In this document: piece by piece, positions 1 to 64,000 of the stretch | Numbering within the stretch: position 1 is the first letter of the stretch | How the letters are laid out: every line of letters starts with the position of its first letter | DNA from: Methanomicrobiales archaeon | GTDB lineage: Archaea; Halobacteriota; Methanomicrobia; Methanomicrobiales; JACTUA01 | Assembly (NCBI GenBank): GCA_015660865.1 | Contig: JACTUA010000001.1 | Span: 200,304-264,303, forward strand | Direction of reading: 5' to 3' | DNA: 64,000 nucleotides | Made by a program: the position numbers and the translations under genes | The notes under the pieces: model-generated | Databases searched by the model: none | What the model saw: only the letters and a program-made list of their open reading frames with translations | What the model was told of the DNA's origin: nothing

Positions 1-598
1 TCCGGAAACCGCTCAGGTATTCACTCACTTCTGTGATGCGGCACGTGGTGCAGGCATGCCTGAAAGCATCCTCCCGGGGAGTGCCCCGCGCGAGATCGGC
101 GACCATCCGGTTCACGAAGGCCGAGCATGCCCCCGCAACGGGATCACAGTGGGTGAGGCGGGAACAGGCAATGCTCACCTCTTCGAGAAGCGGAGAGGAA
201 TAGAAGACCCCGAGCGGGGGGCCCCGCATCACCGACCCGTTGGACCTGCTCCCGCCCAGGGTGCGGTGGACCTGTCCGGCAGCATCCAGGGGGGGCATTC
301 CCCCCATCACCAGCGAGAAGACCGCGCTTGATGTCGGGCCATAGAATCCTGGATATCTCAGGTAACCCTCCAGGAGGCGTATCATACAGTCTTCGGGAGA
401 GAATCCGCGGGAGACCACCAGAGAGCGGGCAAGGGCAAGGGCCTGGAGGGTATCATCGGTGTACATCCCCCCTGCCGGCATCTCCGTGACCTTCACCGTC
501 GGTGGCGGATACCCCTCAAGGGGCGCACCCAACGCGTCCCCCACCGCGAGCCCCAGGAGCACTCCCACAGCCCGTTCTTCTTGCAATATAAAGATCAC
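1..598 (-). CDS. ADP-ribosylglycohydrolase family protein (partial, C-terminus runs off the left edge)
   Basis: Reverse-strand reading from GTG 598 (or TTG 586) gives ..LQEERAVGVLLGLAVGDALGAPLEGY..TDDTLQAL..GSRSNGSVMRGPPLGVF..CDPVAGACSAF... The N-terminal GDALGxPxE motif is typical of the DraG/ARH family. It is absent from the ORF track because no stop codon lies in the window. Confidence 0.7.
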   Translation of the reverse strand, partial: MIFILQEERAVGVLLGLAVGDALGAPLEGYPPPTVKVTEMPAGGMYTDDTLQALALARSLVVSRGFSPEDCMIRLLEGYLRYPGFYGPTSSAVFSLVMGGMPPLDAAGQVHRTLGGSRSNGSVMRGPPLGVFYSSPLLEEVSIACSRLTHCDPVAGACSAFVNRMVADLARGTPREDAFRHACTTCRITEVSEYLSGFR

Positions 599-617
599 CA
601 ATAAATTATATTTAGGA

Positions 618-914
618 ATGAACAGTAGAGTTAAAGATGGTGATAGCGTGCAGAAGGAAGAGTTGCTCCACTTACATATGTTGCTCATTCATGTAAAGAA
701 ATATTATGAGAACCTCACTTCTGATGAGATCTTCACTGACCGGTATAATGCCCTGACCATATCACCGGTTCACATCCACAAGAACAAAATTCTCCACAAG
801 AAAGCAATCCTCACCCTCGGGGATGAGATCGTCTCCCACATCAGGGGCCACCGGCCGGCCGTTGTGGAGATGAGCCCCGACGCGGCAACAGGACGCGTTG
901 CTGCTGAACAATGA
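618..914 (+). CDS. UPF0058-family small protein
   Basis: ATG at 618 follows an AT-rich TATA-like stretch. MNSRVKDGDSVQKEELLHLHMLLIHVKKYYENL.. resembles archaeal UPF0058 proteins. The upstream part of ORF 459..914 is antisense to the ARH gene and was discarded. Confidence 0.65.
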   Translation: MNSRVKDGDSVQKEELLHLHMLLIHVKKYYENLTSDEIFTDRYNALTISPVHIHKNKILHKKAILTLGDEIVSHIRGHRPAVVEMSPDAATGRVAAEQ

Positions 915-917
915 TCC

Positions 918-2489
918 ATGGATGAGTTCACGATCTGCCGGGAGATCATCTCCCGCCTCTCTTCTCATCCCCTGTCCCCTTCCCGCCTTGAACACCTGAA
1001 GATCGAGGTCTGCAGGGCGCACCATTCCCCGGTCATCCCGAAGAACTCAGCCATCCTCGCCGCAGCAGAACCCGGGGAGCGCGAACGGCTCCGGGCCCTC
1101 CTCCTCCTCAAGCCCACCCGCACCCTCTCGGGAGTCGCACCCGTCGCGGTCATGACCTCCCCGGCCTCCTGCCCCCATGGGAAGTGCCTCCCCTGCCCGG
1201 GCGGGCCCGACCATCCCTTCGGGACGCCCCAGAGCTACACCGGCGAGGAGCCCGCAGCGCTCCGTGCGCGGGAGCATGGCTATGACCCCTACCTCCAGGT
1301 GAGGGCACGCCTGGACCAGTTTCAGGTCCTCGGGCACCACGTGGACAAGGCCGAGCTCATCGTCATGGGGGGGACCATGACGGCCAGGCTGCGTTCGTAC
1401 CAGCGCGGGTTCGTCGCCGAATGCCTCCGTGCCATGAACGAATTCGGCGGTAACCGGTCAACAGCGGATTCCTTCGAGGAGTTAGCGGAAGAGAACGAGG
1501 CGGCGCAGGTGCGGTGCGTTGCCATGACCTTCGAGACGAGGCCCGATTACTGCCGGAAGGATCATGTGGCGGACATGCTCTCCCTCGGGGTGACCAAGGT
1601 GGAGCTCGGGGTCCAGCACGTCGACGACCGCATCCTCACCCTCAACCGCCGCGGCTGCCTGGTGGGGGACGCCGTCAGAGCGAACCGGCTCCTCCGGGAT
1701 TCGGGGTTCAAGGTAGGGTTCCACGTGATGCCCAACCTCCCGGGCGCAACCCTTGCTGATGACGAGAGGATGTTCCACGCCCTCTTCTCCGATGAGAGAT
1801 TCCGGCCTGACTTCCTCAAAATCTACCCCACCCTGGTGACTCCTGGGTCCGGCATTGAAGAACTCTATCTCCAGGGAGGCTACCGACCCTACCCGGAACC
1901 CGACCTGGTTGACCTGATCGCCCGGGCAAAGGCCATGCTCCCCCCCTATGTCCGGCTCCAGCGTATACAGCGGGATATCCCGGCGAAGCTCATCACCGCA
2001 GGGTCAATACACGGGAACCTCAGGCAGATGGCAAGGGCGCGCCTCGAAGAGCTGGGCGGTTCCTGCCGGTGCATCCGCTGCCGCGAGGCAGGGAGGAGTT
2101 CCCCGGAGGGAACGACCTCGGTTGAAGTCCTCTCCTACCCCTGCTGCGGCGGGCTGGAGCATTTCATCTCAGCCGTGGCGGGAGATTCCCTCATCGGCTA
2201 TGCCCGGCTCCGGTTCCCGGGGACGACAGAGGCCACAGAGCTTGAGAACGCCTCCCTGCTCCGGGAGCTCCATGTGTACGGGCCCCTGGTGCCCCTCGGG
2301 AAGCACGCCGGAGGTCCTGAGTGGCAGCACCGCTCGTACGGCGGGCTCCTCCTCGGCAGGGCCGAGGACCTCTCCAGATCCGAGGGATTCCGCAGGATCG
2401 CCATTCTCTCAGGGATCGGTGTCCGGCCTTATTACCGGCAGAGAGGCTATGAGAGGCGGGGACCCTATATGGTGAAGGAGCTGGCATGA
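918..2489 (+). CDS. elp3: Elp3-family tRNA uridine(34) modification radical SAM/GNAT enzyme
   Basis: 523 aa. Radical-SAM core (VAVMTSPASCPHGKCLPCPGGP, TFETRPDY) plus a C-terminal GNAT-like region (RELHVYG..QHRSYGGLLL). Typical archaeal Elp3 length. Confidence 0.9.
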   Translation: MDEFTICREIISRLSSHPLSPSRLEHLKIEVCRAHHSPVIPKNSAILAAAEPGERERLRALLLLKPTRTLSGVAPVAVMTSPASCPHGKCLPCPGGPDHPFGTPQSYTGEEPAALRAREHGYDPYLQVRARLDQFQVLGHHVDKAELIVMGGTMTARLRSYQRGFVAECLRAMNEFGGNRSTADSFEELAEENEAAQVRCVAMTFETRPDYCRKDHVADMLSLGVTKVELGVQHVDDRILTLNRRGCLVGDAVRANRLLRDSGFKVGFHVMPNLPGATLADDERMFHALFSDERFRPDFLKIYPTLVTPGSGIEELYLQGGYRPYPEPDLVDLIARAKAMLPPYVRLQRIQRDIPAKLITAGSIHGNLRQMARARLEELGGSCRCIRCREAGRSSPEGTTSVEVLSYPCCGGLEHFISAVAGDSLIGYARLRFPGTTEATELENASLLRELHVYGPLVPLGKHAGGPEWQHRSYGGLLLGRAEDLSRSEGFRRIAILSGIGVRPYYRQRGYERRGPYMVKELA

Positions 2490-3640
2490 GGCCCGCGACG
2501 ACCGAGTTCCTGAGGCAGCGGTTCACCGAGTACTACCGGAAGGAGCGCATCCAGGCGCCGCCGTCGGTCGGGGAGAGGGAGTTCGGGTTCATCCTCTTTG
2601 ACCCCGACTCCCCTGAGGTGCGTATGCGGCGGCATATGGGATTCGGGAGCGCACAGGAGCTCGGGGAGTACATCCGGTCCATCGTCCCTGCCCATGCCTT
2701 CTATTCGAGCGCGTACTACACCGCCCCGGGCGCAGGCACGATGGCGGAGAAGGGTTGGACCGGTGCGGACCTCATCTTCGACCTCGATGCGGACCATCTC
2801 ATGCGGGGGCCCTACCGGGCGATGCTCGACCGGGTGAAGGTGGAGACCGAAAAGCTCCTCGCGATGCTCACCGGCGAACTCGGCTTCGCGGAGCGGGAGA
2901 TCCATCTCGTCTTCTCGGGCGGCCGGGGATACCACATCCATGTCAGGGAGATTGCGGTGCGGGGCTGGGGGAGCCAGGAGCGGAGGGAGCTCATCGATTA
3001 TGTCTGCGGTATCGGGATCGATCCCCGGGGGCTCCTCTCCGGCCCTCCCGATGGAACCGGGGGCTGGAAGGAGAGATATATATCCACAATCTCCGAGTAC
3101 CTTCTCTGGCTCAGGGGGCTGGGGCGGGAGAAGGGAGTGGAGCATCTGATGGAGTTCGCCGGGATTGGCAAAGAGCGGGCCCCGAAGTTCATTGAATCCA
3201 TAGGCGAATATCTCGCGGGGCTTGCGAAGGGGGACTACGCGCCCCTTCTCACGAACCAGGCATTCTCTGCCATCTCGGAGAAGGAGGGAGGGAAGTTCCG
3301 AGAGCTCCTCCGCGGGAAGGCGGCCCTTGCAGACGAACCGGTCACCACCGACACGAGGAGGCTCATCCGCATGCCCACCTCCCTTCACGGCGGGAGCGGC
3401 CTCCGGGTCACCCCCGTCCCCCTCGATGACTTCGGTTCCTTCGACCCGCTCCAGGATGCGGTGGTCTTCTCCGATCGGAAGGTGAAGGTGGATGCGGCGA
3501 TGAACCTCACCATGGAGATACAGGGAAACACCTACCCGATCGGGAAGGGGACAAACGTGGTCCCCGAGGCCCTCGCGGTATTCCTCTGTGCCCGGGGGCT
3601 CGCGGAGGTTGCCGGGGAGGGTGGACGTGCCTCTCGATGA
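2486..3640 (+). CDS. priS: DNA primase small (catalytic) subunit PriS
   Basis: ATGA overlap with the elp3 stop. Motifs EREFGF, DLIFDLDADH and SGGRGYHIHV are the archaeo-eukaryotic primase catalytic signatures. Confidence 0.9.
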   Translation: MRPATTEFLRQRFTEYYRKERIQAPPSVGEREFGFILFDPDSPEVRMRRHMGFGSAQELGEYIRSIVPAHAFYSSAYYTAPGAGTMAEKGWTGADLIFDLDADHLMRGPYRAMLDRVKVETEKLLAMLTGELGFAEREIHLVFSGGRGYHIHVREIAVRGWGSQERRELIDYVCGIGIDPRGLLSGPPDGTGGWKERYISTISEYLLWLRGLGREKGVEHLMEFAGIGKERAPKFIESIGEYLAGLAKGDYAPLLTNQAFSAISEKEGGKFRELLRGKAALADEPVTTDTRRLIRMPTSLHGGSGLRVTPVPLDDFGSFDPLQDAVVFSDRKVKVDAAMNLTMEIQGNTYPIGKGTNVVPEALAVFLCARGLAEVAGEGGRASR

Positions 3641-4250
3641 CCTCCGGATCATCATCCTGAACGAGCGGGAGAGCGGCCGGCTCTCGGAGGTCCCGCCGAC
3701 GCTATATGACGGGATCCGCGGGCACCTCGCCTCCCTCCAGGAGAAGGTCTACAGCTGCAACGACCCCCTCTCGGACCAGGCCCAGACCCTGATCGAGGAG
3801 GTGAAAGCGATGAGGGAGATCGTCCGCGATATCTTCAGGATCCGTTCGCGGAAGATCCTCTCCCTGGCCCTCGTCCAGGTGGAGGCCGAGGCCACCGAGA
3901 GGGACGAGCTGAAGAAGATGCTCCCCGCGGAGCGGGAGATGTTCGACGGGATCGTCCGGGAGCTCGAGAAGGGGAAGGCGGCGCTCTCGGGCCAGGTCCC
4001 GAGAGGGTTTCCCACCGGTGAGATTCCTCTCGGGACCGAGAGTCCAGGGGGTACGTGCACCCCCGAGCCTCCCCCCGCTCCAGAAGAGGCCATGGTCATG
4101 GTGCGGATCGTCTCGGACATGGAGCCATTCATGGGGGTGGACGGGCGTATCTACCACCTGAAGGCAGAGGACGTGGTAACCCTCCCCGAGAGGAATGCGG
4201 GGGTCCTGATCGACCGCAACATAGCCTTAAATATCATACCCGGAAAATAA
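3627..4250 (+). CDS. GINS complex subunit (Gins51/Gins15 type)
   Basis: Position directly after priS, as in many archaea. Helical A-domain followed by a small beta B-domain ([37 protein letters not shown]). Start is GTG 3627, 6 nt after GGAGG. GTG 3621 or ATG 3588 are alternatives. Confidence 0.7.
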
Positions 4251-4290
4251 TTATGATACTTGGGACAGCCAGAAAGGAGGAGGCAATATC

Positions 4291-4569
4291 ATGAAGATGC
4301 CGGTGAAATTCAACACATACTGCCCTTTCTGCCGGAAACACGAGATTCACGAGGTCGAGAGGGTCAAGAAAGGCAAGACCCGGGGTCTCCACTGGATCGA
4401 CCGGCAGAAGGCGAGAAGGGGAAAGGTCGGGAACATGGGCAAGTTCTCCAAGGTTCCCGGCGGCGACAAGCCGACGAAGAAGATCAACGTGCGCTACCGG
4501 TGCACGAAGTGCAAGAAGGCGCATCTTCGGCCCGGCTTCCGGCTCTCCAAGTTCGAGCTCACGGAGTGA
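4291..4569 (+). CDS. rpl44e: 50S ribosomal protein L44e (eL42)
   Basis: [33 protein letters not shown]. Zn-ribbon L44e sequence, 92 aa. Confidence 0.95.
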
Positions 4570-4573
4570 GAGA

Positions 4574-4762
4574 ATGGTCCGTCTGAATCGCGAGAACCGG
4601 AGCAGGTTCTACCGGGTGAAGTGCCCTGACTGCGAGAACGAGCAGGTCATCTTCGGGAAGGCAAGCACCGTCGTCGACTGCATCGTCTGCGGGAAGGTCC
4701 TCGCCGAGCCGGCGGGGGGAAAGGCGCGGATCACGGCTGAGATCCTCTCCGAGATCGAGTGA
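4574..4762 (+). CDS. rps27e: 30S ribosomal protein S27e
   Basis: FYRVKCPDCENEQVIFGKASTVVDCIVCGKVLAEPAGGKA. S27e Zn-ribbon, 62 aa. Confidence 0.95.
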   Translation: MVRLNRENRSRFYRVKCPDCENEQVIFGKASTVVDCIVCGKVLAEPAGGKARITAEILSEIE

Positions 4763-4769
4763 GCGTCCG

Positions 4770-5549
4770 ATGGCCGAGAGGGAGTGGCCCGAGGAAGGGG
4801 AACTGGTCGTTTCCACCGTCGAGGCCGTGAAGGACTTCGTGGCCTTCGTCCGGCTCGACGAGTACGGGGGCCGGCAGGGGCTCATCCCCATATCGGAGAT
4901 CGCAAAGGGCTGGGTCAAGTACATCCGTGACCACGTCCGCGAGGGGCAGAAGGTGGTCTGCAAGGTCCTCCACGTCGACAGGAACCGCGGGCACATCGAC
5001 CTCTCGTTGAAGGACGTGAATGAGCACCAGCGGCGCGAGAAGATCCAGGAGTGGAAGAACGAGCAGAAGGCCCATAAGTGGATCGGCTTTGTCGCCGACG
5101 AGTCAAAGGTGCCGGCACCGGCCATCGAGGAGGCAATCCGCAATGACTACACCCACCTCTACCGCGCCTTCGAGGATGCCGTCGTTGAGGGGGAGAAGGT
5201 CTTCGAGAAGCTGGCCATTCCTGACCCGGCACGGCCTGTTTTTCTCCGCATTGCGGGGGAGAACGTCCGGAAACCCCGGGTCACGATCGCGGGGTACCTC
5301 CACCTCACCTCCACCAAACCCGACGGTGTAAATGTCATCCGGCGGGCCCTCCGGAGCGCCATCACCAAGATCGACAACGTGGATATCGAGCTCCTGTACG
5401 TCGGCGCACCCATCTACCGCATCAAGGTGACCGCACCGGACTACAAGCAGGCCGAGAAGGCCATCGAGAAGTCAGCGATGGCCGCCATCCGGATCATGGA
5501 GAAGACAGGGGACTCCGGGGAGTTCGTCCGCAAGCAGAAGGCCGGTTGA
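4770..5549 (+). CDS. eif2a: translation initiation factor aIF2 alpha subunit
   Basis: S1 domain (WPEEGELVVSTVEAVKDFVAFVRLDEYGGRQGLIPISEI..HIDLSLKDV). 259 aa and conserved L44e-S27e-aIF2a context. Confidence 0.95.
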   Translation: MAEREWPEEGELVVSTVEAVKDFVAFVRLDEYGGRQGLIPISEIAKGWVKYIRDHVREGQKVVCKVLHVDRNRGHIDLSLKDVNEHQRREKIQEWKNEQKAHKWIGFVADESKVPAPAIEEAIRNDYTHLYRAFEDAVVEGEKVFEKLAIPDPARPVFLRIAGENVRKPRVTIAGYLHLTSTKPDGVNVIRRALRSAITKIDNVDIELLYVGAPIYRIKVTAPDYKQAEKAIEKSAMAAIRIMEKTGDSGEFVRKQKAG

Positions 5550-5554
5550 CCTGT

Positions 5555-5716
5555 ATGAGCGGCCGGATCAGGCGCTGCCCCGCCGATTCCACCTATACCC
5601 TCTCACTTTTATGCCCCTGCTGCAAGAGGCCGACCCGCACAGCCCACCCTGCCAGGTTCTCCCTGAATGACCGGAGGGGAAGGCTCAGGAGGATGGCACG
5701 GGTATGGACGCGATAG
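5555..5716 (+). CDS. nop10: H/ACA RNP protein Nop10 (53 aa, below the ORF-track cutoff)
   Basis: Manual translation gives MSGRIRRCPADSTYTLSLLCPCCKRPTRTAHPARFSLNDRRGRLRRMARVWTR. It shows the Nop10 Zn-ribbon and HPxRFS motif and sits in the conserved position after aIF2a. It overlaps the next gene by 13 nt. Confidence 0.85.
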   Translation: MSGRIRRCPADSTYTLSLLCPCCKRPTRTAHPARFSLNDRRGRLRRMARVWTR

Positions 5717-6447
5717 AGATCCGGTGGCTGAAGGAAGAGACTGGTCCTGCCGAGATCCTCATCGAGGGGCTCCCGGGCATCGGCCACGTGGGGAAGCTCG
5801 TGGCCGAGCATATGATCCAGGAGTTCCATGCCTCGAAGGTCGCCGAGCTCTACTCCACCCACTTCCCTCCCCAGGTCATCATCGAGCCGGACGGCGTTGC
5901 GCGGCTGGTACGGAACGAGGTCTATGTGAGCGAAGGTGAGAAGCGGATCGCGTTTCTGGTCGGCGATTACCAGAGCGCGTCCGCCGAGGGGCATTACCTC
6001 CTCTCAGAGGCCTACCTCGATATCGCGGAACGCCTCGGGGTGCGCCGGATCTACACCCTCGGCGGATACGGGGTCGGCCACCTGGTCTCGGAGCCCCGCG
6101 TGCTCTCGGCGGTGAACCGGGCGGAGCTCCGGCCCGACGTCGAGGCGGCGGGGGCCGAGTTCAACCGGGACGAGCCCCCGGGCGGGATCATCGGCGCCTC
6201 GGGGCTCCTCCTGGGCCTCTCCTTCCGCAGGGGGATGGACGCCGTCTGCCTGATGGGGGAGACGAGCGGCTACCTGGTCGACCCGAGGGCCGCGTCGAGC
6301 CTCCTTGCCGTCCTCTCGGCCCTCATCGGGGTCGAGGTGGACAAGAGCCAGCTCGAGACCAGGGCCGCGGAGATGGAACAGGTCATCGCGAAGCTCACCG
6401 AGAGCGAGCGGGCCGGTGACGAGGAAGCCCTCCGGTACATCGGCTGA
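5704..6447 (+). CDS. proteasome assembly chaperone (PAC2/COG1938) family protein
   Basis: EILIEGLPGIGHVGKLVAEHMI..GGYGVG.. is typical of archaeal PAC2-family proteins. Conserved neighbour of nop10. Confidence 0.8.
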   Translation: MDAIEIRWLKEETGPAEILIEGLPGIGHVGKLVAEHMIQEFHASKVAELYSTHFPPQVIIEPDGVARLVRNEVYVSEGEKRIAFLVGDYQSASAEGHYLLSEAYLDIAERLGVRRIYTLGGYGVGHLVSEPRVLSAVNRAELRPDVEAAGAEFNRDEPPGGIIGASGLLLGLSFRRGMDAVCLMGETSGYLVDPRAASSLLAVLSALIGVEVDKSQLETRAAEMEQVIAKLTESERAGDEEALRYIG

Positions 6448-6450
6448 TCC

Positions 6451-7566
6451 ATGCTCCTCGACACCGACCTCCACATCCACTCCCGGTTCTCCATCGCTTC
6501 TTCGCGATCCATGGTCCCTTCCTCGATCCTCGCGGGATGCCGGAGGAAGGGGATCGCCGCTGTCGGGAGCGGTGACGCCCTCCACAGGGAATGGCGGCAG
6601 ATGTGGGAAGAGTCTCCCGGGGAAGCCGGGGTTCTCGTCATCCCGTCGGCTGAAGTCGAGGACCGGAACCGGGTCCACCACCTCATCCTGGCCGAGACAT
6701 TCGGGATCTTCGAGGATCTCGCGCTCCGGTTCTCACCATCTGCCCCGTCCATCACAACAATGGGACGCCCTCACCTCAGGCTCTCCGGAGAGGAGATCTC
6801 CCATGAGGTCCACGATGCAGGAGGGCTGATCGGTCCTGCCCATGCCTTCACGCCCTGGACCTCCCTCTACGCATCCTTTGACCTGGCCCGGGAATGTTAC
6901 GGTGAAGAGAGGCCTGATCTCCTGGAGCTCGGGCTCTCTGCCGACTCATCCTACGGCGCGGGGATCTCTGAGCTCCGGGGCATCCCCTTCCTCTCCAACT
7001 CGGACGCGCACAGTCCCTCGCCGGTGAAGATCGGGAGGGAGTTCAACAGGATGCAGGTCCAGGTCCTCACCGTAAAAGCGGTCCTCGAAGCGGTTCAGAA
7101 AGGCGGGATCGCAATGAATGCAGGGTTCTTCCCTGAAGAGGGCAAGTACAACCGGACTGCCTGCACCCGGTGCTACCGGCAGTTCACCCTTGAGGAGGCG
7201 GGAAGCCTCAAATGGCGCTGCCCGGATGACGGCAGGCTCCTCAAGAAAGGGGTCTCGGACCGGGCAAAGGAACTCTCGGACAGTCCCGGCGAACCCAGGC
7301 CGCCGTACCTCCACCTCATCCCGCTCCTCGAGATCATCCAGAGGGTCCTCGGGACCTCGAGCCCCAACACCAAGCGCTGCACCGCCCTCTACACCCTTCT
7401 CCTCGAGACCTTCGGAGACGAGATCCGGGTCCTCGTGGATGTACCTGTTTCAGAGATCCAGGGGCTCAACGAGGAGGTCGGCGACGCCGTCGGGAAGCTT
7501 CGCACCGGACAGGTGCAGCTCTTCCCGGGCGGCGGAGGCCGCTACGGGAGATTCTCCTTCGGGTGA
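6451..7566 (+). CDS. endoQ: endonuclease Q (PHP-domain, TIGR00375-like)
   Basis: N-terminus MLLDTDLHIHSRFSIASSRSM..GSGDALH matches the PHP-type start of archaeal EndoQ. Internal Zn finger CTRCYRQF..WRCPDDG. 371 aa. Confidence 0.8.
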   Translation: MLLDTDLHIHSRFSIASSRSMVPSSILAGCRRKGIAAVGSGDALHREWRQMWEESPGEAGVLVIPSAEVEDRNRVHHLILAETFGIFEDLALRFSPSAPSITTMGRPHLRLSGEEISHEVHDAGGLIGPAHAFTPWTSLYASFDLARECYGEERPDLLELGLSADSSYGAGISELRGIPFLSNSDAHSPSPVKIGREFNRMQVQVLTVKAVLEAVQKGGIAMNAGFFPEEGKYNRTACTRCYRQFTLEEAGSLKWRCPDDGRLLKKGVSDRAKELSDSPGEPRPPYLHLIPLLEIIQRVLGTSSPNTKRCTALYTLLLETFGDEIRVLVDVPVSEIQGLNEEVGDAVGKLRTGQVQLFPGGGGRYGRFSFG

Positions 7567-7659
7567 CCGGCCTCTCTCGACCTGGACCTGCGCCCTTATC
7601 CCGTATTCCTGTCTCCATCTGGTTCACCGTTGATCAGTCCCGGGAGAGTCTTCCTGCCC

Positions 7660-7986
7660 TCAGATCTCGATCACACCGGTATTCTCTTTCCCTGCGGGCG
7701 GAGCCGCCGGGACTACAGAGGCAAGTGCCCCCATCAGGTTCGCGACCTTCGGGTCCTCGAGGACATTCCTGAGCGCCTCGAGCTCCTTCGGGCTCCGGAT
7801 CATGATGCCTTTCCTCTTCATCGGTGTTCCCCTCTCATCGACAGGGTTGATCTCAATCGCAAGGGTGGGAGGCCGTGTTGTGGTTCGTGGCATCCTCAGG
7901 ATGGAGACCCCGCGGAGCGAGGTTGCCTTCCGTTCCCAGTCCTTCCCTTCCTCGAGGAAGTTCTCGAGTGTTTCCGTGACGTTCAT
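7660..7986 (-). CDS. hypothetical protein
   Basis: 108-aa ORF with non-degenerate composition lying between convergent and divergent neighbours. No recognisable motif. Confidence 0.4.
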   Translation of the reverse strand: MNVTETLENFLEEGKDWERKATSLRGVSILRMPRTTTRPPTLAIEINPVDERGTPMKRKGIMIRSPKELEALRNVLEDPKVANLMGALASVVPAAPPAGKENTGVIEI

Positions 7987-8221
7987 GCGGGTGACTCGTC
8001 AGGGTGATAAGATAAATCCTCGCCGGGCACCCTGAAAGTGCCCGAAAGCAGGGAGGGAATTTTCCCGGGGGGTATCGTCCTTGCACCAGCTATCCCTCAC
8101 CCTGCGGGGATCATCACCCCTCTACCCCCAGTCCCTGCAAGAGCCTACCACCGTGTTCATAACTGGGAAATCCCAATACTGTTCCAGCCTCTTAATCGAT
8201 ATCCCTGGTGAGAGTTCCGTC

Positions 8222-9382
8222 ATGAAGGAGGAGACCTCGTACCGGAAGTCCCTTGGCCTCGTGGAGCTCGTGAGCCTCGGGGTGGGCGGGACCATCGGCT
8301 CGGGTATTTTCGTGGTCCCGGGCATTGCTGCAGGGATAGCAGGGCCCTCCTCCATCTTCGCGTGGCTCATCGTCGCCCTCTCGGCCTGCTGTGTGGCCCT
8401 TTCCCTCGCCTGGATCCAGGCACGTTCCCCGTCAGGCACGACCTTCACCGCCATCTTCGAACCGGTCTTCGGGCCGCGGGTCTCTGGGATCATCGTCTCT
8501 ATCTACCTGGTATCCTCGGTCTTCGGCATCGCGACGATCGCGGCAGGCCTCGGCCAGTACTTCACCTTCTTTGCGATACCCCACATTCTTGCTGCCGAGA
8601 TCTTTGTCATCATGGCCTTCCTCGGCGTGAACCTGATCGGGATCGCCTTCTCGGGAAGGACCGAGAATATCCTCACCGCGGCAAAGATCGTACCGATCGT
8701 GATCATCGCGGTGGCCCTTATCCCCTTCATCCGCATGGAGAACCTGGTGCCCCAGCAGGTCGCCGGGCTGCCCGACATCCTGAAGGTGGTCATCATCGTG
8801 TACTGGCCCTTCACCGGCTTTGAGATCAGTGCCATTCCGGTCGAAGAGACGCGGGATCCGAGGACCATCTCCCGGGCGCTCCTCCTGGTCATGCTCCTCG
8901 TCTGCACCATCTACCTGGTGCTCAACCTCTCCCTCATCGGCTCGGTTGGCGCAGCGGGCCTCGCGGCATCCCCTGCACCGGTCGCGTACGCGGCAGGGAT
9001 CATCTTCTCCGGCGCTGCACCTGTCGTCGCCGTTATCGGGATCATCACCATGTTCTCTGCCCTGAATGCCTACATCGTCGGGACATCACGGGTCCTCCAG
9101 AACATGGCTGCGAGCTTTCACTTCCCCAGGCTCGCCGAGCTGACGCTCCGCGGGACCCCCAAGAATGCCCTGGTCATCTCCTGCATTCTCTCGGGGGCCC
9201 TCCTCTTCTTCTCCAACTCCTTCGGGCTCCTCGCGTCGATCGCGGTCGTGACCACCCTCGTCCCCTACGTCGCCATCTGCCTCGTTGCCTTCATCCTTTC
9301 GGGAGATGTGCGGGTGAGGGTCCTGGGAACCGTCGGGGCCGCCATGACGGCAGCCATCCTCATCCTCTATTTCGTCTTCTGA
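8222..9382 (+). CDS. APC-superfamily amino acid permease
   Basis: Start at ATG 8222 ([34 protein letters not shown], the APC signature). About 12 hydrophobic segments. The upstream 47 codons of the ORF-track entry are judged non-coding. Confidence 0.85.
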
Positions 9383-9972
9383 TTCTCTTTCTGATCCGGA
9401 ACAGGAGCTGAGTTGGGCTGGGTTCCATTCTCCTCGACAAAGACCGCAGCAGAGATGACCGTGGTCCACTTGCCGGTCTTCTCCCCCTGCGCGGACTGGC
9501 AGATATGGGTTGTTTTGAAGATCTTCCCGCTCGCCTTGTAGATCTGCTCGCGCTCCTGCCAGGCCTGGTCCTGGTCGAACTCGATACCCAGGGTGGTGGC
9601 GAGCATGGTCGCGGCAAGGTCCTCGGCATACTCTCCTGACTTCTCGGCGGTCTCCCCGAAGGTGTGGTGCTCGGAGAGGTACCCGTACTCGTCCTGGGCA
9701 CTCGGGCGGGCGAGGCCGATGGCTGCCGAGATGAGCCGGTTCGGCTCGTTGGTGTCGCTCCTCGCCATAACGACGAAGACGATCTGCCCGGGCTGGAGGA
9801 TCTTCAGGCCTTCGTCTGCAGGGACCTGCTTGCATTTAGGAGGGAGGATGCTCGAGACATGGACAAGGTTGAACTTCTCGATTCCGGCTTTCCTGAGTGC
9901 GAGCTCGAAGGACGCGAGCTTGTCCTTGTGGATGCCGACGCCCTTCGTGAAGAAGATCTTCGCGGGAACCAT
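9367..9972 (-). CDS. pdaD: pyruvoyl-dependent arginine decarboxylase
   Basis: [45 protein letters not shown] contains the SS self-cleavage site of PdaD. It has a C-terminal tail of about 35 aa that overlaps the convergent permease by 16 nt. Confidence 0.9.
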
Positions 9973-10244
9973 TACTCAGTCTTGTTCGTTTTACTTTTTT
10001 AAATGTATGGGAACGCCGGAGCGGGAAAAAGACTTATATATAGGGTTTAAAATGGGATTATTCCCGTAATCTCACTTTTGTTTTCCCATGGATGCACATC
10101 CTGTATTCTTTTTCCCTTTTACCTGAGAAACTCTTTCTTTTCCCCATTCAGAGCAGGTGATGCGAGCCGGTCAGGAAATATCCCCATTCGCGCCGCCGGC
10201 CGGTGCGCAGGGGAACACTTTTTACGTATCTCTCCCATACCAGA

Positions 10245-12296
10245 ATGAAAAGAGGAGGAGAGTTATTGACAGATATTCCGGCCTCAACCATCCGGGGAAT
10301 CGGGAAGCTCGCGAGGGATATGGCAGCCATCACCGGGTCCTTCTCCTACCCCGAGACCGCCTACCACCTCCCCATCACCTATGCCCTCACCGGGGTTGCG
10401 GTACAGGACGGTGCATCGGCCCGGCAGGCATTCGCAAAATCCGGGGAAAATCCGCTCGTGGCCTGCGAGTGCCTCCTTGCCTCGAAGGACGCCGCATCGG
10501 GACACGAAGGGGCACCCTACACGGGTTTCATCCCTGACACGGTGCTGCGCAAGCTCGGCTACTCGCTGGTGGACGGATCGATCCTGGGGATGGCCCTCCT
10601 CGCGGGATCTCCGGCCTCTGCCGACGAGGCCGCCGGGATGGCCCGGGAGCTACAGGAGAAGTACATGCTCACCTTCCTTGCCGGGGACATCATCCGCATC
10701 CTCTCCTCTGCCGGGGTGAAGACCGGGCTCGACTACCGGCTGGCCCCCCTCGGGTCCCTTCCCATCCACGGGGTGCACTTCATCGACATCGTCACGCGGG
10801 TGGCCATGATGTTCGGCGGGGTGGTCCCGGGGGATGCAGACCGGCTTATCGCCTATGCCACCGAGCGGGCAAAGGTCTTTGCCATCATCTTCCCGGGGCT
10901 AGCCGACGAGGAGATCGCCTTTATGGATACCCTCAAGGCCCTCTCGATCCCGGTCCTCACCACGGGGGGCTATGAGGGAGGCACCTGGGAGAAGGTGACG
11001 GCCGAGCAGGTGGTGTCCCGCGGGATGGAGCTGAAGGATATCCGGGTCAAGGTGACCGCGATCCCCATCCCCATGGGCTGCTCGCCGGCTTTCGAGGGGA
11101 AGAGCATCCGGAAGGAGGAGATGTACGTGGAGTTCGGGGGCGGGAAGTCGCCGGCCTTCGAGCTCCTCAGGACGGGGAGGCCGGGCGAGGTGGTGGACGG
11201 GCGGGTGACGGTGATCGGCCCCGAGATCGGTGAGATGCGCCAGGGTTCGGCGGTCCCCCTCGGGATCCTCATCGAGGTGGCGGGGAAGAGGATGCGCAAG
11301 GAGTTCGAGCCCGTGCTCGAGCGCCGGATCCACAACTTCGTCAACTACGGCGAGGGCTCCTGGCACGTCGCCCAGAGGAACCTCATCTGGGTCAGGCTCT
11401 CGAAGGAGGCGGTGGCAAAGGGGGTGAAGGTGGAGCACCTGGGGAAGCTCCTTGCTGCCAAGTTCAAGATGGACTTCCCCGAGCTCCTCGATGCCGTCCA
11501 GGTGACCCTCTTCACTGACGGGAAGAAGGTCGTGGAGATGATGGAGGAGGCCGAGCAGACCTACGAGGAGCGGGACCGCCGGGTCCTGGGCATGAAGGAC
11601 GACGAGGTGGACACCTTCTACTCCTGTACCCTCTGCCAGACCTTCGCCCCGAACCATGTCTGCATCATCACCCCCCAGCGGCCCGCCCTCTGCGGGGCGA
11701 TCAGCTGGCTCGACGGGAGGACCGCGTACGAGATCTCTCCGGCAGGCGCAAACCAGCCCGTCAGGAAAGGGAGGCTCATCGATGCGGCACGGGGCGAGTT
11801 CGAAGGGGTGAACGAGTTCGTCCGGAAGGCCTCCCACGGCGAGGTGAACCGCTGCTCCCTCTATGCCCTCATGGAGAACCCCATGACCTGCTGCGGGTGC
11901 TTCGAGTGCATCGCGGTGGTGCTCCCCGAGGTGAACGGGGTCATGGTGGTGAACCGGGAGTTCACCGGCGAGACCCCGTGCGGGATGTCGTTCTCCACCC
12001 TAGCGGGGACCATCGGGGGCGGTGCTCAGACGCCGGGCTTTGCGGGGATCTCCAAGGCCTTCATCCTCTCCGACCGCTTCCTCCAGGCCGAAGGGGGGAT
12101 CGAACGGCTCGTCTGGATCCCCGCCATGCTCAAGGAGGAGCTCGGGCCCAGGCTGGAAAAGAGGCTCGAGGTGATCGGGAAGGCAGACCTCTTCGGGAAG
12201 ATAGCCGACGAGAACGTCGCGAAGACCCTCGAGGAGCTCCAGGAGTTCCTCGCGAGGGTGAACCACCCGGCGCTCTCCATGAGGCCCCTCATCTGA
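10245..12296 (+). CDS. acsB: acetyl-CoA synthase catalytic subunit, bacterial AcsB-like long form (A-cluster)
   Basis: 684 aa from ATG 10245. The N-terminal domain has YPETAYHLPITYALTG, like bacterial AcsB. A-cluster region: CTLCQTFAPNHVCIITPQRPALCGAISWLDGR and CCGCFECI. Confidence 0.9.
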   Translation: MKRGGELLTDIPASTIRGIGKLARDMAAITGSFSYPETAYHLPITYALTGVAVQDGASARQAFAKSGENPLVACECLLASKDAASGHEGAPYTGFIPDTVLRKLGYSLVDGSILGMALLAGSPASADEAAGMARELQEKYMLTFLAGDIIRILSSAGVKTGLDYRLAPLGSLPIHGVHFIDIVTRVAMMFGGVVPGDADRLIAYATERAKVFAIIFPGLADEEIAFMDTLKALSIPVLTTGGYEGGTWEKVTAEQVVSRGMELKDIRVKVTAIPIPMGCSPAFEGKSIRKEEMYVEFGGGKSPAFELLRTGRPGEVVDGRVTVIGPEIGEMRQGSAVPLGILIEVAGKRMRKEFEPVLERRIHNFVNYGEGSWHVAQRNLIWVRLSKEAVAKGVKVEHLGKLLAAKFKMDFPELLDAVQVTLFTDGKKVVEMMEEAEQTYEERDRRVLGMKDDEVDTFYSCTLCQTFAPNHVCIITPQRPALCGAISWLDGRTAYEISPAGANQPVRKGRLIDAARGEFEGVNEFVRKASHGEVNRCSLYALMENPMTCCGCFECIAVVLPEVNGVMVVNREFTGETPCGMSFSTLAGTIGGGAQTPGFAGISKAFILSDRFLQAEGGIERLVWIPAMLKEELGPRLEKRLEVIGKADLFGKIADENVAKTLEELQEFLARVNHPALSMRPLI

Positions 12297-12309
12297 CGGG
12301 AGGCAATCC

Positions 12310-13278
12310 TTGGCAGACGTTCTCCCTCCGGCAGATGCAGGATCCATCGATCTGGTCACCTTAGGTGCAACCAGAACGGAAGGAGGGACCCGGTCCGTCT
12401 CCTACCGGATAGGGGGGTGGGACACCCTTCCCTTCCTCGCTGCTCCCCCTGCGGGCGTGCGGTCGCCCCTTGTCGCCCTCGAGATCTGCGACGATCCCCG
12501 GATCTGGCCGCAGGTGGTAATGAGGGAGCTCGGCGACCTGTCCGGGGATACTGCAGCATGGGCGAGGGAGGCCGAGAAACGCTTCTCTGCGGACCTCGTG
12601 CGCCTGGTCCTGACATCGACGAGGGACCGGGCCTTCTCCGACTTCCCTGCCATCGGGCGTACGGTGGAGGCTGTCCTCTCGGCCACCGGCCTCCCCCTGA
12701 TCATCGAGGGATCGAGCGAGGCCGAACGGGATCGTGAGGTCTTCCAGAAGTGCGGCGAGGCGGGGGCAGGCGAGCGCCTCCTCCTGGGGACCGCGGAAGC
12801 CGACCGGTACCGGTCGGTGGCGGCGGCAGCCCTTGCCTACGGCCACTCGGTTATCGCCCAGTCCCCCATCGATATCAACCTCGCGAAGCAGCTGAACATC
12901 CTCCTCCGGGAGATCGGGGTCCCCCATGACCGGATCGTCATCGACCCGTACACCGGTGCCCTCGGCTATGGCTTCGAGTACTCCTACTCGGTCATGGAGC
13001 GGATCCGGGACTCCGCCCTCAAGGGGGACCGCGACCTCGCCATGCCCATGATCAGCCAGGCCCCGGATTCCCTCACGGTCAAGGAGGTCCGGGAAGCGCC
13101 GCCGGAATGGCAGCGTGATATCGCGATCCGGTGGGAGTTCGGCTTCGCGCTCTCGGCGGCGGTGGCCGGAGCGGACATCGTCTCGGTCCGGCACCCGGAG
13201 AGCGTGAGGCTCCTCAAGACAGCCTTCCGCAGCCTCTCGCCCGTGACGCCCGGGGGAGGTGGTGCGGGTGGCGCTTAA
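12310..13278 (+). CDS. acsD: corrinoid iron-sulfur protein small subunit (AcsD/CdhD-like)
   Basis: 322 aa TIM-barrel-like sequence (LVTLGATRTEGGTRSVSYRIGG..PLIIEGS..DPYTGALGYGFEYSYS) in the position between acsB and acsC. Confidence 0.85.
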   Translation: MADVLPPADAGSIDLVTLGATRTEGGTRSVSYRIGGWDTLPFLAAPPAGVRSPLVALEICDDPRIWPQVVMRELGDLSGDTAAWAREAEKRFSADLVRLVLTSTRDRAFSDFPAIGRTVEAVLSATGLPLIIEGSSEAERDREVFQKCGEAGAGERLLLGTAEADRYRSVAAAALAYGHSVIAQSPIDINLAKQLNILLREIGVPHDRIVIDPYTGALGYGFEYSYSVMERIRDSALKGDRDLAMPMISQAPDSLTVKEVREAPPEWQRDIAIRWEFGFALSAAVAGADIVSVRHPESVRLLKTAFRSLSPVTPGGGGAGGA

Positions 13279-14620
13279 GGCCCTCGATATCTACAAGATG
13301 CTCCCGAAGAAGAACTGCAAGGAGTGCGGCTATCCTACCTGCCTTACCTTTGCAATGAAGCTCGCGGCAGGAAAGGCAGATGCCGATACCTGCCCATATC
13401 TCGACGATGCTACCAAGCAGATCCTCCGGGGCGCGACCCGGCCGCCCATCCAGCTCGTGAAGCTGGGGGTGGGCGAGCGGTCCGTCCCGGTGGGTGACGA
13501 GATCGTCCTCTTCCGGCACGAGAAGACCTTCTACCACCCCCCTGGCATCCTCTTCTCGGTCTCGGACCTCTGGGAGAAGGAGAGGATCGTTGCCGCCGCA
13601 GAGCGGGTGATGGCGGAGGTCTTCCCGAGGGTGGGAGAGAACCTCCGGTTCAACGGGGTTGCCATACGGAACGAGAGCAGGAACCCGGAGGCCTTCGGGA
13701 AGGCCGTTGCCGCCGTCGAGGAGGTGGCAGAGTTCCCAGAGGTTCTCATCTCCGATTCCGCAGAGGCCCTCGCCTCCGGGCTCTCTTTCTGCGGGAACTA
13801 TCGGCCTGTGATCCATGCCGCGACCCTCGATAACCACGAAGCGGTAGCGCCACTCGCAAAACGATTCGGGTGCCCCCTGGTCGTCCGGGCCAGGGATCTG
13901 GGCGATCTTGCAAGGCTCGCAAAGGCCTGCACAGACCTCCGGGTTCGGGATCTCATCCTCGACCCCGCCCCCGCAACCCTCGGAGAGTTCCTTATCAGGT
14001 CCACTGCTATCCGGAAGAGGGCTATCGACCGGAGTGAGCCTGAGCTCGGTCACCCGGTCTACCTTGACGCCACGGCCTGTGTGCCCGAAGAAGCGGCCAT
14101 CGTAACGGGCATCCTGAAGTACGCCGGGGTCATCGTTACCTCCGTCCTCCCCCCCGGCACCGCGAGGATGGTCCTCACCCTCCGGCAGAACATCTACACC
14201 GATCCCCAGAAACCCATCCAGATGACCCCGGGGCTCTACCGTGTCGGTGAACCGGGCCCTGACTCACCCGTGCTCGCGACCGTGAACTTCTCCCTCACGT
14301 ACTTCACCCTCCTCGGGTACCTGGAGGCCTCCCGGATCCCCTGCCACCTCCTCATCGTGGACACCGAGGGGTTCTCGGTGCTCACTGCAGTTGCAGCGGG
14401 GAAACTCTCCGAGAAGCTCATCAAGGAGTCCATGGAACGGTTCCAGGTGGCCGGGCAGGTAAAGCACAGGATCCTCATCATCCCGGGCTATGCAGCACCC
14501 CTCTCGGGCCGGATCGAGGAGGTGACCGGCTGGAAGGTCCTCGTGGGGCCGAGGGATGCGGCTGACATCGGGGAGTTCCTGGAGAAGGAATGGGTGGCGA
14601 AGAACCAGCCGGCTCCATGA
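13259..14620 (+). CDS. acsC: corrinoid iron-sulfur protein large subunit (AcsC/CdhE-like)
   Basis: N-terminal [4Fe-4S] motif LPKKNCKECGYPTCLTFAMKLAAGKADADTCPY. About 450 aa. Several adjacent GTG starts (13259-13268) follow GGGGGAGG and overlap the acsD stop. Confidence 0.9.
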   Translation: MVRVALKALDIYKMLPKKNCKECGYPTCLTFAMKLAAGKADADTCPYLDDATKQILRGATRPPIQLVKLGVGERSVPVGDEIVLFRHEKTFYHPPGILFSVSDLWEKERIVAAAERVMAEVFPRVGENLRFNGVAIRNESRNPEAFGKAVAAVEEVAEFPEVLISDSAEALASGLSFCGNYRPVIHAATLDNHEAVAPLAKRFGCPLVVRARDLGDLARLAKACTDLRVRDLILDPAPATLGEFLIRSTAIRKRAIDRSEPELGHPVYLDATACVPEEAAIVTGILKYAGVIVTSVLPPGTARMVLTLRQNIYTDPQKPIQMTPGLYRVGEPGPDSPVLATVNFSLTYFTLLGYLEASRIPCHLLIVDTEGFSVLTAVAAGKLSEKLIKESMERFQVAGQVKHRILIIPGYAAPLSGRIEEVTGWKVLVGPRDAADIGEFLEKEWVAKNQPAP

Positions 14621-14776
14621 CATCGATCCACCTTTCGGTGCCCTATCCCGGATCCTCCTGACCTCCCCTCTGTCCGGGAACACCTGAACACCATATGTAT
14701 ATCTGGCCCTTTCCTCCAAGATCTGTACCATGGAGACGGACGGCCCGCCCGTTCAGACGCAGGGGGGACCTGACTG

Positions 14777-16678
14777 ATGCCGGTCATCACCTTCCTCCCC
14801 AGCTACCGGAAGATAACGGTTGAATCCGGAACCACGATCCTCGATGCCGCCCGGCTGGCGGGGTTCCAGATGAATGTCGTCTGCGGCGGGCAGGGCAAGT
14901 GCGGGAAGTGCATCGTCTTTGTAAAAGCCGGCGAGGTGTCCTTTGACCGGGAGAAGTTCGGGAGGTTCTTCACCGGTGAGGAGCTCGAGGCTGGGGGCTG
15001 CCTCGGGTGCCAGGCGGCTGTCCTCGGGGACCTCCAGGTCCTGATCCCCGAGAGCTCCCTCATCCAGGAGCAGAAGATCCTGATAGAATCCCTGGGGCTC
15101 GAGACAGCCTTCTCCCCCTCGGTCTGGAAGTATGCCCTGGAGCTCCAGCCCCCGACCCTCGATGACCCGTCACCCGATCTCACCCGGCTCCTCTGGGGGA
15201 TCGAGAAGAAAGGGGGGCCGGTGGTCGAGAAGATCTACGCCCCCCTCGAGGTCCTCCACCTCATCCCCCGTGTCCTCCGCGAGAGCGGGTGGCGGGTGAC
15301 CGGAACGGTCGCACTCGTCCCGGGCGGCTACCGGCTCATCAACGTGGAGAAGGGCGATACGACGGCGCAACTCTACGGTGCGGCGGTGGACCTGGGGACC
15401 ACCACCATCGTGGTCTACGTGCGGTCCCTCGTCGATGGGAAGGTGGTAGGGGTTGCCTCGAACTACAACCGCCAGATCACCTGCGGGGAGGATATCCTCT
15501 CCCGGGTGAACTATGCAAGGAAAGGCGGGCTCCCGAAGCTCCAGGCACTTGCAGCCGAAAGCATCAACATCGCGCTCAAGAGCGCGGCGAATACGGCGGG
15601 GATAGACCTGGACGACGTCTACGAGGTCGTCGTCTCTGGAAACACCATCATGACCCATATCCTTATGGGGATGGATCCGGCCTACATGATCGAGGAGCCC
15701 TATGTCCCCGTCGTCCGCCGCTACCTCACCGCCTCGGCCCAGCGGCTCGGGATCACGGTGAACGGGAACGCGGGGCTCTTCATCTTCCCCGCGGTGAGCG
15801 ACTTCATCGGCGGGGACATCGTGGCCGATATCCTTGCCTGCGGGATGAGCGAGGGGGAAGATGTCTCCCTCATGATCGACATCGGGACCAACTTCGAGGT
15901 GGTCCTCGGGAACAGGGACTGGATGTTCGCCTGCGCAGGGGCCGCCGGCCCCGCTCTCGAGGGGGGTGAGGTCCTCTTCGGGATGCGGGCGAACCCGGGG
16001 GCGATCGAGCGGATCACGCTCGACATGGAGACCCTGAAGCCCCACTATGAGACGATCAACCAGGTGAAACCGAGGGGGATCTGCGGGTCCGGACTCATCG
16101 ACCTCCTCGCCGAGCTCCTCCGGGCATGCGTCATCGACCGCACGGGCCGGATCAATACGAATATCCCGGACGATCGGGTCCGCATGGGGGCCCACCACCC
16201 CGAGTTCGTGGTGGCCTGGAAGGAGGAGACCGGTATCGGGAAGGACATCGTCATCACCGAGAACGACATCAAGAGCCTCATCATGTCCAAGGCCTCGATC
16301 CTCGCGGCCTGCATCCTCCTCATGAAGGAGGCCGGGATCGAGAGGGAGGCCGTGAAGAAGATCTACTTCTCCGGCGCATTCGGGAACTACATCAACAAAG
16401 AGAATGCCATCCTCGTCGGCCTGGTCCCCGAGGTCCCGGTGGAGCAGATCAGGAACATCGGGAACGGGGCCGTGGAGGGGGCAAACATCGCACTCATCAA
16501 CCGTAAGATGCGGAAGCGCCTCGACGAGATCGCAAAGACCGTTGCCTACATCGAGCTGAACGCCGAGCCGGCCTTCATGGACGAGTATACCCGGGCATCT
16601 TTCCTCCCCCACACCGACCTCTCCCTCTTCCCCGGCGTCCAGAGGATCCTGGACTCCTGCAGGGTCCGCCGGGGGTGA
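14777..16678 (+). CDS. reductive activator of CoFeSP (RACo/AcsV-like: 2Fe-2S ferredoxin plus ASKHA ATPase)
   Basis: N-terminal plant-type ferredoxin (VVCGGQGKCGKCIV). ASKHA motifs (AAVDLGTTTIVVY, MIDIGTNFEVVLG). 633 aa and CoFeSP neighbourhood. Confidence 0.85.
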   Translation: MPVITFLPSYRKITVESGTTILDAARLAGFQMNVVCGGQGKCGKCIVFVKAGEVSFDREKFGRFFTGEELEAGGCLGCQAAVLGDLQVLIPESSLIQEQKILIESLGLETAFSPSVWKYALELQPPTLDDPSPDLTRLLWGIEKKGGPVVEKIYAPLEVLHLIPRVLRESGWRVTGTVALVPGGYRLINVEKGDTTAQLYGAAVDLGTTTIVVYVRSLVDGKVVGVASNYNRQITCGEDILSRVNYARKGGLPKLQALAAESINIALKSAANTAGIDLDDVYEVVVSGNTIMTHILMGMDPAYMIEEPYVPVVRRYLTASAQRLGITVNGNAGLFIFPAVSDFIGGDIVADILACGMSEGEDVSLMIDIGTNFEVVLGNRDWMFACAGAAGPALEGGEVLFGMRANPGAIERITLDMETLKPHYETINQVKPRGICGSGLIDLLAELLRACVIDRTGRINTNIPDDRVRMGAHHPEFVVAWKEETGIGKDIVITENDIKSLIMSKASILAACILLMKEAGIEREAVKKIYFSGAFGNYINKENAILVGLVPEVPVEQIRNIGNGAVEGANIALINRKMRKRLDEIAKTVAYIELNAEPAFMDEYTRASFLPHTDLSLFPGVQRILDSCRVRRG

Positions 16679-16691
16679 CCGGTTGTCCCAG

Positions 16692-17717
16692 ATGATACCG
16701 CCACCGGGAACCCTTGCCACTGGCGTCGGGGCCCTCCCCCACCGGGACCCGAAGCTGGCTGTCGACGAGGTTCTCCGGATCTTTCCCCGGTTCCCGTACA
16801 TCCCCACCCTCCCGAACCGTGGCTTCCTCGAGAGTATCGTCTTCTCAGATTCGGCCATGCTCCCGGGCCGGATCATCCGGGACGGACGGCTCATGGTCGA
16901 CACCTCCCGTGATCTCCTGGGTGACATGGAGAGGATCTACCTGGATTACATGGAAAAGACAACCGCCCCGTATGCAACCCTTTCCGAGTATGGTTCGGGT
17001 TTTCACGAGATGATGACCCGGACCATCAGTGGCGCCATGGTGCTCAAGTGCCAGGTGACGGGGCCTGTCACCTTCGGCATGCAGGTAGTGGATGCGGCCA
17101 AGCGCCCCATCTACTATGATCCCCAGTTCGCAGACATTCTGGGGAAGCTCATGGCCCTCCGTGCCCGCTGGTGCGAGGAGGAGATGCGAAGGCGGACGGG
17201 GGTATTACATACCCTCGTGATCCTGAACGAGCCGTACCTTGCCTCACTCGGATCCTCGGTGATCCCCATCGACAGCGACTCGCTCATCTCCAACTGGAAA
17301 GACATCTCGGCCCTCGTTGATGGGGGCCTCGGGATCCACTGCTGCACAAACACAGACTGGTCCTTCCTCATCTCCCTCGACCCCTCGGTCATCTCCTTCG
17401 ATGCCTTTGGGAATGCGAAGGAGTTCATCCTCTACATGGACGACGTTGCACGATACATGGAGTCGGGAGGGGTCATCGCCTGGGGCATCGTCCCCTCCGA
17501 CCCGAAGGTCTTCGGCAGGGAGACGGTTGACTCACTGACGAACCGTTACCTCGGGATCCGGAAGACGGTGACAGAACATGTGGACAGGGAGATCTTTGAC
17601 AGGGCATCCCTCATCACGCCGAGCTGCGGGATCCAGCTCGGGACCGAGGGCGAGGCGGTGGCGATCATGGAGGCGGCAGCAGCCATCGCGGGGCGTGTAC
17701 CTGGGGTGATACAGTGA
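16692..17717 (+). CDS. MetE-like (cobalamin-independent methionine synthase catalytic-domain family) Zn methyltransferase, function unproven
   Basis: About 340 aa. GVGALPHRDP at the N-terminus. Candidate Zn ligands GIHCCTN (His-x-Cys) and ITPSCGIQ (Cys) are spaced as in MetE/core-MetE. Start is ATG 16692 or TTG 16683. Confidence 0.55.
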   Translation: MIPPPGTLATGVGALPHRDPKLAVDEVLRIFPRFPYIPTLPNRGFLESIVFSDSAMLPGRIIRDGRLMVDTSRDLLGDMERIYLDYMEKTTAPYATLSEYGSGFHEMMTRTISGAMVLKCQVTGPVTFGMQVVDAAKRPIYYDPQFADILGKLMALRARWCEEEMRRRTGVLHTLVILNEPYLASLGSSVIPIDSDSLISNWKDISALVDGGLGIHCCTNTDWSFLISLDPSVISFDAFGNAKEFILYMDDVARYMESGGVIAWGIVPSDPKVFGRETVDSLTNRYLGIRKTVTEHVDREIFDRASLITPSCGIQLGTEGEAVAIMEAAAAIAGRVPGVIQ

Positions 17718-18535
17718 AAGGACCCTGCAGGATCGCCATCTCGGGAAAGGGTGGAACCGGCAAGACCACCATCTCCGCCCTCCTCATCCAGGCCCTCATC
17801 GGGATGGGAGAGTCCCCCATCCTCGCCGTGGATGCGGACCCGAACGCCAACCTGAACGAGGCCCTGGGACTCCCCCTCCGCGAGACCCTGGGGTCCATGC
17901 GGGAGGATGCCTTCACGAAGTCCATCCCGCCCGGGATGTCCCGGACGGGCTACATCGAGTACCGGTTCCAGCAGGTCCTCGTCGAATCGGAAGGGGTCGA
18001 CCTCCTCGCCATGGGGAGGCCCGAGGGGACCGGGTGCTACTGCTTCGCGAACCGCCTCCTCTCGGAGGCCATGGACCTCCTCACGCGCCATTACCGGTTC
18101 GTGGTGATGGACATGGAAGCGGGGATGGAGCACTTCTCCCGGGGGACCATCGGGATCCCTGACCTCCTCCTGGTCGTCACCGACCCCGGGGCCCGCGGGG
18201 TTCGCACTGCAGGGAGGATCCATGACCTGGCAATCACCCTCGGAATACCGGATGAGCGGATCTACCTTGTGATGAACCGGGCCGGGGCAGAGGGGGGTAC
18301 GGAGGGGATCGGGGCGAGGGGCGCAGACCGGATCGGGGCGGCGGGCGCAGACTGGATCGGGGCGAGGGGGATCCTCGCGTCCATCCCCGAGGACACGGAG
18401 GTGGAGAGAGCTGACCTCGATGCCCGGCCCATCGTCTCCATCCCGGAAGGGAGCGCTGCCCGGCGTGCGGTCGGTAACCTTGCGGACCGGGTCCGCTCCC
18501 TCTGCACTACCCCTCCCGGGTATCCTTCTTCGTGA
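17714..18535 (+). CDS. cooC: CooC/AcsF-type nickel-insertion ATPase
   Basis: GTGA overlap with the previous gene. Deviant Walker A ISGKGGTGKTT, then AVDADPNANL, CYCF and VVMDMEAGMEH. These are CooC hallmarks. Confidence 0.85.
   Translation: MKGPCRIAISGKGGTGKTTISALLIQALIGMGESPILAVDADPNANLNEALGLPLRETLGSMREDAFTKSIPPGMSRTGYIEYRFQQVLVESEGVDLLAMGRPEGTGCYCFANRLLSEAMDLLTRHYRFVVMDMEAGMEHFSRGTIGIPDLLLVVTDPGARGVRTAGRIHDLAITLGIPDERIYLVMNRAGAEGGTEGIGARGADRIGAAGADWIGARGILASIPEDTEVERADLDARPIVSIPEGSAARRAVGNLADRVRSLCTTPPGYPSS
18306..18370. repeat. in-frame 24-nt tandem repeat (about 2.7 units) inside cooC
   Basis: GGATCGGGGCGAGGGGCGCAGACC / GGATCGGGGCGGCGGGCGCAGACT / GGATCGGGGCGAGGGGG, encoding GIGARGAD-RIGAAGAD-WIGARG. 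Confidence 0.85.
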
Positions 18536-19991
18536 CCCGGGAACCTGCTTCAATGGTGAACGGTCCACGGGCGTTCCCCGAAAGGTCGCATCCCTCCAGG
18601 GTTGCCATGGCCTTCTGGTAGACCCAGACACCGACGTCCCGGTTGCCGGTTACCTGGCACCTGATGAGACGGGGGTGGGCTCCTCCCCGTGCCGAAACAC
18701 CTGCGTACAGGTTCCCGGTGATCCGGCATTCCTCGAAGACCCCCTTCCCCTTCTCGCTTGCACCCACCCCGAACTGGCCGTCGTGGATGGTGCACCTCTT
18801 CACGAGGGGGTTCCCTCCCCGGGTGATGAAGAGGCCCCGGGCGTTCCCTGCGATATCGCTGTCCTCGAAGACCCCCTTCCCGCGGTCGCTCACCTCGATA
18901 CCGAAATTGCCATGGTGGATGGTGCACTTCTGGACCACAGGATCAGCCCCCTCGCGGACGAGGATCCCCGCATAGGCATACCGCGTGATCTCCGAGCCCC
19001 CGAGGTTTCCCCCTGCCCGTGAACCGAACTCGATGCCATAGTGGCCCCCCTCGATATGGCATCCATGTATCCCGGCCTCAGCACCTTCCCCCAGCGTGAT
19101 ACCCGAGCGGCTCGAGGATATCCTTAACCCATCCAGCTGTGCGGAGGCACGGGCAGAGACGAGGATTGCACCTGTGCGGAATGTGTGAAGGGTCAGCCGC
19201 CGGAGGATACCGCGGGTCCGGCTTCCGGCCAGGAATATGCCTGTATCCCCGGTTGTAAGGGTGCAGTCCTCCATGAGAGCGGTCCCCCGGAGGATCTCTA
19301 CGAGCCTCGGCGCCGTCTCTTCCCCCATGGACCCTCTGATGGTGGCGCCATGAAGGAAGAAGGTCTCTGCCTTTGCCTGGATAACCGTCCCACCCGTTCC
19401 TTCCAGGACGATCCCGGAGGCCGGACCTTCACCGATGATCTCGACAGATCTCTCGATCTTCAGCGCTTCGCGGTAGACTCCCGGGCGTACGAAGATGCGG
19501 GTCCCGGGCGCTGCTGCAGCGACAGCCTCAGAGATGGTGCGGAAATTGCCATCCCCTGCCGGCGTGACGATGAGGCTATCCGGAGGGTAAGGGATCGCTG
19601 TACCGGATGGTACGACTCCCTCGCCCCGGCGTCTTTTTCCCGCCTTCCTTTCCATGGCCTTTGCATCTTCCTGGGTGAGCGCCGAGAGGGCAAGAGCCCA
19701 GGATACCACGGCCCAGAGGGCATGCTCCTCCGCAAACCCGAGCTCCTGGACGATCCTTCCCGTGAGCCGGCGTACGAGGATCTCCTTTGGTACGGACGGG
19801 GAGAGGGCAAGGAGCTCCTCGGGGATGTGTTTTTTGTGGACACTCGCGAGGAGGAAGATCTCACGGTCACAGGCGCCGCAGGTGTCCCGCAGGAGGCCCT
19901 CGCAACGCCTTGGATCGCCCACGATCTCCCGGCCATACCGGGAGACGATCGTCGCGAGCTCCTCCCTGGGACGGTCCGTGGCGATAGCCAT
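18507..19991 (-). CDS. right-handed parallel beta-helix (PbH1/NosD-like) repeat protein with a distinct helical N-terminal domain
   Basis: 494 aa. The C-terminal two thirds consist of repeated roughly 23-aa units (..G..I..C.I.....GI.....). Last gene of the vWA-PP2C-kinase operon. It overlaps convergent cooC by 29 nt. Confidence 0.7.
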   Translation of the reverse strand: MAIATDRPREELATIVSRYGREIVGDPRRCEGLLRDTCGACDREIFLLASVHKKHIPEELLALSPSVPKEILVRRLTGRIVQELGFAEEHALWAVVSWALALSALTQEDAKAMERKAGKRRRGEGVVPSGTAIPYPPDSLIVTPAGDGNFRTISEAVAAAAPGTRIFVRPGVYREALKIERSVEIIGEGPASGIVLEGTGGTVIQAKAETFFLHGATIRGSMGEETAPRLVEILRGTALMEDCTLTTGDTGIFLAGSRTRGILRRLTLHTFRTGAILVSARASAQLDGLRISSSRSGITLGEGAEAGIHGCHIEGGHYGIEFGSRAGGNLGGSEITRYAYAGILVREGADPVVQKCTIHHGNFGIEVSDRGKGVFEDSDIAGNARGLFITRGGNPLVKRCTIHDGQFGVGASEKGKGVFEECRITGNLYAGVSARGGAHPRLIRCQVTGNRDVGVWVYQKAMATLEGCDLSGNARGPFTIEAGSRVTKKDTREG

Positions 19992-20001
19992 TCCTCCTTC
20001 T

Positions 20002-21342
20002 CTACAGGATGATCTCCGCTGAGACCCCGCCCATATCTATCCGGGTCCCCGGGTTGAGGGGGACGGACTTCTGGGAAGGGACATCGAGGCTCTGTCCGTC
20101 AGGGAAGATGACATGCCACACGACCCGGGAGAGGTTGCGGATACCCCAGATGGCGGGATCGGCGGGGTTCCGCACCACCTGACCAACCGGAGCCGGGTCC
20201 GCATCGTCCCGGCTCCCTGGGGTTATCACCGACTGGGCGATGGTTGCCCCATCGGTGAGAAGGACGTGGTGGGTGCCGAAACTCGTGGTGACCACGAGCT
20301 TGGGAGGGAGGGGGATGGAGCTCGAGCAGTTCCAGCAGGCAAGGATTTTCCCGCCGGGTTCCCAGATGTTCTCGGCCCGGCAGCTCGGGCAGGGGATGGT
20401 GCCATCGGAGAGCTGGAGGAAGAGCCTCTGCCACTCCCCCTCGGTGACCCTCCTCCTCGGTTCATGGACGCCGGCGGTGAAGGCACGGGTGAAGAGATCC
20501 CTGAGGGATGCCGGGCAGTAGCCCCAGCGGGCTCTGACGGTCTGGTAATCGGGATCGGGAGGGGGGCTGTTCCTGCTGTCCGCCGGGTTGAAGATGAAGA
20601 CAGGGTTCCCGTAGACCTTCCTCTTTGCAGGGATGTCCCAGACCCTGAGCTCGTACTCCATCCTGCCATGGAAGGGGTGGTGCCAGCACCAGAGGTTGAA
20701 GAGGAGAACTGCAAGGGAGTGGAGGTCCGTCTCGGTCGAGGGGTCCGCCTCGCCCCTGATGATCTCGGGGGCCATGTACTCCATCGTGCCCCAGACCTGG
20801 CTCCGGGACTGGCGGTTCACCCCGACGTTATCGTTGTCGCAGATGAGGATCTCTCCTCCAATCGGATCGAACATGAGGTTCCCGTCGGATATGTCGCGGT
20901 AGCAGAGCCCCGAGAGATGGAGGGCACGGTAGCTGTTGGCGAGCTGGTACGAGATGCGGGTGAGGGAACGAAAGCCCGGGACGGGTTTTAAATGGGCCTG
21001 GACCTCCCCGAGCTCCGCGAACCGCGACGTGTCAATGAGGCGCATCAGGTAGCCGAACTGGGGCTGCCCCTGGGCGGTGACGAGATCCAGCGGCCAGATG
21101 AACCGTGCCCCTGCCGCCCCCCGTGGCGGGCCGGCCTGGACCAGCGCACGAATGGCAGCAATCTGGTCCAGGGTGGCCTGGGCGGGCTTGTACCACTTGA
21201 GTGCCTGCTGCCCGTGGGGACCATCCACGAGGTATACCTCCCCCTGGGTCCCCTCCCCGAGCTTTCTCTTCACGGTGAGCGTGATCTTCATCATCTCGGC
21301 CTTGACCTTCTGGCCGGGCTCAAGAGGCATTGGGGGTCTCAC
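20002..21342 (-). CDS. Ser/Thr protein kinase with C-terminal Zn-ribbon and FHA-like tail
   Basis: Gly loop LGEGTQGEVY, Lys in ALKWY, catalytic YRDISDGN, DND in place of DFG, and GTMEYMAPE. C-terminus has CPSC..CWNC followed by a beta-rich tail. Confidence 0.85.
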   Translation of the reverse strand: MRPPMPLEPGQKVKAEMMKITLTVKRKLGEGTQGEVYLVDGPHGQQALKWYKPAQATLDQIAAIRALVQAGPPRGAAGARFIWPLDLVTAQGQPQFGYLMRLIDTSRFAELGEVQAHLKPVPGFRSLTRISYQLANSYRALHLSGLCYRDISDGNLMFDPIGGEILICDNDNVGVNRQSRSQVWGTMEYMAPEIIRGEADPSTETDLHSLAVLLFNLWCWHHPFHGRMEYELRVWDIPAKRKVYGNPVFIFNPADSRNSPPPDPDYQTVRARWGYCPASLRDLFTRAFTAGVHEPRRRVTEGEWQRLFLQLSDGTIPCPSCRAENIWEPGGKILACWNCSSSIPLPPKLVVTTSFGTHHVLLTDGATIAQSVITPGSRDDADPAPVGQVVRNPADPAIWGIRNLSRVVWHVIFPDGQSLDVPSQKSVPLNPGTRIDMGGVSAEIIL

Positions 21343-22294
21343 CCCCGGGCCCTGATCCGGTTCCGCCCCCGGCCTCTGCTTCGGTTCCGTTTCCCGGAGC
21401 CATACCCGTCTCCCCGGTCCGCTGTTCGAATCCTTCAGCTCCTGGCACCGGGTTCAGGGAGACGAGGACGAGGGTCATGTCGTCCCCGCTCCCGTTCAGG
21501 GAGTACCCGTCCAGCCAGCCCGGGAGGGCTGACCCGACCCGCTCGATACCAAAGCCCGTCACCCTCTCAGAGAGGGAGCGGGCGAAGACATGGAACTCGG
21601 ATTCAGGGTTCTCGAAGGAGTCCGAGAGGCCGTCCGTTGCCAGCAGGAGGAGCCCCCCGGCCCCGATGGGGAACCGGGCGGTCCGCCAGAGGCCCGGGGA
21701 GTCCCGGGAGGAGAGCGAGTAGGTGACCATACCGAGGAGGGTCTCGTCCTTCGGTACCGGTGCCTCGATGCTCCCGTCAGGGCGGACGAGGAGGATATCC
21801 CCGTCGCCGATCTGCCCCACCCAGCACTCGGAGCCATCGATGAGGGCGATGAGAAGGGTGCTGCCGTACCGGGTGAGGAGGTCCGGTACCCCCTCTCCAT
21901 CAGGAGAGAGACCGGGCTTCCGTCCTGCGTCGGCCACCACAGATTCCCTCCACCTCGCGGTGACCCTGGTGTGGAACTCCTCTTCCCCGGCGAGAGAGAC
22001 CGGCCGCCAGGCCCCTACGCTCCCCGCGACGGGGAGAGAAGCGATCACCTCGCCGACCGCTGCCTGTATGGCGAGGGCGGCACCGCAGTGGGAGAGATCG
22101 TGCCGTGCACCCCCGTGACCGTCTGCCACTGCCACCGCGAGAATGGGCTCACCCATGAAAGAGGACGACCAGATGGCATGGGCATCCTGGCAGGGCCTCC
22201 CGTCCTTTGCATGGGAGGTCCCCCGCCGGCTGCATCCGCAAGCCCAGCCGATGGGCGAGATGCTGACCGGCACGGTCTTCCGGGTCTCCTCCAT
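21320..22294 (-). CDS. PP2C-family protein phosphatase
   Basis: SRRGTSHAKDGRPCQDA, AVADGHGGARH and LLLATDGLSD are PP2C metal-binding motifs. Confidence 0.8.
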   Translation of the reverse strand: MEETRKTVPVSISPIGWACGCSRRGTSHAKDGRPCQDAHAIWSSSFMGEPILAVAVADGHGGARHDLSHCGAALAIQAAVGEVIASLPVAGSVGAWRPVSLAGEEEFHTRVTARWRESVVADAGRKPGLSPDGEGVPDLLTRYGSTLLIALIDGSECWVGQIGDGDILLVRPDGSIEAPVPKDETLLGMVTYSLSSRDSPGLWRTARFPIGAGGLLLLATDGLSDSFENPESEFHVFARSLSERVTGFGIERVGSALPGWLDGYSLNGSGDDMTLVLVSLNPVPGAEGFEQRTGETGMAPGNGTEAEAGGGTGSGPGGETPNAS

Positions 22295-22303
22295 GGGTCG
22301 CTC

Positions 22304-23020
22304 CTAGAAGGGCTCGGTGCTCGACGTGATGGTAGGGGGCGGGGGGGAGAGAGCCACGTTCGAGGTCTCGCTCGTGAGATCCTTTGACTTCGACCGGGAC
22401 GAACTCAGGGTCGCCTCGGTGGATGCCCACTTGATAAAGTTCAGGAGCTCTTCCGGCGTGTGGGCCTTGAGGATCCCCAGCTTCTCCTGGTTGGAGAATT
22501 TCAGGAGTTCGGGCTCGTTATAATCTGACTCGTCTCCGATGGCAATGGCGAGCCGGATGGCCTTCATGCCCCAGGGGGTATGGTTCAGGTCTGCGATGGC
22601 TTTGTCATACTCACCTTCGGGATCGGTGCAGTAGCCGTCCGAGACGAGGATGCAGACCGGGGGAAGGCCCCTCCGGGGCATCTTCTCGACGGAGAGCTCG
22701 GAGATCAGGAGACGGACAGCCTTCGCTGTCGCGGTGAGGCCGTCGGCCTGGAGCTCAGGCCAGAAGAACTGCTCGATGGAGACGGGTGCAGGCCCGACAT
22801 GCCAGGTGGCCTCGTCCGAGAACTTGATGGCCCGCATCATCACCTGGACCTGGGGGTGGGCTGCGACAGCCTTCTGGATGAGGGGAAGGGATTCGCGGAT
22901 GGCCTGGTTGAGGGTTGCTATCTTCTTGCCCCCCATGGAGGCGGAGTAGTCGGTGAGCCAGAAGAAGTGGAGAACCCTTCTCGCCACCTTCCCGTCCGGC
23001 GCAGGAATATCGTTTGGCAT
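22304..23020 (-). CDS. von Willebrand factor A (TerY-like) protein
   Basis: MIDAS motif DYSASMGG plus LVSDGYCTD. ATG 23020 is preceded by AGGAG at 7 nt. The ORF-track start at 23206 adds 62 AT-richer codons judged to be leader. Confidence 0.8.
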   Translation of the reverse strand: MPNDIPAPDGKVARRVLHFFWLTDYSASMGGKKIATLNQAIRESLPLIQKAVAAHPQVQVMMRAIKFSDEATWHVGPAPVSIEQFFWPELQADGLTATAKAVRLLISELSVEKMPRRGLPPVCILVSDGYCTDPEGEYDKAIADLNHTPWGMKAIRLAIAIGDESDYNEPELLKFSNQEKLGILKAHTPEELLNFIKWASTEATLSSSRSKSKDLTSETSNVALSPPPPTITSSTEPF

Positions 23021-23291
23021 GGTGACTCCTAGAGAGTATACTACATAACGGTTCTCGTCGGTATTAAAGGATTGGACAGGCGCGATTGGCGCGGCAACTA
23101 CTTCCTCTGGGATATTGGAACAAGGCCGCATCCGATGGATAGTATCCGCAGAAGCCGGGTAAGGAGCCGGGTGATTATGGGAGAGTATGGAAAGAGAAAA
23201 AGACAATGAATTGTGGTTGCTTGACCAGAAATAGTAATTATATCGAGTATAATTTTTTTATTCAAATCTTTTTCAGAAATTCAAAGAGAAG

Positions 23292-23304
23292 AATATATAT
23301 ATAG
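23292..23304 (+). promoter_or_regulatory. TATA-like box upstream of the PAS sensor gene
   Basis: AATATATATATAG lies about 30 nt upstream of ATG 23332, in an AT-rich divergent intergenic region. Confidence 0.3.
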
Positions 23305-23331
23305 AAAAACAGATTTATCATAAATCAGCCT

Positions 23332-26328
23332 ATGGACTCCCCCGCTCCTTTCGAGGAACACCCGGTAAACAGGATCTATCTCCCGGCATACTTCATTCTC
23401 ATATCCTCGATCATCCCGATCATCATCTCCATCTACTGCCTCTCGCGGGGGATCTACGACGTATTCCCTCACATCTTCTATATCCCCATCATTCTCACCG
23501 CCTACGCGTACCCACGGAAGGGGATCTATGGCTCGGTGATCCTGGGGGGCATCTACCTTGCCCTCGTCTACATCTTCGCATATCCGAGCATCGATGCCTT
23601 AGGCGGGGCCACGACACGGTTCTTCTTCTTCGTTGCCATCGGTGCGGTGATCACCCTCCTTGTCCGGAGGATGCGGGATGAGGAGGAGAAGTACCATGGG
23701 ATCTTCGATCACTCGCAGGACGGGGTATTCCTCCTCTCAAAGGACCTCGGGACCATCATCGACGCAAATCCCATGGCGGCCGAGCTCCTCGCCTGCGCCT
23801 CAGACAGGCTTCCCGGCATGGACTTTTCGGCCCTGTGGCAGGATGCCGGAACAATGGATGCCTTCAGGAAAAAGATCGGGGAGGGGCAGAGTGTTGCAGG
23901 ACTGGAAGGCCGGATCAAATGCCAGGACGGGCGGGTGAAGGAGGTGCTCATCTCGGCCGGAGTGCTCCCCGACGGTAAGATCGCCTGCTCCATGGCGGAT
24001 ATCACGGACCGCATCGAGGCCGCAAAGGCGGTAGAGAGGGAGCGGCAGGAGCTTCTGGATATCATCGAGTTCCTTCCCGATGCCACCTTTGTCATCGACC
24101 GGGAGAAGAAGGTCATCGCCTGGAACCGGGCCATCGAGGCCATGACCGGCCTCCCCAAGGCGGAGATCCTCGGGATGGGCGATTACGCCTATGCCCTTCC
24201 CTTCTACAGCGAGCGGAGGCCCGTCCTCATCGACCTGATCTTTGAGGGGAACCCTGAGATCGAGGCCCGCTACGAGTGGATCAAAAGGGAGGGAGCTATC
24301 GTATACGGGGAGATATTCATTCCCCGGTTAAGGAATGGTCTGGGTGCTCACCTGTGGGTGAAGGCTTCCCCCCTCCTGGACAGGGACGGGAACGTCGCCG
24401 GGGCAATCGAGACGATCCGGGACATCACCGAACGCAGGATGTCAGAGGAGGTCCTCCGCGAATCGGAGTTGAATTACCGGACCGTCTTCAATGGCGCGAA
24501 CGATGCCATCCTGATCTATGATCTCGACGAGGGGTGCTTCACCGAGGTGAACAGGAAGGCCGTGGAGATGTTCGGCTACGGCCAGGAGGAACTGGCCGCG
24601 ATGAGCTTTGAGGACCTGATGTCGGGAGATCCCTCCTTCACCAGGACGGATGCCTTCAAGAAATTTGCACGGGTGAGAGAGGAGCTGATGCAGGGGAAAC
24701 CCCTGCTTATCGAATGGATGGCAAGGGATAAATCGGGAAGGGCCTTCTGGGTGGAGATGAACCTGAAGAAGGCGACCATCTGGGGGGAGACCCGCATCCT
24801 TGCCGTCGTGCGGGATATCACCGCCCGGAAAGCGTCGGAGGACGCGCTCAGGGCCTCGGAGGCCAACTACCGGGCTGTGTTCAACGCGGCAAGCGAGGGG
24901 ATCTTTGTCATCGACCCGGTGACCTACCGGATCCTTGACACGAATACCAAGGGGAACGAGATGCTCGGGTATACCCGCGAGGAGCTCCTCGCGATGGATA
25001 TCAACGTCCTCTCCGATACCGAGCACGGGTTTACCCTCCAGAATGGCCGGGACTGGCTGATCAAGGAGATCAGCGAGGAACCCAGGCTCTTCGAGTGGAG
25101 GTCACGGGCAAAGTCCGGCAGGCTCTTCTGGGTGGAGGTAGACCTGAAGCGGGCTACCATCGGGGGCGGGGAGCGACTGCTCGCCGTGGTCAGGGATATC
25201 ACCGTCAGGAAGCAGACCGAGGACCTGGGGCAGATCCAGCACAAGCTCGCCGAGCGGCTGGGCCAGGCCGTCCCTGCAGAGGAGGCATTCCGGCTTGTGA
25301 CCGATACCCTTGTCCGGATCGAGGGAATCGATGCCACCTTCGCCTGTATCCTTGATGAAGAGACACAGGTCTTCCACCCCTCCCACCTCCATGGCTTCTC
25401 CATGACGAACCCTCCAGGACTCTCCTGCTCGATGCTCGGTGACCTCGAGCATGAGCTCGAGGCCGGAAAGGCTGTCTTTTTCCATGCAGAGAGGGCGGAC
25501 ACCCCGTTCTCGGGAATCTTCTCTCCTGAAGGGATCCGTGCCATGGCCCTCCTCCCTGTCATTGCGGATGGTAAGCGGATCGCGGTCCTCGTGGGGTGCT
25601 CACGTTCCCTCGATGAGTTCCCGGCAATCACGCGGAGCAGCCTCGAGACCATCGCCCACCAGATCGGCGTGAACATCGCGAGGATCAGGAACCGGGAGGC
25701 GCTCGAGAGGAGCGAGGCGCTCTACCGGGCTGTGGTCGAGGTCCAGACGGAGATGATCAGCCGGTTCCTGCCCGACGGGACCCATATCTTCGCGAACGAG
25801 GCGTACCTCAGGTTCTTCGGGAGAAACCGGGGCGATCTCATCGGGAAGAGGTTCATCCCTCCCATCCCGGACCTGGATATCGCCCTCGTAAAGCAGCACT
25901 TTTCATCACTCTCCAGGGAGAACCCGGTCGGGACCATCGAGCACCGGGTGATCCTTCCCACCGGCGAGATCAGGTGGATGCAGTGGACCGACCGGGCAAT
26001 CTTCGACGCTGATGGCTCCCTCGCCGAGTTCCAGTCGGTGGGGAAGGACATCACCGCAACGAAGATGATGGAGGAGGTCGAGACAAAGGCCTTCCTCCAG
26101 ATAGAGAAGAACATCGAGCAGCTCGCAATCCTCGGTGACCATATCAGGAACCCCCTCGCCGTTATCGTGGGAATCGCGGATCTGGAAGGAGGGGCCACTT
26201 CAGAGAACATCATCCAGCAGGCCCGGATCATCGACCAGATCATCACCCAGCTCGACCGGGGATGGATCGAGTCCGAGAAGATCCGCGAGTTCCTGAAGAA
26301 GAACAACAGCGACGGGTACTTCAGGTGA
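23332..26328 (+). CDS. membrane-anchored multi-PAS/GAF sensor ending in a DHp-like helix, with no HATPase domain
   Basis: 998 aa. N-terminal hydrophobic segments are followed by at least five PAS-like repeats (recurring RDITERK/RDITARK/RDITVRK junctions). The tail LAILGDHIRNPLAVIVG resembles a HisKA H-box, and the ORF ends about 60 aa later. Confidence 0.85.
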   Translation: MDSPAPFEEHPVNRIYLPAYFILISSIIPIIISIYCLSRGIYDVFPHIFYIPIILTAYAYPRKGIYGSVILGGIYLALVYIFAYPSIDALGGATTRFFFFVAIGAVITLLVRRMRDEEEKYHGIFDHSQDGVFLLSKDLGTIIDANPMAAELLACASDRLPGMDFSALWQDAGTMDAFRKKIGEGQSVAGLEGRIKCQDGRVKEVLISAGVLPDGKIACSMADITDRIEAAKAVERERQELLDIIEFLPDATFVIDREKKVIAWNRAIEAMTGLPKAEILGMGDYAYALPFYSERRPVLIDLIFEGNPEIEARYEWIKREGAIVYGEIFIPRLRNGLGAHLWVKASPLLDRDGNVAGAIETIRDITERRMSEEVLRESELNYRTVFNGANDAILIYDLDEGCFTEVNRKAVEMFGYGQEELAAMSFEDLMSGDPSFTRTDAFKKFARVREELMQGKPLLIEWMARDKSGRAFWVEMNLKKATIWGETRILAVVRDITARKASEDALRASEANYRAVFNAASEGIFVIDPVTYRILDTNTKGNEMLGYTREELLAMDINVLSDTEHGFTLQNGRDWLIKEISEEPRLFEWRSRAKSGRLFWVEVDLKRATIGGGERLLAVVRDITVRKQTEDLGQIQHKLAERLGQAVPAEEAFRLVTDTLVRIEGIDATFACILDEETQVFHPSHLHGFSMTNPPGLSCSMLGDLEHELEAGKAVFFHAERADTPFSGIFSPEGIRAMALLPVIADGKRIAVLVGCSRSLDEFPAITRSSLETIAHQIGVNIARIRNREALERSEALYRAVVEVQTEMISRFLPDGTHIFANEAYLRFFGRNRGDLIGKRFIPPIPDLDIALVKQHFSSLSRENPVGTIEHRVILPTGEIRWMQWTDRAIFDADGSLAEFQSVGKDITATKMMEEVETKAFLQIEKNIEQLAILGDHIRNPLAVIVGIADLEGGATSENIIQQARIIDQIITQLDRGWIESEKIREFLKKNNSDGYFR

Positions 26329-26442
26329 GTCCGGGATCGGGCCCTTGCGATAATCTCCCCGGGCTGCCCTTCTGATACCTCCCCTTCGCTGGGAAGATAA
26401 CCTCGGTGCATGGGTAAAGATTAATGGAATTCCCGTGACAAT

Positions 26443-26634
26443 GTGATCTCCATGCTTGTGATACACAGGGAGTGCTGCGGCTACTGCGGGGCCTGCGTCT
26501 CGGTCTGCCCCGAGGGTGCTCTCGAACTCATCGATGCCTTCCTCTCCGTGGACGACTGCTGCGTGAGCTGCGGGGTCTGCACGAAGGCCTGCCCGCTCGG
26601 TGCCCTGGAGGTGACTGATGAAGAACCGGTATGA
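26443..26634 (+). CDS. 2x[4Fe-4S] ferredoxin
   Basis: [13 protein letters not shown] and [12 protein letters not shown]. It overlaps the following geranylgeranyl reductase. This is a known ferredoxin/GGR pairing in methanogens. Confidence 0.85.
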
Positions 26635-27823
26635 CGTGCTCATCATCGGGGGCGGGCCCGGAGGGGCGGTAGCTGCAGGGGATCTTGCAGAGAAGGGCCA
26701 TTCGGTCTGCCTGGTCGAGAAGCGCCCGGCCATCGGAGCACCGGTGCGCTGCGCCGAAGGGATCGGGAAGGAGGTCCTCGCACAGTTCATCGAGCCCGAT
26801 GACCGGTGGATCTCGGCCGAGATCCAGGGTGCCTGTCTGGTCGCCCCGGATGGTACCACCATGTCCATCGAGCGGGAGATGGCAGGGTCCAAGGTCGGGT
26901 ATATCCTGGACCGGAAGATCTTCGACCGCGAGCTCGTCTGGCAGGCTGCTTCAAAGGGTGCCGAGGTCCATGTGAAGACCCGGGCGACCGCACCCCTCCT
27001 CGAAGACGGGACGGTGAAGGGAGCGACGCTCGAGAGCTGCGGCGAGGTGAGGGATGTCAGGGCGGACGTGGTCATCGCCGCTGATGGGGTCGAGTCCAAG
27101 TTCTCGCGCTGGTGCGGGGTCGATACGGCCGTTCCCCTCCGGGAGCTGATGAGCTGCGCTCAGTACCTCCTCACCGACATCGAGATCGACCCCGCCATGA
27201 CCGTCTTCTACCTGGGGAACAAGGTAGCCCCTGAGGGATATGCCTGGGTCTTTCCGAAGGGCGACCGGACCGCGAACGTGGGCATCGGCATATCCTCCCG
27301 CAGGTCCAGGGACGGGAACCGGGCAAGGGATTACCTGGACCGCTTCGTGGCGGACCATTTCCCTGACGGGAAGACCATCGAGTATATCGTGGGGGGCGTC
27401 TCGGTCTGCAGACCCCTCTCCTGCACGGTCTCCGACGGCCTCATGATCGTCGGCGATGCAGCGCGGGTGAGCGACCCCATCACCGGCGGCGGTATCTTCA
27501 ATGCCATGCACACGGGGAGGCTCGCGGCCGGTATTGCATCGGGCTGTATCTCGGCGGGGGACTGCAGCGGGACGGCCCTCATGCCCTATGACCAGGCATG
27601 GAGGCACTCGAAGTTCGGGAAGAACCTGGAGAGGAACTACCGGATCAAGGAGTACTTCATCACCCTCTCCGATGACAAGCTGAACGCGATCGTCCATTCC
27701 ATCTCCAGGATGAACCTGAAAGACTTCTCGGTCTTCGCACTGGTGAAGGAGCTCCTCAAGAGGAACCCCCGCCTCCTCCTCGAGCTGAAGGGGCTCCGCG
27801 ACTCCCTCTCCATCCCCGACTGA
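26618..27823 (+). CDS. geranylgeranyl reductase family flavoprotein (digeranylgeranylglycerophospholipid reductase-like)
   Basis: [16 protein letters not shown] dinucleotide fold, RCAEG, GDAAR. About 400 aa. Confidence 0.9.
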
Positions 27824-27881
27824 ATTCATCCTCCCCTCTTCCTCCATCACCCTGAAATACCGGGGGACCCTATATCTCCCT

Positions 27882-28517
27882 GTGATCTGCGGCGTGGACG
27901 AGGCGGGGAAGGGTGCCGTCCTCGGCCCCCTCGTTGTTGCAGCGGTTGCATGCGGGAGCGACGAGGAGGCGAGAGCCATCGGGGCACGGGACTCAAAGAC
28001 CCTCTCGCCGAAGAGACGCGAGGAGGTCTATACCGAGATCATTGCCCGTTTCTCGGTGGCAACGAGGATCCTCACGCCTGGTGAGATCGATGCCCGCCCG
28101 AGGGCAAGCCTGAATACCTGTATCGCCCGCGCCCATGCCGCGGTCGTCTCGGACCTCAACCCCGACATGGCCATCCTGGATGCCTGCGACGTGGATGCCC
28201 GTCGCTATGGAAGAACCGTGTCCGGGTTTCTCGCGAAGAAGTGCAGGCTCCTCTCCGTCCATGAGGCCGACGGGAAGTACCCTGTCGTCGGGGCAGCAAG
28301 CATCGTGGCAAAGGTCCTCAGGGACAGGGCCATCGCAGACCTTGCCCAGCAATACGGGGAGATCGGGAGCGGGTATCCCTCCGATCCGGTCACCATCGTC
28401 TATCTGAAGGAGTACCTGCGAGCCCGGAAGACTCCCCCGCCCTTCGCACGGATGAGCTGGGCCACCACCCGATCCCTCGTGAACGAGCTCCACCAGACCC
28501 GGATGAGCGAATTTTAA
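27882..28517 (+). CDS. rnhB: ribonuclease HII
   Basis: GTG start. ICGVDEAGKGAVLGPLVVAA, DSKTLS and SGYPSD motifs. Confidence 0.9.
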   Translation: MICGVDEAGKGAVLGPLVVAAVACGSDEEARAIGARDSKTLSPKRREEVYTEIIARFSVATRILTPGEIDARPRASLNTCIARAHAAVVSDLNPDMAILDACDVDARRYGRTVSGFLAKKCRLLSVHEADGKYPVVGAASIVAKVLRDRAIADLAQQYGEIGSGYPSDPVTIVYLKEYLRARKTPPPFARMSWATTRSLVNELHQTRMSEF

Positions 28518-28682
28518 GGCCGTCATTTGCACGGAAGTGCCGGGCCACCACCCGATCCCTCGTGAACGAGCTTCACCAGTCCGTGATGAATGAATTTTAA
28601 GGCCTTCTTCTGCCCTGATAAATGGGCCACCCGATCCCTCGTGAACGGACTTCGGCAGACCCGGATGAGCGAACTTTAAGGC
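28459..28682. repeat. three tandem copies (period about 82-83 nt) of the last ~57 nt of rnhB
   Basis: Copy 1 at 28461-28517 (coding ATTRSLVNELHQTRMSEF*). Copy 2 at 28544-28600 (ATTRSLVNELHQSVMNEF*). Copy 3 at 28626-28679 (AT-RSLVNGLRQTRMSEL*). Confidence 0.9.
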
Positions 28683-28730
28683 GTTCCGGGCGGGCTCACC
28701 ATTTATCAGCAAACAGAGCAGAGGTACCAT

Positions 28731-30077
28731 GTGGACTGGCTCCCCTTCGTCCTTGCGATCATTCTCGTCCTCTATGGAGTCATCGCCTGGATCATCCGCA
28801 AACGGAAGATCCGGGAGGATATCATCACCTTCTACGGTCCGATCATGGCGATAAAAACCCGCAGGATCGGGTTCTTTGACCGGTTCCGATCCATCTCCAC
28901 GGTTCTCCGGATCTATGGCTCCCTCGGCATCGCCATGGTGGTGATAGTCTCGGTGCTGATGACCATCCTCGTCATCTTCTCCCTCAGGCTGGAGGTCGCC
29001 CAGCCCCCGCCCGTTCAGGGGGTCTTCGAGCCCCGGAACTGGTTCGTCATCCCAGGCGTCAACCAGTTCATCCCTTTCACCCTTCCGGTCATCCTCGCCA
29101 TCGCGATCACCATCGCCATCCATGAACTCGGCCACGGGATCCTCTGCAGGGTCGAGGGGATCCTGGTGAAGAGCATGGGGGTACTCCTCTTCATCATCCC
29201 CATCGGGTTCTTCGTGGAACCCGACGAGGAGGAGCTCGAGCGGACGCCCCCCGTCCCGAAGTCACGGATGTTCGGCGCAGGGATCGCAAACAACCTTGTG
29301 CTGGGATTCGCGTGCTTTGGCATCCTCATCCTCCTCTTAGGGGCGGTCGCACCCGTTCCCGGGCCCATCATCTACATGCTCCAGGGAGATTCCCCTGCGT
29401 ACAATGCCAGTGTTCCCCTCGGTTCGGTGATCCAGGAGGTGAACGGTCAGAAGGTCGCATCGATCTCCGATGTCTCGAGACTGCTCAACGGGACAAAGCC
29501 GGGGGACACTATTAACCTCACGGTGCTCCCTGCGGATGTCGTGCGGGATCTTCCCGCCTCCGGCCCGGAGCCGGTGGGAGCGACCTACACCTTCAACCTC
29601 ACATCTGCACCCGACCGCAGTTACGGGTACATGGGGGTGAGTTACTACAATGCGGACGTAGTGGTCACCGTCCTCAAGAACTTCGGCTCTGCGGAGGGCT
29701 TCCTCATCCTCAGCTATCTTCCGGTCGATATCCTGGAGAACCGGATCCCCCAGCTCCACCTGCTCCTCATGAACAGCCCGGACGAGGCCTTCTTCAGGGC
29801 CCCCTTCCCACTCTTCTGGGGCGTCATCCACTTCTTCTTCTGGTGCGGGTGGTTCAACTTCATGGTGGGGACCTTCAATGCCCTCCCGATGATCCCCTTC
29901 GACGGCGGTTTCATCATGAAGGAGGGGGTGGCGGGGCTCCTCCGCCGGCTCGGGAGACCTCAGTTCCTCGATCGGGTCACCCTTATCATAAGCCTGGCCA
30001 TCTTCGCCTTGATCGTCCTCATCGTGACCATTCCCCTGATCGTGAGGCTCATCACGATCATGAGCACGGGAGGATGA
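28731..30077 (+). CDS. site-2 protease family (M50) membrane metalloprotease with PDZ-like insert
   Basis: GTG start. HELGHG (HExxH), multiple TM segments, NALPMIPFDGG motif. Confidence 0.85.
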   Translation: MDWLPFVLAIILVLYGVIAWIIRKRKIREDIITFYGPIMAIKTRRIGFFDRFRSISTVLRIYGSLGIAMVVIVSVLMTILVIFSLRLEVAQPPPVQGVFEPRNWFVIPGVNQFIPFTLPVILAIAITIAIHELGHGILCRVEGILVKSMGVLLFIIPIGFFVEPDEEELERTPPVPKSRMFGAGIANNLVLGFACFGILILLLGAVAPVPGPIIYMLQGDSPAYNASVPLGSVIQEVNGQKVASISDVSRLLNGTKPGDTINLTVLPADVVRDLPASGPEPVGATYTFNLTSAPDRSYGYMGVSYYNADVVVTVLKNFGSAEGFLILSYLPVDILENRIPQLHLLLMNSPDEAFFRAPFPLFWGVIHFFFWCGWFNFMVGTFNALPMIPFDGGFIMKEGVAGLLRRLGRPQFLDRVTLIISLAIFALIVLIVTIPLIVRLITIMSTGG

Positions 30078-30358
30078 GGCCTCGCTGAGCAGCCGGCGAA
30101 CCTCCTGGGGGCGGGTTTGCCCGGGCTTTCCTGGCACATGCTACCCGTTCGGCTCCTTCGGAGACGGACTCTCCCCTGAACCGGAGAGAAACCAAAGAAA
30201 TAGATATATCATCGGCACAAGGTAGAAGTACGAACAGAAGTCTGGCACCACGGGGCTCGGGATCGCAGACAAAGGAGGTTCCCAAGAGCAAGCGCTACGC
30301 CCTTGGCTGGTACCACGAGGGCGTCACCCACCTCTCCATCCAGGAGTACGAGGAGGCA

Positions 30359-30946
30359 ATGGCCTTCTTTGACAAGGCCCTCTCTGCCATCCCCGACCAC
30401 CCGGACTTCCTCGTCGGGAAGGGGGACGTCCTCTTCGCCATGGGCCGCTATGCTGAGGCGCTCCAGCACTACCAGAAGGCGGTCACCCATGATCCCGAGA
30501 ACTACAAGGCATGGCTCCAGATCGGGGTCACCCTCCTGAAGCTGGAGCGTTTTGACGATGCCCTCGAGGTCTTCAGGAAGCTCCGTTCCATGAACGAGTA
30601 CGACGGCGAGGTCTGGCTCGGCCTCGGGATCTCCCTCCTCTCCCTGGGCCAGAAGACGGAGGCGGGGGACGCCCTCAAGAATGCCATGCGGTTCAAGCCC
30701 AACCAGCCTGCCCTCTATTACTACCTCGCCCTGAACGAACAGGACGACGACCAGGCGCTCCGCCTCCTCCTCCGCGGGTACCGGATCGACTCCTCGAACC
30801 TTGATATCATCGTCGAGCTCGTGACCAGGCTCGTCCGTTCCGGCAGGAAGGCGGACGCTGCAGCCTTCTACCGGAAGGCCAAGGCCATCGATCCCGGGAA
30901 CCCCCGGGTGGTGGAGCTCGGGGACGTCACCACAAAGAAGACTTGA
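30359..30946 (+). CDS. TPR-repeat protein (true start probably upstream of the first ATG)
   Basis: Repeated TPR units (A..YQKAV..DP.N..AW). In-frame TPR-like sequence KRYALGWYHEGVTHLSIQEYEEA continues upstream of ATG 30359, back to a GGAGG at 30274-30278. Confidence 0.75.
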   Translation: MAFFDKALSAIPDHPDFLVGKGDVLFAMGRYAEALQHYQKAVTHDPENYKAWLQIGVTLLKLERFDDALEVFRKLRSMNEYDGEVWLGLGISLLSLGQKTEAGDALKNAMRFKPNQPALYYYLALNEQDDDQALRLLLRGYRIDSSNLDIIVELVTRLVRSGRKADAAAFYRKAKAIDPGNPRVVELGDVTTKKT

Positions 30947-31030
30947 GACCGGTGGGTAGACCGATAAGATAAACATTGATATTCGCTGAGAATCGTCCTT
31001 TTCCAGCTATCCAGATGAGTCTATTATTGG

Positions 31031-31192
31031 GCTCTCGGGGGACTTCCGCCCCCGCCGCGGGCATCCCCCGTCGTGTACTTGGACCTCGTCAAGGATGGTT
31101 TTTCGTACGAGACGGGGCAGAGCATCGCGGAAAGGGCCTATCCTCACTGGGGGATGTCACAGCGGCGGGGGCGAGCCGAAGGCGAAGCCCCC
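31031..31192. repeat. GC-rich inverted-repeat (MITE-like) element, copy A
   Basis: Left arm GCTCTCGGGGGACTTCCGCCCCCGCCGCGGGCATCCCCC. Right arm GGGGGATGTCACAGCGGCGGGGGCGAGCCGAAGGCGAAGCCCCC is its imperfect reverse complement. Homologous to 46232-46420. Confidence 0.55.
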
Positions 31193-31304
31193 AGGAGCGT
31201 CGATTAGGGAGGATCTCGATTAGATCAAAACAATAAAGTCAATCCGAAGGCGATCTGGAGGCTTTGTTCCGTACTTATGGCACCCCACGAGGTGCGATAG
31301 CTCC

Positions 31305-32153
31305 CTAATCCTCGAGGAGTGCCACGAGGGATCCCTCGGGAACCCCGACGCTCTCGGCGATGGTCGGGCATTTCACCGCCATGAGGTACGCAATGGGCGG
31401 GAGCCCCCCGTACTCGGTGAGGGCCTCGTAGTTGGCCATGCCCTTGGCGATGATGAGGGTACACCGGTCTATCGCCATTTGCAGGTCACCGGGTATCTTC
31501 CCCAGGTTCACGCCGATATCGCCGCTCCCCGTATGGGTCACCGTGGCAAAGCGACGGAGGCCGGCTTTCTCGGCATCCTCCAGGGTCGCGTCGTTCAGGA
31601 TGGGTGCACCCTTCACTGCCACGGTCACGCGTGAGCCCATCGCCGAGAGATGCTCTATGAAGAGCCGGTCAAAGATGATCTCCCCGGCATTATCGGTGAA
31701 GTACACGACCTCACGGGCAAGGTCCGCCATCCTCTCCGTGTCGTCGATGAGGAGACCCTTTCTGAACTCGTGGTCGAAGAAGGTCCTGAAGTCATCGGTG
31801 ACCCGGTGGGAGAGGACCCCGTAGTCGAAGGTGTTTGCGATCACGCTCGCGAGGGCGTAATCCCGGAAGCTCGAGAGGGTCTGATGCACGGCTTGGCAGG
31901 CCCTGACGGCCTCCAGAGTGCTCGCTTCCTTGATACGCCGGTAAGGATCGGGATCCCCGAGGATCTCGTACGCCCTGCGGTGGGCAGCGGATGCCACGAG
32001 GGATGCCGGGCGGGGGGATCCCCGGTAGGTATCGAGGAGTGCACGGCATCCGGAGAGCACGTGCCCGATCTTCTCCTCGTCGCGGGTCGAGAGCCGGCAT
32101 TCGTAGAGAATCCGCGAGAGGAGGCAGTCATAGCACCTATCATGGATCTTCAT
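31305..32153 (-). CDS. DUF89/ARMT1-like damage-control phosphatase family protein
   Basis: MKIHDRCYDCLLSR.., FTDNAGEIIFD and AKGMANYE are typical of archaeal DUF89 proteins. Confidence 0.8.
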   Translation of the reverse strand: MKIHDRCYDCLLSRILYECRLSTRDEEKIGHVLSGCRALLDTYRGSPRPASLVASAAHRRAYEILGDPDPYRRIKEASTLEAVRACQAVHQTLSSFRDYALASVIANTFDYGVLSHRVTDDFRTFFDHEFRKGLLIDDTERMADLAREVVYFTDNAGEIIFDRLFIEHLSAMGSRVTVAVKGAPILNDATLEDAEKAGLRRFATVTHTGSGDIGVNLGKIPGDLQMAIDRCTLIIAKGMANYEALTEYGGLPPIAYLMAVKCPTIAESVGVPEGSLVALLED

Positions 32154-32191
32154 GGGACTCTCTCTGCCATTTGAAAAAATATGGTGATCGA

Positions 32192-32265
32192 TGGGGCCAC
32201 TGCGATTCGAACGCAGGTCAGAAGACCCCCAGTCTCCTAGGATAACCAGGCTACCCTATGGCCCC
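32192..32265 (-). tRNA. tRNA-Pro (anticodon GGG)
   Basis: Reverse complement GGGGCCATAGGGTAGCCTGGTTATCCTAGGAGACTGGGGGTCTTCTGACCTGCGTTCGAATCGCAGTGGCCCCA folds as a cloverleaf. 7-bp acceptor stem, anticodon stem GGAGA/TCTTC, loop CTGGGGG, T-arm CTGCG-TTCGAAT-CGCAG. Confidence 0.9.
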
Positions 32266-32284
32266 CCTCTGTAATGGGAACCGA

Positions 32285-32525
32285 TCCCTTATGTACCTTG
32301 TCTTTGCGTCTGAACGCTCAGATCTTCAGACGTTTATCGCCTGCATATACCTGGTGAGGGCCTTCTGCACCTTTTTTACCCTCTTGCCCGCTTCAGATCT
32401 TCAGACGTTTATCGCCTTCACATTCCTGGTGAGGGCCTTCTGTACCTTCTCTTTACCTTCGGCTCGCGTCAGATCTTGAGCCGCTTGAAGGCCTCCACGT
32501 TCCTGGTGAGGGCCTCGAGCTCGAT
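32285..32525. repeat. tandem ~75-nt repeats derived from the 3' end of the 68-aa gene at 32469..32675
   Basis: TCAGATCTT(C/G)AG.C(G)TT.A..GCCT.CA..T(A/T)CCTGGTGAGGGCCT starts at 32318, 32393 and 32469 (the last is the real stop region). The spacers are also similar, with a further partial unit at about 32285. Confidence 0.85.
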
Positions 32526-32675
32526 GTCAGAGAGATCCACACGGGAGGACCCCTGCTCGATCTCGAACTTGAGCTGGTGCATCCTCACCTTCATCAGGTA
32601 CATGAAGAAGATCTGGAAGAGTATGACGATGCCGAGGAGGAGGATGATACCGGCATAGACATCTTCTAGGTTCAT
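32469..32675 (-). CDS. small membrane protein (1 TM plus amphipathic helix)
   Basis: 68 aa. Overlaps the minD-like stop by 4 nt. Hydrophobic N-terminus AGIILLLGIVILFQIFFMYL. Confidence 0.5.
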   Translation of the reverse strand: MNLEDVYAGIILLLGIVILFQIFFMYLMKVRMHQLKFEIEQGSSRVDLSDIELEALTRNVEAFKRLKI

Positions 32676-33457
32676 CGTGCCCCCTTGAAGAGTATCTTCA
32701 CGAAACGGCTGACGAATCCATCGCTCGCCATCTCCACGCCCTCCTCGGGTGCGATGCCGGCGATATGGGCTGCAATCCTCCGGAAGGCACGGGATGCATC
32801 GCTCCCTGGGAACTTCATGACAACAGGCGTCTTATACACCGCGGCTACCCTGACGTTGGGGTCCTCGGGGATGATCCCGATGAGCTTCACCCCGAGGGTC
32901 TTCTCCAGCTTGCTCTGGATGAGCTCGGTGTGCTCGGACCCCGCACGGTTGAGGATGGCGCAGGCCACGTGCCCCCCGACGACCTCGGTGAGGACCTTGG
33001 TCTTCAGGGCATCCACGATCGAGGAGACCTCCGGGTTCACCACGAGGATGACCTCGTCGGCGATGGCGAGGGGGATCACCCCGTCCCTGCTGATCCCTGC
33101 AGGGGCATCGATGAGCAGGTAGTCGCAGCGGTTGACGAGCTCCTTCATGATATCCCGGAACCGGTCCGGGTTGGCGAGCTGGAACCCCTGGAGGGAGATA
33201 CCGCTCGGGAGGACCTTGACGCCGTTGGGCCCGTCGTAGATCGCCTCCTCCAGCTTCGCCTTCCCCGCGAGGACCTCGTGGATCGTGATCGGAGCATCCT
33301 CGAGGCCGAGGAGGAGGCCGATATTTGCCATCCCTATATCGGCGTCCATGATGAAGGTCTCGAGACCCAGCTTGGCAAGGGAGGCCCCGAGGTTGATGGT
33401 ACAGGTTGTCTTTCCCGTTCCCCCTTTCCCCGATGCGATCGTGTATGCCCTGATCAT
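32672..33457 (-). CDS. MinD/ParA-family P-loop ATPase (archaeal MinD-like)
   Basis: Deviant Walker A ASGKGGTGKTT, then MDADIGMANI and LLIDAPAG. Confidence 0.85.
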   Translation of the reverse strand: MIRAYTIASGKGGTGKTTCTINLGASLAKLGLETFIMDADIGMANIGLLLGLEDAPITIHEVLAGKAKLEEAIYDGPNGVKVLPSGISLQGFQLANPDRFRDIMKELVNRCDYLLIDAPAGISRDGVIPLAIADEVILVVNPEVSSIVDALKTKVLTEVVGGHVACAILNRAGSEHTELIQSKLEKTLGVKLIGIIPEDPNVRVAAVYKTPVVMKFPGSDASRAFRRIAAHIAGIAPEEGVEMASDGFVSRFVKILFKGAR

Positions 33458-33527
33458 TCAGCACTCTGTACAGTTACATTCGCTCGAAATTCATATAATA
33501 TTTGTCAGTCCCTGCCCCTTCCGAGCA

Positions 33528-34133
33528 CTAAAGCCACCAATGGAGAATTTTCCGGGCGTCTTCGTCGATTCCCTTCTTCTCTTCAGGTGAGAGGGGGTGG
33601 TCGCTCCGTATAATGCCGAGCATCGCCTCGCCACGGTGGCCAATCTCGAAGAAGGTTACCCCCGGGGAATCGGGCTTCTTCTTCCGCCGGTAGAGATCGG
33701 AGAACCTCGCCGCCTCTTCGGAAGATCCCGGGTACAGGGAGACGACGACAAGGCCATCCAGGGTGGTGATGATGAAGTCGCTCATGTTGTACTTCTCGGA
33801 GAGCCTGTGGATACTCCCCTGGATATCGGGACTCTCCGTGAGAATCTCCACAGTCGGGGCCCCGGGATGTGCCTCCTCTGCCGGTCCAGCCTTCTCTGCT
33901 CCAGCTGCTCTCGGTGCTTCCCCAACCTCGGCTCCGTGGGCAGGGGTCACGGGAGATGGCGACGGGGGTGGTGGCGGTGGCGGGGGTGATGCAGGTGCAC
34001 TCATACTCTTAAGGGTGTCCGCCATCCGCTTCACGTACCAGAAGAGAAGCCCCAGGAAGATCACCTGCGCCAGGCAGGCGATGGTGAGAACCACAAGGAG
34101 GAGCACCGTCGTGCTCTCGAACTCGGCTGTCAT
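33528..34133 (-). CDS. membrane-anchored protein with Pro-rich linker and possible roadblock/LC7-like C-terminal domain
   Basis: N-terminal TM, a PPPPPPPPSPSP tract, then NMSDFIITTLDGLVVVSLYPGSSEEAARF, reminiscent of roadblock/MglB-type domains (weak). Confidence 0.45.
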   Translation of the reverse strand: MTAEFESTTVLLLVVLTIACLAQVIFLGLLFWYVKRMADTLKSMSAPASPPPPPPPPSPSPVTPAHGAEVGEAPRAAGAEKAGPAEEAHPGAPTVEILTESPDIQGSIHRLSEKYNMSDFIITTLDGLVVVSLYPGSSEEAARFSDLYRRKKKPDSPGVTFFEIGHRGEAMLGIIRSDHPLSPEEKKGIDEDARKILHWWL

Positions 34134-34145
34134 GTCAGATCGACC

Positions 34146-34868
34146 TCACTCCTCCTTCTCGGTCATGAGGTGTCCCAGGTGTAGTTTCTTCACGATCCCC
34201 CTCGCATTTTTCCTGATCTTCGTCGCGATGTGTTCCACGTCCACGTCATCCAGGGCTGACATCTCCATGTGGAGGAGGGCGAGCTCATCATACCCATCCG
34301 GCGGAGAGACCTCGGCCCCCGCCTGTCCTGACACAACAGCAATGGCCTGGTCCATATCCACCTTTGTCCAGGCCTTCTGTGGCTCGGCAACCTCCCCGGT
34401 TGCCGTCTCCAGGGCCGATGCCTCCTCCGTTACCAGAGGGTGAGCGGGAGGGAGGGGAGGCGGGGATATGGCTGGCAGATCCATTCTCTCCGGGGGTCTC
34501 TTCTCGGGGGCGGGTTCCCTGGCCTTCTCCCTGGGGGTCTTCACCGCCCTGGGAACAACCTGGGCCGAGAGGAGGCATGTCTCATTGAACTCGATGGCAA
34601 GCTTCAGTTCCGAGTCAGAGAAGTCCGAGAGGATGGCATCTATGGTCGTCTCCCCGAGAGCAATCATCCCTTCCCAGGCCGCACCCCCCTTGAGGAGACC
34701 GTACTCTGCAAGGATATACCGCCCCTTCTGGATGACGAGGGAGATGACCTCCTGCCTCAGGGAGATGGTGATGACACCGGTGTACCGGACCTCTGCAAGC
34801 TCCTGGATGAGGGAATTCAGCGCCACCCCTTTGATGACAGAACGAAATTTCCCCCGGGGAAGCTGCAT
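34146..34868 (-). CDS. hypothetical protein (DUF4388/PATAN-like N-terminus suspected)
   Basis: ALNSLIQELAEVRYTGVITISL..VIQKGRYILAEY resembles DUF4388-type N-terminal domains. It has a Pro-rich middle region. Same strand as the minD-like cluster. Confidence 0.45.
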   Translation of the reverse strand: MQLPRGKFRSVIKGVALNSLIQELAEVRYTGVITISLRQEVISLVIQKGRYILAEYGLLKGGAAWEGMIALGETTIDAILSDFSDSELKLAIEFNETCLLSAQVVPRAVKTPREKAREPAPEKRPPERMDLPAISPPPLPPAHPLVTEEASALETATGEVAEPQKAWTKVDMDQAIAVVSGQAGAEVSPPDGYDELALLHMEMSALDDVDVEHIATKIRKNARGIVKKLHLGHLMTEKEE

Positions 34869-35389
34869 TGTAAATAGCTGGTGTGTAAACTTAAATAATG
34901 TTATTGTTCCGAGCCCTCGCTGTCAACCCTTTTTTTCAACTTTGGAGCCAGATCAAACAGAAAATTGGGTAGATCTCAGCTTCCCCGGACCGTGAGCCCG
35001 CCGGACGCCCCCTCCCCGAGGCCCGGTCTTCTGCGTCCTGGGTATCTTAATCATTTCGAAAGATGAAGATAGGGTATAAGTGAGGTCCAAAAGGGAATTC
35101 ACCCGCTGCACTATCCAAGGGGAACGAAGGGGGGGAAAAGAATAAGTTTATTACCAAACGAAACAGTTATCATTAAATTAAGGGAAACATTCCAGCCTCA
35201 TCCGACAACCGCAGGTTGTATGGATGGAATCCCGGTGGGTATCAACTGTAATGCAATCCAGCGACCACGGAATTATGGTGATGAGGGTGACTGTTTTATG
35301 AGCGTCTGTCAGATCTCACCACAGGGCCGTGGGGTGTACCGTGACGACGAACCCCGGGTATTCAGGGATGAGTTGGGCCAGGGAGACCA

Positions 35390-36028
35390 GTGATGTATAC
35401 CATACTCGTAGTGGATGACAGTCCGTTCATCGTCGACGTCTTCGTGACCATGCTCGAGAGGGGGGGATACCGGGCCATCGCCTCGTACAGCGGGCTCGAG
35501 TGTCTGGATATCCTCAAGAATATCAAGCCGGACCTGATCCTCCTCGATATCATGATGGAACCCATCGACGGGTGGGAGACCCTGGAGCAGATCAAGAGGA
35601 ACCCCGAGACGAAGGACATCCCGGTGCTCATGCTCACCGCAAAGCAGCTCTCCCCCGAGGAGGCACAGACCTACGGGATGTACATCGAGGACTATGTCCT
35701 GAAACCCATCACCCACCGGGAACTCTACGACACCATCGAGCATGTCCTCAAGCGGAGGAACACCATCAAGCTCGATGTCGAGGAGGCGAAGAAGGCCGGG
35801 TTCGACCAGGGTATCATCGACGAGTACTCGAGGCTCGCAAAGAGCGTGGACGTGAACAACCGGCTCCTCAAGATCCTCGAGACCACCTACAACATCTATG
35901 ACTCCAACCAGCAGGTCTCATCCAAGATCTCCCAGGCCATGAAGAGCATGTCCGAGAGCATCAAGACCCAGGAGGGCCGGCTCAGCCAGATCCGGACCGA
36001 GCTGGACCGGGTACTCAACGAGAAATAG
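35390..36028 (+). CDS. response regulator (CheY-like receiver plus ~90-aa helical C-terminus)
   Basis: ILVVDDS, LILLDIMMEPIDGWE and VLMLTAK are the receiver Asp/Thr/Lys signatures. Confidence 0.9.
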   Translation: MMYTILVVDDSPFIVDVFVTMLERGGYRAIASYSGLECLDILKNIKPDLILLDIMMEPIDGWETLEQIKRNPETKDIPVLMLTAKQLSPEEAQTYGMYIEDYVLKPITHRELYDTIEHVLKRRNTIKLDVEEAKKAGFDQGIIDEYSRLAKSVDVNNRLLKILETTYNIYDSNQQVSSKISQAMKSMSESIKTQEGRLSQIRTELDRVLNEK

Positions 36029-36060
36029 AAGAATCGGATATCCGAATCCGCTTTTTTCGT

Positions 36061-36486
36061 CTAATTCTCCTGGAGCTCCTCTTTCCCGACGAGGACGACT
36101 GCAGCCGTGAGGACGGCGATCACCGCGACCGTCACGAGGGTCTCGGTGGGGTTGATGGTCTCGACCCCAAGGATGATCACCCGCCGGACCATTGCGGTGA
36201 GCCCGGCGACGAGGATAGGACGGACGAATACCCTGCTCGTCTTGAAGTAGGCCGTTATTGTCTCCAGGATCTCGACGATGATGATGGTGAGGAGGATCGC
36301 GTGGAGGACCTGGAGGAGATTGCTCGTGAGATCGCCCGGGCCGAGGAGAGCGAGGAACTGGATACCGGCAGCCACGAAGGAGACCAGGGCGAGGACGGAG
36401 AGAATGACGGCGGTGATGAAGTAGATGAGTTTGGTCAGGACTGCGATGAATCCTGTCATGGACTGGATCGAACGGTTGATCTCCAT
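36061..36486 (-). CDS. PsiE-like (phosphate-starvation-inducible E family) membrane protein
   Basis: 141 aa from ATG 36486. Four hydrophobic helices. IIIVEILETI..RPILVAGLTAMVRRVII resembles PsiE-family proteins. Confidence 0.5.
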   Translation of the reverse strand: MEINRSIQSMTGFIAVLTKLIYFITAVILSVLALVSFVAAGIQFLALLGPGDLTSNLLQVLHAILLTIIIVEILETITAYFKTSRVFVRPILVAGLTAMVRRVIILGVETINPTETLVTVAVIAVLTAAVVLVGKEELQEN

Positions 36487-36723
36487 CTGGTTCCCCCTGT
36501 TCCTGATGGGCCGGGAAGACCGTCCCCGGACTACCCTGAATTCATTGCTACCCGATCGTATAAAATGAATAGCCCTGCCCGGGGAGTCACCGCTGGCATG
36601 CCCCTCCAGGTTCACCCTCCCGGGAGTGCACAGAGAGTACGATCCCGGAATTTTTCATTTTAGGTGAGAATATTTATATAGTTTTCTCGCGTTGTAATAA
36701 TGCCAAGAGGGGCGAGGGTGCGG

Positions 36724-36797
36724 GGGCTCGTAGCTCAGCTAGGTAGAGCGCCTGGCTTTTAACCAGGTGGCCGGGGGTTCAAATCCCCCCGAGCCCG
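36724..36797 (+). tRNA. tRNA-Lys (anticodon UUU)
   Basis: GGGCTCGTAGCTCAGCTAGGTAGAGCGCCTGGCTTTTAACCAGGTGGCCGGGGGTTCAAATCCCCCCGAGCCCG. Anticodon stem CCTGG/CCAGG, loop CTTTTAA, T-arm GGGGG-TTCAAAT-CCCCC. Confidence 0.9.
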
Positions 36798-36900
36798 CTC
36801 CCACAGGACGCATCTGTGGTGGGGAGCCGTGATGGATTCTTGAATCGAAACCTGAATCTTGCTTTGGGGATGGGGAAATCTTCTGTCCAGGGAGGGTCTC

Positions 36901-37149
36901 TTGACCACTTTCAATGTTCTTGAACACATGATGGTTCCGGACCATCGTATCATGGAAGAAGAGGAGATAAAGTCGCTCCTCTCTACGTATCATCTCACAC
37001 TGGAACAGCTGCCAAAGATCTACCATGATGACCCGGCGGTGAAGGCCGTCAAGGCCAAGCCCGGGGATGTCATCAGGATCGTCCGCGAGAGCCAGACGGC
37101 GGGGAGAGCCGAGTCCTACCGTCTCGTGATCAAGCGGCCGAAGAAGTGA
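36901..37149 (+). CDS. rpoH: DNA-directed RNA polymerase subunit H (Rpo5)
   Basis: [46 protein letters not shown] 36901 is preferred because the conserved FNVLEH would be lost from ATG 36928. Confidence 0.85.
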
Positions 37150-38726
37150 CGGGGGTTGGTAAACTCTTGATCGAAAGGGGTGTTCTCTCGAGAATTTACT
37201 TCTCCAAGGAGCATGTATCGCGCCACCAGCTTGACTCCTTCAACAACTTTCTCGAGCATAATCTCCAGAAGGTGGTAAACGAGCAGAAGATCATCCAGAC
37301 CGACATCGATTCCCGGGGGAAGAGCAGGGATCCTGTCTGGGTCGAACTGGGGACCATCACCGTCGAGAAACCGGTTGTCCGGGAGGCGGACGGGTCCCAG
37401 GGGAGCCTCTTCCCCAGCGAGGCGAGGCTGCGGAACCTCACCTACGCGGCTCCCATCTACCTCACCATGACCCTCAGGCACGGGGAGACCCGGCAGGACC
37501 CGGTGGTGGCAAACATCGGCCAGCTGCCGGTCATGGTCGGCTCCCGGAAGTGCAACCTCTTCGGGCTCTCTGATGGTGAGCGGATCGCCCATGGCGAAGA
37601 CCCCCTGGACCCGGGCGGATACTTCATCATCAACGGGACTGAGCGGGTCCTCATGACCCTCGAGGACCTCGCGTCGAACAAGATCATGACCGAATTCACG
37701 GAGCGGTACAACGAACGGATCTACGTCGCAAAGGTCTTCTCCCAGTTCCGCGGCTACCGTGCACTCGTCGTCGTCGAGAGGAACCGGAAGAACCTCCTCG
37801 AGGTATCCTTCCCCTCGGTCGCCGGCCACCTCAGGTTCGTCGACCTCATGAAGGCGCTCGGGCATGCGTCGGACCATGATATCGTGGAGGCCGTCTCCAC
37901 CGACGAGGAGATCCTCACCTTCATGATGCAGAACCTCGAGGAGAGCGAGTGCGACTCGGTGGAGAGTGGGATCATGTACGTGGGGAAGAAGCTCGCCCCG
38001 AACCAGACCCGGGACTACCAGAAGAAGCGGGCCGAGTTCGTCCTCGACAATTACCTCCTCCCGCACCTGAACTACCTCATGCCCGTAGGCGTGAAGGAAG
38101 GGGACCCCGGCTACCGGCAGGCCGTCGACAGCGTCCGGCTCGCAAAGGCCCACTTCCTGGGCCGGATGGCCGAGTCCTGCTTCGACCTGGTGCTCAACCG
38201 CCGGAGGATCGATGACAAGGACCATTATGCAAACAAGAGGCTCAAGCTCGCCGGGGACCTGATGGAGGATCTCTTCCGGATCTCCCTGAACCGGCTCACC
38301 CGGGACATCAAGTACCAGCTCGAGCGGGCATCGATGCGCCACCGCGACCTCTCCATCGGAACCGCGGTCAGGGCCGATGTCCTCACCGAGCGGCTCCTCC
38401 ACCCCCTCGCAACCGGTAACTGGGTCGGCGGGAGGACCGGCGTCTCACAACTCCTCGACCGGGTGGACCACATGTCCGTGCTCTCCCACCTGCGCAGGGT
38501 CATCTCCCCCCTCTCCCGTTCCCAGCCCCACTTCGAGGCACGCGACCTGCACCCCACCCAGTGGGGCAGGATCTGCCCGAGCGAGACCCCCGAGGGCCCG
38601 AACTGCGGCCTCGTCAAGAACTTCGCCCAGATGGTGGAGATCAGCCGCGGGGTGGACGACGACACCGAGGTGCCGAGGCTCCTCTACACCCTTGGCGTCG
38701 AGCAGATCAGGAGGGAGACCGCATGA
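37146..38726 (+). CDS. rpoB2: DNA-directed RNA polymerase subunit B'' (N-terminal half of Rpo2)
   Basis: GTGA overlap with rpo[22 protein letters not shown] and [16 protein letters not shown] motifs. Split-B arrangement as in methanogens and halophiles. Confidence 0.95.
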
Positions 38727-40537
38727 AGAAGTCACGGGTATTCGTGGACGGTGCCCTCATCGGCCTCGTCGAGAACCCGAGGGATCTCGTCTCGGGCTTG
38801 AGAAGGATGCGGAGGAAGGGCGAGATCCCGACCGAGATCAACGTCTCCTTCAAGGAATACAACGGGGACGTCATCATCCACACCGACCGCGGGCGGGCGA
38901 GGCGGCCCCTTATCGTCCTCGAGAAGGGGAAGCCCCTCATCACCCCCGACGATATCGCGAAGCTGAAGGACGGGCTCATCCCCTTCGACGACCTGGTGAA
39001 GCGTGGCCTGATCGAGTTCATCGATGCCGAGGAAGAGGAGGACCTCTACATCGCCATCCACGAGCGCGAGATCACCCCCGAGCACACCCACCTGGAGATC
39101 GATCCCTCCCTCATCCTGGGCATCGCCGCGGCCCATGTCCCCTTCCCCGAGCACAACGCAAGCCCCAGGGTCACGATGGGAGCAGGGATGGTGAAGCAGG
39201 CCCTCGGCTTCGCCGCAGCGAACATGAAGCTCCGGCCTGATACCCGGGGACACCTCCTCCACTATGCGGAGCGGCCCATCGTCCACACGAGCACCTCGGA
39301 CTCGATCGGTTCCGATGACCGGCCCGCAGGGCAGAACTTCGTGGTGGCCATCCTCTCCTACGAGGGGTACAACATAGAAGATGCCCTCATCTTTAACCGG
39401 GCCGCCATCGACCGTGGCCTCGGCCGCTCCCACTTCTTCAGGACCTATGAGGGAGAAGAGCGCCGGTACCCGGGCGGCCAGGTGGACAAGATCCAGATCC
39501 CGGACGAGGAGGTGACCGGTGCCCATGGGGCGGAGTTCTACCAGCACCTTGACGCCGACGGGATCATCAATCCCGAGACGGTGGTCCTCGAGAAGGACGT
39601 CCTGATCGGGAAGACCTCCCCGCCCAGGTTCCTCGAGGAGCCCTCCGGGGAGCTCATCTCCGTTGAGAAGCGGAGGGATACCTCGGTCACCATGCGGTCC
39701 AACGAGAGGGGGATCATCGACACGGTCATCATCACCGAAGGTGAGAACAGCGCACGCCTGGTGAAGGTTCGGACGAGGGACCTCCGGGTGCCCGAGGTCG
39801 GCGACAAGTTCGCCTCACGCCACGGGCAGAAGGGGGTCATCGGCCTCATCGCACCCCAGGAGGACATGCCCTTCACCGAGAGCGGTATCACCCCGGACAT
39901 CGTGATCAACCCCCATGCCATCCCGAGCAGGATGACCATCGGGCACATGCTCGAGATGCTCGGCGGCAAGGTGGGATCGATGGAAGGAAGGCGGATCAAT
40001 GCAACCGCCTTCTCCGGCGAGTCCGAGACCGATCTCAGGGCATCCCTGAAGCAGCTCGGTTTCTCCCACACCGGCCGCGAGGTGATGTACGACGGGATCA
40101 CGGGGAGATCCTTTGCAACCGACATCTACGTCGGTATCATCTACTACCAGAAGCTCTACCACATGGTCTCATCGAAGATGCACGCCCGTTCGCGGGGCCC
40201 GGTCCAGGTCCTCACCCGCCAGCCCACCGAGGGGCGCGCGAGGGAGGGCGGACTCCGGTTCGGTGAGATGGAGCGCGATGTCATGATCGGGCACGGGGCC
40301 GCCATGGCCCTGAAGGAGCGGCTCCTCGATGAGTCGGATAAGGTCGTCCAGTACGTCTGCGCCCACTGCGGGATGATCGCGATGCTCGACCGGAAGCAGA
40401 ATATCACCCGGTGCCTGGCATGCGGCGGTGAGACCGACATCTACCCTGTCGAGATGAGCTATGCCTTCAAGCTCCTCCTGGACGAGATGAAGTCCATGGG
40501 TATCGCCCCCCGGCTGAAACTGGAAGATATGGTGTAG
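38723..40537 (+). CDS. rpoB1: DNA-directed RNA polymerase subunit B' (C-terminal half of Rpo2)
   Basis: ATGA overlap with rpoB2. [23 protein letters not shown] and the C-terminal Zn ribbon CAHCG..CLACGG. Confidence 0.95.
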
Positions 40538-40547
40538 GAGGTGCGTG

Positions 40548-44353
<3,806 letters not shown>

Positions 44354-44363
44354 GAGAATCGCA

Positions 44364-44654
44364 ATGGATTTCAACATCTCACTGAGGAGAGCACTAAAGA
44401 CCGGGAAAGTGTTCCTGGGACAGAACAGCACAAGAACATGCATCACCGAGGGAAAGGCACGGCTCGTCGTCGTGGCATCCAACTGCCCCGGGGACTTCCG
44501 GAAGTTCCTCGAGACCACGAAGGATGTACCGGTCCATGTCTTCGCGGGCTCCGGCGTCCAGCTCGGCATGGCCTGCGGGAAGCCCTTCCTCGTCTCGGCC
44601 CTCGCCGTCGTAGAGCCCGGCGAGTCGGACATCCTCACCCTTGCGAGGTCCTGA
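44364..44654 (+). CDS. rpl30e: 50S ribosomal protein L30e
   Basis: LRRALKTGKVFLGQNST..ARLVVVASNCP. Canonical position after rpoA2. Confidence 0.9.
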   Translation: MDFNISLRRALKTGKVFLGQNSTRTCITEGKARLVVVASNCPGDFRKFLETTKDVPVHVFAGSGVQLGMACGKPFLVSALAVVEPGESDILTLARS

Positions 44655-44655
44655 C

Positions 44656-45087
44656 ATGGGCGAGATCATCCTCTCCGAGGACTGCATGCGCCTCATGTCG
44701 CAGTTCGAGCAGCTGACGGGCGCGAGCAGCCGCGACTGCATCATCGATGACCGGAACGGCCGCATCATCCTCGTCGTGAACCCCGGCGAGATGGGGCGGG
44801 CCATCGGGAAGAAGGGCGCCTCCATCAAGAAGGCCTCGGAGGTGATGGGGAAGAAGATCGAGGTGGTCGAGTACTCCCCCAGCCCCGAGCAGTTCATCAG
44901 GAACTGCTTCCTCCCCGCCAAAGTGAACACCCTCGAGTTCGAGGGCGAGGGCGAAGAAAGGGTCGCGAAGGTGACGGTGCGGGACGAGGACAAGGGCATC
45001 GCCATCGGCAAGGAAGGGAAGAACATCTTCAAGGCCAAGCGCCTCGCCCAGCGCCAGCACAGCATCGCCGACGTAAGGCTGGTGTAA
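44656..45087 (+). CDS. nusA: archaeal NusA-like KH-domain transcription factor
   Basis: Two KH motifs (GRAIGKKGASIKK, GIAIGKEGKNIFK). Canonical position after L30e. Confidence 0.9.
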   Translation: MGEIILSEDCMRLMSQFEQLTGASSRDCIIDDRNGRIILVVNPGEMGRAIGKKGASIKKASEVMGKKIEVVEYSPSPEQFIRNCFLPAKVNTLEFEGEGEERVAKVTVRDEDKGIAIGKEGKNIFKAKRLAQRQHSIADVRLV

Positions 45088-45089
45088 CT

Positions 45090-45107
45090 CCTTTTTTTAT
45101 CTTTTTA
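45090..45107 (+). terminator. T-tract terminator candidate after nusA
   Basis: CTTTTTTTATCTTTTT lies immediately after the nusA stop. Archaeal terminators are oligo-T tracts. Confidence 0.35.
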
Positions 45108-45246
45108 CCAATTGGTTAGTTTGTCTTCAGGGACTAAGATGATCAATGCTGCAAAGGATCCCGAGGACCAACCTTCACAAAATCTAGATGGCAGCGGGCT
45201 AAGTTATAAATAACCTTAGTGCTAGTGATTATTCGTAACCAAATTT

Positions 45247-46125
45247 ATGCCAGAGCCCGCGTCAACGTCAATATTATCAATCGCATTACCGCCTATTTTT
45301 GAGACTTTTTTAACGAAATTAGGCAGCTTGATTGATTTAAAGGACTTATGGAGAATATTTTGGTTAAATCGACACTTAGAAAAGAAAGCAGAAGATAAGA
45401 TGGTGGTTGATGATATTTTGGATTTAAAATCCCGATTAATCGATGCGATAAAAAAATCTGATTACGAGCGAATGAACTTTTTATTGTATGCGATGCTGCA
45501 TAAATGCGATCAAATGTCTCCAGCTGCTAGAACAGCCGTTGCATTATCTATCGAAGATAGCTTGATATCTTTTTCTTCGATGCCTAATCTTTTAGAAGAT
45601 GGTCTTTTTACAATATTCGCAATCTCTATGAAGTTTTTACCGGAATGGGAAGAAAAATATCATCCGATATATACAAAGAAAGGTGATATGCTATTTTTCA
45701 CCTTTTCACCTGCGCAAGACATTTTTCAAGATTCACTTTTTTCTGCATCGAGTGTTGTATTGGGGCTCATTTATAGGATTATAATTAAATCTTCAGAATT
45801 ATCGGAAAAAAATTTAATACGTTGCAGTAACTTCTTATTATTTCTTTTAGCCGGAGATTTGGACTTAAACAAAAGAAGTAAGTTCTTTTACACGTCGATT
45901 TTACTGATCATTGTACAACTTGCCGCCAAAGCGAAGTCATTAAAGTTAGAGCCTTTAAACGAGAAATTATTTGTACTGCTTAAAAAATTTGATAAAAATT
46001 GGTTAGATGAAATATTGAAAATTAGTCTGGAGAAAGCAAATCCGTTCGCAAAAATGGGAGATATCGACGTTATACTTGCAACAAAAAATGAAATTCTTTC
46101 TTTAAGGGACGAATTGAACAAATGA
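45247..46125 (+). CDS. hypothetical all-helical protein (AT-rich island gene 1)
   Basis: 292-aa ORF in AT-rich DNA with Lys/Ile/Leu/Phe-rich composition unlike its neighbours. TATA-like GTTATAAATAA lies about 40 nt upstream. No motif recognised. Confidence 0.5.
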   Translation: MPEPASTSILSIALPPIFETFLTKLGSLIDLKDLWRIFWLNRHLEKKAEDKMVVDDILDLKSRLIDAIKKSDYERMNFLLYAMLHKCDQMSPAARTAVALSIEDSLISFSSMPNLLEDGLFTIFAISMKFLPEWEEKYHPIYTKKGDMLFFTFSPAQDIFQDSLFSASSVVLGLIYRIIIKSSELSEKNLIRCSNFLLFLLAGDLDLNKRSKFFYTSILLIIVQLAAKAKSLKLEPLNEKLFVLLKKFDKNWLDEILKISLEKANPFAKMGDIDVILATKNEILSLRDELNK

Positions 46126-46231
46126 GTATCGTAATTTTAGGTATGGATGCCCTTGGGGATTTTATCGGATCCCCTCGTTCCGGATTTCTACCCAACTATA
46201 AGCCGGTGGACTTTCCGGGGAAAACCTGGAC

Positions 46232-46420
46232 GCTCTCGGGGGAGGGAGGTTTCATAAGAAACCGACCTCGAGCGACGAAGTCGCGAGCTTCGCCCCCGCC
46301 GCGGGCACCCCCCCGTAGTGTACTGAGATATCCGGAAATACTTTTTCCCATATGATCTGATGCCCAGTTATTGGGCCTATCCCCACGCGGGGGACGCCAC
46401 AGCGGCGGGGGTGAGGGCGA
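46232..46420. repeat. GC-rich inverted-repeat (MITE-like) element, copy B, with a ~44-nt two-hairpin insert
   Basis: Shares GCTCTCGGGGGA..CTTCGCCCCCGCCGCGGGCAC(C)CCCCGTAGTGTACT and GGGCCTATCCCCAC..GGGGGACGCCACAGCGGCGGGGGTGAG with 31031-31192. The insert is GGGAGGTTTCATAAGAAACCGACCTCGAGCGACGAAGTCGCGAG. Confidence 0.55.
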
Positions 46421-46421
46421 T

Positions 46422-46802
46422 ATGGCAATAATTTATTGCTCTGAAGAATTAATCAAATCGCTAATGACCGATATTTGTATCGAATATTATGACTTTTTGT
46501 TTTTAGTTGGTATTATCACTGCATTTATAATAGAACTTGTAATCGGCACCCTTGCCATTCGTTGGCTTTTGAGAAGGCATGCAATGATGACGCATCAACC
46601 CTTTAATACTGCCGGACACGTATCACGATTCTTAACAGCTATTATTACAGGCGCTGTAAGTGGTTCTATTGTATATTATCTTGTAAAGGAGCCATCTCCT
46701 GATTTTGTTGGGACAATACTGATAATGATGATGCTGTTAATTTTCATAGTTGTCATGTATTTCATTAGTTTGGGTGTTGAAATCTACTTTTCACAACAAT
46801 AA
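46422..46802 (+). CDS. hypothetical small membrane protein (AT-rich island gene 2)
   Basis: 126 aa from ATG 46422. Three hydrophobic segments. The 17 upstream codons of the ORF-track entry lie inside the GC-rich repeat. Confidence 0.45.
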   Translation: MAIIYCSEELIKSLMTDICIEYYDFLFLVGIITAFIIELVIGTLAIRWLLRRHAMMTHQPFNTAGHVSRFLTAIITGAVSGSIVYYLVKEPSPDFVGTILIMMMLLIFIVVMYFISLGVEIYFSQQ

Positions 46803-46877
46803 TTGGCTTTTTTGAGGGACGAGCGACCCTAATGCTCTGGAACTCTCTTTTTGGAGATTTTTTCGGGTGAACAAAAT

Positions 46878-46961
46878 GCGCGTGGGAAGGGAGGTTTCAT
46901 AAGAACCCGTCCCGAGCGACGAAGTCGCGAGTTCACCCCCGCAGCTCAGGCACCCCATTGC
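46878..46961. repeat. partial copy C of the GC-rich element (two-hairpin module plus left arm)
   Basis: GGGAAGGGAGGTTTCATAAGAACCCGTCCCGAGCGACGAAGTCGCGAGTTCACCCCCGCAGCTCAGGCACCCC is a direct repeat of 46241-46310. Confidence 0.5.
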
Positions 46962-47060
46962 TATGGGCTGATACAAAGTAAAACAACTTTTTAAACAGAA
47001 ACCTTTTATAAATGGCCCAAAACCATTGTGTATAGAGATTTGACTCCTCGGAGCCAATAT

Positions 47061-48917
47061 ATGTCAGAAATATCACCAAAACCTTATCCACCCAATAGCG
47101 ATCTTGAACAAATGGCGATAACAACATTTGAGAGTTTATTAGATTTGAAAACAGTCTTCCCAAGAATTTCACGAAATGATAAAATACCCGATATTGACGG
47201 ATGTCTGGTTTTATGTGATATTAATAAAGTTCCAATAGCGAAATTAGAAGTCCAAATTAAAAAATTACCTGATGGAAATTCAGATGACCCCAAAATTCCT
47301 TGCCCCTTATCAATTTTCGGCTATGCAAAAATGGCAATTGTCCCTGTTCTTTTGATCTCTGTGGATGTTGACAAAAGCATTGCGTATTGGATCCATATTG
47401 ACGATGCGTTATTCTCAAAGTATCGTGATTCAATCACCGAAATACAAAAAACGGTCTTAATCCACTTTCCCCATGAAAACTACATTGATGGAAAAGATTT
47501 GAATTATCTAACTAAATGGAAACAAATTTATGAGGATAAACGAGGGAAGATCGAAAACTTTGATCGAATAGAACGTGAAAATGCATTACTGAAAGAATTT
47601 TCTAATCCAATCTTGGGAAAGGAAAGTCCTCATATTAAAGAAATTCATCGGTTTTTAGATGATCTGAATTATTTTTTAGATACGCAATTTCCGATTGTTA
47701 AAAAAGTGTTTTTTAAAAATGCATGGAAGGTGGGCATAGCGTATTTTGAGTATTCAAACGATCGCCTCTCGTATTCCTTGTTCCCGATTCCCTCCGATAA
47801 AAACGACGTTCAGATAAAAATTATTGATGAGCCTCTTAAAAGGAAATTGAGCAAAGAGCACTACGATACTACAGGACATTATCGAGAAAATCCGATAAAA
47901 AGACGATCTCGTGATTATGCTCTTGAGATAATTGAATCTAGAATTTCACGAATTTTACAATATCATCTTCTTAATCATAAGAATGAATTTTTAGCGCGAG
48001 AGTTCATCTTTGCGTTTATAGACCAATTTTACGTCCAATTAGGCCTTAAAATTAAAAATGAATACACAGTTGAAGAAATCGATATGGCTTTTTTCCGCTT
48101 CTTGCCCCATTGGACTGCCGAAGCAATTCAACACCTAATGCAAGGTAAAGGGAAAAATAAGGTTGGCCCGTCAAATCCCATATTTCGAAAATTATTCATT
48201 GATCCTGATTTGATTAATTGTCTCATAATGCCCAATGAACAACAAATCATTATCGAACGTGTACTAAATCGATTAGCCAATAACAACCCAACGCCAATAA
48301 TTCCGTTAGGCAACGAAAAGTTACCCTTCGGTACATTTTTTGAATTATTTACGTTCTTAAAATCCCTCGGAATAGTTTCAATTCAAAGAATTTATTCCCC
48401 CAAAGATTATGGCCGGTTGCGCACGAGATCAAATTGGATGTGGAATGTTTATTCACCAGAACAAATAAAAGAAAATTTGTCTATCTTTTTCGCTAATTTA
48501 AATAACGTTTATACAAGTCTTGTTTATCAAAATTTTTTCGAAATTAAAGATAACCTACCGATATTCGGTAAGGCAAATAGAATTGTTGCAGTGTACTCAG
48601 TTGAAGAAGACTATGATATGCAACACTTTCCATCTCTACATTGTTATTTCCTTTTTGATGAATCGCTTGGCAGAAAAATTGTTTTCGAATTATACAATAA
48701 AACCGAAGTGCCAGACATCCCCTCTATGCAGGAGATAAAATCAGATCAGGACTTCTTAATCAATGGAAGAAAGTACCCGATTATCGCTTTGAGTCAGGAA
48801 ATCTTAGAATTTATTTTCAAAGATTTGCCAATGACGGATTATTGTTATGATTTGCTTCAAAGAAATTTGAAGAATTATTTCCATAATAGGAAAGAAGAAA
48901 GGAAAAGCTTAGGATAA
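47061..48917 (+). CDS. large hypothetical protein with DUF4365-like (restriction-endonuclease-fold) N-terminus (AT-rich island gene 3)
   Basis: EQMAITTFESLL..KIPDIDGCLVL..AKLEVQIKK matches the E..D.DG..(E)VQ.K pattern of DUF4365-type PD-(D/E)xK domains. About 480 further residues have no recognised motif. ATG 47061 follows GGAG. GTG 47028 is an alternative start. Confidence 0.6.
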   Translation: MSEISPKPYPPNSDLEQMAITTFESLLDLKTVFPRISRNDKIPDIDGCLVLCDINKVPIAKLEVQIKKLPDGNSDDPKIPCPLSIFGYAKMAIVPVLLISVDVDKSIAYWIHIDDALFSKYRDSITEIQKTVLIHFPHENYIDGKDLNYLTKWKQIYEDKRGKIENFDRIERENALLKEFSNPILGKESPHIKEIHRFLDDLNYFLDTQFPIVKKVFFKNAWKVGIAYFEYSNDRLSYSLFPIPSDKNDVQIKIIDEPLKRKLSKEHYDTTGHYRENPIKRRSRDYALEIIESRISRILQYHLLNHKNEFLAREFIFAFIDQFYVQLGLKIKNEYTVEEIDMAFFRFLPHWTAEAIQHLMQGKGKNKVGPSNPIFRKLFIDPDLINCLIMPNEQQIIIERVLNRLANNNPTPIIPLGNEKLPFGTFFELFTFLKSLGIVSIQRIYSPKDYGRLRTRSNWMWNVYSPEQIKENLSIFFANLNNVYTSLVYQNFFEIKDNLPIFGKANRIVAVYSVEEDYDMQHFPSLHCYFLFDESLGRKIVFELYNKTEVPDIPSMQEIKSDQDFLINGRKYPIIALSQEILEFIFKDLPMTDYCYDLLQRNLKNYFHNRKEERKSLG

Positions 48918-49157
48918 CATTTCCAAGTGCATCCCTTATGCACCCGGAATGTTTTCAAATCCATTTTCTCAGAAGTATGAGACAGTATCGAAAATATGAA
49001 GATTTTACCCCCTTGCCCCCAACCCACCTGCCGCCGCCTGCTGGGGAGAGCACGGTCTTACACTCGGGCCGCCATTAAAGCATCTCCTATGGAGGCGGGC
49101 ATCCGCGATGGGGAAGGCCTTGCCTGCAGCAATCAGTCCCGCCCACCTCCAGCCCTA

Positions 49158-50237
49158 TTAGGCCGCCTCCACAGCGCGGGTCAGGAAAGGACTCTTCCCC
49201 CTCATCTTCCCCCACGCCCTCACCAGCCCGAAGCAGCCGGTGAGCATCATGTCCCCATAGGGTGCAGCCTGGTAGGCATCGGGGAGGATCCCTTTCCGGT
49301 TCGGGCCGGTGACCGCCAGGTATTTGCTCGGATGCGGCCGGTGTACCCTGGCCCCATGTCCTCCATCCCTGAAAATCTCCTCGTTTGTTAATGTCCCTTC
49401 ACGGAGCTTCCCGATGAGGGAGAGGAGGTGGGCGCGATCCAGGGAATGCGTGTGATGCTCGACGATCCCACAGACCTCCTCCCCGTGGAGGTTCACGCAG
49501 AAGGTATGGGCATTCCCGGCGTTCACAAGGGTGACGCCGTCCTGTGCCCGTTCCTTCACCCAGGGATCGCAGAGTGCCCCGAGGAGAGCGGCTGGGCCGG
49601 TGTCGATGACGAGCGACCCGGGCGCCTGTCCCCGGAGGGCCGCCATCCGGGTCATGGTCGGGAGGGGCGGGTCCCGGGCGAGGGCCCAGATCTGCCAGTC
49701 TCCCTCCTCCAGGAGATCCCCCATGACCCTGAACCGGTGGAGGCGGTTGCTCTCCGCCGGGGAGAAGCCATGGTCCTGCACGGCGAAGGCATGGTCAACC
49801 GGGTATGGTACCCCGAAGGCGCGGAGGGCCACCCTGATTTCAGCCTCCATGTAATCGGTGGTGCGGACGAGGGTTGTATCAGGGGGCTGGCTGGAGACGA
49901 GCTGGATGCCAAGGGACCTTACCTTCTCGAGGTTGTCATGGATGGTGAGGGCCGCGGGCTCTGTCGCAAAAACGGAGAGCCCTTTCCTGAGATGCTCGGA
50001 AACGGCCTGGACCGAGTCCCCGCCTCCCATGGTGTACCCGTCCAGGAAAATGGCCTCGCCCCTCGCACCCGCTTCGCGGATCCTCTGCGCAACGACGGCC
50101 GTCGGCGCCGGGAGGACCATCTTCACGCAGTTCTCGACGGGGCGGCCCGGGTCGTAGACGAGGACGTCCTGGGTCCCCCGCCCGATGTCGACGGCGAGGA
50201 GGGTCATGCCGGGCTGCGCGAGGGGGTCTTGCTCCAT
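49158..50237 (-). CDS. DUF1786-like ASKHA (actin-fold) family protein
   Basis: LLAVDIGRGTQDVLVY (phosphate-1-like), VIDTGPAALLGA and LVNAGNAHT. The size and sequence resemble archaeal DUF1786 proteins. It overlaps the nrdD 3' end by 34 nt. Confidence 0.55.
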   Translation of the reverse strand: MEQDPLAQPGMTLLAVDIGRGTQDVLVYDPGRPVENCVKMVLPAPTAVVAQRIREAGARGEAIFLDGYTMGGGDSVQAVSEHLRKGLSVFATEPAALTIHDNLEKVRSLGIQLVSSQPPDTTLVRTTDYMEAEIRVALRAFGVPYPVDHAFAVQDHGFSPAESNRLHRFRVMGDLLEEGDWQIWALARDPPLPTMTRMAALRGQAPGSLVIDTGPAALLGALCDPWVKERAQDGVTLVNAGNAHTFCVNLHGEEVCGIVEHHTHSLDRAHLLSLIGKLREGTLTNEEIFRDGGHGARVHRPHPSKYLAVTGPNRKGILPDAYQAAPYGDMMLTGCFGLVRAWGKMRGKSPFLTRAVEAA

Positions 50238-52405
50238 GCGGTGATGGAGCCTGGCTCGGGATGGTACTCCCGGAACTGCTTCAGGCAGACGGTGAGGTCC
50301 CTGGTGAATGCGAAGTAGCCGATCTGGGTGTTCCGGCAGAGGTTCATCGCCATGTCCATGAGCCCCCGGGGGTCCGGCCTCGCCTCGCCGAGCCAGATGT
50401 GGAAGATGTTCCCGCCATCGATGATGGGGAAGAAGACATGCTCAACCTCGATCCGCTTTGTGAGGGGAATCTCTGCACACGGGGCGACATGTGTCCCGTT
50501 CGTGTAGTAGATGGGGAGGTCCCGGGTCTCCTCACATTCCACCAGGGCCGCCTCCAGGTTCCCCTTGATCACCTTCATGGCATACTTCCGGTAGCGCTGG
50601 TCAAGGAGGTCGGCCACTGCGAAGCGCTGGCCGGTGGTCTCGGCCGGTGTCCGGGCGAGGGCGATGGTCATGCCATGCCGCTTTGAGAGCTCCTTTGCAT
50701 AGAGCTCCAGCTCGGTCATGGCCCGGACTGCCAGCCTGAAGGCATCCTTTGACTCGTGGAGCTGGTGGCCGGTATGGTGCTCTACCATCTCGTTCACGCC
50801 CACGACTCCGATGGTGTAGACCAGGCCGTCGAGGTCGACGGCGACCGCCCCCCGTTCCCCGTCGTTCGGGTCTTTCGGCCTCTGCATGGCAAAGGGCATC
50901 CTCCCGTTCGCCCTGATGATCTCCATCCAGCGCCGCTTGATATGGAAGACCTCGACCGCAATGTCCATGAGGGCTTTCAGCTCGGCGAAGAGCCGGTTGT
51001 CGTCCTTCTCGGCACGGTACGCGGCCCGGGGGCAGTTCACCGAGACCACCTGCCAGGAGCCCATGGAGAAGTGCCTCCCGTCCTGGAAGTCGAGCTTCCC
51101 CTCGAACTCCGGGTCCTTCCCTGCGACGGTGGAGAACTGGTAGGCGCAGCACTGGTAGCAGGAGATCCCCTTTCCCGCCCCCCGGTAAGGAGGGATCTGG
51201 TTGTCGTAGTAGGGCGTGCCGAACTTGGATGCGAGCTCGAAGGTGAGGAGGTAGAGGTCCCGGTAGCTGGGGAGCTCGGGGTGCCTCCGGTTGAACTCCT
51301 CGTTCTCGGTGAGGAAGTCCGGCTCGACGCTGATCTCGGGCTTGGGGAAGGAGAAGGGCTTGCCCCAGTAGTCGCCCTCGAGCATCACCTCCATCATGGC
51401 CTTGAAGAGGAGCCTGACCTCCCGCTCGAACTCCCCGTAGGTCCTCCTCGGGGCCTGCTTCCCGTCGTATATCCTCCCCCGGTACACGCAGGGCTTGTCC
51501 TTCCAGAGGGTGGGGACGCCGGGAGTGAGCTGGACCGACGAGAAGACGAGCTGCCCGCCCCGGGCGACCATCATCTGGGTCATCTCGTAGACAAACATCT
51601 GGATGAGCTGCTTGATCTCGTCGTAGTCGAGCCCCTCGAAGTAGGGGGCGAGGAAGGTGAGGAAGTTGTAGTAGCCCTGGCCACCGGCGAAGTTGGTCTG
51701 GGCCGATCCGAGGGCCTTCACCGCATGGAGCACCGCGACCTCGGCGCGCTTTGCCGGTCCCGCCACCGAGGCCTTCGTGCCGTTCCCGTCGGGCATCAGG
51801 CCATAGTACAGGAAGTAGCGGAGGTCCCAGTCCTGGCAGAAGGGCCTCGTCCCGAAGTACTCCAGGTCATGGATATGGAGATCCCCGCCGAGGTGGTAAT
51901 CGGAGAGGTGCGGGGGGAGCTGGAGGAGGTACTGCTCCTTGCTGATCTTGTCGGCCTTCTTCTTGTGGGAGGTCTCGGCGTTCTCCTGGAGGTTCGCGTT
52001 GTCGTGGGCCTCAAACCCCCTTCCCACGTCGATGAGGTGGGCATCGTAGACCGGTGTCCCCACCCGGGTGCAGACATTCCGGTACTCGACGAGCCCCTGC
52101 TCGAGGAGCACGGTGTTCACGATCTCCCGGATGAGGGGGCCTGAGAGGGCCTGGAGGCCGAGCTTCTGGATCCGCTGCTCCACGAGGACAGCGATATCCC
52201 GTGCGATCTCCTCGTCTGCACTCTCGTGGCCATAGAAGACCTCGATGAGCTGCGTCTCCTCCACGATCTGCCGGACGATCCTCTCCCTGTCCCACTCCAC
52301 CATGTGGCCGTCCGTGGTACGGACCTTGGGGAGGGCAGGGACGAAGATCCCGTCGAGGGTTGCCTGTTTGGTCTGCCGGAGGGCCGGCTTCGGGATCCGG
52401 CTCAC
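50204..52405 (-). CDS. nrdD: anaerobic (class III) ribonucleoside-triphosphate reductase NrdD, apparently lacking the C-terminal Zn-ribbon/glycyl-radical domain
   Basis: ATP-cone (VRTTDGHMVEWDRERIVRQI). Core motifs GDLHIHDLEY, AGGQGYYNF and CYQCCAYQF. GTG 52405 overlaps the stop of the upstream glutaredoxin gene (GTGA). The ORF ends 26 aa after IGYFAFTRDLTVC. Confidence 0.85.
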   Translation of the reverse strand: MSRIPKPALRQTKQATLDGIFVPALPKVRTTDGHMVEWDRERIVRQIVEETQLIEVFYGHESADEEIARDIAVLVEQRIQKLGLQALSGPLIREIVNTVLLEQGLVEYRNVCTRVGTPVYDAHLIDVGRGFEAHDNANLQENAETSHKKKADKISKEQYLLQLPPHLSDYHLGGDLHIHDLEYFGTRPFCQDWDLRYFLYYGLMPDGNGTKASVAGPAKRAEVAVLHAVKALGSAQTNFAGGQGYYNFLTFLAPYFEGLDYDEIKQLIQMFVYEMTQMMVARGGQLVFSSVQLTPGVPTLWKDKPCVYRGRIYDGKQAPRRTYGEFEREVRLLFKAMMEVMLEGDYWGKPFSFPKPEISVEPDFLTENEEFNRRHPELPSYRDLYLLTFELASKFGTPYYDNQIPPYRGAGKGISCYQCCAYQFSTVAGKDPEFEGKLDFQDGRHFSMGSWQVVSVNCPRAAYRAEKDDNRLFAELKALMDIAVEVFHIKRRWMEIIRANGRMPFAMQRPKDPNDGERGAVAVDLDGLVYTIGVVGVNEMVEHHTGHQLHESKDAFRLAVRAMTELELYAKELSKRHGMTIALARTPAETTGQRFAVADLLDQRYRKYAMKVIKGNLEAALVECEETRDLPIYYTNGTHVAPCAEIPLTKRIEVEHVFFPIIDGGNIFHIWLGEARPDPRGLMDMAMNLCRNTQIGYFAFTRDLTVCLKQFREYHPEPGSITAWSKTPSRSPA

Positions 52406-52674
52406 AGGCTCACACCCGCGAGGCGTCCCACCGAGTCCTCCTTCACCTTCCCACCGGAGAAGAGATCCAGGGTCGTGAGGAAGGAATCCCCCCGCCGCAG
52501 CACGGGCGCCTCCATGGCAAAGACCCCGTTCACCCGGAGCTCGGTCAGGGAGGCCGCGCTCGACATATCCTCCTCCTGGAACCGAATACCTTTTCTCTTC
52601 AGGAAATCCTTCAATAATTCGCAGTTGGGACAATTTTCCAGTGAATAAACGGTCAGGACGTATTTCTCCCCCAT
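52402..52674 (-). CDS. glutaredoxin/NrdH-like redoxin
   Basis: VLTVYSLENCPNCELLKDFL. CxxC thioredoxin-fold start, 90 aa, translationally coupled to nrdD. Confidence 0.75.
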   Translation of the reverse strand: MGEKYVLTVYSLENCPNCELLKDFLKRKGIRFQEEDMSSAASLTELRVNGVFAMEAPVLRRGDSFLTTLDLFSGGKVKEDSVGRLAGVSL

Positions 52675-52733
52675 GGATCCACCACTCCCCCCTAATCGAT
52701 TATCATTTGTAGCTGGATGCTAACATATTCTTG

Positions 52734-53276
52734 ATGGTCAGGACTTTTATTGCTATTGATCTCACCCCGGAGGTGAGGGAGCGGATGCGGGGTCCGCAGG
52801 GGGCCCTGGCAGGGTGCCGTGCCCGCCTCACCGTCGTGAAGCCTGACGCCATCCACATCACCCTCAAGTTCCTCGGGGAGATCGACGAGAAGACCTGTGA
52901 GAGGGTCAAAGAGGCCCTCTCCACCATCCGGTTCGAACCCTTCGAGATCACCCTCGGGGGAGTGAAAGGAAACCCCCCTTCTTTCCCGCGGGTCATCTGG
53001 TCGGGCGTCAGGGACGCGGGGGGATGCGGGAGACTCTTTGCCCTCGTGGAGGAGGCCCTTCTCCCGCTCGGAGTCCCGAAGGAGAAGCGGGGTTATACCC
53101 CCCATGCAACCCTCGCGCGGGTGAAGAGGTTTGATCCCTCCCTCCTTCCCCCCCTGGAGAGCCTGGCCTCCGAGGAGTTCGGGTCCTGCCCTGTACGGTG
53201 CATCAAGCTGAAGAAGAGCACCCTCACCCCCACGGGGCCTGTCTACGAGGACATCATGGAGGTCCGGTGCGCGTGA
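52734..53276 (+). CDS. thpR: RNA 2',3'-cyclic phosphodiesterase (ThpR/LigT 2H family)
   Basis: Two HxT/S motifs (HITLKFLG and HATLARV) at the usual spacing. Confidence 0.85.
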   Translation: MVRTFIAIDLTPEVRERMRGPQGALAGCRARLTVVKPDAIHITLKFLGEIDEKTCERVKEALSTIRFEPFEITLGGVKGNPPSFPRVIWSGVRDAGGCGRLFALVEEALLPLGVPKEKRGYTPHATLARVKRFDPSLLPPLESLASEEFGSCPVRCIKLKKSTLTPTGPVYEDIMEVRCA

Positions 53277-54655
53277 GGTCAAAGGGGGAGGAGACGGTCC
53301 TTGAAAGGATCCGGCCGAAGGAGGACGAGCACAACCATACCTGGGTCGTTGCCACCGGGATCCTCTCGGCCATCGAGAAGGACGGGAGGGCGAAGGGGAT
53401 GGTGGTCGGGTCGGTAGCGAGGGACACCTGGCTCTCGGGTGACCGTGACCTGGACATCTTCCTCCTCTTCCCCCCCCAGCTCTCCCGGGAGGACCTGGAG
53501 GAGACGGGGCTCGATCTCGCGAGGAAGATCGCCCGCCGGTTCACCGGCATCTTCCATGAGAAATACGCCGAGCACCCGTACGTGAACGCCACCATCGACG
53601 GCCTGGACGTCGACCTCGTCCCCTGCTACGAGGTTGCTTCGGCAGCCGCAATCCAGTCAGCCGTGGACCGTACCCCCTTCCATACCCGGTACATCTCTGA
53701 CAAGATCGGGCCGCTCCGGGACGATGTTCTCCTTGCCAAGCAGTTCGCAAAGGCCTGCGGAGTCTACGGCTCCGACCAGATGACCGAGGGGTTCTCGGGC
53801 TACCTCTGCGAGCTCCTGGTCCTGCACTACGTGGGGTTCTCCCCCCTCGTCGAAGCCGCCGCGGGGTGGAAGCCCGGCACCTGCATCGACCTCGAGGGGC
53901 ATGCCTGCAAGGCCTTCGAGGAGCCGCTCCGGGTGATCGATCCGGTCGATCCCGCACGGAACGTTGCGGCCGCCCTCTCCTGCACCCGGATGTTCGAGTT
54001 CGTGGAATATTGCCGGGGATACCTCGAGAACCCCTCATCAGATTTCTTCTTCCCGCACGAACGGGCCGGGATGGACCGGGAGGGGTTTGCGAGCGCCCTC
54101 GCCCGTCGGGGAACGAGCCTCTTTGCCATCACGTTCGCAACCCCGCCGCTGATCCCTGATATTGTCGTCCCCCAGCTCCGAAGGAGCCTTGCATCCATCC
54201 AGGGCCTCCTCAACAGGAACGGGTTCGCCGTCCTCCAGGACGACTGTGCCATGGGAGAGGAACGGTGCATCCTTGTCCTCGAGCTCCTGGTCGACCGCCT
54301 CCCCCCCGTCACAAGGCACACGGGACCGCCACTCTGGGACAGGGCGAATGCCGAGAAGTTCGCCGAGAAGTACCAGGAGAACCCCCTCTCGGGCCCCTTC
54401 ATCAGGGACGGGCGGTACAAGGTTGACCTGGAGCGGAAGTTCACGGACGCAAAGGCTCTCCTCCATTCACCTGAGATCCTCACCGTAGGACTTGGGAAGC
54501 ACGTCAAACAGTCGATGGAGAAGGGGTGGGAGGTGCACAAGGGCGAGGAGTGCTGGGACGAGGAGTTCAGGGTCTTTCTCTCCCACTTTATTGAACCGGC
54601 ATCACCTCTGGCGAGAAGGACGAGGACCGGGAAGAAAGGATCAGGGGAGACCTGA
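53273..54655 (+). CDS. cca: archaeal class I CCA-adding tRNA nucleotidyltransferase
   Basis: GTGA overlap with thpR. GSVARDTWLSGDRDLDIFLLFP, RTPFHT. About 460 aa. Confidence 0.9.
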   Translation: MRSKGEETVLERIRPKEDEHNHTWVVATGILSAIEKDGRAKGMVVGSVARDTWLSGDRDLDIFLLFPPQLSREDLEETGLDLARKIARRFTGIFHEKYAEHPYVNATIDGLDVDLVPCYEVASAAAIQSAVDRTPFHTRYISDKIGPLRDDVLLAKQFAKACGVYGSDQMTEGFSGYLCELLVLHYVGFSPLVEAAAGWKPGTCIDLEGHACKAFEEPLRVIDPVDPARNVAAALSCTRMFEFVEYCRGYLENPSSDFFFPHERAGMDREGFASALARRGTSLFAITFATPPLIPDIVVPQLRRSLASIQGLLNRNGFAVLQDDCAMGEERCILVLELLVDRLPPVTRHTGPPLWDRANAEKFAEKYQENPLSGPFIRDGRYKVDLERKFTDAKALLHSPEILTVGLGKHVKQSMEKGWEVHKGEECWDEEFRVFLSHFIEPASPLARRTRTGKKGSGET

Positions 54656-54935
54656 GGCCAGGCTGGTTCCTGTATCAGCCCGGGGTAACAAAGATATATT
54701 TATCTCCACAATTCTTTCATTCACATCCGGGGATTCACCAAGGTATCAGCATACCAGAGAACCAGCGTGTGATCAGGTACCAGGTAGAGAGACAGACCTT
54801 GGCGTTCTCGACCCCGACTGGACCGATATCCCTGAACCCCCCCGTCTCATTCCATCGCATTGAACAGGGGATGATCCCTGAACCGGCCTGGACGTGATCG
54901 GCCGACGGGGGTCTTCCATCAGTCAGGAAAGGAGG

Positions 54936-55136
54936 ATGTGTATGTCAAAGTGGATCTTTGGAATTACCTGGATCTGGATGATCATCATCGGCCTGGTGAT
55001 GATCGCAGGAATCGCGTTGGTCGCGACTGCCGCTCTTGTCCTCGGCGTTATTACGCTCCTTCTGGGCCTCATCGGACTCGCCATGGCCTGGAAGAAGATG
55101 AAGAAGATGCCGGAGAAGCCGGCAGCGGCAAAGTAA
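54936..55136 (+). CDS. small hypothetical membrane protein
   Basis: ATG follows GGAAAGGAGG. Two hydrophobic helices, then a Lys-rich tail. Confidence 0.4.
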   Translation: MCMSKWIFGITWIWMIIIGLVMIAGIALVATAALVLGVITLLLGLIGLAMAWKKMKKMPEKPAAAK

Positions 55137-55321
55137 GAACAACCAAACAAACCTTTTTTATTCATCAAATAACCAGACCAGCCGTATATTCTGCATGGCC
55201 CGGTTCATGCCCGCTATCTCTCACCGGGGGCAGCACGCCCTTGATCGGGGTAATATTCGAAGCAGTCGATGGATAATGAGGTGAGATCCCGGGGGGCAAT
55301 TCACGATTGCTGAGAAAGAGA

Positions 55322-55552
55322 CTAATATCCCGGCGATTCCTTCCCATATTCGACGATATCTCTCACCCGGCCGACCTTCCCGTCCCCGAGCCTGACCTTG
55401 ATCCCGTGCGGGTGAAAGGAGGCGTTCGTCAGGATCTCCGCGACAACCCCCCGGGTCATCTTCCCGCTCCTCTGGTCGGGTTTCAGGATGATATCCACCG
55501 TTGCGCCGGTCCTGATTGAAGAACGGTACCGCCCGTCGCGTTTCTCTTCCAT
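55322..55552 (-). CDS. YwbE-family (DUF2196) small protein
   Basis: IRTGATVDIILKPDQRSGKMTRGVVAEILTNASFHPHGIKVRLGDGKVGRVRDIV closely resembles the Bacillus YwbE family. Start is ATG 55552. Confidence 0.8.
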   Translation of the reverse strand: MEEKRDGRYRSSIRTGATVDIILKPDQRSGKMTRGVVAEILTNASFHPHGIKVRLGDGKVGRVRDIVEYGKESPGY

Positions 55553-55623
55553 GGATGTGTTCCCTAGAGAGTGTATCTCTTGCCCACATAACGGTTCACG
55601 GACACAGCATGGAAAAATCAGAA

Positions 55624-55680
55624 CGCTCTTGGGGGCTTCGCCCCGCCGCTCTGGTATCCCCGAGTTGCGTAGTCCCCCCG
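55624..55680. repeat. partial copy D of the GC-rich element (left-arm-like)
   Basis: GCTCTTGGGGGCTTCGCCCCGCCGCTCTGGTATCCCCGAGTTGCGTAGT aligns with the left arm at 31031-31078. Confidence 0.35.
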
Positions 55681-55736
55681 TCGGGTCCATGATGGGCAAT
55701 ATCTATTATTACCCGGATTCGGCGGGCTCTGCCCGC

Positions 55737-56177
55737 TTACAGAAGCTCCTCTAAAATCTCCCCCGCGTCCCTGACGAGCTTGGAGCACCTCGTGGCAAAG
55801 ACCTTCTTCTCCCTCGCCTCGGCGAACTGTTTCGGGTCCGACAGGTCGTACCCGACGAGCTCGGTGCAGTGCACCGATGCGTTCCTTGCCGTGAACTCGT
55901 CGAGGAATTTCCGGGCCTTTGCATAGACCTTCTCTCTCGATGATGCGTCGTGGATATCTTCCGGCCTCTGGGTGAGCCCGATCACCATGAGCGCTCCTGA
56001 GACCGCCCCGCAGATCTCCCCTGTCTTAGCAACGCCAGCCCCGAAGGCGGACGCTATCTTCACCGCGGTCTCCGAGTCAACGCCGAGATCCTTCCCGTAG
56101 ACCGAGAAGATCGCCTGGGAGCAGGAGAGGCCCCGCTTGAATGCGTCTACCGCTTCATCGGCCCGTTTTGGGGTCAT
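55737..56177 (-). CDS. C_GCAxxG_C_C family protein
   Basis: Cys pattern: GLSCSQAI, GEICGAVSGALMVIG, HCTELV, ATRCSKLV. Confidence 0.8.
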   Translation of the reverse strand: MTPKRADEAVDAFKRGLSCSQAIFSVYGKDLGVDSETAVKIASAFGAGVAKTGEICGAVSGALMVIGLTQRPEDIHDASSREKVYAKARKFLDEFTARNASVHCTELVGYDLSDPKQFAEAREKKVFATRCSKLVRDAGEILEELL

Positions 56178-56220
56178 GCAGCTTCCTTCCTCAATCTCCG
56201 AGAAAAAAGGTCGCCTCAGG

Positions 56221-56634
56221 TTATCTCTCCCAGATCTCCGGGACCATCATGCCGGTCCCGTGGTACTCGATCTCCTTTGCCGTAAATACCAGGACCACGA
56301 AGTCTGGGTTATCCACCGATTTGAAGTACTGCTCGAACATCGGGTTCCAGTACTTTTTCTTCGTGGCGAGGTCGTCGTGGACCTCCCCCCGTGCCTGGAT
56401 CACGACGTATGGATCGGTGAACTCCTTACCCGACCAGATCGACAGTGCTGCATGGGGATTCTTCCGCAGCTGCTCCACTTTCCGCGTGCTCTTCATGGTC
56501 CCACCCACGAAGGTCATGTCCTCAAACCCGTTCAGGACCATGAACCTCACCGCAGGCATCCCCATGGTAATTGTGGCAACCGCCGCTACATGAGGACCAC
56601 CCACGACATCCATGATCTTCTCCTTCAGTGCCAT
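56221..56634 (-). CDS. pyridoxamine 5'-phosphate oxidase-like FMN-binding split-barrel protein
   Basis: PHVAAVATI..MPAVRFM..STRKVEQLRKNPHAAL..VVIQARGEV pattern. 137 aa. Confidence 0.7.
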   Translation of the reverse strand: MALKEKIMDVVGGPHVAAVATITMGMPAVRFMVLNGFEDMTFVGGTMKSTRKVEQLRKNPHAALSIWSGKEFTDPYVVIQARGEVHDDLATKKKYWNPMFEQYFKSVDNPDFVVLVFTAKEIEYHGTGMMVPEIWER

Positions 56635-56711
56635 GCTGAGGACTTAACGACCTTATTGTTTAAAATAAATATCGGATGTCTCTGCAAGTTGTTTTAAAAA
56701 TATCATAAAAA

Positions 56712-58289
56712 TTATGTACTCATTAAAGAACTTGCATATGTAAACAGTAATTCGCTTCTTTTATTAACGAATTCGTCGAAAGAATCCGTAAATACTGATG
56801 GAGGGATTAATGCTGATCTTAACATCCGGTCGATATTGTCAGGCATTTTTTCACGATAATTTCTTGGGCATTCTCCGCCCAATCGGTTATTATCGTTTTT
56901 TGACATGAAGCATATATTTGCTAAACAATCAGGAGAAGATGAAATTGTTTGTTCTTTCAAACAATTTTTTGGAAATATGTGATGAAACTCATTTTTATTG
57001 TATTCTTTTAAGACCTCTCCAATATTGATAGGTAGTCCTGAAATAAAGTTCAGAGGGTTTAGTTGGGCAAGCATTAGAATGAAAGAATTTGTATTAACAG
57101 TTCCTAACTTGAAAGAATTGTCGATGAAAAATTCTCGATTAATATTTACCGAAAATCTTTCAAGTGCCGACTCCTCCCCGTTTTTAAGTTTAATGATTTC
57201 TTCTATATCTCGATTCAGATTTCGTAAGACACCTGCACTATATCTTTTTGAAAAACATGTTTTCCAGAACCACTTCTTGATTTGAGTTACTTGAGCAGCA
57301 GTGCAAGTAATTTGGCGACCATTTTCAATCGAGAAAAATACTGATAGAGGTATTAATATTGAATTGAATGGTAAATTATCTTGTTTTGAAAGGTTAAACT
57401 GAGTTCTAATGAAATCAATACTTCCTTTAATCCCATTAGTAATTTCCTGGAATCTATCTCGAACAATCGCACCATTTAAATCCATTACCGTTTTTACGCT
57501 AACTTCGTTCTGCAATATCGCCGAAATACACCTCAATAATAAATTCTCGTCATCTCCAACTTCTTTAAATCCAAAGGGTTTCAGATCACCTTTTAATTCT
57601 CCAAATTTCGTTTTCAAGTCGAATTCTTCACTCCAAGTCCAGGCAGAAAGTAACTGAAATGTATCAAGAGGAACGCCTCGCGTATTAATTCTTTCAAAAA
57701 CAATTGCTACTTTTGTCTTATCTTCAGTCTCCAAGATATCAATGGGAATTCTCGTTTCCTTAAAAATCGATTGAAGAGTATCAATTTTTTTTGCTAAATC
57801 ATCAGTAAAATCTTTTGTTGCCAGCCGATATGCGACTGTATCAAATAAGTATTTCAATGGGAAATGTTTCGAATTATCAAATTGTTCTTCTGAACATGAA
57901 TAAAATTGTGTGTCCTGCATGACTGGATCCTCTGTAAAATCGTAATATATACTGAATTTTTGATTTTCGGAAGAGTCTGTTGCTGGCCGAAGAATAGTCT
58001 GAAACACACCGAACAATGAAGTGATTCGTTGTTGCCCATCCAAAACATAATCAATTGGATAATCTGGATCCCTATCAATGAGATTAAAAGGCCCAATTTG
58101 CTTTTCAGTACTCAAAGGTTGCTTCGTTCTCCAAAATAATAGCGTACCAACAGGATATCCTTTATAGATACTATCCATTAGATACGCAATCCGATCTCCT
58201 TCCCAAATAAAACCGCGTTGAAAAGCTGGTATCCGAATTTGGCCGGAAAGAATTTTTTCATTTAACTCCCGAATAGTATATTCCGCCAT
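56712..58289 (-). CDS. GmrSD-like type IV (modification-dependent) restriction endonuclease (DUF262 plus DUF1524-like HNH)
   Basis: N-terminus IPAFQRGFIW..YKGYPVGTLLFW..LDGQQRITSL (DUF262/ParB-like). C-terminus EFHHIFPKNCL..NICFMSKNDNNRLG (His-Me finger). AT-rich. Confidence 0.8.
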   Translation of the reverse strand: MAEYTIRELNEKILSGQIRIPAFQRGFIWEGDRIAYLMDSIYKGYPVGTLLFWRTKQPLSTEKQIGPFNLIDRDPDYPIDYVLDGQQRITSLFGVFQTILRPATDSSENQKFSIYYDFTEDPVMQDTQFYSCSEEQFDNSKHFPLKYLFDTVAYRLATKDFTDDLAKKIDTLQSIFKETRIPIDILETEDKTKVAIVFERINTRGVPLDTFQLLSAWTWSEEFDLKTKFGELKGDLKPFGFKEVGDDENLLLRCISAILQNEVSVKTVMDLNGAIVRDRFQEITNGIKGSIDFIRTQFNLSKQDNLPFNSILIPLSVFFSIENGRQITCTAAQVTQIKKWFWKTCFSKRYSAGVLRNLNRDIEEIIKLKNGEESALERFSVNINREFFIDNSFKLGTVNTNSFILMLAQLNPLNFISGLPINIGEVLKEYNKNEFHHIFPKNCLKEQTISSSPDCLANICFMSKNDNNRLGGECPRNYREKMPDNIDRMLRSALIPPSVFTDSFDEFVNKRSELLFTYASSLMST

Positions 58290-58460
58290 TTTTACGCCCC
58301 CCACCCAAAAATGTTAGACAATAAAGAAGAGATTCATAATAATATATAGATTTTTTGAGGGATTTTAAAAATAAATCTCAAAATGATCATTTATTGAGTT
58401 TACTTCATCTAAAAAAAGATGTTGACTTAAGAATGATTTTTTTGGGGTGGGGGATTCAAG

Positions 58461-58934
58461 TTATTCCCTCTTCACGAACACGAGCGAGGCCGAGTTCATG
58501 CAGTAGCGCTGGTGCGTCGGCGCTGGGCCGTCGTCGAAGACATGCCCGAGATGGGCCCCGCACCGGGCGCAGAGGACCTCGGTCCTCGCCATGCCGAACG
58601 AGACATCCTTCTTCAGTTCGACGTTCTGATCAGAGACCGGCTTCCAGAATGAGGGCCAGCCCGTGCCGGACTCGAACTTCGTGTCCGAGAGGAAGAGGTC
58701 GGTCCCGCAGCAGGCGCACCGGTAGATCCCGTGCTCCTTCCAGGCATGGTACTTCCCGGTGAACGGCGGCTCGGTCCCAGCTCTCCGGGCGATCTCGAAG
58801 GTGAGGGGATCGAGAATCTTCTGCCACTCGGCATCGGATCTCTCTACCTTTTCGACAAGGGCGACGGAGCCCGTCTCAACAGAGAAGATGGGCACCTTTC
58901 CCGTTGATCTCTTCATGGTATCCGCTGCCATCAC
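58461..58934 (-). CDS. msrB: peptide-methionine (R)-S-oxide reductase
   Basis: GIYRCACCGTDLF..SGTGWPSF..CARCGAHLGHVFDDGP. Confidence 0.9.
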   Translation of the reverse strand: MMAADTMKRSTGKVPIFSVETGSVALVEKVERSDAEWQKILDPLTFEIARRAGTEPPFTGKYHAWKEHGIYRCACCGTDLFLSDTKFESGTGWPSFWKPVSDQNVELKKDVSFGMARTEVLCARCGAHLGHVFDDGPAPTHQRYCMNSASLVFVKRE

Positions 58935-59187
58935 CCAAGAGGAATATCCCCTCCTCCTAGTGACCTTTGCGGTCGGCTCTGGGCCGGACAGCAGTGCCCC
59001 TCCCCCGGTCCGGTCTTCCCTACAATGCCTTGTGGTGCTGTCGGCGCTTTCCTAAGAAAATAGTTGCAACACAATGCCTCAGCGGGCTAATGGAGATCAA
59101 CAGTTCTTATCAAGTCTCTCTAACAATAGAATAATCTAATGTACCTAACAAGAACATATAAATACCATCAAAACGTACAAAACCTAT

Positions 59188-60315
59188 ATGACACAAATGG
59201 AATTCCCCTGCCTCAAGGCAGGGCAACATGGACGCACATTTTATTCGTGTGTGATCCCCGCTGACAGATTGTCTGAAATGTATAGTAAGGGAATAATCAA
59301 AGCAGATGTATGGAGGCCGGAACACAGACAGGGATATCAGAGAGAATCGGTCAGGCTAAGAGCACGCAAATTTGGTAATTATGTTAAGAGTAATGGCATT
59401 TCCCCCACATCGATCCTGTTATACCAGAGAGACCTGTCAAACGGCGTGGTGTTCGCTGATGGGAAAATCACTATCCCAGATATGAAATCTGATGAACCTT
59501 TGTTGTACATCGTTGATGGACAACACCGGGCACTCGGCCTTGAAGATGGGTTCGCAAGAGGTGATCTTGATGAAACCTTGAAATTCGACGTACCCGCTGT
59601 AATCCTCCTGAAAGGAGATCGAGATCCCTATATCGAAGAGGCAGAACAATTCGTCACTATAAATTCGACTCAAAAGCGGGTCAGAACCGATCTAGCCAGT
59701 CAGCAATTGCTGAAAATCGCGGAACAGGGTGGAATATTGAAAGGTGCAATCACAGATGGATCGATTATTGACGTCGGTGCACCAAAGGAAATTCTGAAAC
59801 TGTTTGCAACCCATGTTGCGAACATGCTTACAGATGATCCCTCCTCACCGCTGTATGGAAAAATTGTCCGACCGGCAACAGCACGTGCCGATTCGGGATT
59901 GCCATCTTCATCACAATTCGAAGACTCGCTGCTCGATAACTATGTCGAAGGATCAGTGATGTCATTCGCGGCGAATCGGGCATACACCATTGGGGAGCTT
60001 GTGGAGCTGCTGAAGAATTACTGGGCCGCGATCTTTGAACTTCTTCCTAGTGCAATTGAATCCCCTTCCGAGTACCATGTCACAAAGACGGTTGGGACGC
60101 ATGCATTAAACGCCCTTATACCCTCTATGTTCAATTTGAAGAGGCTCAAGAAAGTCCCGAGCAAGGAAGACTTTCAAAAAGTGCTTTCCACTCTCGAGTA
60201 CATGGCTGACGAATCCCACTGGGGTAAAGGAGGAACAATTGGCGGTTATGGTGGGGGGAAGGGAGCATTCAAAAGACTCACAAAGGATCTCCACACGGAT
60301 CTCCTCAATTCTTAA
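59188..60315 (+). CDS. DGQHR-domain (DndB-like, ParB-nuclease superfamily) protein, orphan
   Basis: LYIVDGQHRALGL is preceded by GYQRE and ILLYQRD. The FVTINSTQKRV motif is typical of the DndB/DGQHR family. GC is lower than the surroundings. Confidence 0.8.
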   Translation: MTQMEFPCLKAGQHGRTFYSCVIPADRLSEMYSKGIIKADVWRPEHRQGYQRESVRLRARKFGNYVKSNGISPTSILLYQRDLSNGVVFADGKITIPDMKSDEPLLYIVDGQHRALGLEDGFARGDLDETLKFDVPAVILLKGDRDPYIEEAEQFVTINSTQKRVRTDLASQQLLKIAEQGGILKGAITDGSIIDVGAPKEILKLFATHVANMLTDDPSSPLYGKIVRPATARADSGLPSSSQFEDSLLDNYVEGSVMSFAANRAYTIGELVELLKNYWAAIFELLPSAIESPSEYHVTKTVGTHALNALIPSMFNLKRLKKVPSKEDFQKVLSTLEYMADESHWGKGGTIGGYGGGKGAFKRLTKDLHTDLLNS

Positions 60316-60316
60316 T

Positions 60317-60327
60317 TCTTTTTTATC
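60317..60327 (+). terminator. T-tract terminator candidate after the DGQHR gene
   Basis: TTCTTTTTTAT lies directly after stop 60315. Confidence 0.3.
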
Positions 60328-60408
60328 CCATGACGTTGCATGGCGACCTGATAGGATAAGGCTTCCCGCCGGCCTGGAAAAATCGAGGGGAGGATTTCCG
60401 AGAGATCC

Positions 60409-61422
60409 CTATTTCCTCTTCGACTTCTCCTTCGCGAGCTTCTCGACCGCCGCGAGGTCGACCTTCGGCTCGACCAGGAGGCGCCCGGAGGCAACCGCCC
60501 GGTCGACGAAGGCCTTCCCGATCGGGGTGCGGACGAGGAGCGTGGTGGAGCCTTTCGGGGCCCCGACCGCTCCTGCCGAGATATCCGCATCCACGGCGGC
60601 AAAATCGGTGCAGGACCGGCACCCGGGCCGGACCGTCGCCTCCAGCTCCTTCAGGGGGATGGTGACCTGGTCCCGGCCCTCGACGGTTACCTCGAGCTTC
60701 CCGGCGACATTCAGCCTCTTCACCTGCCAGGGCTCGACATGATACTTCTCCCCGAGTACACCCTCGACGAGGGCACGGTAATCGAAGGTCTCGGTGCAGA
60801 ACAGGCCGATGAGAAGCCTGACCGACCGGCCATAGGGCTTTGCGAGCTGGTTGTCGCTCGCCCTCATCCTCTGGACCGCCTGGACCGCACATGGCACCCC
60901 CACCACCGCGAGCCGCCGGAGCTTCCTCTTCACCACCGCCTCCTTCAGGGATGCGAGGAGGGGGACCCACCACGAGTAGCGGGAGCCGGCCTCGTGGATG
61001 AGGGGCTCCGATGAGGTGATGATGGCCGAGCGGGGCTTGAGGGTGAACCGGTCCTCGGTGACCGTCACCACCCCGTCGATGAGCCCTTCATCGAGGGCAT
61101 TCGCGAGGATGGCGGTGACCGCCCCGCCGCTCTGCCGGTGGGGGACCTCGAAGCCCGCCCGGGCCGCGAGCGCCTCGGTGTACACGCCGAGCATCTGCCG
61201 CATCTCCCCTGAGGCCCTCGGGCAGATGGCATAGCAGACACCGCAGGGGACCCCGTCCTGGTCCTCCTTGCAGGTCCCGGTCGAGACCGGGCTGTTCATC
61301 CCCTTGCCTGTCTCGAAGAAGAGCCCCTCGCCAGGGCAGACCGCGACGCAGGCGCCGCAGCCCGAGCAGAGGCCGGCGTCCCACACATCCTTCTTCAGGT
61401 CCTTGTAGGTCTTCTCGGTCAT
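60409..61422 (-). CDS. FrhB/FdhB-family F420-binding iron-sulfur flavoprotein (putative electron-input subunit of glutamate synthase)
   Basis: N-terminal CSGCGACVAVCP and CGVCYAICP, then an FrhB-type body (GGAVTAIL..VGVPCAVQAV). Adjacent to the split gltB genes. Confidence 0.8.
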   Translation of the reverse strand: MTEKTYKDLKKDVWDAGLCSGCGACVAVCPGEGLFFETGKGMNSPVSTGTCKEDQDGVPCGVCYAICPRASGEMRQMLGVYTEALAARAGFEVPHRQSGGAVTAILANALDEGLIDGVVTVTEDRFTLKPRSAIITSSEPLIHEAGSRYSWWVPLLASLKEAVVKRKLRRLAVVGVPCAVQAVQRMRASDNQLAKPYGRSVRLLIGLFCTETFDYRALVEGVLGEKYHVEPWQVKRLNVAGKLEVTVEGRDQVTIPLKELEATVRPGCRSCTDFAAVDADISAGAVGAPKGSTTLLVRTPIGKAFVDRAVASGRLLVEPKVDLAAVEKLAKEKSKRK

Positions 61423-61424
61423 GA

Positions 61425-62165
61425 CTACTCCCAGACGTACTTGTTCGCGAACGGGCGGCTGCTTGACGGGGCGATACGCACATACTCCTCCGAGAGGAGC
61501 GATTCCCCGTCCAACCCGAAGTAGCCTGCGAACTCCCCGATGAGAGGGGCCATCCTCTCCTTCTCCTCCCTGCCTGCAGGCGATATCTTCGCGCCCACGC
61601 CCAGGAGGTGGGGAGGCACCTCTCCCCTGACGAAGATCTCGCCGCCGTGGATCCCGCTCCCGATGCCCCGCTCGGAGATGGCCGGTCCCGTGCCCAGGCC
61701 GAGGACGATGATGAGCCCGCCGGCCATGTACTCACCGAGGAAGGCGCGGGCGCTCCCCCCGACCACGAGGCAGGGCCTCTTGGACCTGTACTCCTTCATG
61801 TGGATCCCGCCCCGGTACCCGATATCGTCCCTGACAAAGATCTTCCCGCCCCGCATGGAGTGGGCGACCGCGTCCCCGGCAGATCCGTGGATCACGATCG
61901 TCCCCGCGTCCATGGTGTTCCCGGGCGCATGCTCTGCGTTCCCGTGGACGATGCAGGTGGGGCCTGACATGAACATCCCGAGGTCCCCTCCTGGAACGCC
62001 GTGGATGGTGATCCTGACATCCCCCTTCAGGCCGTCGGCTATGAACCTCTGGCCGAGGACGTTCTCGATCTCGATCTCCTTCGTCCCTTCGGCAACTCGC
62101 GCCCGGATGATCTGGTTCAGCTGGGTGTAGGAGAGGTCCGCAGCATCGATCCGGTAGGCGGCCAT
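61425..62165 (-). CDS. glutamate synthase alpha-subunit C-terminal (GXGXG) domain protein
   Basis: Repeated GxxGxxxG beta-helix motifs (IHGVPGGDLGMFMSG, IHGSAGDAVAHSMRGGKIFV, GGSARAFLGEYMAGG). Confidence 0.85.
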   Translation of the reverse strand: MAAYRIDAADLSYTQLNQIIRARVAEGTKEIEIENVLGQRFIADGLKGDVRITIHGVPGGDLGMFMSGPTCIVHGNAEHAPGNTMDAGTIVIHGSAGDAVAHSMRGGKIFVRDDIGYRGGIHMKEYRSKRPCLVVGGSARAFLGEYMAGGLIIVLGLGTGPAISERGIGSGIHGGEIFVRGEVPPHLLGVGAKISPAGREEKERMAPLIGEFAGYFGLDGESLLSEEYVRIAPSSSRPFANKYVWE

Positions 62166-62168
62166 CCC

Positions 62169-63680
62169 TCAGGCCCCCACCGTCTTGACATCGAGGACCT
62201 TCATGAGTCCCTCGTCGAGCATGTAGCCACGGAGCCGGTCGCGGTTCCCCCTGAGGCTCTCGATGCTGTTGATACCGGCTGCCCCCATCAGCTCGGAGAG
62301 CTCATGGGTCCAGGCCTGGATCAGGTTCGCGGCCTGCTTCGATCCCGTCTCGGGGTCGAGGCGGGAGACGAGGTCCTCCCGCTGGGTGGCGATCCCCCAG
62401 GGGCAGAGGCCGCGGTAGCAGTTCCCGCAGACCCGGCACCCGAGGGCAACGAGGGCCGCGGTGCCGATGTAGACCGCGTCCGCCCCGAGGATGATCGCCT
62501 TTGCCACGTCCGCGCTCTCCCGGATGCCCCCGCTCGCGATGAGCGAGACCTCGTTCCGGATCCCCTGCTCCCGAAGCTTCGCATCCGCCGACGCGATCGC
62601 GGCCTCGATGGGGATCCCGACATGATCCCGTGCAACCTTCGGCGCGGCGCCGGTGCCGCCCCGGAACCCGTCGATGACCACCGCGTCCGCCGATGAGCGG
62701 GCAATCCCGGCAGCGATGGCCGCGGTGTTGTGGACCGCCGCTATCTTCACAAAGACCGGTTTCTTCCACTCGGTGGCCTCCTTGAGGGAACGGACGAGCT
62801 GCTTCAGGTCCTCGATGCTGTAGATGTCATGGTGGGGGAAGGGGCTGAGGGCATCCGTGCCGACGGGGATCATCCGGGTGGAGGAGACGTCCTCGTCCAC
62901 CTTCTCGCCCGGGAGGTGCCCGCCGAGCCCCGGCTTCGCCCCCTGCCCGATCTTGATCTCGATGGCGGCACCCCGCTCGAGGTAATCGATGTCCACCCCG
63001 AACCGGCCCGATGCCACCTGGACGATCATGCGGTCCTGGTAGGGGTAGAGGGCATGGTGGAGCCCTCCTTCGCCGGTTCCCATATAGGTCCCCATCTCTT
63101 TCGCCGCCCTGGCAAGGGAGAGCTGGGCGTTCCGGCTGATGGCCCCGTATGACATGTGCGCGATCATGATGGGGGTCTCGAGCATGAGGTTCGGGCTGAG
63201 CTTCGTGAGGAGCTCCACGTCGCCTTTCTCGTCCTTCCGAATCTCGAGCCGCGACGGCTTCTTCCCCACATACGTTCGGAGCTCCATCGGCTCCCGGAGG
63301 GGGTCGATCGAGGGGTTCGTGACCTGGCATGCATCGAGGACGAGCCGGTCGAAGATGACGGGATAGGGGAGCGCGTTCCCCATGCCTGCGAGGATGATCT
63401 TCCCTGAACGGGCCTGGGTGTAGATCGACTCCCGAATCTCCCTCGTCCAGAGGGGGTGGCTCCGGTAGTCGACAGGTCGTTCCTTCAGGTCGATCGCGTC
63501 CCGGGGACACATGGCTATGCACCGGTGGCAGGCCGTGCACCTCCGGGAGTCGATGAGGATCCGGCCATCGGAGGACCGGAAGACCCCGTAGGGGCAGCTC
63601 TCGACGCACCGCTCGCAGAGCATGCACTGGTCCCGGTCGATGGAGATCCGGTATCTGGGGGGCACGGCTCCGATGCTCAT
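62169..63680 (-). CDS. glutamate synthase FMN/[3Fe-4S] domain protein with N-terminal 2x[4Fe-4S] ferredoxin
   Basis: [24 protein letters not shown], then [24 protein letters not shown] and ASGGIR. Confidence 0.9.
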
Positions 63681-64000
63681 GACTCAACCCTCCCGATGAC
63701 CGGGTAACCGGCCCTGGGCATGGAGACCTTGCCGACCTCGGGGTCCATCCTCCGTATGGCCGCCTCCTCGCTCGAGATGTAGAGCTTCTTCCCGTTCTCC
63801 CCGGCCACGAGGGGGCGGAGCTTGATCCGGTCCGTGATCCCGAGCATCATATCCGGCCGGGCGACGACGATGGCGAAGGGGCCGTTCATGAGGGCCGGAC
63901 CGTAGGTGAGCCTGATGGCGGTGTCGAGCTCCCGCTCCTTCTCCTCCATCCTGTCGATCTCGTCCCAGAAGGGGGGGGCGAGGGCCTTCATCGCGAGATC
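63677..64000 (-). CDS. class II glutamine amidotransferase domain of split glutamate synthase (partial, N-terminus beyond the right edge)
   Basis: The reading frame is open to the window edge. ..[26 protein letters not shown].. is GltB-GATase C-terminal sequence. 4-nt overlap with the FMN-domain gene. Confidence 0.75.

Follow-up and report, generated by a model that had tools for sequence, protein, structure and literature searches.

A strain-specific AT-rich insertion beside nusA in a Methanomicrobiales archaeon carries a candidate immune nuclease

Overview

Directly downstream of nusA in the 64,000-nt stretch of Methanomicrobiales DNA analysed here (the window) lie about 3.9 kb of AT-rich sequence that are foreign DNA, a horizontally acquired insertion. 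The slot that this island occupies, between nusA and a convergent DUF1786 gene, is a hotspot whose cargo varies between close strains. The loss of the order nusA-rps12-rps7 predates the island, which did not break the ribosomal gene order. We consider it probable, on balance, that positions 45110-49196 represent strain-specific cargo in a core-gene slot with an ancestral break in synteny, and that the largest gene, ORF3, encodes a candidate immune sensor-effector.

The insertion and its borders

The core genes and borders of the slot are as follows.

44656-45087, plus strand: nusA, archaeal KH-domain NusA, left core gene (gene call on the identical contig L096; KH_2/KH_NusA Pfam matches)
45092-45106, plus strand: oligo-T tract (T7 A TC T5), likely rpo-L30e-nusA terminator, as read in the DNA; also conserved in L001, L002 and L008
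45103-45109, plus strand: 7-bp direct repeat TTTTACC, left copy, either a duplicated target or the core of a crossover; homology to the empty site of L008 ends here
45110-49002, plus strand: AT-rich acquired cargo, GC about 0.34, missing from L008, L007, L009 and L012
49003-49009, plus strand: right copy of TTTTACC, at the AT-to-GC switch in the sequence
49010-49196, no strand assigned: GC-rich 187-nt segment missing from L008, encoding the divergent last 11 codons and stop of DUF1786
49158-50237, minus strand: DUF1786 gene, right core gene, which overlaps nrdD and points towards the island (PF08735, E 2.8e-73)

GC content falls from 0.60-0.67 to 0.31-0.37 across about 45.1-49.0 kb (400-nt windows), with both edges sharper than 200 nt; overall levels are about 0.64 in native DNA and about 0.34 inside the 3.9-kb island. 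Three same-strand ORFs are found there, at 45247-46125 (292 aa), 46422-46802 (126 aa) and 47061-48917 (618 aa), with GC3 values of 0.33, 0.31 and 0.31, respectively; values in native rpoA1, L30e, nusA, DUF1786, nrdD, thpR and cca are 0.80-0.93. The FYMINK amino-acid fraction is 0.35-0.39 in the island ORFs and 0.16-0.29 in native genes. An earlier sequence-only reading had described a sharp switch to AT-rich DNA for about 3.9 kb after nusA, a T-tract behind its stop codon and three Lys/Ile/Asn/Phe-rich ORFs of a composition unlike that of native genes, and all of this is borne out. It had also noted the absence of integrase, transposase and tRNA, which holds true: profile searches gave no integrase or transposase match for any of the three ORFs, and no tRNA was found nearer than 36.7 kb to the island.

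The empty site is seen in L008 (98% identical NusA), where nusA abuts a convergent DUF1786-nrdD pair. Positions 9957-10468 of L008 correspond to window 44600-45109 and positions 10467-10769 to window 49197-49500, so that homology stops on the left at 45109; on the right, homology to L008, L002, L003 and L004 restarts at 49196-49198. The gap between nusA and DUF1786 is only 21-175 bp in L007, L008, L009 and L012. The supposed lack of a flanking direct repeat proved to be an error, as TTTTACC stands exactly on both composition borders and in a single copy in the empty site of L008 (a 40-nt window at a boundary would contain it by chance with a probability of about 0.003). This 7-bp repeat is short, and neither terminal inverted repeats nor a recombinase that could account for integration were found at the island. 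It is the empty site in relatives, together with the extreme codon composition and the flanking repeat, that identifies the segment as an acquired insertion.

A variable slot in an ancestral gene order

NusA is 70-99% identical across 80 Methanomicrobiales loci, and the DUF1786-nrdD synteny is common to L002, L003, L005, L008, L009 and L012. The content of the slot is far less constant. L002, with 97% NusA identity, has at the same TTTTACC site an AT-rich island of other content, with genes for a transmembrane protein and a TIR+HEAT protein; L001 has a third AT-rich sequence at this site; and in L003 and L005 GC-rich thioredoxin-like and UbiA genes occupy it.

The sequence-only reading took the island to have inserted at, or to mark, a rearrangement breakpoint, given that rps12 is missing. 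The absence is real, since a search with an S12 query validated against Pfam found no rps12 in the 64-kb window. However, none of the 80 Methanomicrobiales nusA loci retrieved has rps12 less than 10 kb away, and in relatives at 76-98% NusA identity nusA directly abuts DUF1786-nrdD; the break is therefore ancestral. As regards linkage, rps12 and rps7 were thus already separated from nusA in this lineage, an outcome that the sequence-only reading had itself listed as refuting it, and the island does not represent a rearrangement breakpoint.

It was also proposed that the island genes could be read through from the rpo operon. The oligo-T tract at 45092-45106, which stands ahead of the island, is likely to act as an archaeal operon terminator, and ORF1 and ORF3 each have a TATA-like box of their own, so that island expression probably does not come mainly from read-through.

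The cargo: spacers, ORF1 and ORF2

Between its borders, the island contains the following features.

45204-45212, plus strand: putative TATA-like box TTATAAATA, 35 nt ahead of the start codon of ORF1
45247-46125, plus strand: ORF1, 292-aa all-alpha helical-repeat protein of a small uncharacterised family (homologue search, AF2)
46243-46287, plus strand: element A copy 1, a GC-rich short hairpin repeat of about 45 nt, 96% identical to L008 18494-18538
46285-46425, plus strand: GC-rich palindromic repeat with a stem of about 24 bp and a variable loop (hairpin of about 125 nt at 46291-46415)
46422-46802, plus strand: ORF2, 126-aa predicted 3-TM membrane protein (ORF call, hydropathy)
46888-46956, plus strand: second copy of element A, with a left-arm piece of the palindromic repeat behind it (inverted pair I1)
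47004-47013, plus strand: putative TATA-like box TTTTATAAAT, about 50 nt ahead of ORF3
47061-48917, plus strand: ORF3, 618 aa, candidate for a defence protein acting alone, with an N-terminal DUF4365 nuclease and a novel C-terminal module
47061-47555, plus strand: ORF3 residues 1-165, DUF4365 / PD-(D/E)xK nuclease domain (E16, D46, E63, Q65, K67)
47583-48881, plus strand: ORF3 residues 175-607, conserved C-terminal module (about 450 aa), predicted sensor or oligomerisation module

Both TATA-like boxes were read from the DNA itself. The short GC-rich elements that had been noticed between the ORFs are real and repeated, and they are native dispersed palindromic repeats. The two copies of element A (46243-46287 and 46888-46931) are 93% identical, and the palindromic repeat at 46285-46425 folds at -95.7 kcal/mol (z = -4.7), with further copies at window 31023-31201, at 8982-9144 of L002, and in L004, L043, L039 and L042.

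A search of 1.84 billion representatives gave 11 relatives of ORF1, the closest 40% identical over its full length, and the family shares conserved motifs. The AF2 model (pLDDT 80.9, pTM 0.81) gave nothing in Foldseek beyond ARM/14-3-3-like matches at E > 0.01. In three other loci the homologues are solitary AT-rich genes of about 1 kb in GC-rich hosts. ORF2 has no match in Pfam, NCBIfam, PADLOC or PHROG, and no relative was found in the retrieved loci. Among 500 shuffles of the island the longest ORF was 163 codons and none had an ORF of 618 or 292 codons; one of at least 126 codons occurred in 1.4%, and the status of ORF2 as a real gene is moderately supported.

ORF3 and its family

The start of ORF3 at ATG 47061, preceded by GGAG at 8 nt, is supported by the conserved N-terminal residues Y9, T12 and E16. 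The N-terminal domain, as modelled (AF2 pLDDT 88.7), has a DUF4365 PD-(D/E)xK nuclease fold with an intact D...QxK motif. Its match to PF14280 (E 1.5e-4, 22.3 bits) falls just below the gathering score of 24.3, which other family members exceed; the best Foldseek matches are to XauSPARDA and NbaSPARDA, in their nuclease domains (E 1.2e-5, about 150 columns), and a PDB profile search matches 9qbq. The family comprises at least 67 full-length homologues of about 610 aa in bacteria and archaea. Among the 52 members used for motif counts, D46 and Q65 are invariant and E63 is retained in 49, while the position of K67 is K or R, the catalytic lysine being replaced by arginine in 14. The QxK and D residues are needed for activity in TmuRE and EAT16 (PMC10810196, PMC11297309). 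The PADLOC Aga_REase model is matched by 42 of the 52 members, and no PADLOC model covers full-length ORF3. The C-terminal module has no structural match in PDB or BFVD (Foldseek) and no recognisable sensor fold. A related protein, P0071, carries TIR in place of the nuclease on an ORF3-type C-terminal module (36% identity over 434 aa, E 3e-92).

Genes of this family have 28-37% GC whatever the composition of the host, and they adjoin restriction-modification (R-M), AbiE and toxin-antitoxin genes: the neighbours include hsdRMS of a type I R-M system, an MmeI-type methylase with a PLD-SNF2 helicase, BrnT with HsdR, and AbiE. Two of the seven contexts (L083, L087) have no defence genes nearby. 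For the P0071-type TIR form, Cas1 is among the neighbours.

Comparison with known systems

SPARDA, a short prokaryotic Argonaute (pAgo) with a DREN/DUF4365-APAZ partner, shares with ORF3 the effector domain and its D...QxK motif, and the likely output, non-specific DNA degradation upon activation, may by analogy be the same. ORF3 lacks the APAZ region, as the structural match ends after the nuclease domain; no short pAgo gene lies beside it or beside any of seven homologues; nothing points to a nucleic-acid guide; and its C-terminal 450 aa are without a known fold. Divona, a DUF4365-Mrr-crr6 single-gene anti-phage system of a Vibrio integron (bioRxiv 10.1101/2024.07.02.601686), is likewise one protein in a small cassette, with an N-terminal DUF4365 and an otherwise uncharacterised C-terminal region, but its crr6 (PF08847) and second Mrr are not found in ORF3 at E <= 1, and the C-terminal module of ORF3 is different and much larger. 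P0071 and ORF3 resemble SPARTA-type TIR/nuclease-swapped immune proteins in placing alternative effectors on one scaffold, although that scaffold is not APAZ/pAgo, STAND or another recognised sensor.

The slot itself recalls the core defence hotspots of Pseudomonas aeruginosa (PMC10250203), which are fixed between housekeeping genes, have no mobility genes and vary in content among close strains (here empty, TIR-HEAT, DUF4365 nuclease and others). It differs in being archaeal, in abutting the rpo-L30e-nusA terminator, and in its cargo 30 GC-points below the host, 7-bp flanking repeat and interspersed native palindromic repeats. Like integron cassette arrays and CALINs, the island lines up ORFs of no obvious function on one strand, with imperfect palindromic repeats (about 125 nt) between them that follow the host in composition and not the cargo. 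In contrast to those arrays, it has no IntI and no R''/R' (RYYYAAC/GTTRRRY) cores at the repeat ends, and its palindromic repeat is also found between ordinary native genes (window 31023-31201).

Alternative explanations

It is unlikely that ORF3 is a selfish free-standing nuclease (homing-endonuclease-like, a solitary restriction enzyme or type IV) that spreads by cutting empty sites without immune sensing. This would suit its PD-(D/E)xK fold, the single-gene AT-rich insertions of the family in unrelated hosts without an integrase, and the frequent proximity of R-M genes; however, the C-terminal module also occurs on TIR, which is incapable of homing or restriction, the flanking DNA lacks conserved ends and the homologues have inserted at mutually unrelated sites. 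We find it quite improbable that the island is a decayed virus or plasmid whose genes are mobile-element leftovers and not host defence. The foreign composition, the short direct repeat, and ORF1 and ORF2 without known function speak for such an origin; against it, there is no PHROG or plasmid match, the island lacks genes for an integrase, a capsid, replication or partition, a relative of ORF3 is encoded in only one of 2.9 million IMG/VR contigs, and ORF1 and ORF3 each stand alone elsewhere.

That the three ORFs form one co-functional defence module, acquired together, was part of the sequence-only reading, and we now think it very improbable. They share strand, adjacency and extreme AT composition, and a small TM protein beside a nuclease recalls some sensor-effector pairs, but the missing co-occurrence largely refutes the idea already: ORF3 homologues (seven contexts) and ORF1 homologues (three contexts, where they are solitary AT-rich genes) are never found together, no relative of ORF1 or ORF2 adjoins any of the seven ORF3 homologues, and no retrieved locus has a relative of ORF2. 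Moreover, native repeats of 260-300 nt part the ORFs, and ORF1 and ORF3 have separate TATA-like boxes. What the island carries is not a conserved unit but a mosaic of three genes that travel independently. An artefact of metagenome binning or assembly is scarcely credible. The source is a MAG, the contrast in composition is extreme and the related contigs L001, L004 and L006 end just past nusA; yet JGI contig L096 is identical to window 39824-46236 over 6413 nt, spanning nusA into ORF1, and contig L097, from another sample, matches window 47708-49846 at 99.86% over 2138 nt, from ORF3 into DUF1786. Since both outer junctions recur in two independent metagenome assemblies, whose contigs cover all but 46237-47707 in the interior, the segment is not a chimera at either border.

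Proposed origin and function

On the reading that we favour, strain-specific cargo with an immune gene, the host is an uncultured 64%-GC Methanomicrobiales lineage with a slot bounded by the nusA terminator and the last few DUF1786 codons. The AT-rich 3.9 kb would have entered at the heptamer TTTTACC, now on both sides, either through an insertion that duplicated its target or through one crossover of circular DNA at a TTTTACC core; no recombinase gene lies inside the island, and we infer this mechanism from the borders. ORF1, a predicted alpha-solenoid, and the 3-TM ORF2 would be separate accessory cargo. Of the original proposal of a horizontally acquired, possibly defensive module at a breakpoint, acquisition thus stands, while the module and the breakpoint do not; the defence flavour is plausible for ORF3, with its DUF4365 nuclease, and for the TIR-HEAT protein of the sister strain in the same slot.

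DUF4365 (SPARDA) and TIR (SPARTA) effectors are described as being switched on by higher-order assembly, and by analogy ORF3 may be activated by oligomerisation. As the functional centre of the island, it would be a one-protein immune sensor-effector in which the C-terminal module of about 450 aa detects an invader cue and drives self-assembly; assembly would unite the DUF4365 domains and lead to indiscriminate DNA degradation, that is, abortive infection as in SPARDA. ORF3 would then have a defence role as a seemingly undescribed one-protein immune nuclease.

The AT-rich island after nusA

The change in base composition downstream of nusA is real and abrupt. In 400-nt windows, the GC content is 0.60–0.67 up to 45.0 kb, 0.31–0.37 over most of 45.2–49.0 kb and 0.63–0.68 from 49.0 kb, with two GC-rich bumps inside the AT-rich block (46.0–46.6 and 46.6–47.2 kb). 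The three genes of the block share the deviation: their GC3 is 0.31–0.33 versus 0.80–0.93 in rpoA1, L30e, nusA, DUF1786, nrdD, thpR and cca, and their FYMINK content is 0.35–0.39 versus 0.16–0.29 in the native genes compared. The longest ORF in 500 shuffles of the island had 163 codons, and none reached the 292 or 618 codons of ORF1 and ORF3; an ORF of at least 126 codons, the length of ORF2, arose in 1.4% of them. The sequence-only reading had described the switch after nusA, a T-tract behind its stop codon, three same-strand ORFs of unusual composition and GC-rich repeat elements between them; sliding-window GC and codon-usage analysis shows the sharp drop, and all of these features stand, with the ORF coordinates confirmed.

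Features of the island and its left edge
45092–45106, oligo-T tract (T7-A-TC-T5) after the nusA stop codon
45204–45212, TATA-like box of ORF1, read from sequence
45247–46125, ORF1, 292 codons, same strand as ORF2 and ORF3
46243–46287, element A copy 1, a 45-nt double-hairpin repeat, in spacer 1
46291–46415 (family copy 46285–46425), palindrome of ~125 nt in spacer 1; fold −95.7 kcal/mol, z = −4.7
46422–46802, ORF2, 126 codons, same strand as ORF1 and ORF3
46888–46931, element A copy 2, in spacer 2, which also has the palindrome's left arm
47004–47013, TATA-like box of ORF3, read from sequence
47061–48917, ORF3, 618 codons, same strand as ORF1 and ORF2

A chimeric metagenome assembly could have produced such a block. 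This is ruled out at both outer junctions, which are reproduced independently because two JGI contigs, from the different samples 3300009614 and 3300038415, match the window: L096 corresponds to 39824–46236 at 100% identity and L097 to 47708–49846 at 99.86%. L096 ends just before the first repeat, as is expected for a multicopy sequence.

Expression of the island from the rpo operon by read-through, as had been proposed, is judged unlikely: a strong oligo-T tract precedes the island, and ORF1 and ORF3 appear to have TATA-like boxes of their own. A scan for sigma-70 promoters and terminators, which is not meaningful for an archaeon, gave no excess over shuffles.

Empty site and junctions

The closest relative with both flanks is the nusA locus L008 (98% NusA identity). 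Its positions 9957–10468 align to 44600–45109 of the window and 10467–10769 to 49197–49500, and it therefore provides a precise empty site, relative to which the window holds 4,087 extra bases (45110–49196). In L007, L008, L009 and L012 (76–98% NusA identity), the convergent DUF1786-nrdD-grx genes come immediately after nusA, 21–175 bp away, and thpR-cca lie beyond them. The heptamer TTTTACC ends the left flank (45103–45109) and recurs at 49003–49009, exactly at the change from AT-rich to GC-rich DNA; the chance of such a heptamer within a 40-nt boundary window is ~0.003. The L008 empty site has a single copy, inside ...CTTATTTTACCCCGTAA..., and a different island in L002 is framed likewise, with TTTTTTACC at its left edge and ATTTACC at its right edge.

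Between the right TTTTACC and the point at which homology restarts in all relatives (49196–49198) lies a GC-rich segment of 187 nt, which supplies the last 11 residues of DUF1786, a divergent C-terminal tail (window RGK|SPFLTRAVEAA*, L008 RGK|IR*). The last 1–11 codons of this gene differ in every relative (IR, EVMA, EIPS, GVPP, SPFLTRAVEAA and others; L002, L003, L005, L008, L009, L012), and the right border of the slot therefore falls within the last few codons of DUF1786. The segment 49010–49196 was also considered as a remnant of a UbiA gene, such as is seen in L002 and L003; this was rejected because the apparent match is the 3' end of DUF1786 read in another frame. As a separate observation, 34 nt (50204–50237) belong both to the start of nrdD and to the DUF1786 gene ('putative PFL-activating enzyme'), and the pair is kept in all relatives, an arrangement that hints at a functional link to anaerobic ribonucleotide reductase.

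Horizontal acquisition is thus upheld by the extreme codon composition, the empty site in relatives and the TTTTACC repeat. Mobility markers had been described as absent, which holds for an integrase, a transposase and a nearby tRNA but not for direct repeats, since TTTTACC does flank the island. Integrase and transposase models did not match ORF1–ORF3, no terminal inverted repeats were found at the island ends and the nearest tRNA is at least 8 kb away. The segment accordingly lacks the recombinase and tRNA of a classical integrase-borne genomic island or provirus, and its sole repeat is the 7-bp TTTTACC.

Synteny of nusA and rps12

Scanning 185,579 species genomes with NusA gave 80 Methanomicrobiales loci, taken with 10-kb flanks. 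An S12 query, itself confirmed as ribosomal S12 by Pfam (E 2e-48), found no match in the window or in any of these loci; nusA and rps12-rps7 are therefore unlinked across the sampled Methanoregula, Methanolinea and related lineages. The absence of rps12 from the window had been read correctly. The suggestion that the island sits at, or marks, a rearrangement breakpoint does not survive, as 80 of 80 loci have no rps12 within 10 kb of nusA. The break in synteny is older than the island, which neither caused nor marks a rearrangement, and the textbook rpo-L30e-nusA-S12-S7 string seems to be broken across the sampled part of the order. A tempting reading, in which the island broke a conserved archaeal gene string, is thereby removed.

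A variable slot flanked by core genes

The site is empty in L007, L008, L009 and L012 and occupied by differing cargo in the window, L001, L002, L003 and L005. L002 (97% NusA identity) carries at the same nusA/TTTTACC site a different island of ~3.2 kb and 28–45% GC (L002 5964–9157), with genes for a 329-aa membrane protein and a 429-aa TIR/HEAT-repeat protein (TIR_2, 82 bits). In L001 (99% NusA identity), a third, unrelated AT-rich sequence follows nusA up to the contig end, and the slot of L003 and L005 holds GC-rich thioredoxin-like and UbiA genes. No relative has a homologue of ORF1, ORF2 or ORF3 at this site. Fixed core flanks, variable content and an empty state among close relatives are the marks of a core-gene-flanked defence hotspot, as are recognised defence domains in the cargo, here TIR_2 with HEAT repeats in L002 and the predicted DUF4365 nuclease in the window. 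The segment is defence-flavoured cargo that was truly acquired by horizontal transfer, lodged in a core-gene hotspot of an archaeon.

A second variable region of the window (56645–58462 and 58937–60411) flanks the native msrB gene (58461–58934) and also carries defence-type genes. Relative to L008, L005 and L003, these are two separate single-gene insertions, and target duplications were sought at both and not found.

Genes inserted beside msrB
56712–58304, minus strand, GmrSD-type (DUF262) restriction enzyme gene; AT-rich, GC3 0.28
59188–60315, plus strand, DGQHR/DndB-like gene; single-gene insertion

Bacterial examples of core-gene-flanked hotspots are well documented, archaeal ones far less so. 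The nusA slot is one such in a lineage of uncultured methanogens; its states include an empty site and three or more alternative cargoes, and a 7-bp repeat marks the junctions.

Repeats between the genes

The GC-rich spacers between the ORFs are native dispersed repeats and not island-specific boundaries. Members of the palindrome family also lie in native intergenic DNA of the window (31023–31201), in L002 (8982–9144, with arm fragments at 6004–6063 and 9205–9264), in L004 (7024–7089) and in several Methanoregula loci (e.g. L043 11439–11509), so that the family is common to the host lineage and Methanoregula loci; its arms are highly conserved (..CCGCCCCCGCCGCGGGCACCCCCCG.. / ..GGGGGACGCCACAGCGGCGGGGGTGAG..) and its loop is variable. 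Element A, present in both spacers, has the sequence GGGAGGTTTC-NNNN-GAAACC..GCGACGAAGTCGC, in which the stems are kept and the loop bases vary; it is found in tandem in L008 (18494–18600), where the window carries the DGQHR gene. Rfam returned no family for the spacers at either gathering or E-value thresholds. An integron or CALIN array, another arrangement in which genes alternate with structured repeats, was not adopted: the palindrome also lies in ordinary intergenic DNA of the host, no IntI is present and, by inspection only, the palindrome ends show no RYYYAAC...GTTRRRY (R'/R'') cores.

ORF1 and ORF2

Exhaustive phmmer searching of 1.84 billion representatives gave 11 matches to ORF1, the best being 40% identical over the full length; a word-based search had returned only ORF1 itself. 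Conserved motifs of the family include NLIRVGN, IQIAAKA and MGN..FLAT..EI. The model of ORF1 (pLDDT 80.9, pTM 0.81) is an all-alpha solenoid, for which Foldseek against the PDB gave generic ARM/14-3-3 helical-repeat matches only (E > 0.01). The homologues are solitary 1-kb genes of 25–40% GC in hosts of 60–68% GC. One follows thiC (L093); in L090 (1–1427) and L092 (1–1309), an AT-rich ORF1-family gene is flanked on one side by the 3' end of a GC-rich gene for a DNA methyltransferase (..DPFMGSGST..) and on the other by msrB, and so occupies the slot that bears GmrSD in the window. Four of the five ORF1-family contigs, L092 included, are only 1.2–1.4 kb long and give little or no gene context. 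For ORF2, a 126-aa protein predicted to have three transmembrane segments, Pfam, NCBIfam, PADLOC and PHROGs gave no match, and none of the loci compared contains a relative.

The co-occurrence of the three genes had been raised as a check on whether they form one module. ORF1 homologues are solitary elsewhere and ORF2 has no relatives in the loci, so that each of the three genes moves on its own; the island is a mosaic and the single-module view is abandoned. What is left of the proposed defence module is a plausible defence character, to which the predicted nuclease of ORF3 and the TIR-HEAT protein in the L002 slot both point; a three-gene system it is not.

The nuclease domain of ORF3

Database searching recovered at least 67 homologues of ORF3, most of ~610 aa and aligning over the full length at 26–56% identity, from bacterial and archaeal metagenomes; their genes are of 28–37% GC in hosts of 30–52% GC. 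The PF14280 (DUF4365) profile gives window ORF3 22.3 bits (E 1.5e-4) against a gathering score of 24.3, and relatives score 33.0 (P0074), 32.5 (P0069) and 24.9 bits (P0060); PF14280 is also in the precomputed annotation of 33 of 67 first-search matches. Judged from these profiles, the predicted DUF4365 membership holds at the level of the family. The PADLOC model for an Argonaute-associated REase matches 42 of 52 family members, and a PDB-sequence profile search aligns 9qbq, a 'DUF4365 domain-containing protein', with residues 48–120 (stretch ..DG..E...VQ.K...YW..). PADLOC, NCBIfam and PHROG scans of ORF1–ORF3 themselves yielded nothing usable; the sole ORF3 match, to Cas3d, is weak and was dismissed as spurious.

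The AF2 model on the family alignment (pLDDT 88.7) leads to the same domain. In the Foldseek comparison with the PDB, only the N-terminal ~150 residues match, with XauSPARDA and NbaSPARDA as the best hits, through their DUF4365 nuclease domains (E 1.2e-5 to 1e-3, probability 1.00), followed by D212 nuclease, RecU and PvuII; BFVD gave RecU/HJR-like matches only, in the same region. The N-terminus is thus predicted to have a restriction-endonuclease-like alpha/beta core fold. The catalytic motif D...(E)xQxK is intact, with E16, D46, E63, Q65 and K67 all present; across 52 family members, D46 and Q65 are invariant (52/52 each), E63 is kept in 49, and position 67 is K in 38 and R in 14. The QxK residues correspond to Q62/K64 of TmuRE, needed for DNase activity or toxicity, and D/Q/K to D46/Q66/K68 of the eCIS toxin EAT16, which are likewise essential for DNase activity or toxicity (PMC10810196, PMC11297309).

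The public annotation of ORF3 (ABSD81_03850, 601 aa) starts 17 codons 3' of the ATG at 47061 and so omits 47061–47111. The residues left out include the family-conserved Y9, T12 and E16, of which E16 is a likely catalytic glutamate.

The C-terminal module and its contexts

Residues 170–618 of ORF3 have no match by Foldseek against the PDB and BFVD, or in Pfam. A profile of this module recovered P0071, a protein of 598 aa whose residues 167–591 align to ORF3 175–607 (36% identity, E 3e-92) and whose N-terminus is a TIR domain (TIR_2 34.6 bits; gathering score 28). Such an exchange of effectors on a shared scaffold is the hallmark of modular immune proteins.

Gene neighbourhoods of the ORF3 family
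L081 and L082, homologue directly after hsdR-hsdM-hsdS
L084, homologue with an MmeI-type methylase on one side and a PLD-SNF2 helicase on the other
L085, homologue adjoining BrnT and HsdR
L086, homologue adjoining AbiEi/AbiEii
L083 and L087, homologue among housekeeping genes
L089 1064–3469, TIR form P0071, with a Cas1 gene 10 nt upstream; contig of 4.5 kb

One IMG/VR contig only encodes an ORF3 relative, and tblastn of ORF3 found no match on plasmids. The 30-kb contig of L083 (ENA k141_2092105) is labelled 'Desulfobacteria bacterium' at NCBI, yet has ribosomal protein S8e and other archaeal-type genes beside the ORF3 homologue; it may be mis-binned.

Two known systems share the DUF4365 domain and have to be weighed as identities for ORF3. 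SPARDA, a short prokaryotic Argonaute with a DREN-APAZ nuclease partner, supplies the best structural matches, but the alignments span 146–160 columns of targets of 390–416 residues, and the APAZ region that follows the nuclease has no counterpart in ORF3. There is no short pAgo (MID-PIWI) gene in the island and no Piwi-family match among the neighbours of seven ORF3 homologues; with no pAgo gene adjacent, ORF3 is therefore not SPARDA. The single-gene anti-phage system Divona combines DUF4365 with an Mrr-type nuclease and crr6 (PF08847), whereas in ORF3 Pfam finds DUF4365 only, at E ≤ 1. The ORF3 family would be a variant, not described before, among the known nuclease/TIR sensor-effector immune proteins.

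A proposed single-gene immune family

Assembly switches on both kinds of effector, DUF4365 in the filaments of SPARDA and TIR in the oligomers of SPARTA, so that the simplest feature which the two forms of the ORF3 family could share is a module that oligomerises upon a trigger. The C-terminal module would sense a cue from an invader and drive self-assembly, which would activate the N-terminal effector; DNA would then be degraded indiscriminately, with abortive infection as the result. We propose, tentatively and with a little less than even confidence, that the ~450-aa module is an unrecognised invader-sensing or self-assembling domain of a new single-gene immune family of bacteria and archaea whose effector is interchangeable, most members having a DUF4365 DNase and one or more having TIR, and that in GC-rich methanogens AT-rich single-gene cassettes enter next to core genes, where short cores or native palindromic repeats serve as sites, through a mechanism that acts in trans or needs no integrase. 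The family, with at least 67 members of ~610 aa that join a SPARDA-type DUF4365 or a TIR domain to a large module without a recognised fold, is a testable candidate. If confirmed, it would add a new class of sensor to the one-protein abortive-infection systems, and a compact trigger-activated DNase.

Follow-up and report, generated by a model that had tools for sequence, protein, structure and literature searches.

The long open reading frame in an AT-rich island of a Methanomicrobiales chromosome raises the question of what kind of protein it encodes, and whether this protein acts alone or together with the products of the two smaller genes upstream. An initial annotation, made from the sequence of the window (the whole stretch analysed here, 64,000 nucleotides), had read the gene as a DUF4365-type nuclease head on a large body with no recognisable motif, and had proposed that it is either a single-protein or a three-gene defence effector. 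The features of the locus are collected in Table 1.

Table 1. Features of the AT-rich island and of the nuclease-head gene (window coordinates; residues numbered from GTG 47028).
Feature	Position	Strand	Basis
AT-rich island, 30-40% GC, in ~63% GC chromosome	45088..49000		composition profiles, boundary sequence
292-aa helical orphan ORF	45247..46125	+	ORF list
GC-rich direct repeat copy 1, ~75 nt	46239..46312	+	sequence comparison
127-aa three-transmembrane orphan ORF, from ATG	46419..46802	+	ORF list, Pfam, tblastn
GC-rich direct repeat copy 2, ~75 nt	46884..46956	+	sequence comparison
Putative archaeal promoter and ribosome-binding region	47005..47053	+	sequence reading
Gene: predicted DUF4365/DREN-like nuclease head with novel body, 618 aa, stop included	47061..48917	+	ORF list, homologue alignment, sequence reading
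Head, residues 25-158, PD-(D/E)xK nuclease of DUF4365/DREN type	47100..47501	+	Pfam, PADLOC, Foldseek, profile alignment, conservation
Predicted catalytic codons	E27 47106-47108; D57 47196-47198; Q76 47253-47255; K78 47259-47261	+	
Linker, residues 159-200: two helices, then low-confidence stretch	47502..47627	+	structure prediction
Body N-terminal subdomain, residues 201-372	47628..48143	+	conservation, predicted structure
Body C-terminal half, residues 373-629: helices and beta-sheet domain	48144..48914	+	predicted structure, conservation

A mechanical ORF call gives 629 aa at 47028-48917(+), beginning with GTG 47028, and this ORF sets the residue numbering throughout. The ~620-aa frame of the initial annotation was recovered with all of its quoted motifs, i.e., E27 in DLEQMAITTFESLL, IPDIDG with D57, KLEVQIKK with Q76/K78, and VPVLLISVD with D113, and only the start needed refinement. 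The homologue N-termini align near M12, a TATA-like TTTATAAA that may be the promoter is read at 47005-47012, and a putative ribosome-binding GGAG (47050-47053) lies 7 nt before ATG 47061, suggesting that ATG 47061 is probably the true start of a 618-aa protein. GTG 47028 probably lies upstream of the transcript start. The NCBI annotation (P0001, 601 aa) begins at M29, and the conserved acid E27 is thereby lost. A 1.9-kb ORF in 34% GC DNA, with 59 full-length homologues and 1,253 metagenome cluster representatives (E<=1e-3), is not a chance reading frame.

Three AT-rich modules, with two short GC-rich patches between them, form the mosaic of the island, which is limited by the nusA stop (45087) and by a DUF1786 gene that converges on it from the minus strand (49158-50237). 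The gene lies in an island of 34-40% GC, compared with ~63% GC for the Methanomicrobiales chromosome; in the window, as at each of the eight species-genome loci measured, it is AT-richer than its surroundings. The two GC-rich direct repeats share a 45-nt core that is 93% identical and bracket the transmembrane-ORF module, the second copy lying ~100 nt before the gene. The outer ends of the island are marked by no integrase, tRNA or terminal repeats, and an Rfam search returned no family match.

Both upstream ORFs of the initial annotation are present, and the three-transmembrane protein, 127 aa from ATG 46419, would extend to 143 aa (46371-46802) if read from TTG 46371. That they and the gene share one strand and one AT-rich island is what speaks for a three-gene system. 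However, a tblastn search of 19 homologue loci found no relative of either neighbour, and none resembling them was seen in the further loci examined. The 292-aa protein belongs to no family: 5.8 billion protein clusters gave a single match to it, a fragment of 100% identity, and its only Pfam match is weak, sub-threshold and HEAT-like. Furthermore, the GC-rich repeat patches between the three modules suggest separate acquisitions. The three-gene system is already largely refuted and is now scarcely credible, and of the two architectures originally proposed, the stand-alone one is favoured by the sequence comparisons.

The head is a PD-(D/E)xK nuclease of the DUF4365/DREN type with conserved catalytic positions and a predicted nuclease activity, which bears out the original assignment. 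Pfam DUF4365 (PF14280) matches residues 56-159 with E=1.5e-4 over 104 of 139 profile positions, the score of 22.2 bits lying just below the Pfam gathering cut-off of 24.3 bits. Among 50 relatives, 45 match DUF4365 at E<=0.1 (best 5.9e-10). P0104 (30.5 bits) and P0073 (25.0 bits) exceed the cut-off. The PADLOC model Aga_REase-PNTD1-PNTD2 is matched by 35 of the 50, through its REase part only (model positions ~22-137 of 429). The window protein also matches PADLOC Cas3d across 63 residues (E=5.5e-4), as the only one of 50 members to do so, and this match was judged spurious. In a Foldseek search against the PDB, the 14 best matches were all DREN-APAZ chains of SPARDA (9qcc, 9jt2, 9vx6, 9qbp, 9qbq, 9jsz), with E=9e-6 to 7e-3, probability 1.0 and ~150 aligned columns; those to 9qcc, 9jt2 and 9vx6 range from E=9e-6 to 3e-4.

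Profile alignment places D57/Q76/K78 on D41/Q60/K62 of NbaSPARDA, whose triple mutation abolishes nuclease activity (bioRxiv 10.1101/2023.06.08.544223). The same DxGxD...QxK motif is required for the toxicity of the eCIS toxin EAT16 (PMC11297309). These positions are well kept among the 50 relatives: residue 27, the predicted helix acid of the catalytic site, is E or D in all 50, D57 and Q76 are invariant, and D51 and D113 are also conserved. Position 78 is K in 37 and R in 13 of the 50, and K in 95 of 107 sequences of a broader set; the arginine, present in 26% of close relatives (the R78 subclade), is unusual for a catalytic lysine.

Behind the head, the linker has pLDDT <50 at residues 185-198, and the pTM is 0.66 for the full-length model and 0.89 for the body alone, so that the linker is probably a flexible tether between head and body. 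The body, ~430 aa, is predicted with a pLDDT of 92.2. Its N-terminal subdomain is the most conserved part of the protein, with E325 invariant in 107 of 107 sequences, N214, D211, W233, K234, G236, I263, N288 and Y346 conserved at 91-98%, and a strand motif N259-[D/E]260-x-x-I263-K264. Variation within the family is greatest in the C-terminal half, a candidate trigger-recognition surface. The invariant polar cluster could also mean that the body is itself an enzyme, not a sensor.

The earlier impression of a body without a recognisable motif held up in every comparison. Across 50 members it has no Pfam, NCBIfam or PADLOC match; Foldseek, covering the PDB and viral predictions (BFVD), returned no significant neighbour; and the family profile matched PDB sequences through the DREN head only, and weakly. 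Several candidate identities were rejected. The alpha-beta-beta-beta-alpha-beta layout and an 'NDVQIK' strand in residues 201-290 suggested a second, degenerate PD-(D/E)xK domain, which is not supported: an hhalign comparison of the head with the N-terminal part of the body reached a probability of 14.6% across 36 columns, and no restriction-enzyme fold came up when the body alone was searched with Foldseek. Nor is the body APAZ, with no fold match to the SPARDA chains and a PADLOC model that covers the REase segment only. Single-sequence PDB matches to FBXL5 and AlaX are noise, as are the Foldseek body matches to RnlA NRD-HEPN, topoisomerase II and HIV reverse transcriptase p51 (probability <=0.08, TM-score ~0.1). 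One homologue follows gyrB-gyrA, which was judged a coincidence with the weak topoisomerase II match.

The family is patchily distributed across archaea and bacteria. It is rare in species genomes, with eight loci in ~185,000, which span Methanomicrobiales, Argoarchaeum, Bathyarchaeia, ANME-1, Patescibacteria and Neisseriaceae. Viral contigs, 2.9 million in number, gave one match, whereas plasmid and phage collections gave none. The same body also carries other heads, e.g., HD-CE/HD (P0092), Metallophos (P0168, P0175), PNP_UDP_1 (P0180), another D...ExK-like domain (P0125, P0198) and helical domains (P0177, P0097), and P0073 has an added AAA_35 ATPase. PADLOC 'Effector' models are matched by the Metallophos head (1.4e-17, to a model described as 'Endonuclease') and by the PNP head (1.8e-23); these generic models are presumably the CBASS effector set. 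A second homologue search with a 107-sequence alignment gave no new head types among the matches listed. The informative pattern is one constant body with variable heads, not a single head on variable bodies. That this body recurs under different toxic heads suggests that one-protein immune sensors of this kind form an undescribed family, and the architecture is not among the HEC candidates of Payne et al. 2024.

The homologues do not occur only as isolated genes. Restriction-modification (R-M) genes lie within 10 kb in nine of 29 distinct loci, and in seven of the 29 (L001, L010, L019 from Neisseriaceae, L025, L028, L045, L056) they abut the gene on the same strand, at spacings from overlap to 480 nt, the adjoining terminus (5′ or 3′) being that of hsdR, hsdS, hsdM or a Type IIG gene. 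In L010, L045 and L056 a stop codon overlaps a start codon, which suggests translational coupling. Elsewhere, the neighbours include SIR2-HerA (L015), AbiEi/Eii (L026), and BrnT and Fic (L004); Cas1 adjoins the gene in L008, L034 and L035, a HEPN-like partner in L066 and L067, and TnsD/TniQ overlaps it in L063. The L008 locus is bounded by 87-nt inverted repeats, and resolvase and integrase genes appear in the neighbour census. No recognisable defence gene was seen in ~40% of loci or among the immediate neighbours of the window gene, and embedding in an R-M operon is not obligate, being absent from the window and most other loci. A GmrSD_N gene lies in the window 7.8 kb downstream. Taken together, the AT-rich island, patchy phylogeny, defence neighbours and swappable heads support, at the level of sequence, a gene that behaves as a conflict or defence gene. 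Of the three outcomes that the initial annotation had named as refuting its reading, none was observed.

Among the closest known systems, the DREN-APAZ protein of SPARDA shares the nuclease fold and family of the head (Foldseek E~1e-5, PADLOC Aga_REase), equivalent D...QxK active-site positions, and a layout of nuclease head, flexible linker and large regulatory body. By analogy, the logic of a latent, non-specific nuclease activated by assembly is likely shared as well. However, the body is not APAZ (the best body-only match, 9vx1, has E=2.5 and probability 0.01), and nothing points to guide-dependent sensing. No Argonaute/PIWI gene was found among the called or annotated neighbours examined, including those in the window; the pooled neighbour census behind this covers the top 25 families. 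EAT16 and Divona, the latter reported among anti-phage systems from Vibrio chromosomal integron cassettes (bioRxiv 10.1101/2024.07.02.601686), likewise fuse a DUF4365 nuclease head to an unrelated C-terminal part. However, neither carries the ~430-aa body: that of Divona is a RecB/Mrr-like nuclease with a crr6 domain, and EAT16 is an injected eCIS toxin.

A constant module for sensing or regulation, paired with one of several toxic heads (REase, HD, calcineurin-like phosphoesterase, PNP), recalls immune proteins, single-chain or modular, whose N-terminal effectors are swappable, such as the CBASS effectors and NLR-like Avs proteins. In contrast to these, the standard architecture has no P-loop or STAND NTPase, AAA_35 occurring only in P0073, and no relative with a known function could be detected for the body. 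The likeness to CBASS is limited to the alternative heads that match 'Effector' models: a Foldseek search of solved structures gave no body match to SAVED, STING or CARF-like folds, and no CD-NTase cyclase turned up among the annotated neighbours. Examples of defence genes that sit inside R-M operons or are attached to them include PrrC/EcoprrI. The family resembles such genes, e.g., TgvAB of Vibrio cholerae VPI-2, in its position at or inside Type I R-M operons, but it is related to GmrSD-like or PrrC proteins neither in sequence nor in fold, and many members, including the window gene, are not next to an R-M system.

On balance, the gene appears to encode a stand-alone, horizontally mobile defence protein, likely directed against viruses or plasmids and composed of an effector head and a sensor body, a reading that we hold with moderate confidence. 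In the proposed mechanism, the N-terminal ~135 aa would form a DREN/DUF4365-type nuclease with an E...D...QxK metal site, tethered through the flexible linker to the body and held inactive in uninfected cells. The body would detect an infection cue, i.e., a viral or plasmid protein, nucleic acid or small molecule, probably by means of the C-terminal half, which is variable, together with the invariant polar cluster at E325. Oligomerisation driven by the body would then gather the nuclease heads into an active assembly that degrades DNA non-specifically and stops the invader, while the cell itself would cease to grow or die. The step is modelled on SPARDA, in which the DREN domain has been shown to follow this logic; that DREN is activated when it oligomerises as a tetramer on dsDNA is established (bioRxiv 10.1101/2025.04.08.647717). 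The family is often found 3′ of Type I or Type IIG R-M operons, where it may form a second line of defence; where the gene is solitary, as in the window, it would work alone. A bolder and more tentative proposal is that the body is a new-fold sensor common to archaea, CPR and other bacteria, which self-assembles and activates whichever head it carries (DREN nuclease, HD, metallophosphoesterase or nucleoside phosphorylase), thereby defining an undescribed single-protein defence family. In this proposal, the frequent translational coupling to Type I and Type IIG restriction genes could mean that the cue has to do with a failure of restriction, e.g., products of restriction or anti-restriction proteins.

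The same observations were weighed against a restriction-type endonuclease, Type IV-like or orphan Type II-like, in which the body would direct the head to modified or specific foreign DNA for direct cleavage. The head is indeed a nuclease, Type I and Type IIG R-M genes are frequently adjacent, and the variable C-terminal half could encode specificity; HD and metallophosphoesterase heads can be nucleases too, as the 'Endonuclease' match of the Metallophos head illustrates. The embedding resembles that of TgvAB, a case of Type IV enzymes within Type I operons (PMC11411939). However, DNA targeting would be of no use to the PNP_UDP_1 head of P0180, and the characterised DREN nucleases are non-specific and assembly-activated. 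Within the body, conservation peaks at a polar cluster that looks buried and does not form a variable reading surface, and the confident body model shows no known DNA-binding fold, a novel one being possible. Neither a modified-DNA-binding domain nor another DNA-binding domain was found in the bodies of 50 members by Pfam, NCBIfam and PADLOC, nor by fold matching. Direct restriction is thus considered unlikely, though it retains some weight. An accessory or guard of R-M systems, kept latent by the R-M complex or dependent on it and fired when a virus inhibits restriction, in the manner of PrrC/EcoprrI, is a still less probable account. It would explain the seven independent loci with same-strand abutment or overlap, some of them with coupling-like junctions (L010, L045, L056), but not the majority of loci, the window included, which have no adjacent R-M gene. 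Moreover, the partners vary in type (Type I versus Type IIG) and in the adjacent subunit, which points to hitch-hiking in a hotspot and argues against a dedicated protein partner. R-M loci are known as hotspots at which unrelated defence genes insert (PMC11411939), and the same idea has been applied to Hma systems.

A function in a mobile element, e.g., as a TnsA-like transposition or homing nuclease, or in casposon or Tn7 maintenance, is highly improbable. The DREN active site does coincide with that of TnsA, and the TnsD/TniQ overlap in L063, the three Cas1-coupled loci (one, L008, between inverted repeats) and the resolvase and integrase neighbours fit such a role. However, no TnsB/TnsC or polymerase partner accompanies the gene, most copies, including that in the window, lack conserved element ends, and the head is interchangeable with non-nuclease effectors. 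The near absence of the family from viral contigs and its absence from plasmid and phage collections count against this function as well, and carriage as cargo on mobile elements is typical of defence genes.

If the stand-alone defence reading is true, a sizeable family of one-gene defence systems, comprising more than 1,200 sequence clusters, would be added, its members occurring in methanogens, ANME, Bathyarchaeia and Patescibacteria, lineages whose immunity is poorly known. The DREN nuclease would be extended beyond Argonaute systems; triggered collateral nucleases of the SPARDA type have already been noted for their diagnostic potential. The interchangeable heads offer an experimental handle, since the same body should control chemically different effectors. 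The family would also provide a confidently modelled sensor body without structural precedent in the libraries searched, and its trigger and activation mechanism would thus be new biology.

The initial annotation had read the N-terminus of the protein encoded at 47028-48917 (plus strand) as a DUF4365-like PD-(D/E)xK nuclease; the ORF and every quoted motif are present in the sequence, and Pfam, a Foldseek match to DREN (the nuclease domain of SPARDA, a short prokaryotic Argonaute system) and conserved E27, D57 and Q76 agree with that reading (numbering of the 629-aa ORF from GTG 47028). The target itself scores under the Pfam DUF4365 cut-off (residues 56-159, E = 1.5e-4, 22.2 bits; cut-off 24.3 bits). 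DUF4365 is matched by 45 of 50 family members (best E = 5.9e-10), and the sequence-based assignment, taken family-wide, is robust. A PADLOC Argonaute-associated REase model is matched by 35 of the 50, over its REase segment only (positions ~22-137 of 429). With an AlphaFold2 full-length model (50-sequence alignment, pLDDT 86.3), the sole significant Foldseek matches were DREN-APAZ chains from solved structures of SPARDA complexes (E = 9e-6 to 3e-4, probability 1.0, ~150 columns), followed by other small PD-(D/E)xK nucleases, D212 and RecU/PrfA. The family profile 'iDG...VQiK...PvLLigVD...AYW' aligns with the equivalent DREN block, pairing D57/Q76/K78 with D41/Q60/K62 of NbaSPARDA; the triple mutant D41A/Q60A/K62A abolishes SPARDA nuclease activity (bioRxiv 10.1101/2023.06.08.544223), and toxicity of the DUF4365 toxin EAT16 requires the same DxGxD...QxK motif (PMC11297309). 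Among 50 relatives, position 27 is E/D in 50/50, neither D57 nor Q76 varies, and 37 have K and 13 have R at position 78 (K in 95/107 of a broader set). These profile and fold matches and the aligned, conserved catalytic positions suggest that the head is probably an active DREN-type nuclease, with the R78 subclade as a caveat.

The body (residues 201-629), described at the outset as unrecognisable, proved to be so. Searches of Pfam, NCBIfam and PADLOC assigned the target's body to no family, and among 50 members no family of Pfam or PADLOC recurs consistently in the body. A family-profile search of PDB sequences returned nothing for it, and body-only Foldseek searches gave no significant match: the best PDB hit had E = 0.25 and probability 0.08, the best BFVD hit E = 0.13. 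A model of residues ~199-629 reached pLDDT 92.2 and pTM 0.89. The full-length pTM is lower (0.66) and linker residues 185-198 have pLDDT below 50, suggesting a flexible head-body tether in the predicted structure. Conservation is strongest in the N-terminal subdomain (residues 201-372) and weakest in the C-terminal half; E325 is invariant (107/107 sequences), N214 and D211 are conserved at 98% and 96%, and W233, K234, G236, I263, N288 and Y346 at 91-94%. A second, degenerate nuclease domain in the body ('NDVQIK' strand) is unsupported (hhalign 14.6% probability).

Several of the best 150 profile matches align through the body only and carry other N-termini (table). Generic PADLOC 'Effector' models, which we take to be the CBASS effector set, match the Metallophos head at 1.4e-17 and the PNP head at 1.8e-23. 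A constant body with swappable toxic heads is a signature of immune sensor-effector proteins, and this interchangeability speaks for a body that controls and a head that acts as the weapon. Work on DREN (bioRxiv 10.1101/2025.04.08.647717; PMC12205087, PMC12774872) has established that the domain on its own is kept in an incompetent state, and that target recognition leads to a filament, a DREN tetramer on DNA and non-specific dsDNA nuclease activity. From head-swapping and by analogy with DREN in SPARDA, we infer nuclease activity, sensing, oligomerisation and outcome for the target: the body would sense an infection cue and oligomerise, the tethered heads would be drawn together into an active nuclease, and indiscriminate DNA degradation would give an abortive-infection outcome.

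Features at the target locus, in family neighbourhoods and among head variants
Feature	Source	Position	Strand	Basis or remark
AT-rich island, 30-40% GC	window	45088 (T-rich tract after nusA stop) to ~49000		composition and sequence
~75-nt GC-rich direct repeat	window	46239-46312 (copy 1); 46884-46956 (copy 2)		flanks AT-rich 3-TM ORF module
TATA-like TTTATAAA	window	47005-47012, upstream of ATG 47061		sequence reading
GGAG	window	47050-47053, upstream of ATG 47061		sequence reading
GmrSD_N (DUF262-type, Type IV restriction-like) protein, 530 aa	window	56712-58304	-	E=9.3e-31
DGQHR/DndB-like protein, 375 aa	window	59188-60315	+	E=2.7e-6, below Pfam cut-off
Family gene	L001	8 nt after hsdS	same
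Family gene	L028	7 nt after hsdS	same
Family gene	L010	overlaps hsdR	same
Family gene	L019	138 nt after hsdR	same	3' end of Neisseriaceae Type I operon
Family gene	L025	480 nt before hsdM	same
Family gene	L045, L056	overlaps ~900-aa Type IIG enzymes	same
SIR2-HerA and Cas4-like gene	L015			neighbours
AbiEi/AbiEii	L026			neighbours
BrnT, Fic, Type I genes	L004			neighbours
Cas1	L008, L034, L035			neighbour
Family gene	L063	291-2141		overlaps 3' end of TnsD/TniQ gene
HEPN-like partner of family member	L066; L067	3656-5056; 11588-12988		conserved
HD-CE/HD head	P0092			Pfam 1.7e-32
Calcineurin-like metallophosphoesterase head	P0168, P0175			Pfam ~1e-12
PNP_UDP_1 nucleoside phosphorylase head	P0180			Pfam 4.7e-12
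Different ~190-aa head, D...ExK-like motif	P0125, P0198			sequence reading; no Pfam match
Helical head	P0177, P0097			no Pfam match
AAA_35 ATPase in front of DUF4365	P0073			Pfam 3.6e-27
L, genomic loci of family members; P, family proteins.

Within 29 distinct loci, R-M genes lie at most 10 kb away in nine and abut the family gene on the same strand in seven. The L019 operon carries a reverse transcriptase (RVT_1) gene (4752-6431) inserted between hsdS and hsdR. Copies in L006 and L013 stand alone among housekeeping genes, and variants bearing other heads are likewise solitary; when 89 further neighbours were pooled, the families listed include, amid housekeeping genes, resolvases, integrases, three DNA methylases, AbiEii and Hypoth_Ymh. 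The TnsD/TniQ overlap in L063 suggests carriage as Tn7-like transposon cargo. The 466-aa partner in the divergent loci L066 and L067 (weak HEPN_RiboL-PSP match) follows the family member with a gap of at most 1 nt, and the system may have a two-gene form here. XPD/DinG-like helicases (DEAD and Helicase_C_2, ~850-870 aa; L020 3613-6165, L040 4494-7106) lie no more than ~1 kb from two family members, one HD-headed and one DUF4365-headed; the association may be fortuitous or mark a recurring partner. In one subclade (L008, L035, L034), a solo Cas1 is coupled to the family member; between L008 and L035, Cas1 is 60% and the family member 48% identical. The two genes overlap by 4 nt in L035 (4407-7438), where another Cas1 copy, inverted and 80% identical, is followed by an unrelated 337-aa ORF. 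In L008, 87-nt inverted repeats (2155-2241, 11638-11724) enclose a ~9.6-kb segment with Cas1 (7590-8807) and the family member (9001-10800), reminiscent of a casposon in layout; no polymerase B was seen in this segment.

That the target is a restriction-type enzyme whose body reads DNA is unlikely, given that a PNP-headed variant exists and no DNA-binding fold was detected in the body. An obligate R-M accessory is more doubtful still, despite the abutting genes, since an R-M system is missing from most loci. A role in serving a mobile element is very improbable, with transposition partners absent and some heads being non-nucleases. The initial annotation had allowed for either a single-protein system or a three-gene one with the upstream 292-aa and 3-TM ORFs, and only the former stands. 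Against 5.8 billion clusters, the 292-aa protein has a sole match, a 100%-identical fragment; neither it nor the TM protein has relatives in the 19 homologue loci searched, and the family as a whole has no conserved partner gene. With orphan neighbours, a three-gene system is scarcely credible, and the system is a single gene.

The surrounding chromosome is ~63% GC, with RNA polymerase B/A'/A'', L30e and NusA genes at 38.5-45.1 kb. The island's three plus-strand ORFs (292-aa, 3-TM and target) form three AT-rich modules, and the GC-rich patches between these modules are the two copies of the direct repeat. The repeat occurs only twice in the window, has a 45-nt core 93% identical between copies, contains a small hairpin, resembles a terminator in shape on the minus strand, and has no Rfam match; its splitting of the island suggests cassette-like, separate insertions of the modules. 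Because homologue N-termini line up with M12 and a TATA-like box and GGAG precede ATG 47061, the predicted protein is most likely 618 aa. The identical database protein, P0001 (601 aa, from a Methanomicrobiales MAG), starts at M29 (47112), 17 codons past M12; this start appears too late and leaves out E27, the conserved acid of the catalytic helix. The closest gene in the window that is recognisable as a defence gene encodes the GmrSD_N protein and lies 7.8 kb downstream, within a second island of AT-rich DNA; as that island also encodes the DGQHR/DndB-like protein, this stretch carries at least two small defence-like islands of imported DNA.

Full-length relatives numbered 59 in a word-indexed search, and an exhaustive profile search gave 1,253 cluster representatives at E<=1e-3 (482 at E<=1e-30). 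Among ~185,000 species-representative genomes there are only eight loci, scattered over Ca. Argoarchaeum, Bathyarchaeia, ANME-1, Patescibacteria (two copies within one MAG), Neisseriaceae and an unclassified bacterium. Of 2.9 million viral contigs one has a copy, and searches of 72,556 plasmid and 50,697 phage records gave no hit. The AT content of the gene exceeds that of its own locus, both in the window and in each of the eight species-genome loci measured. This is the pattern of a horizontally moving accessory gene.

By sequence, the head belongs with DREN/DUF4365 and is predicted to work alike. The target is not a SPARDA component: it lacks APAZ, and the annotated neighbours include no Argonaute gene. 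Nor is it a CBASS effector, lacking a SAVED, STING or CARF fold and any cyclase among those neighbours. It is not recognisable as a Type IV enzyme, and its architecture is absent from PADLOC v2 families and the HEC candidates of Payne et al. EAT16 and Divona are also DUF4365-headed, but their bodies differ, and no description of the target's body was found in the literature searched. The target is predicted to be a defence gene whose single protein joins sensor and effector, its putative sensor body being an orphan with a confidently predicted fold, and it merits experimental follow-up.
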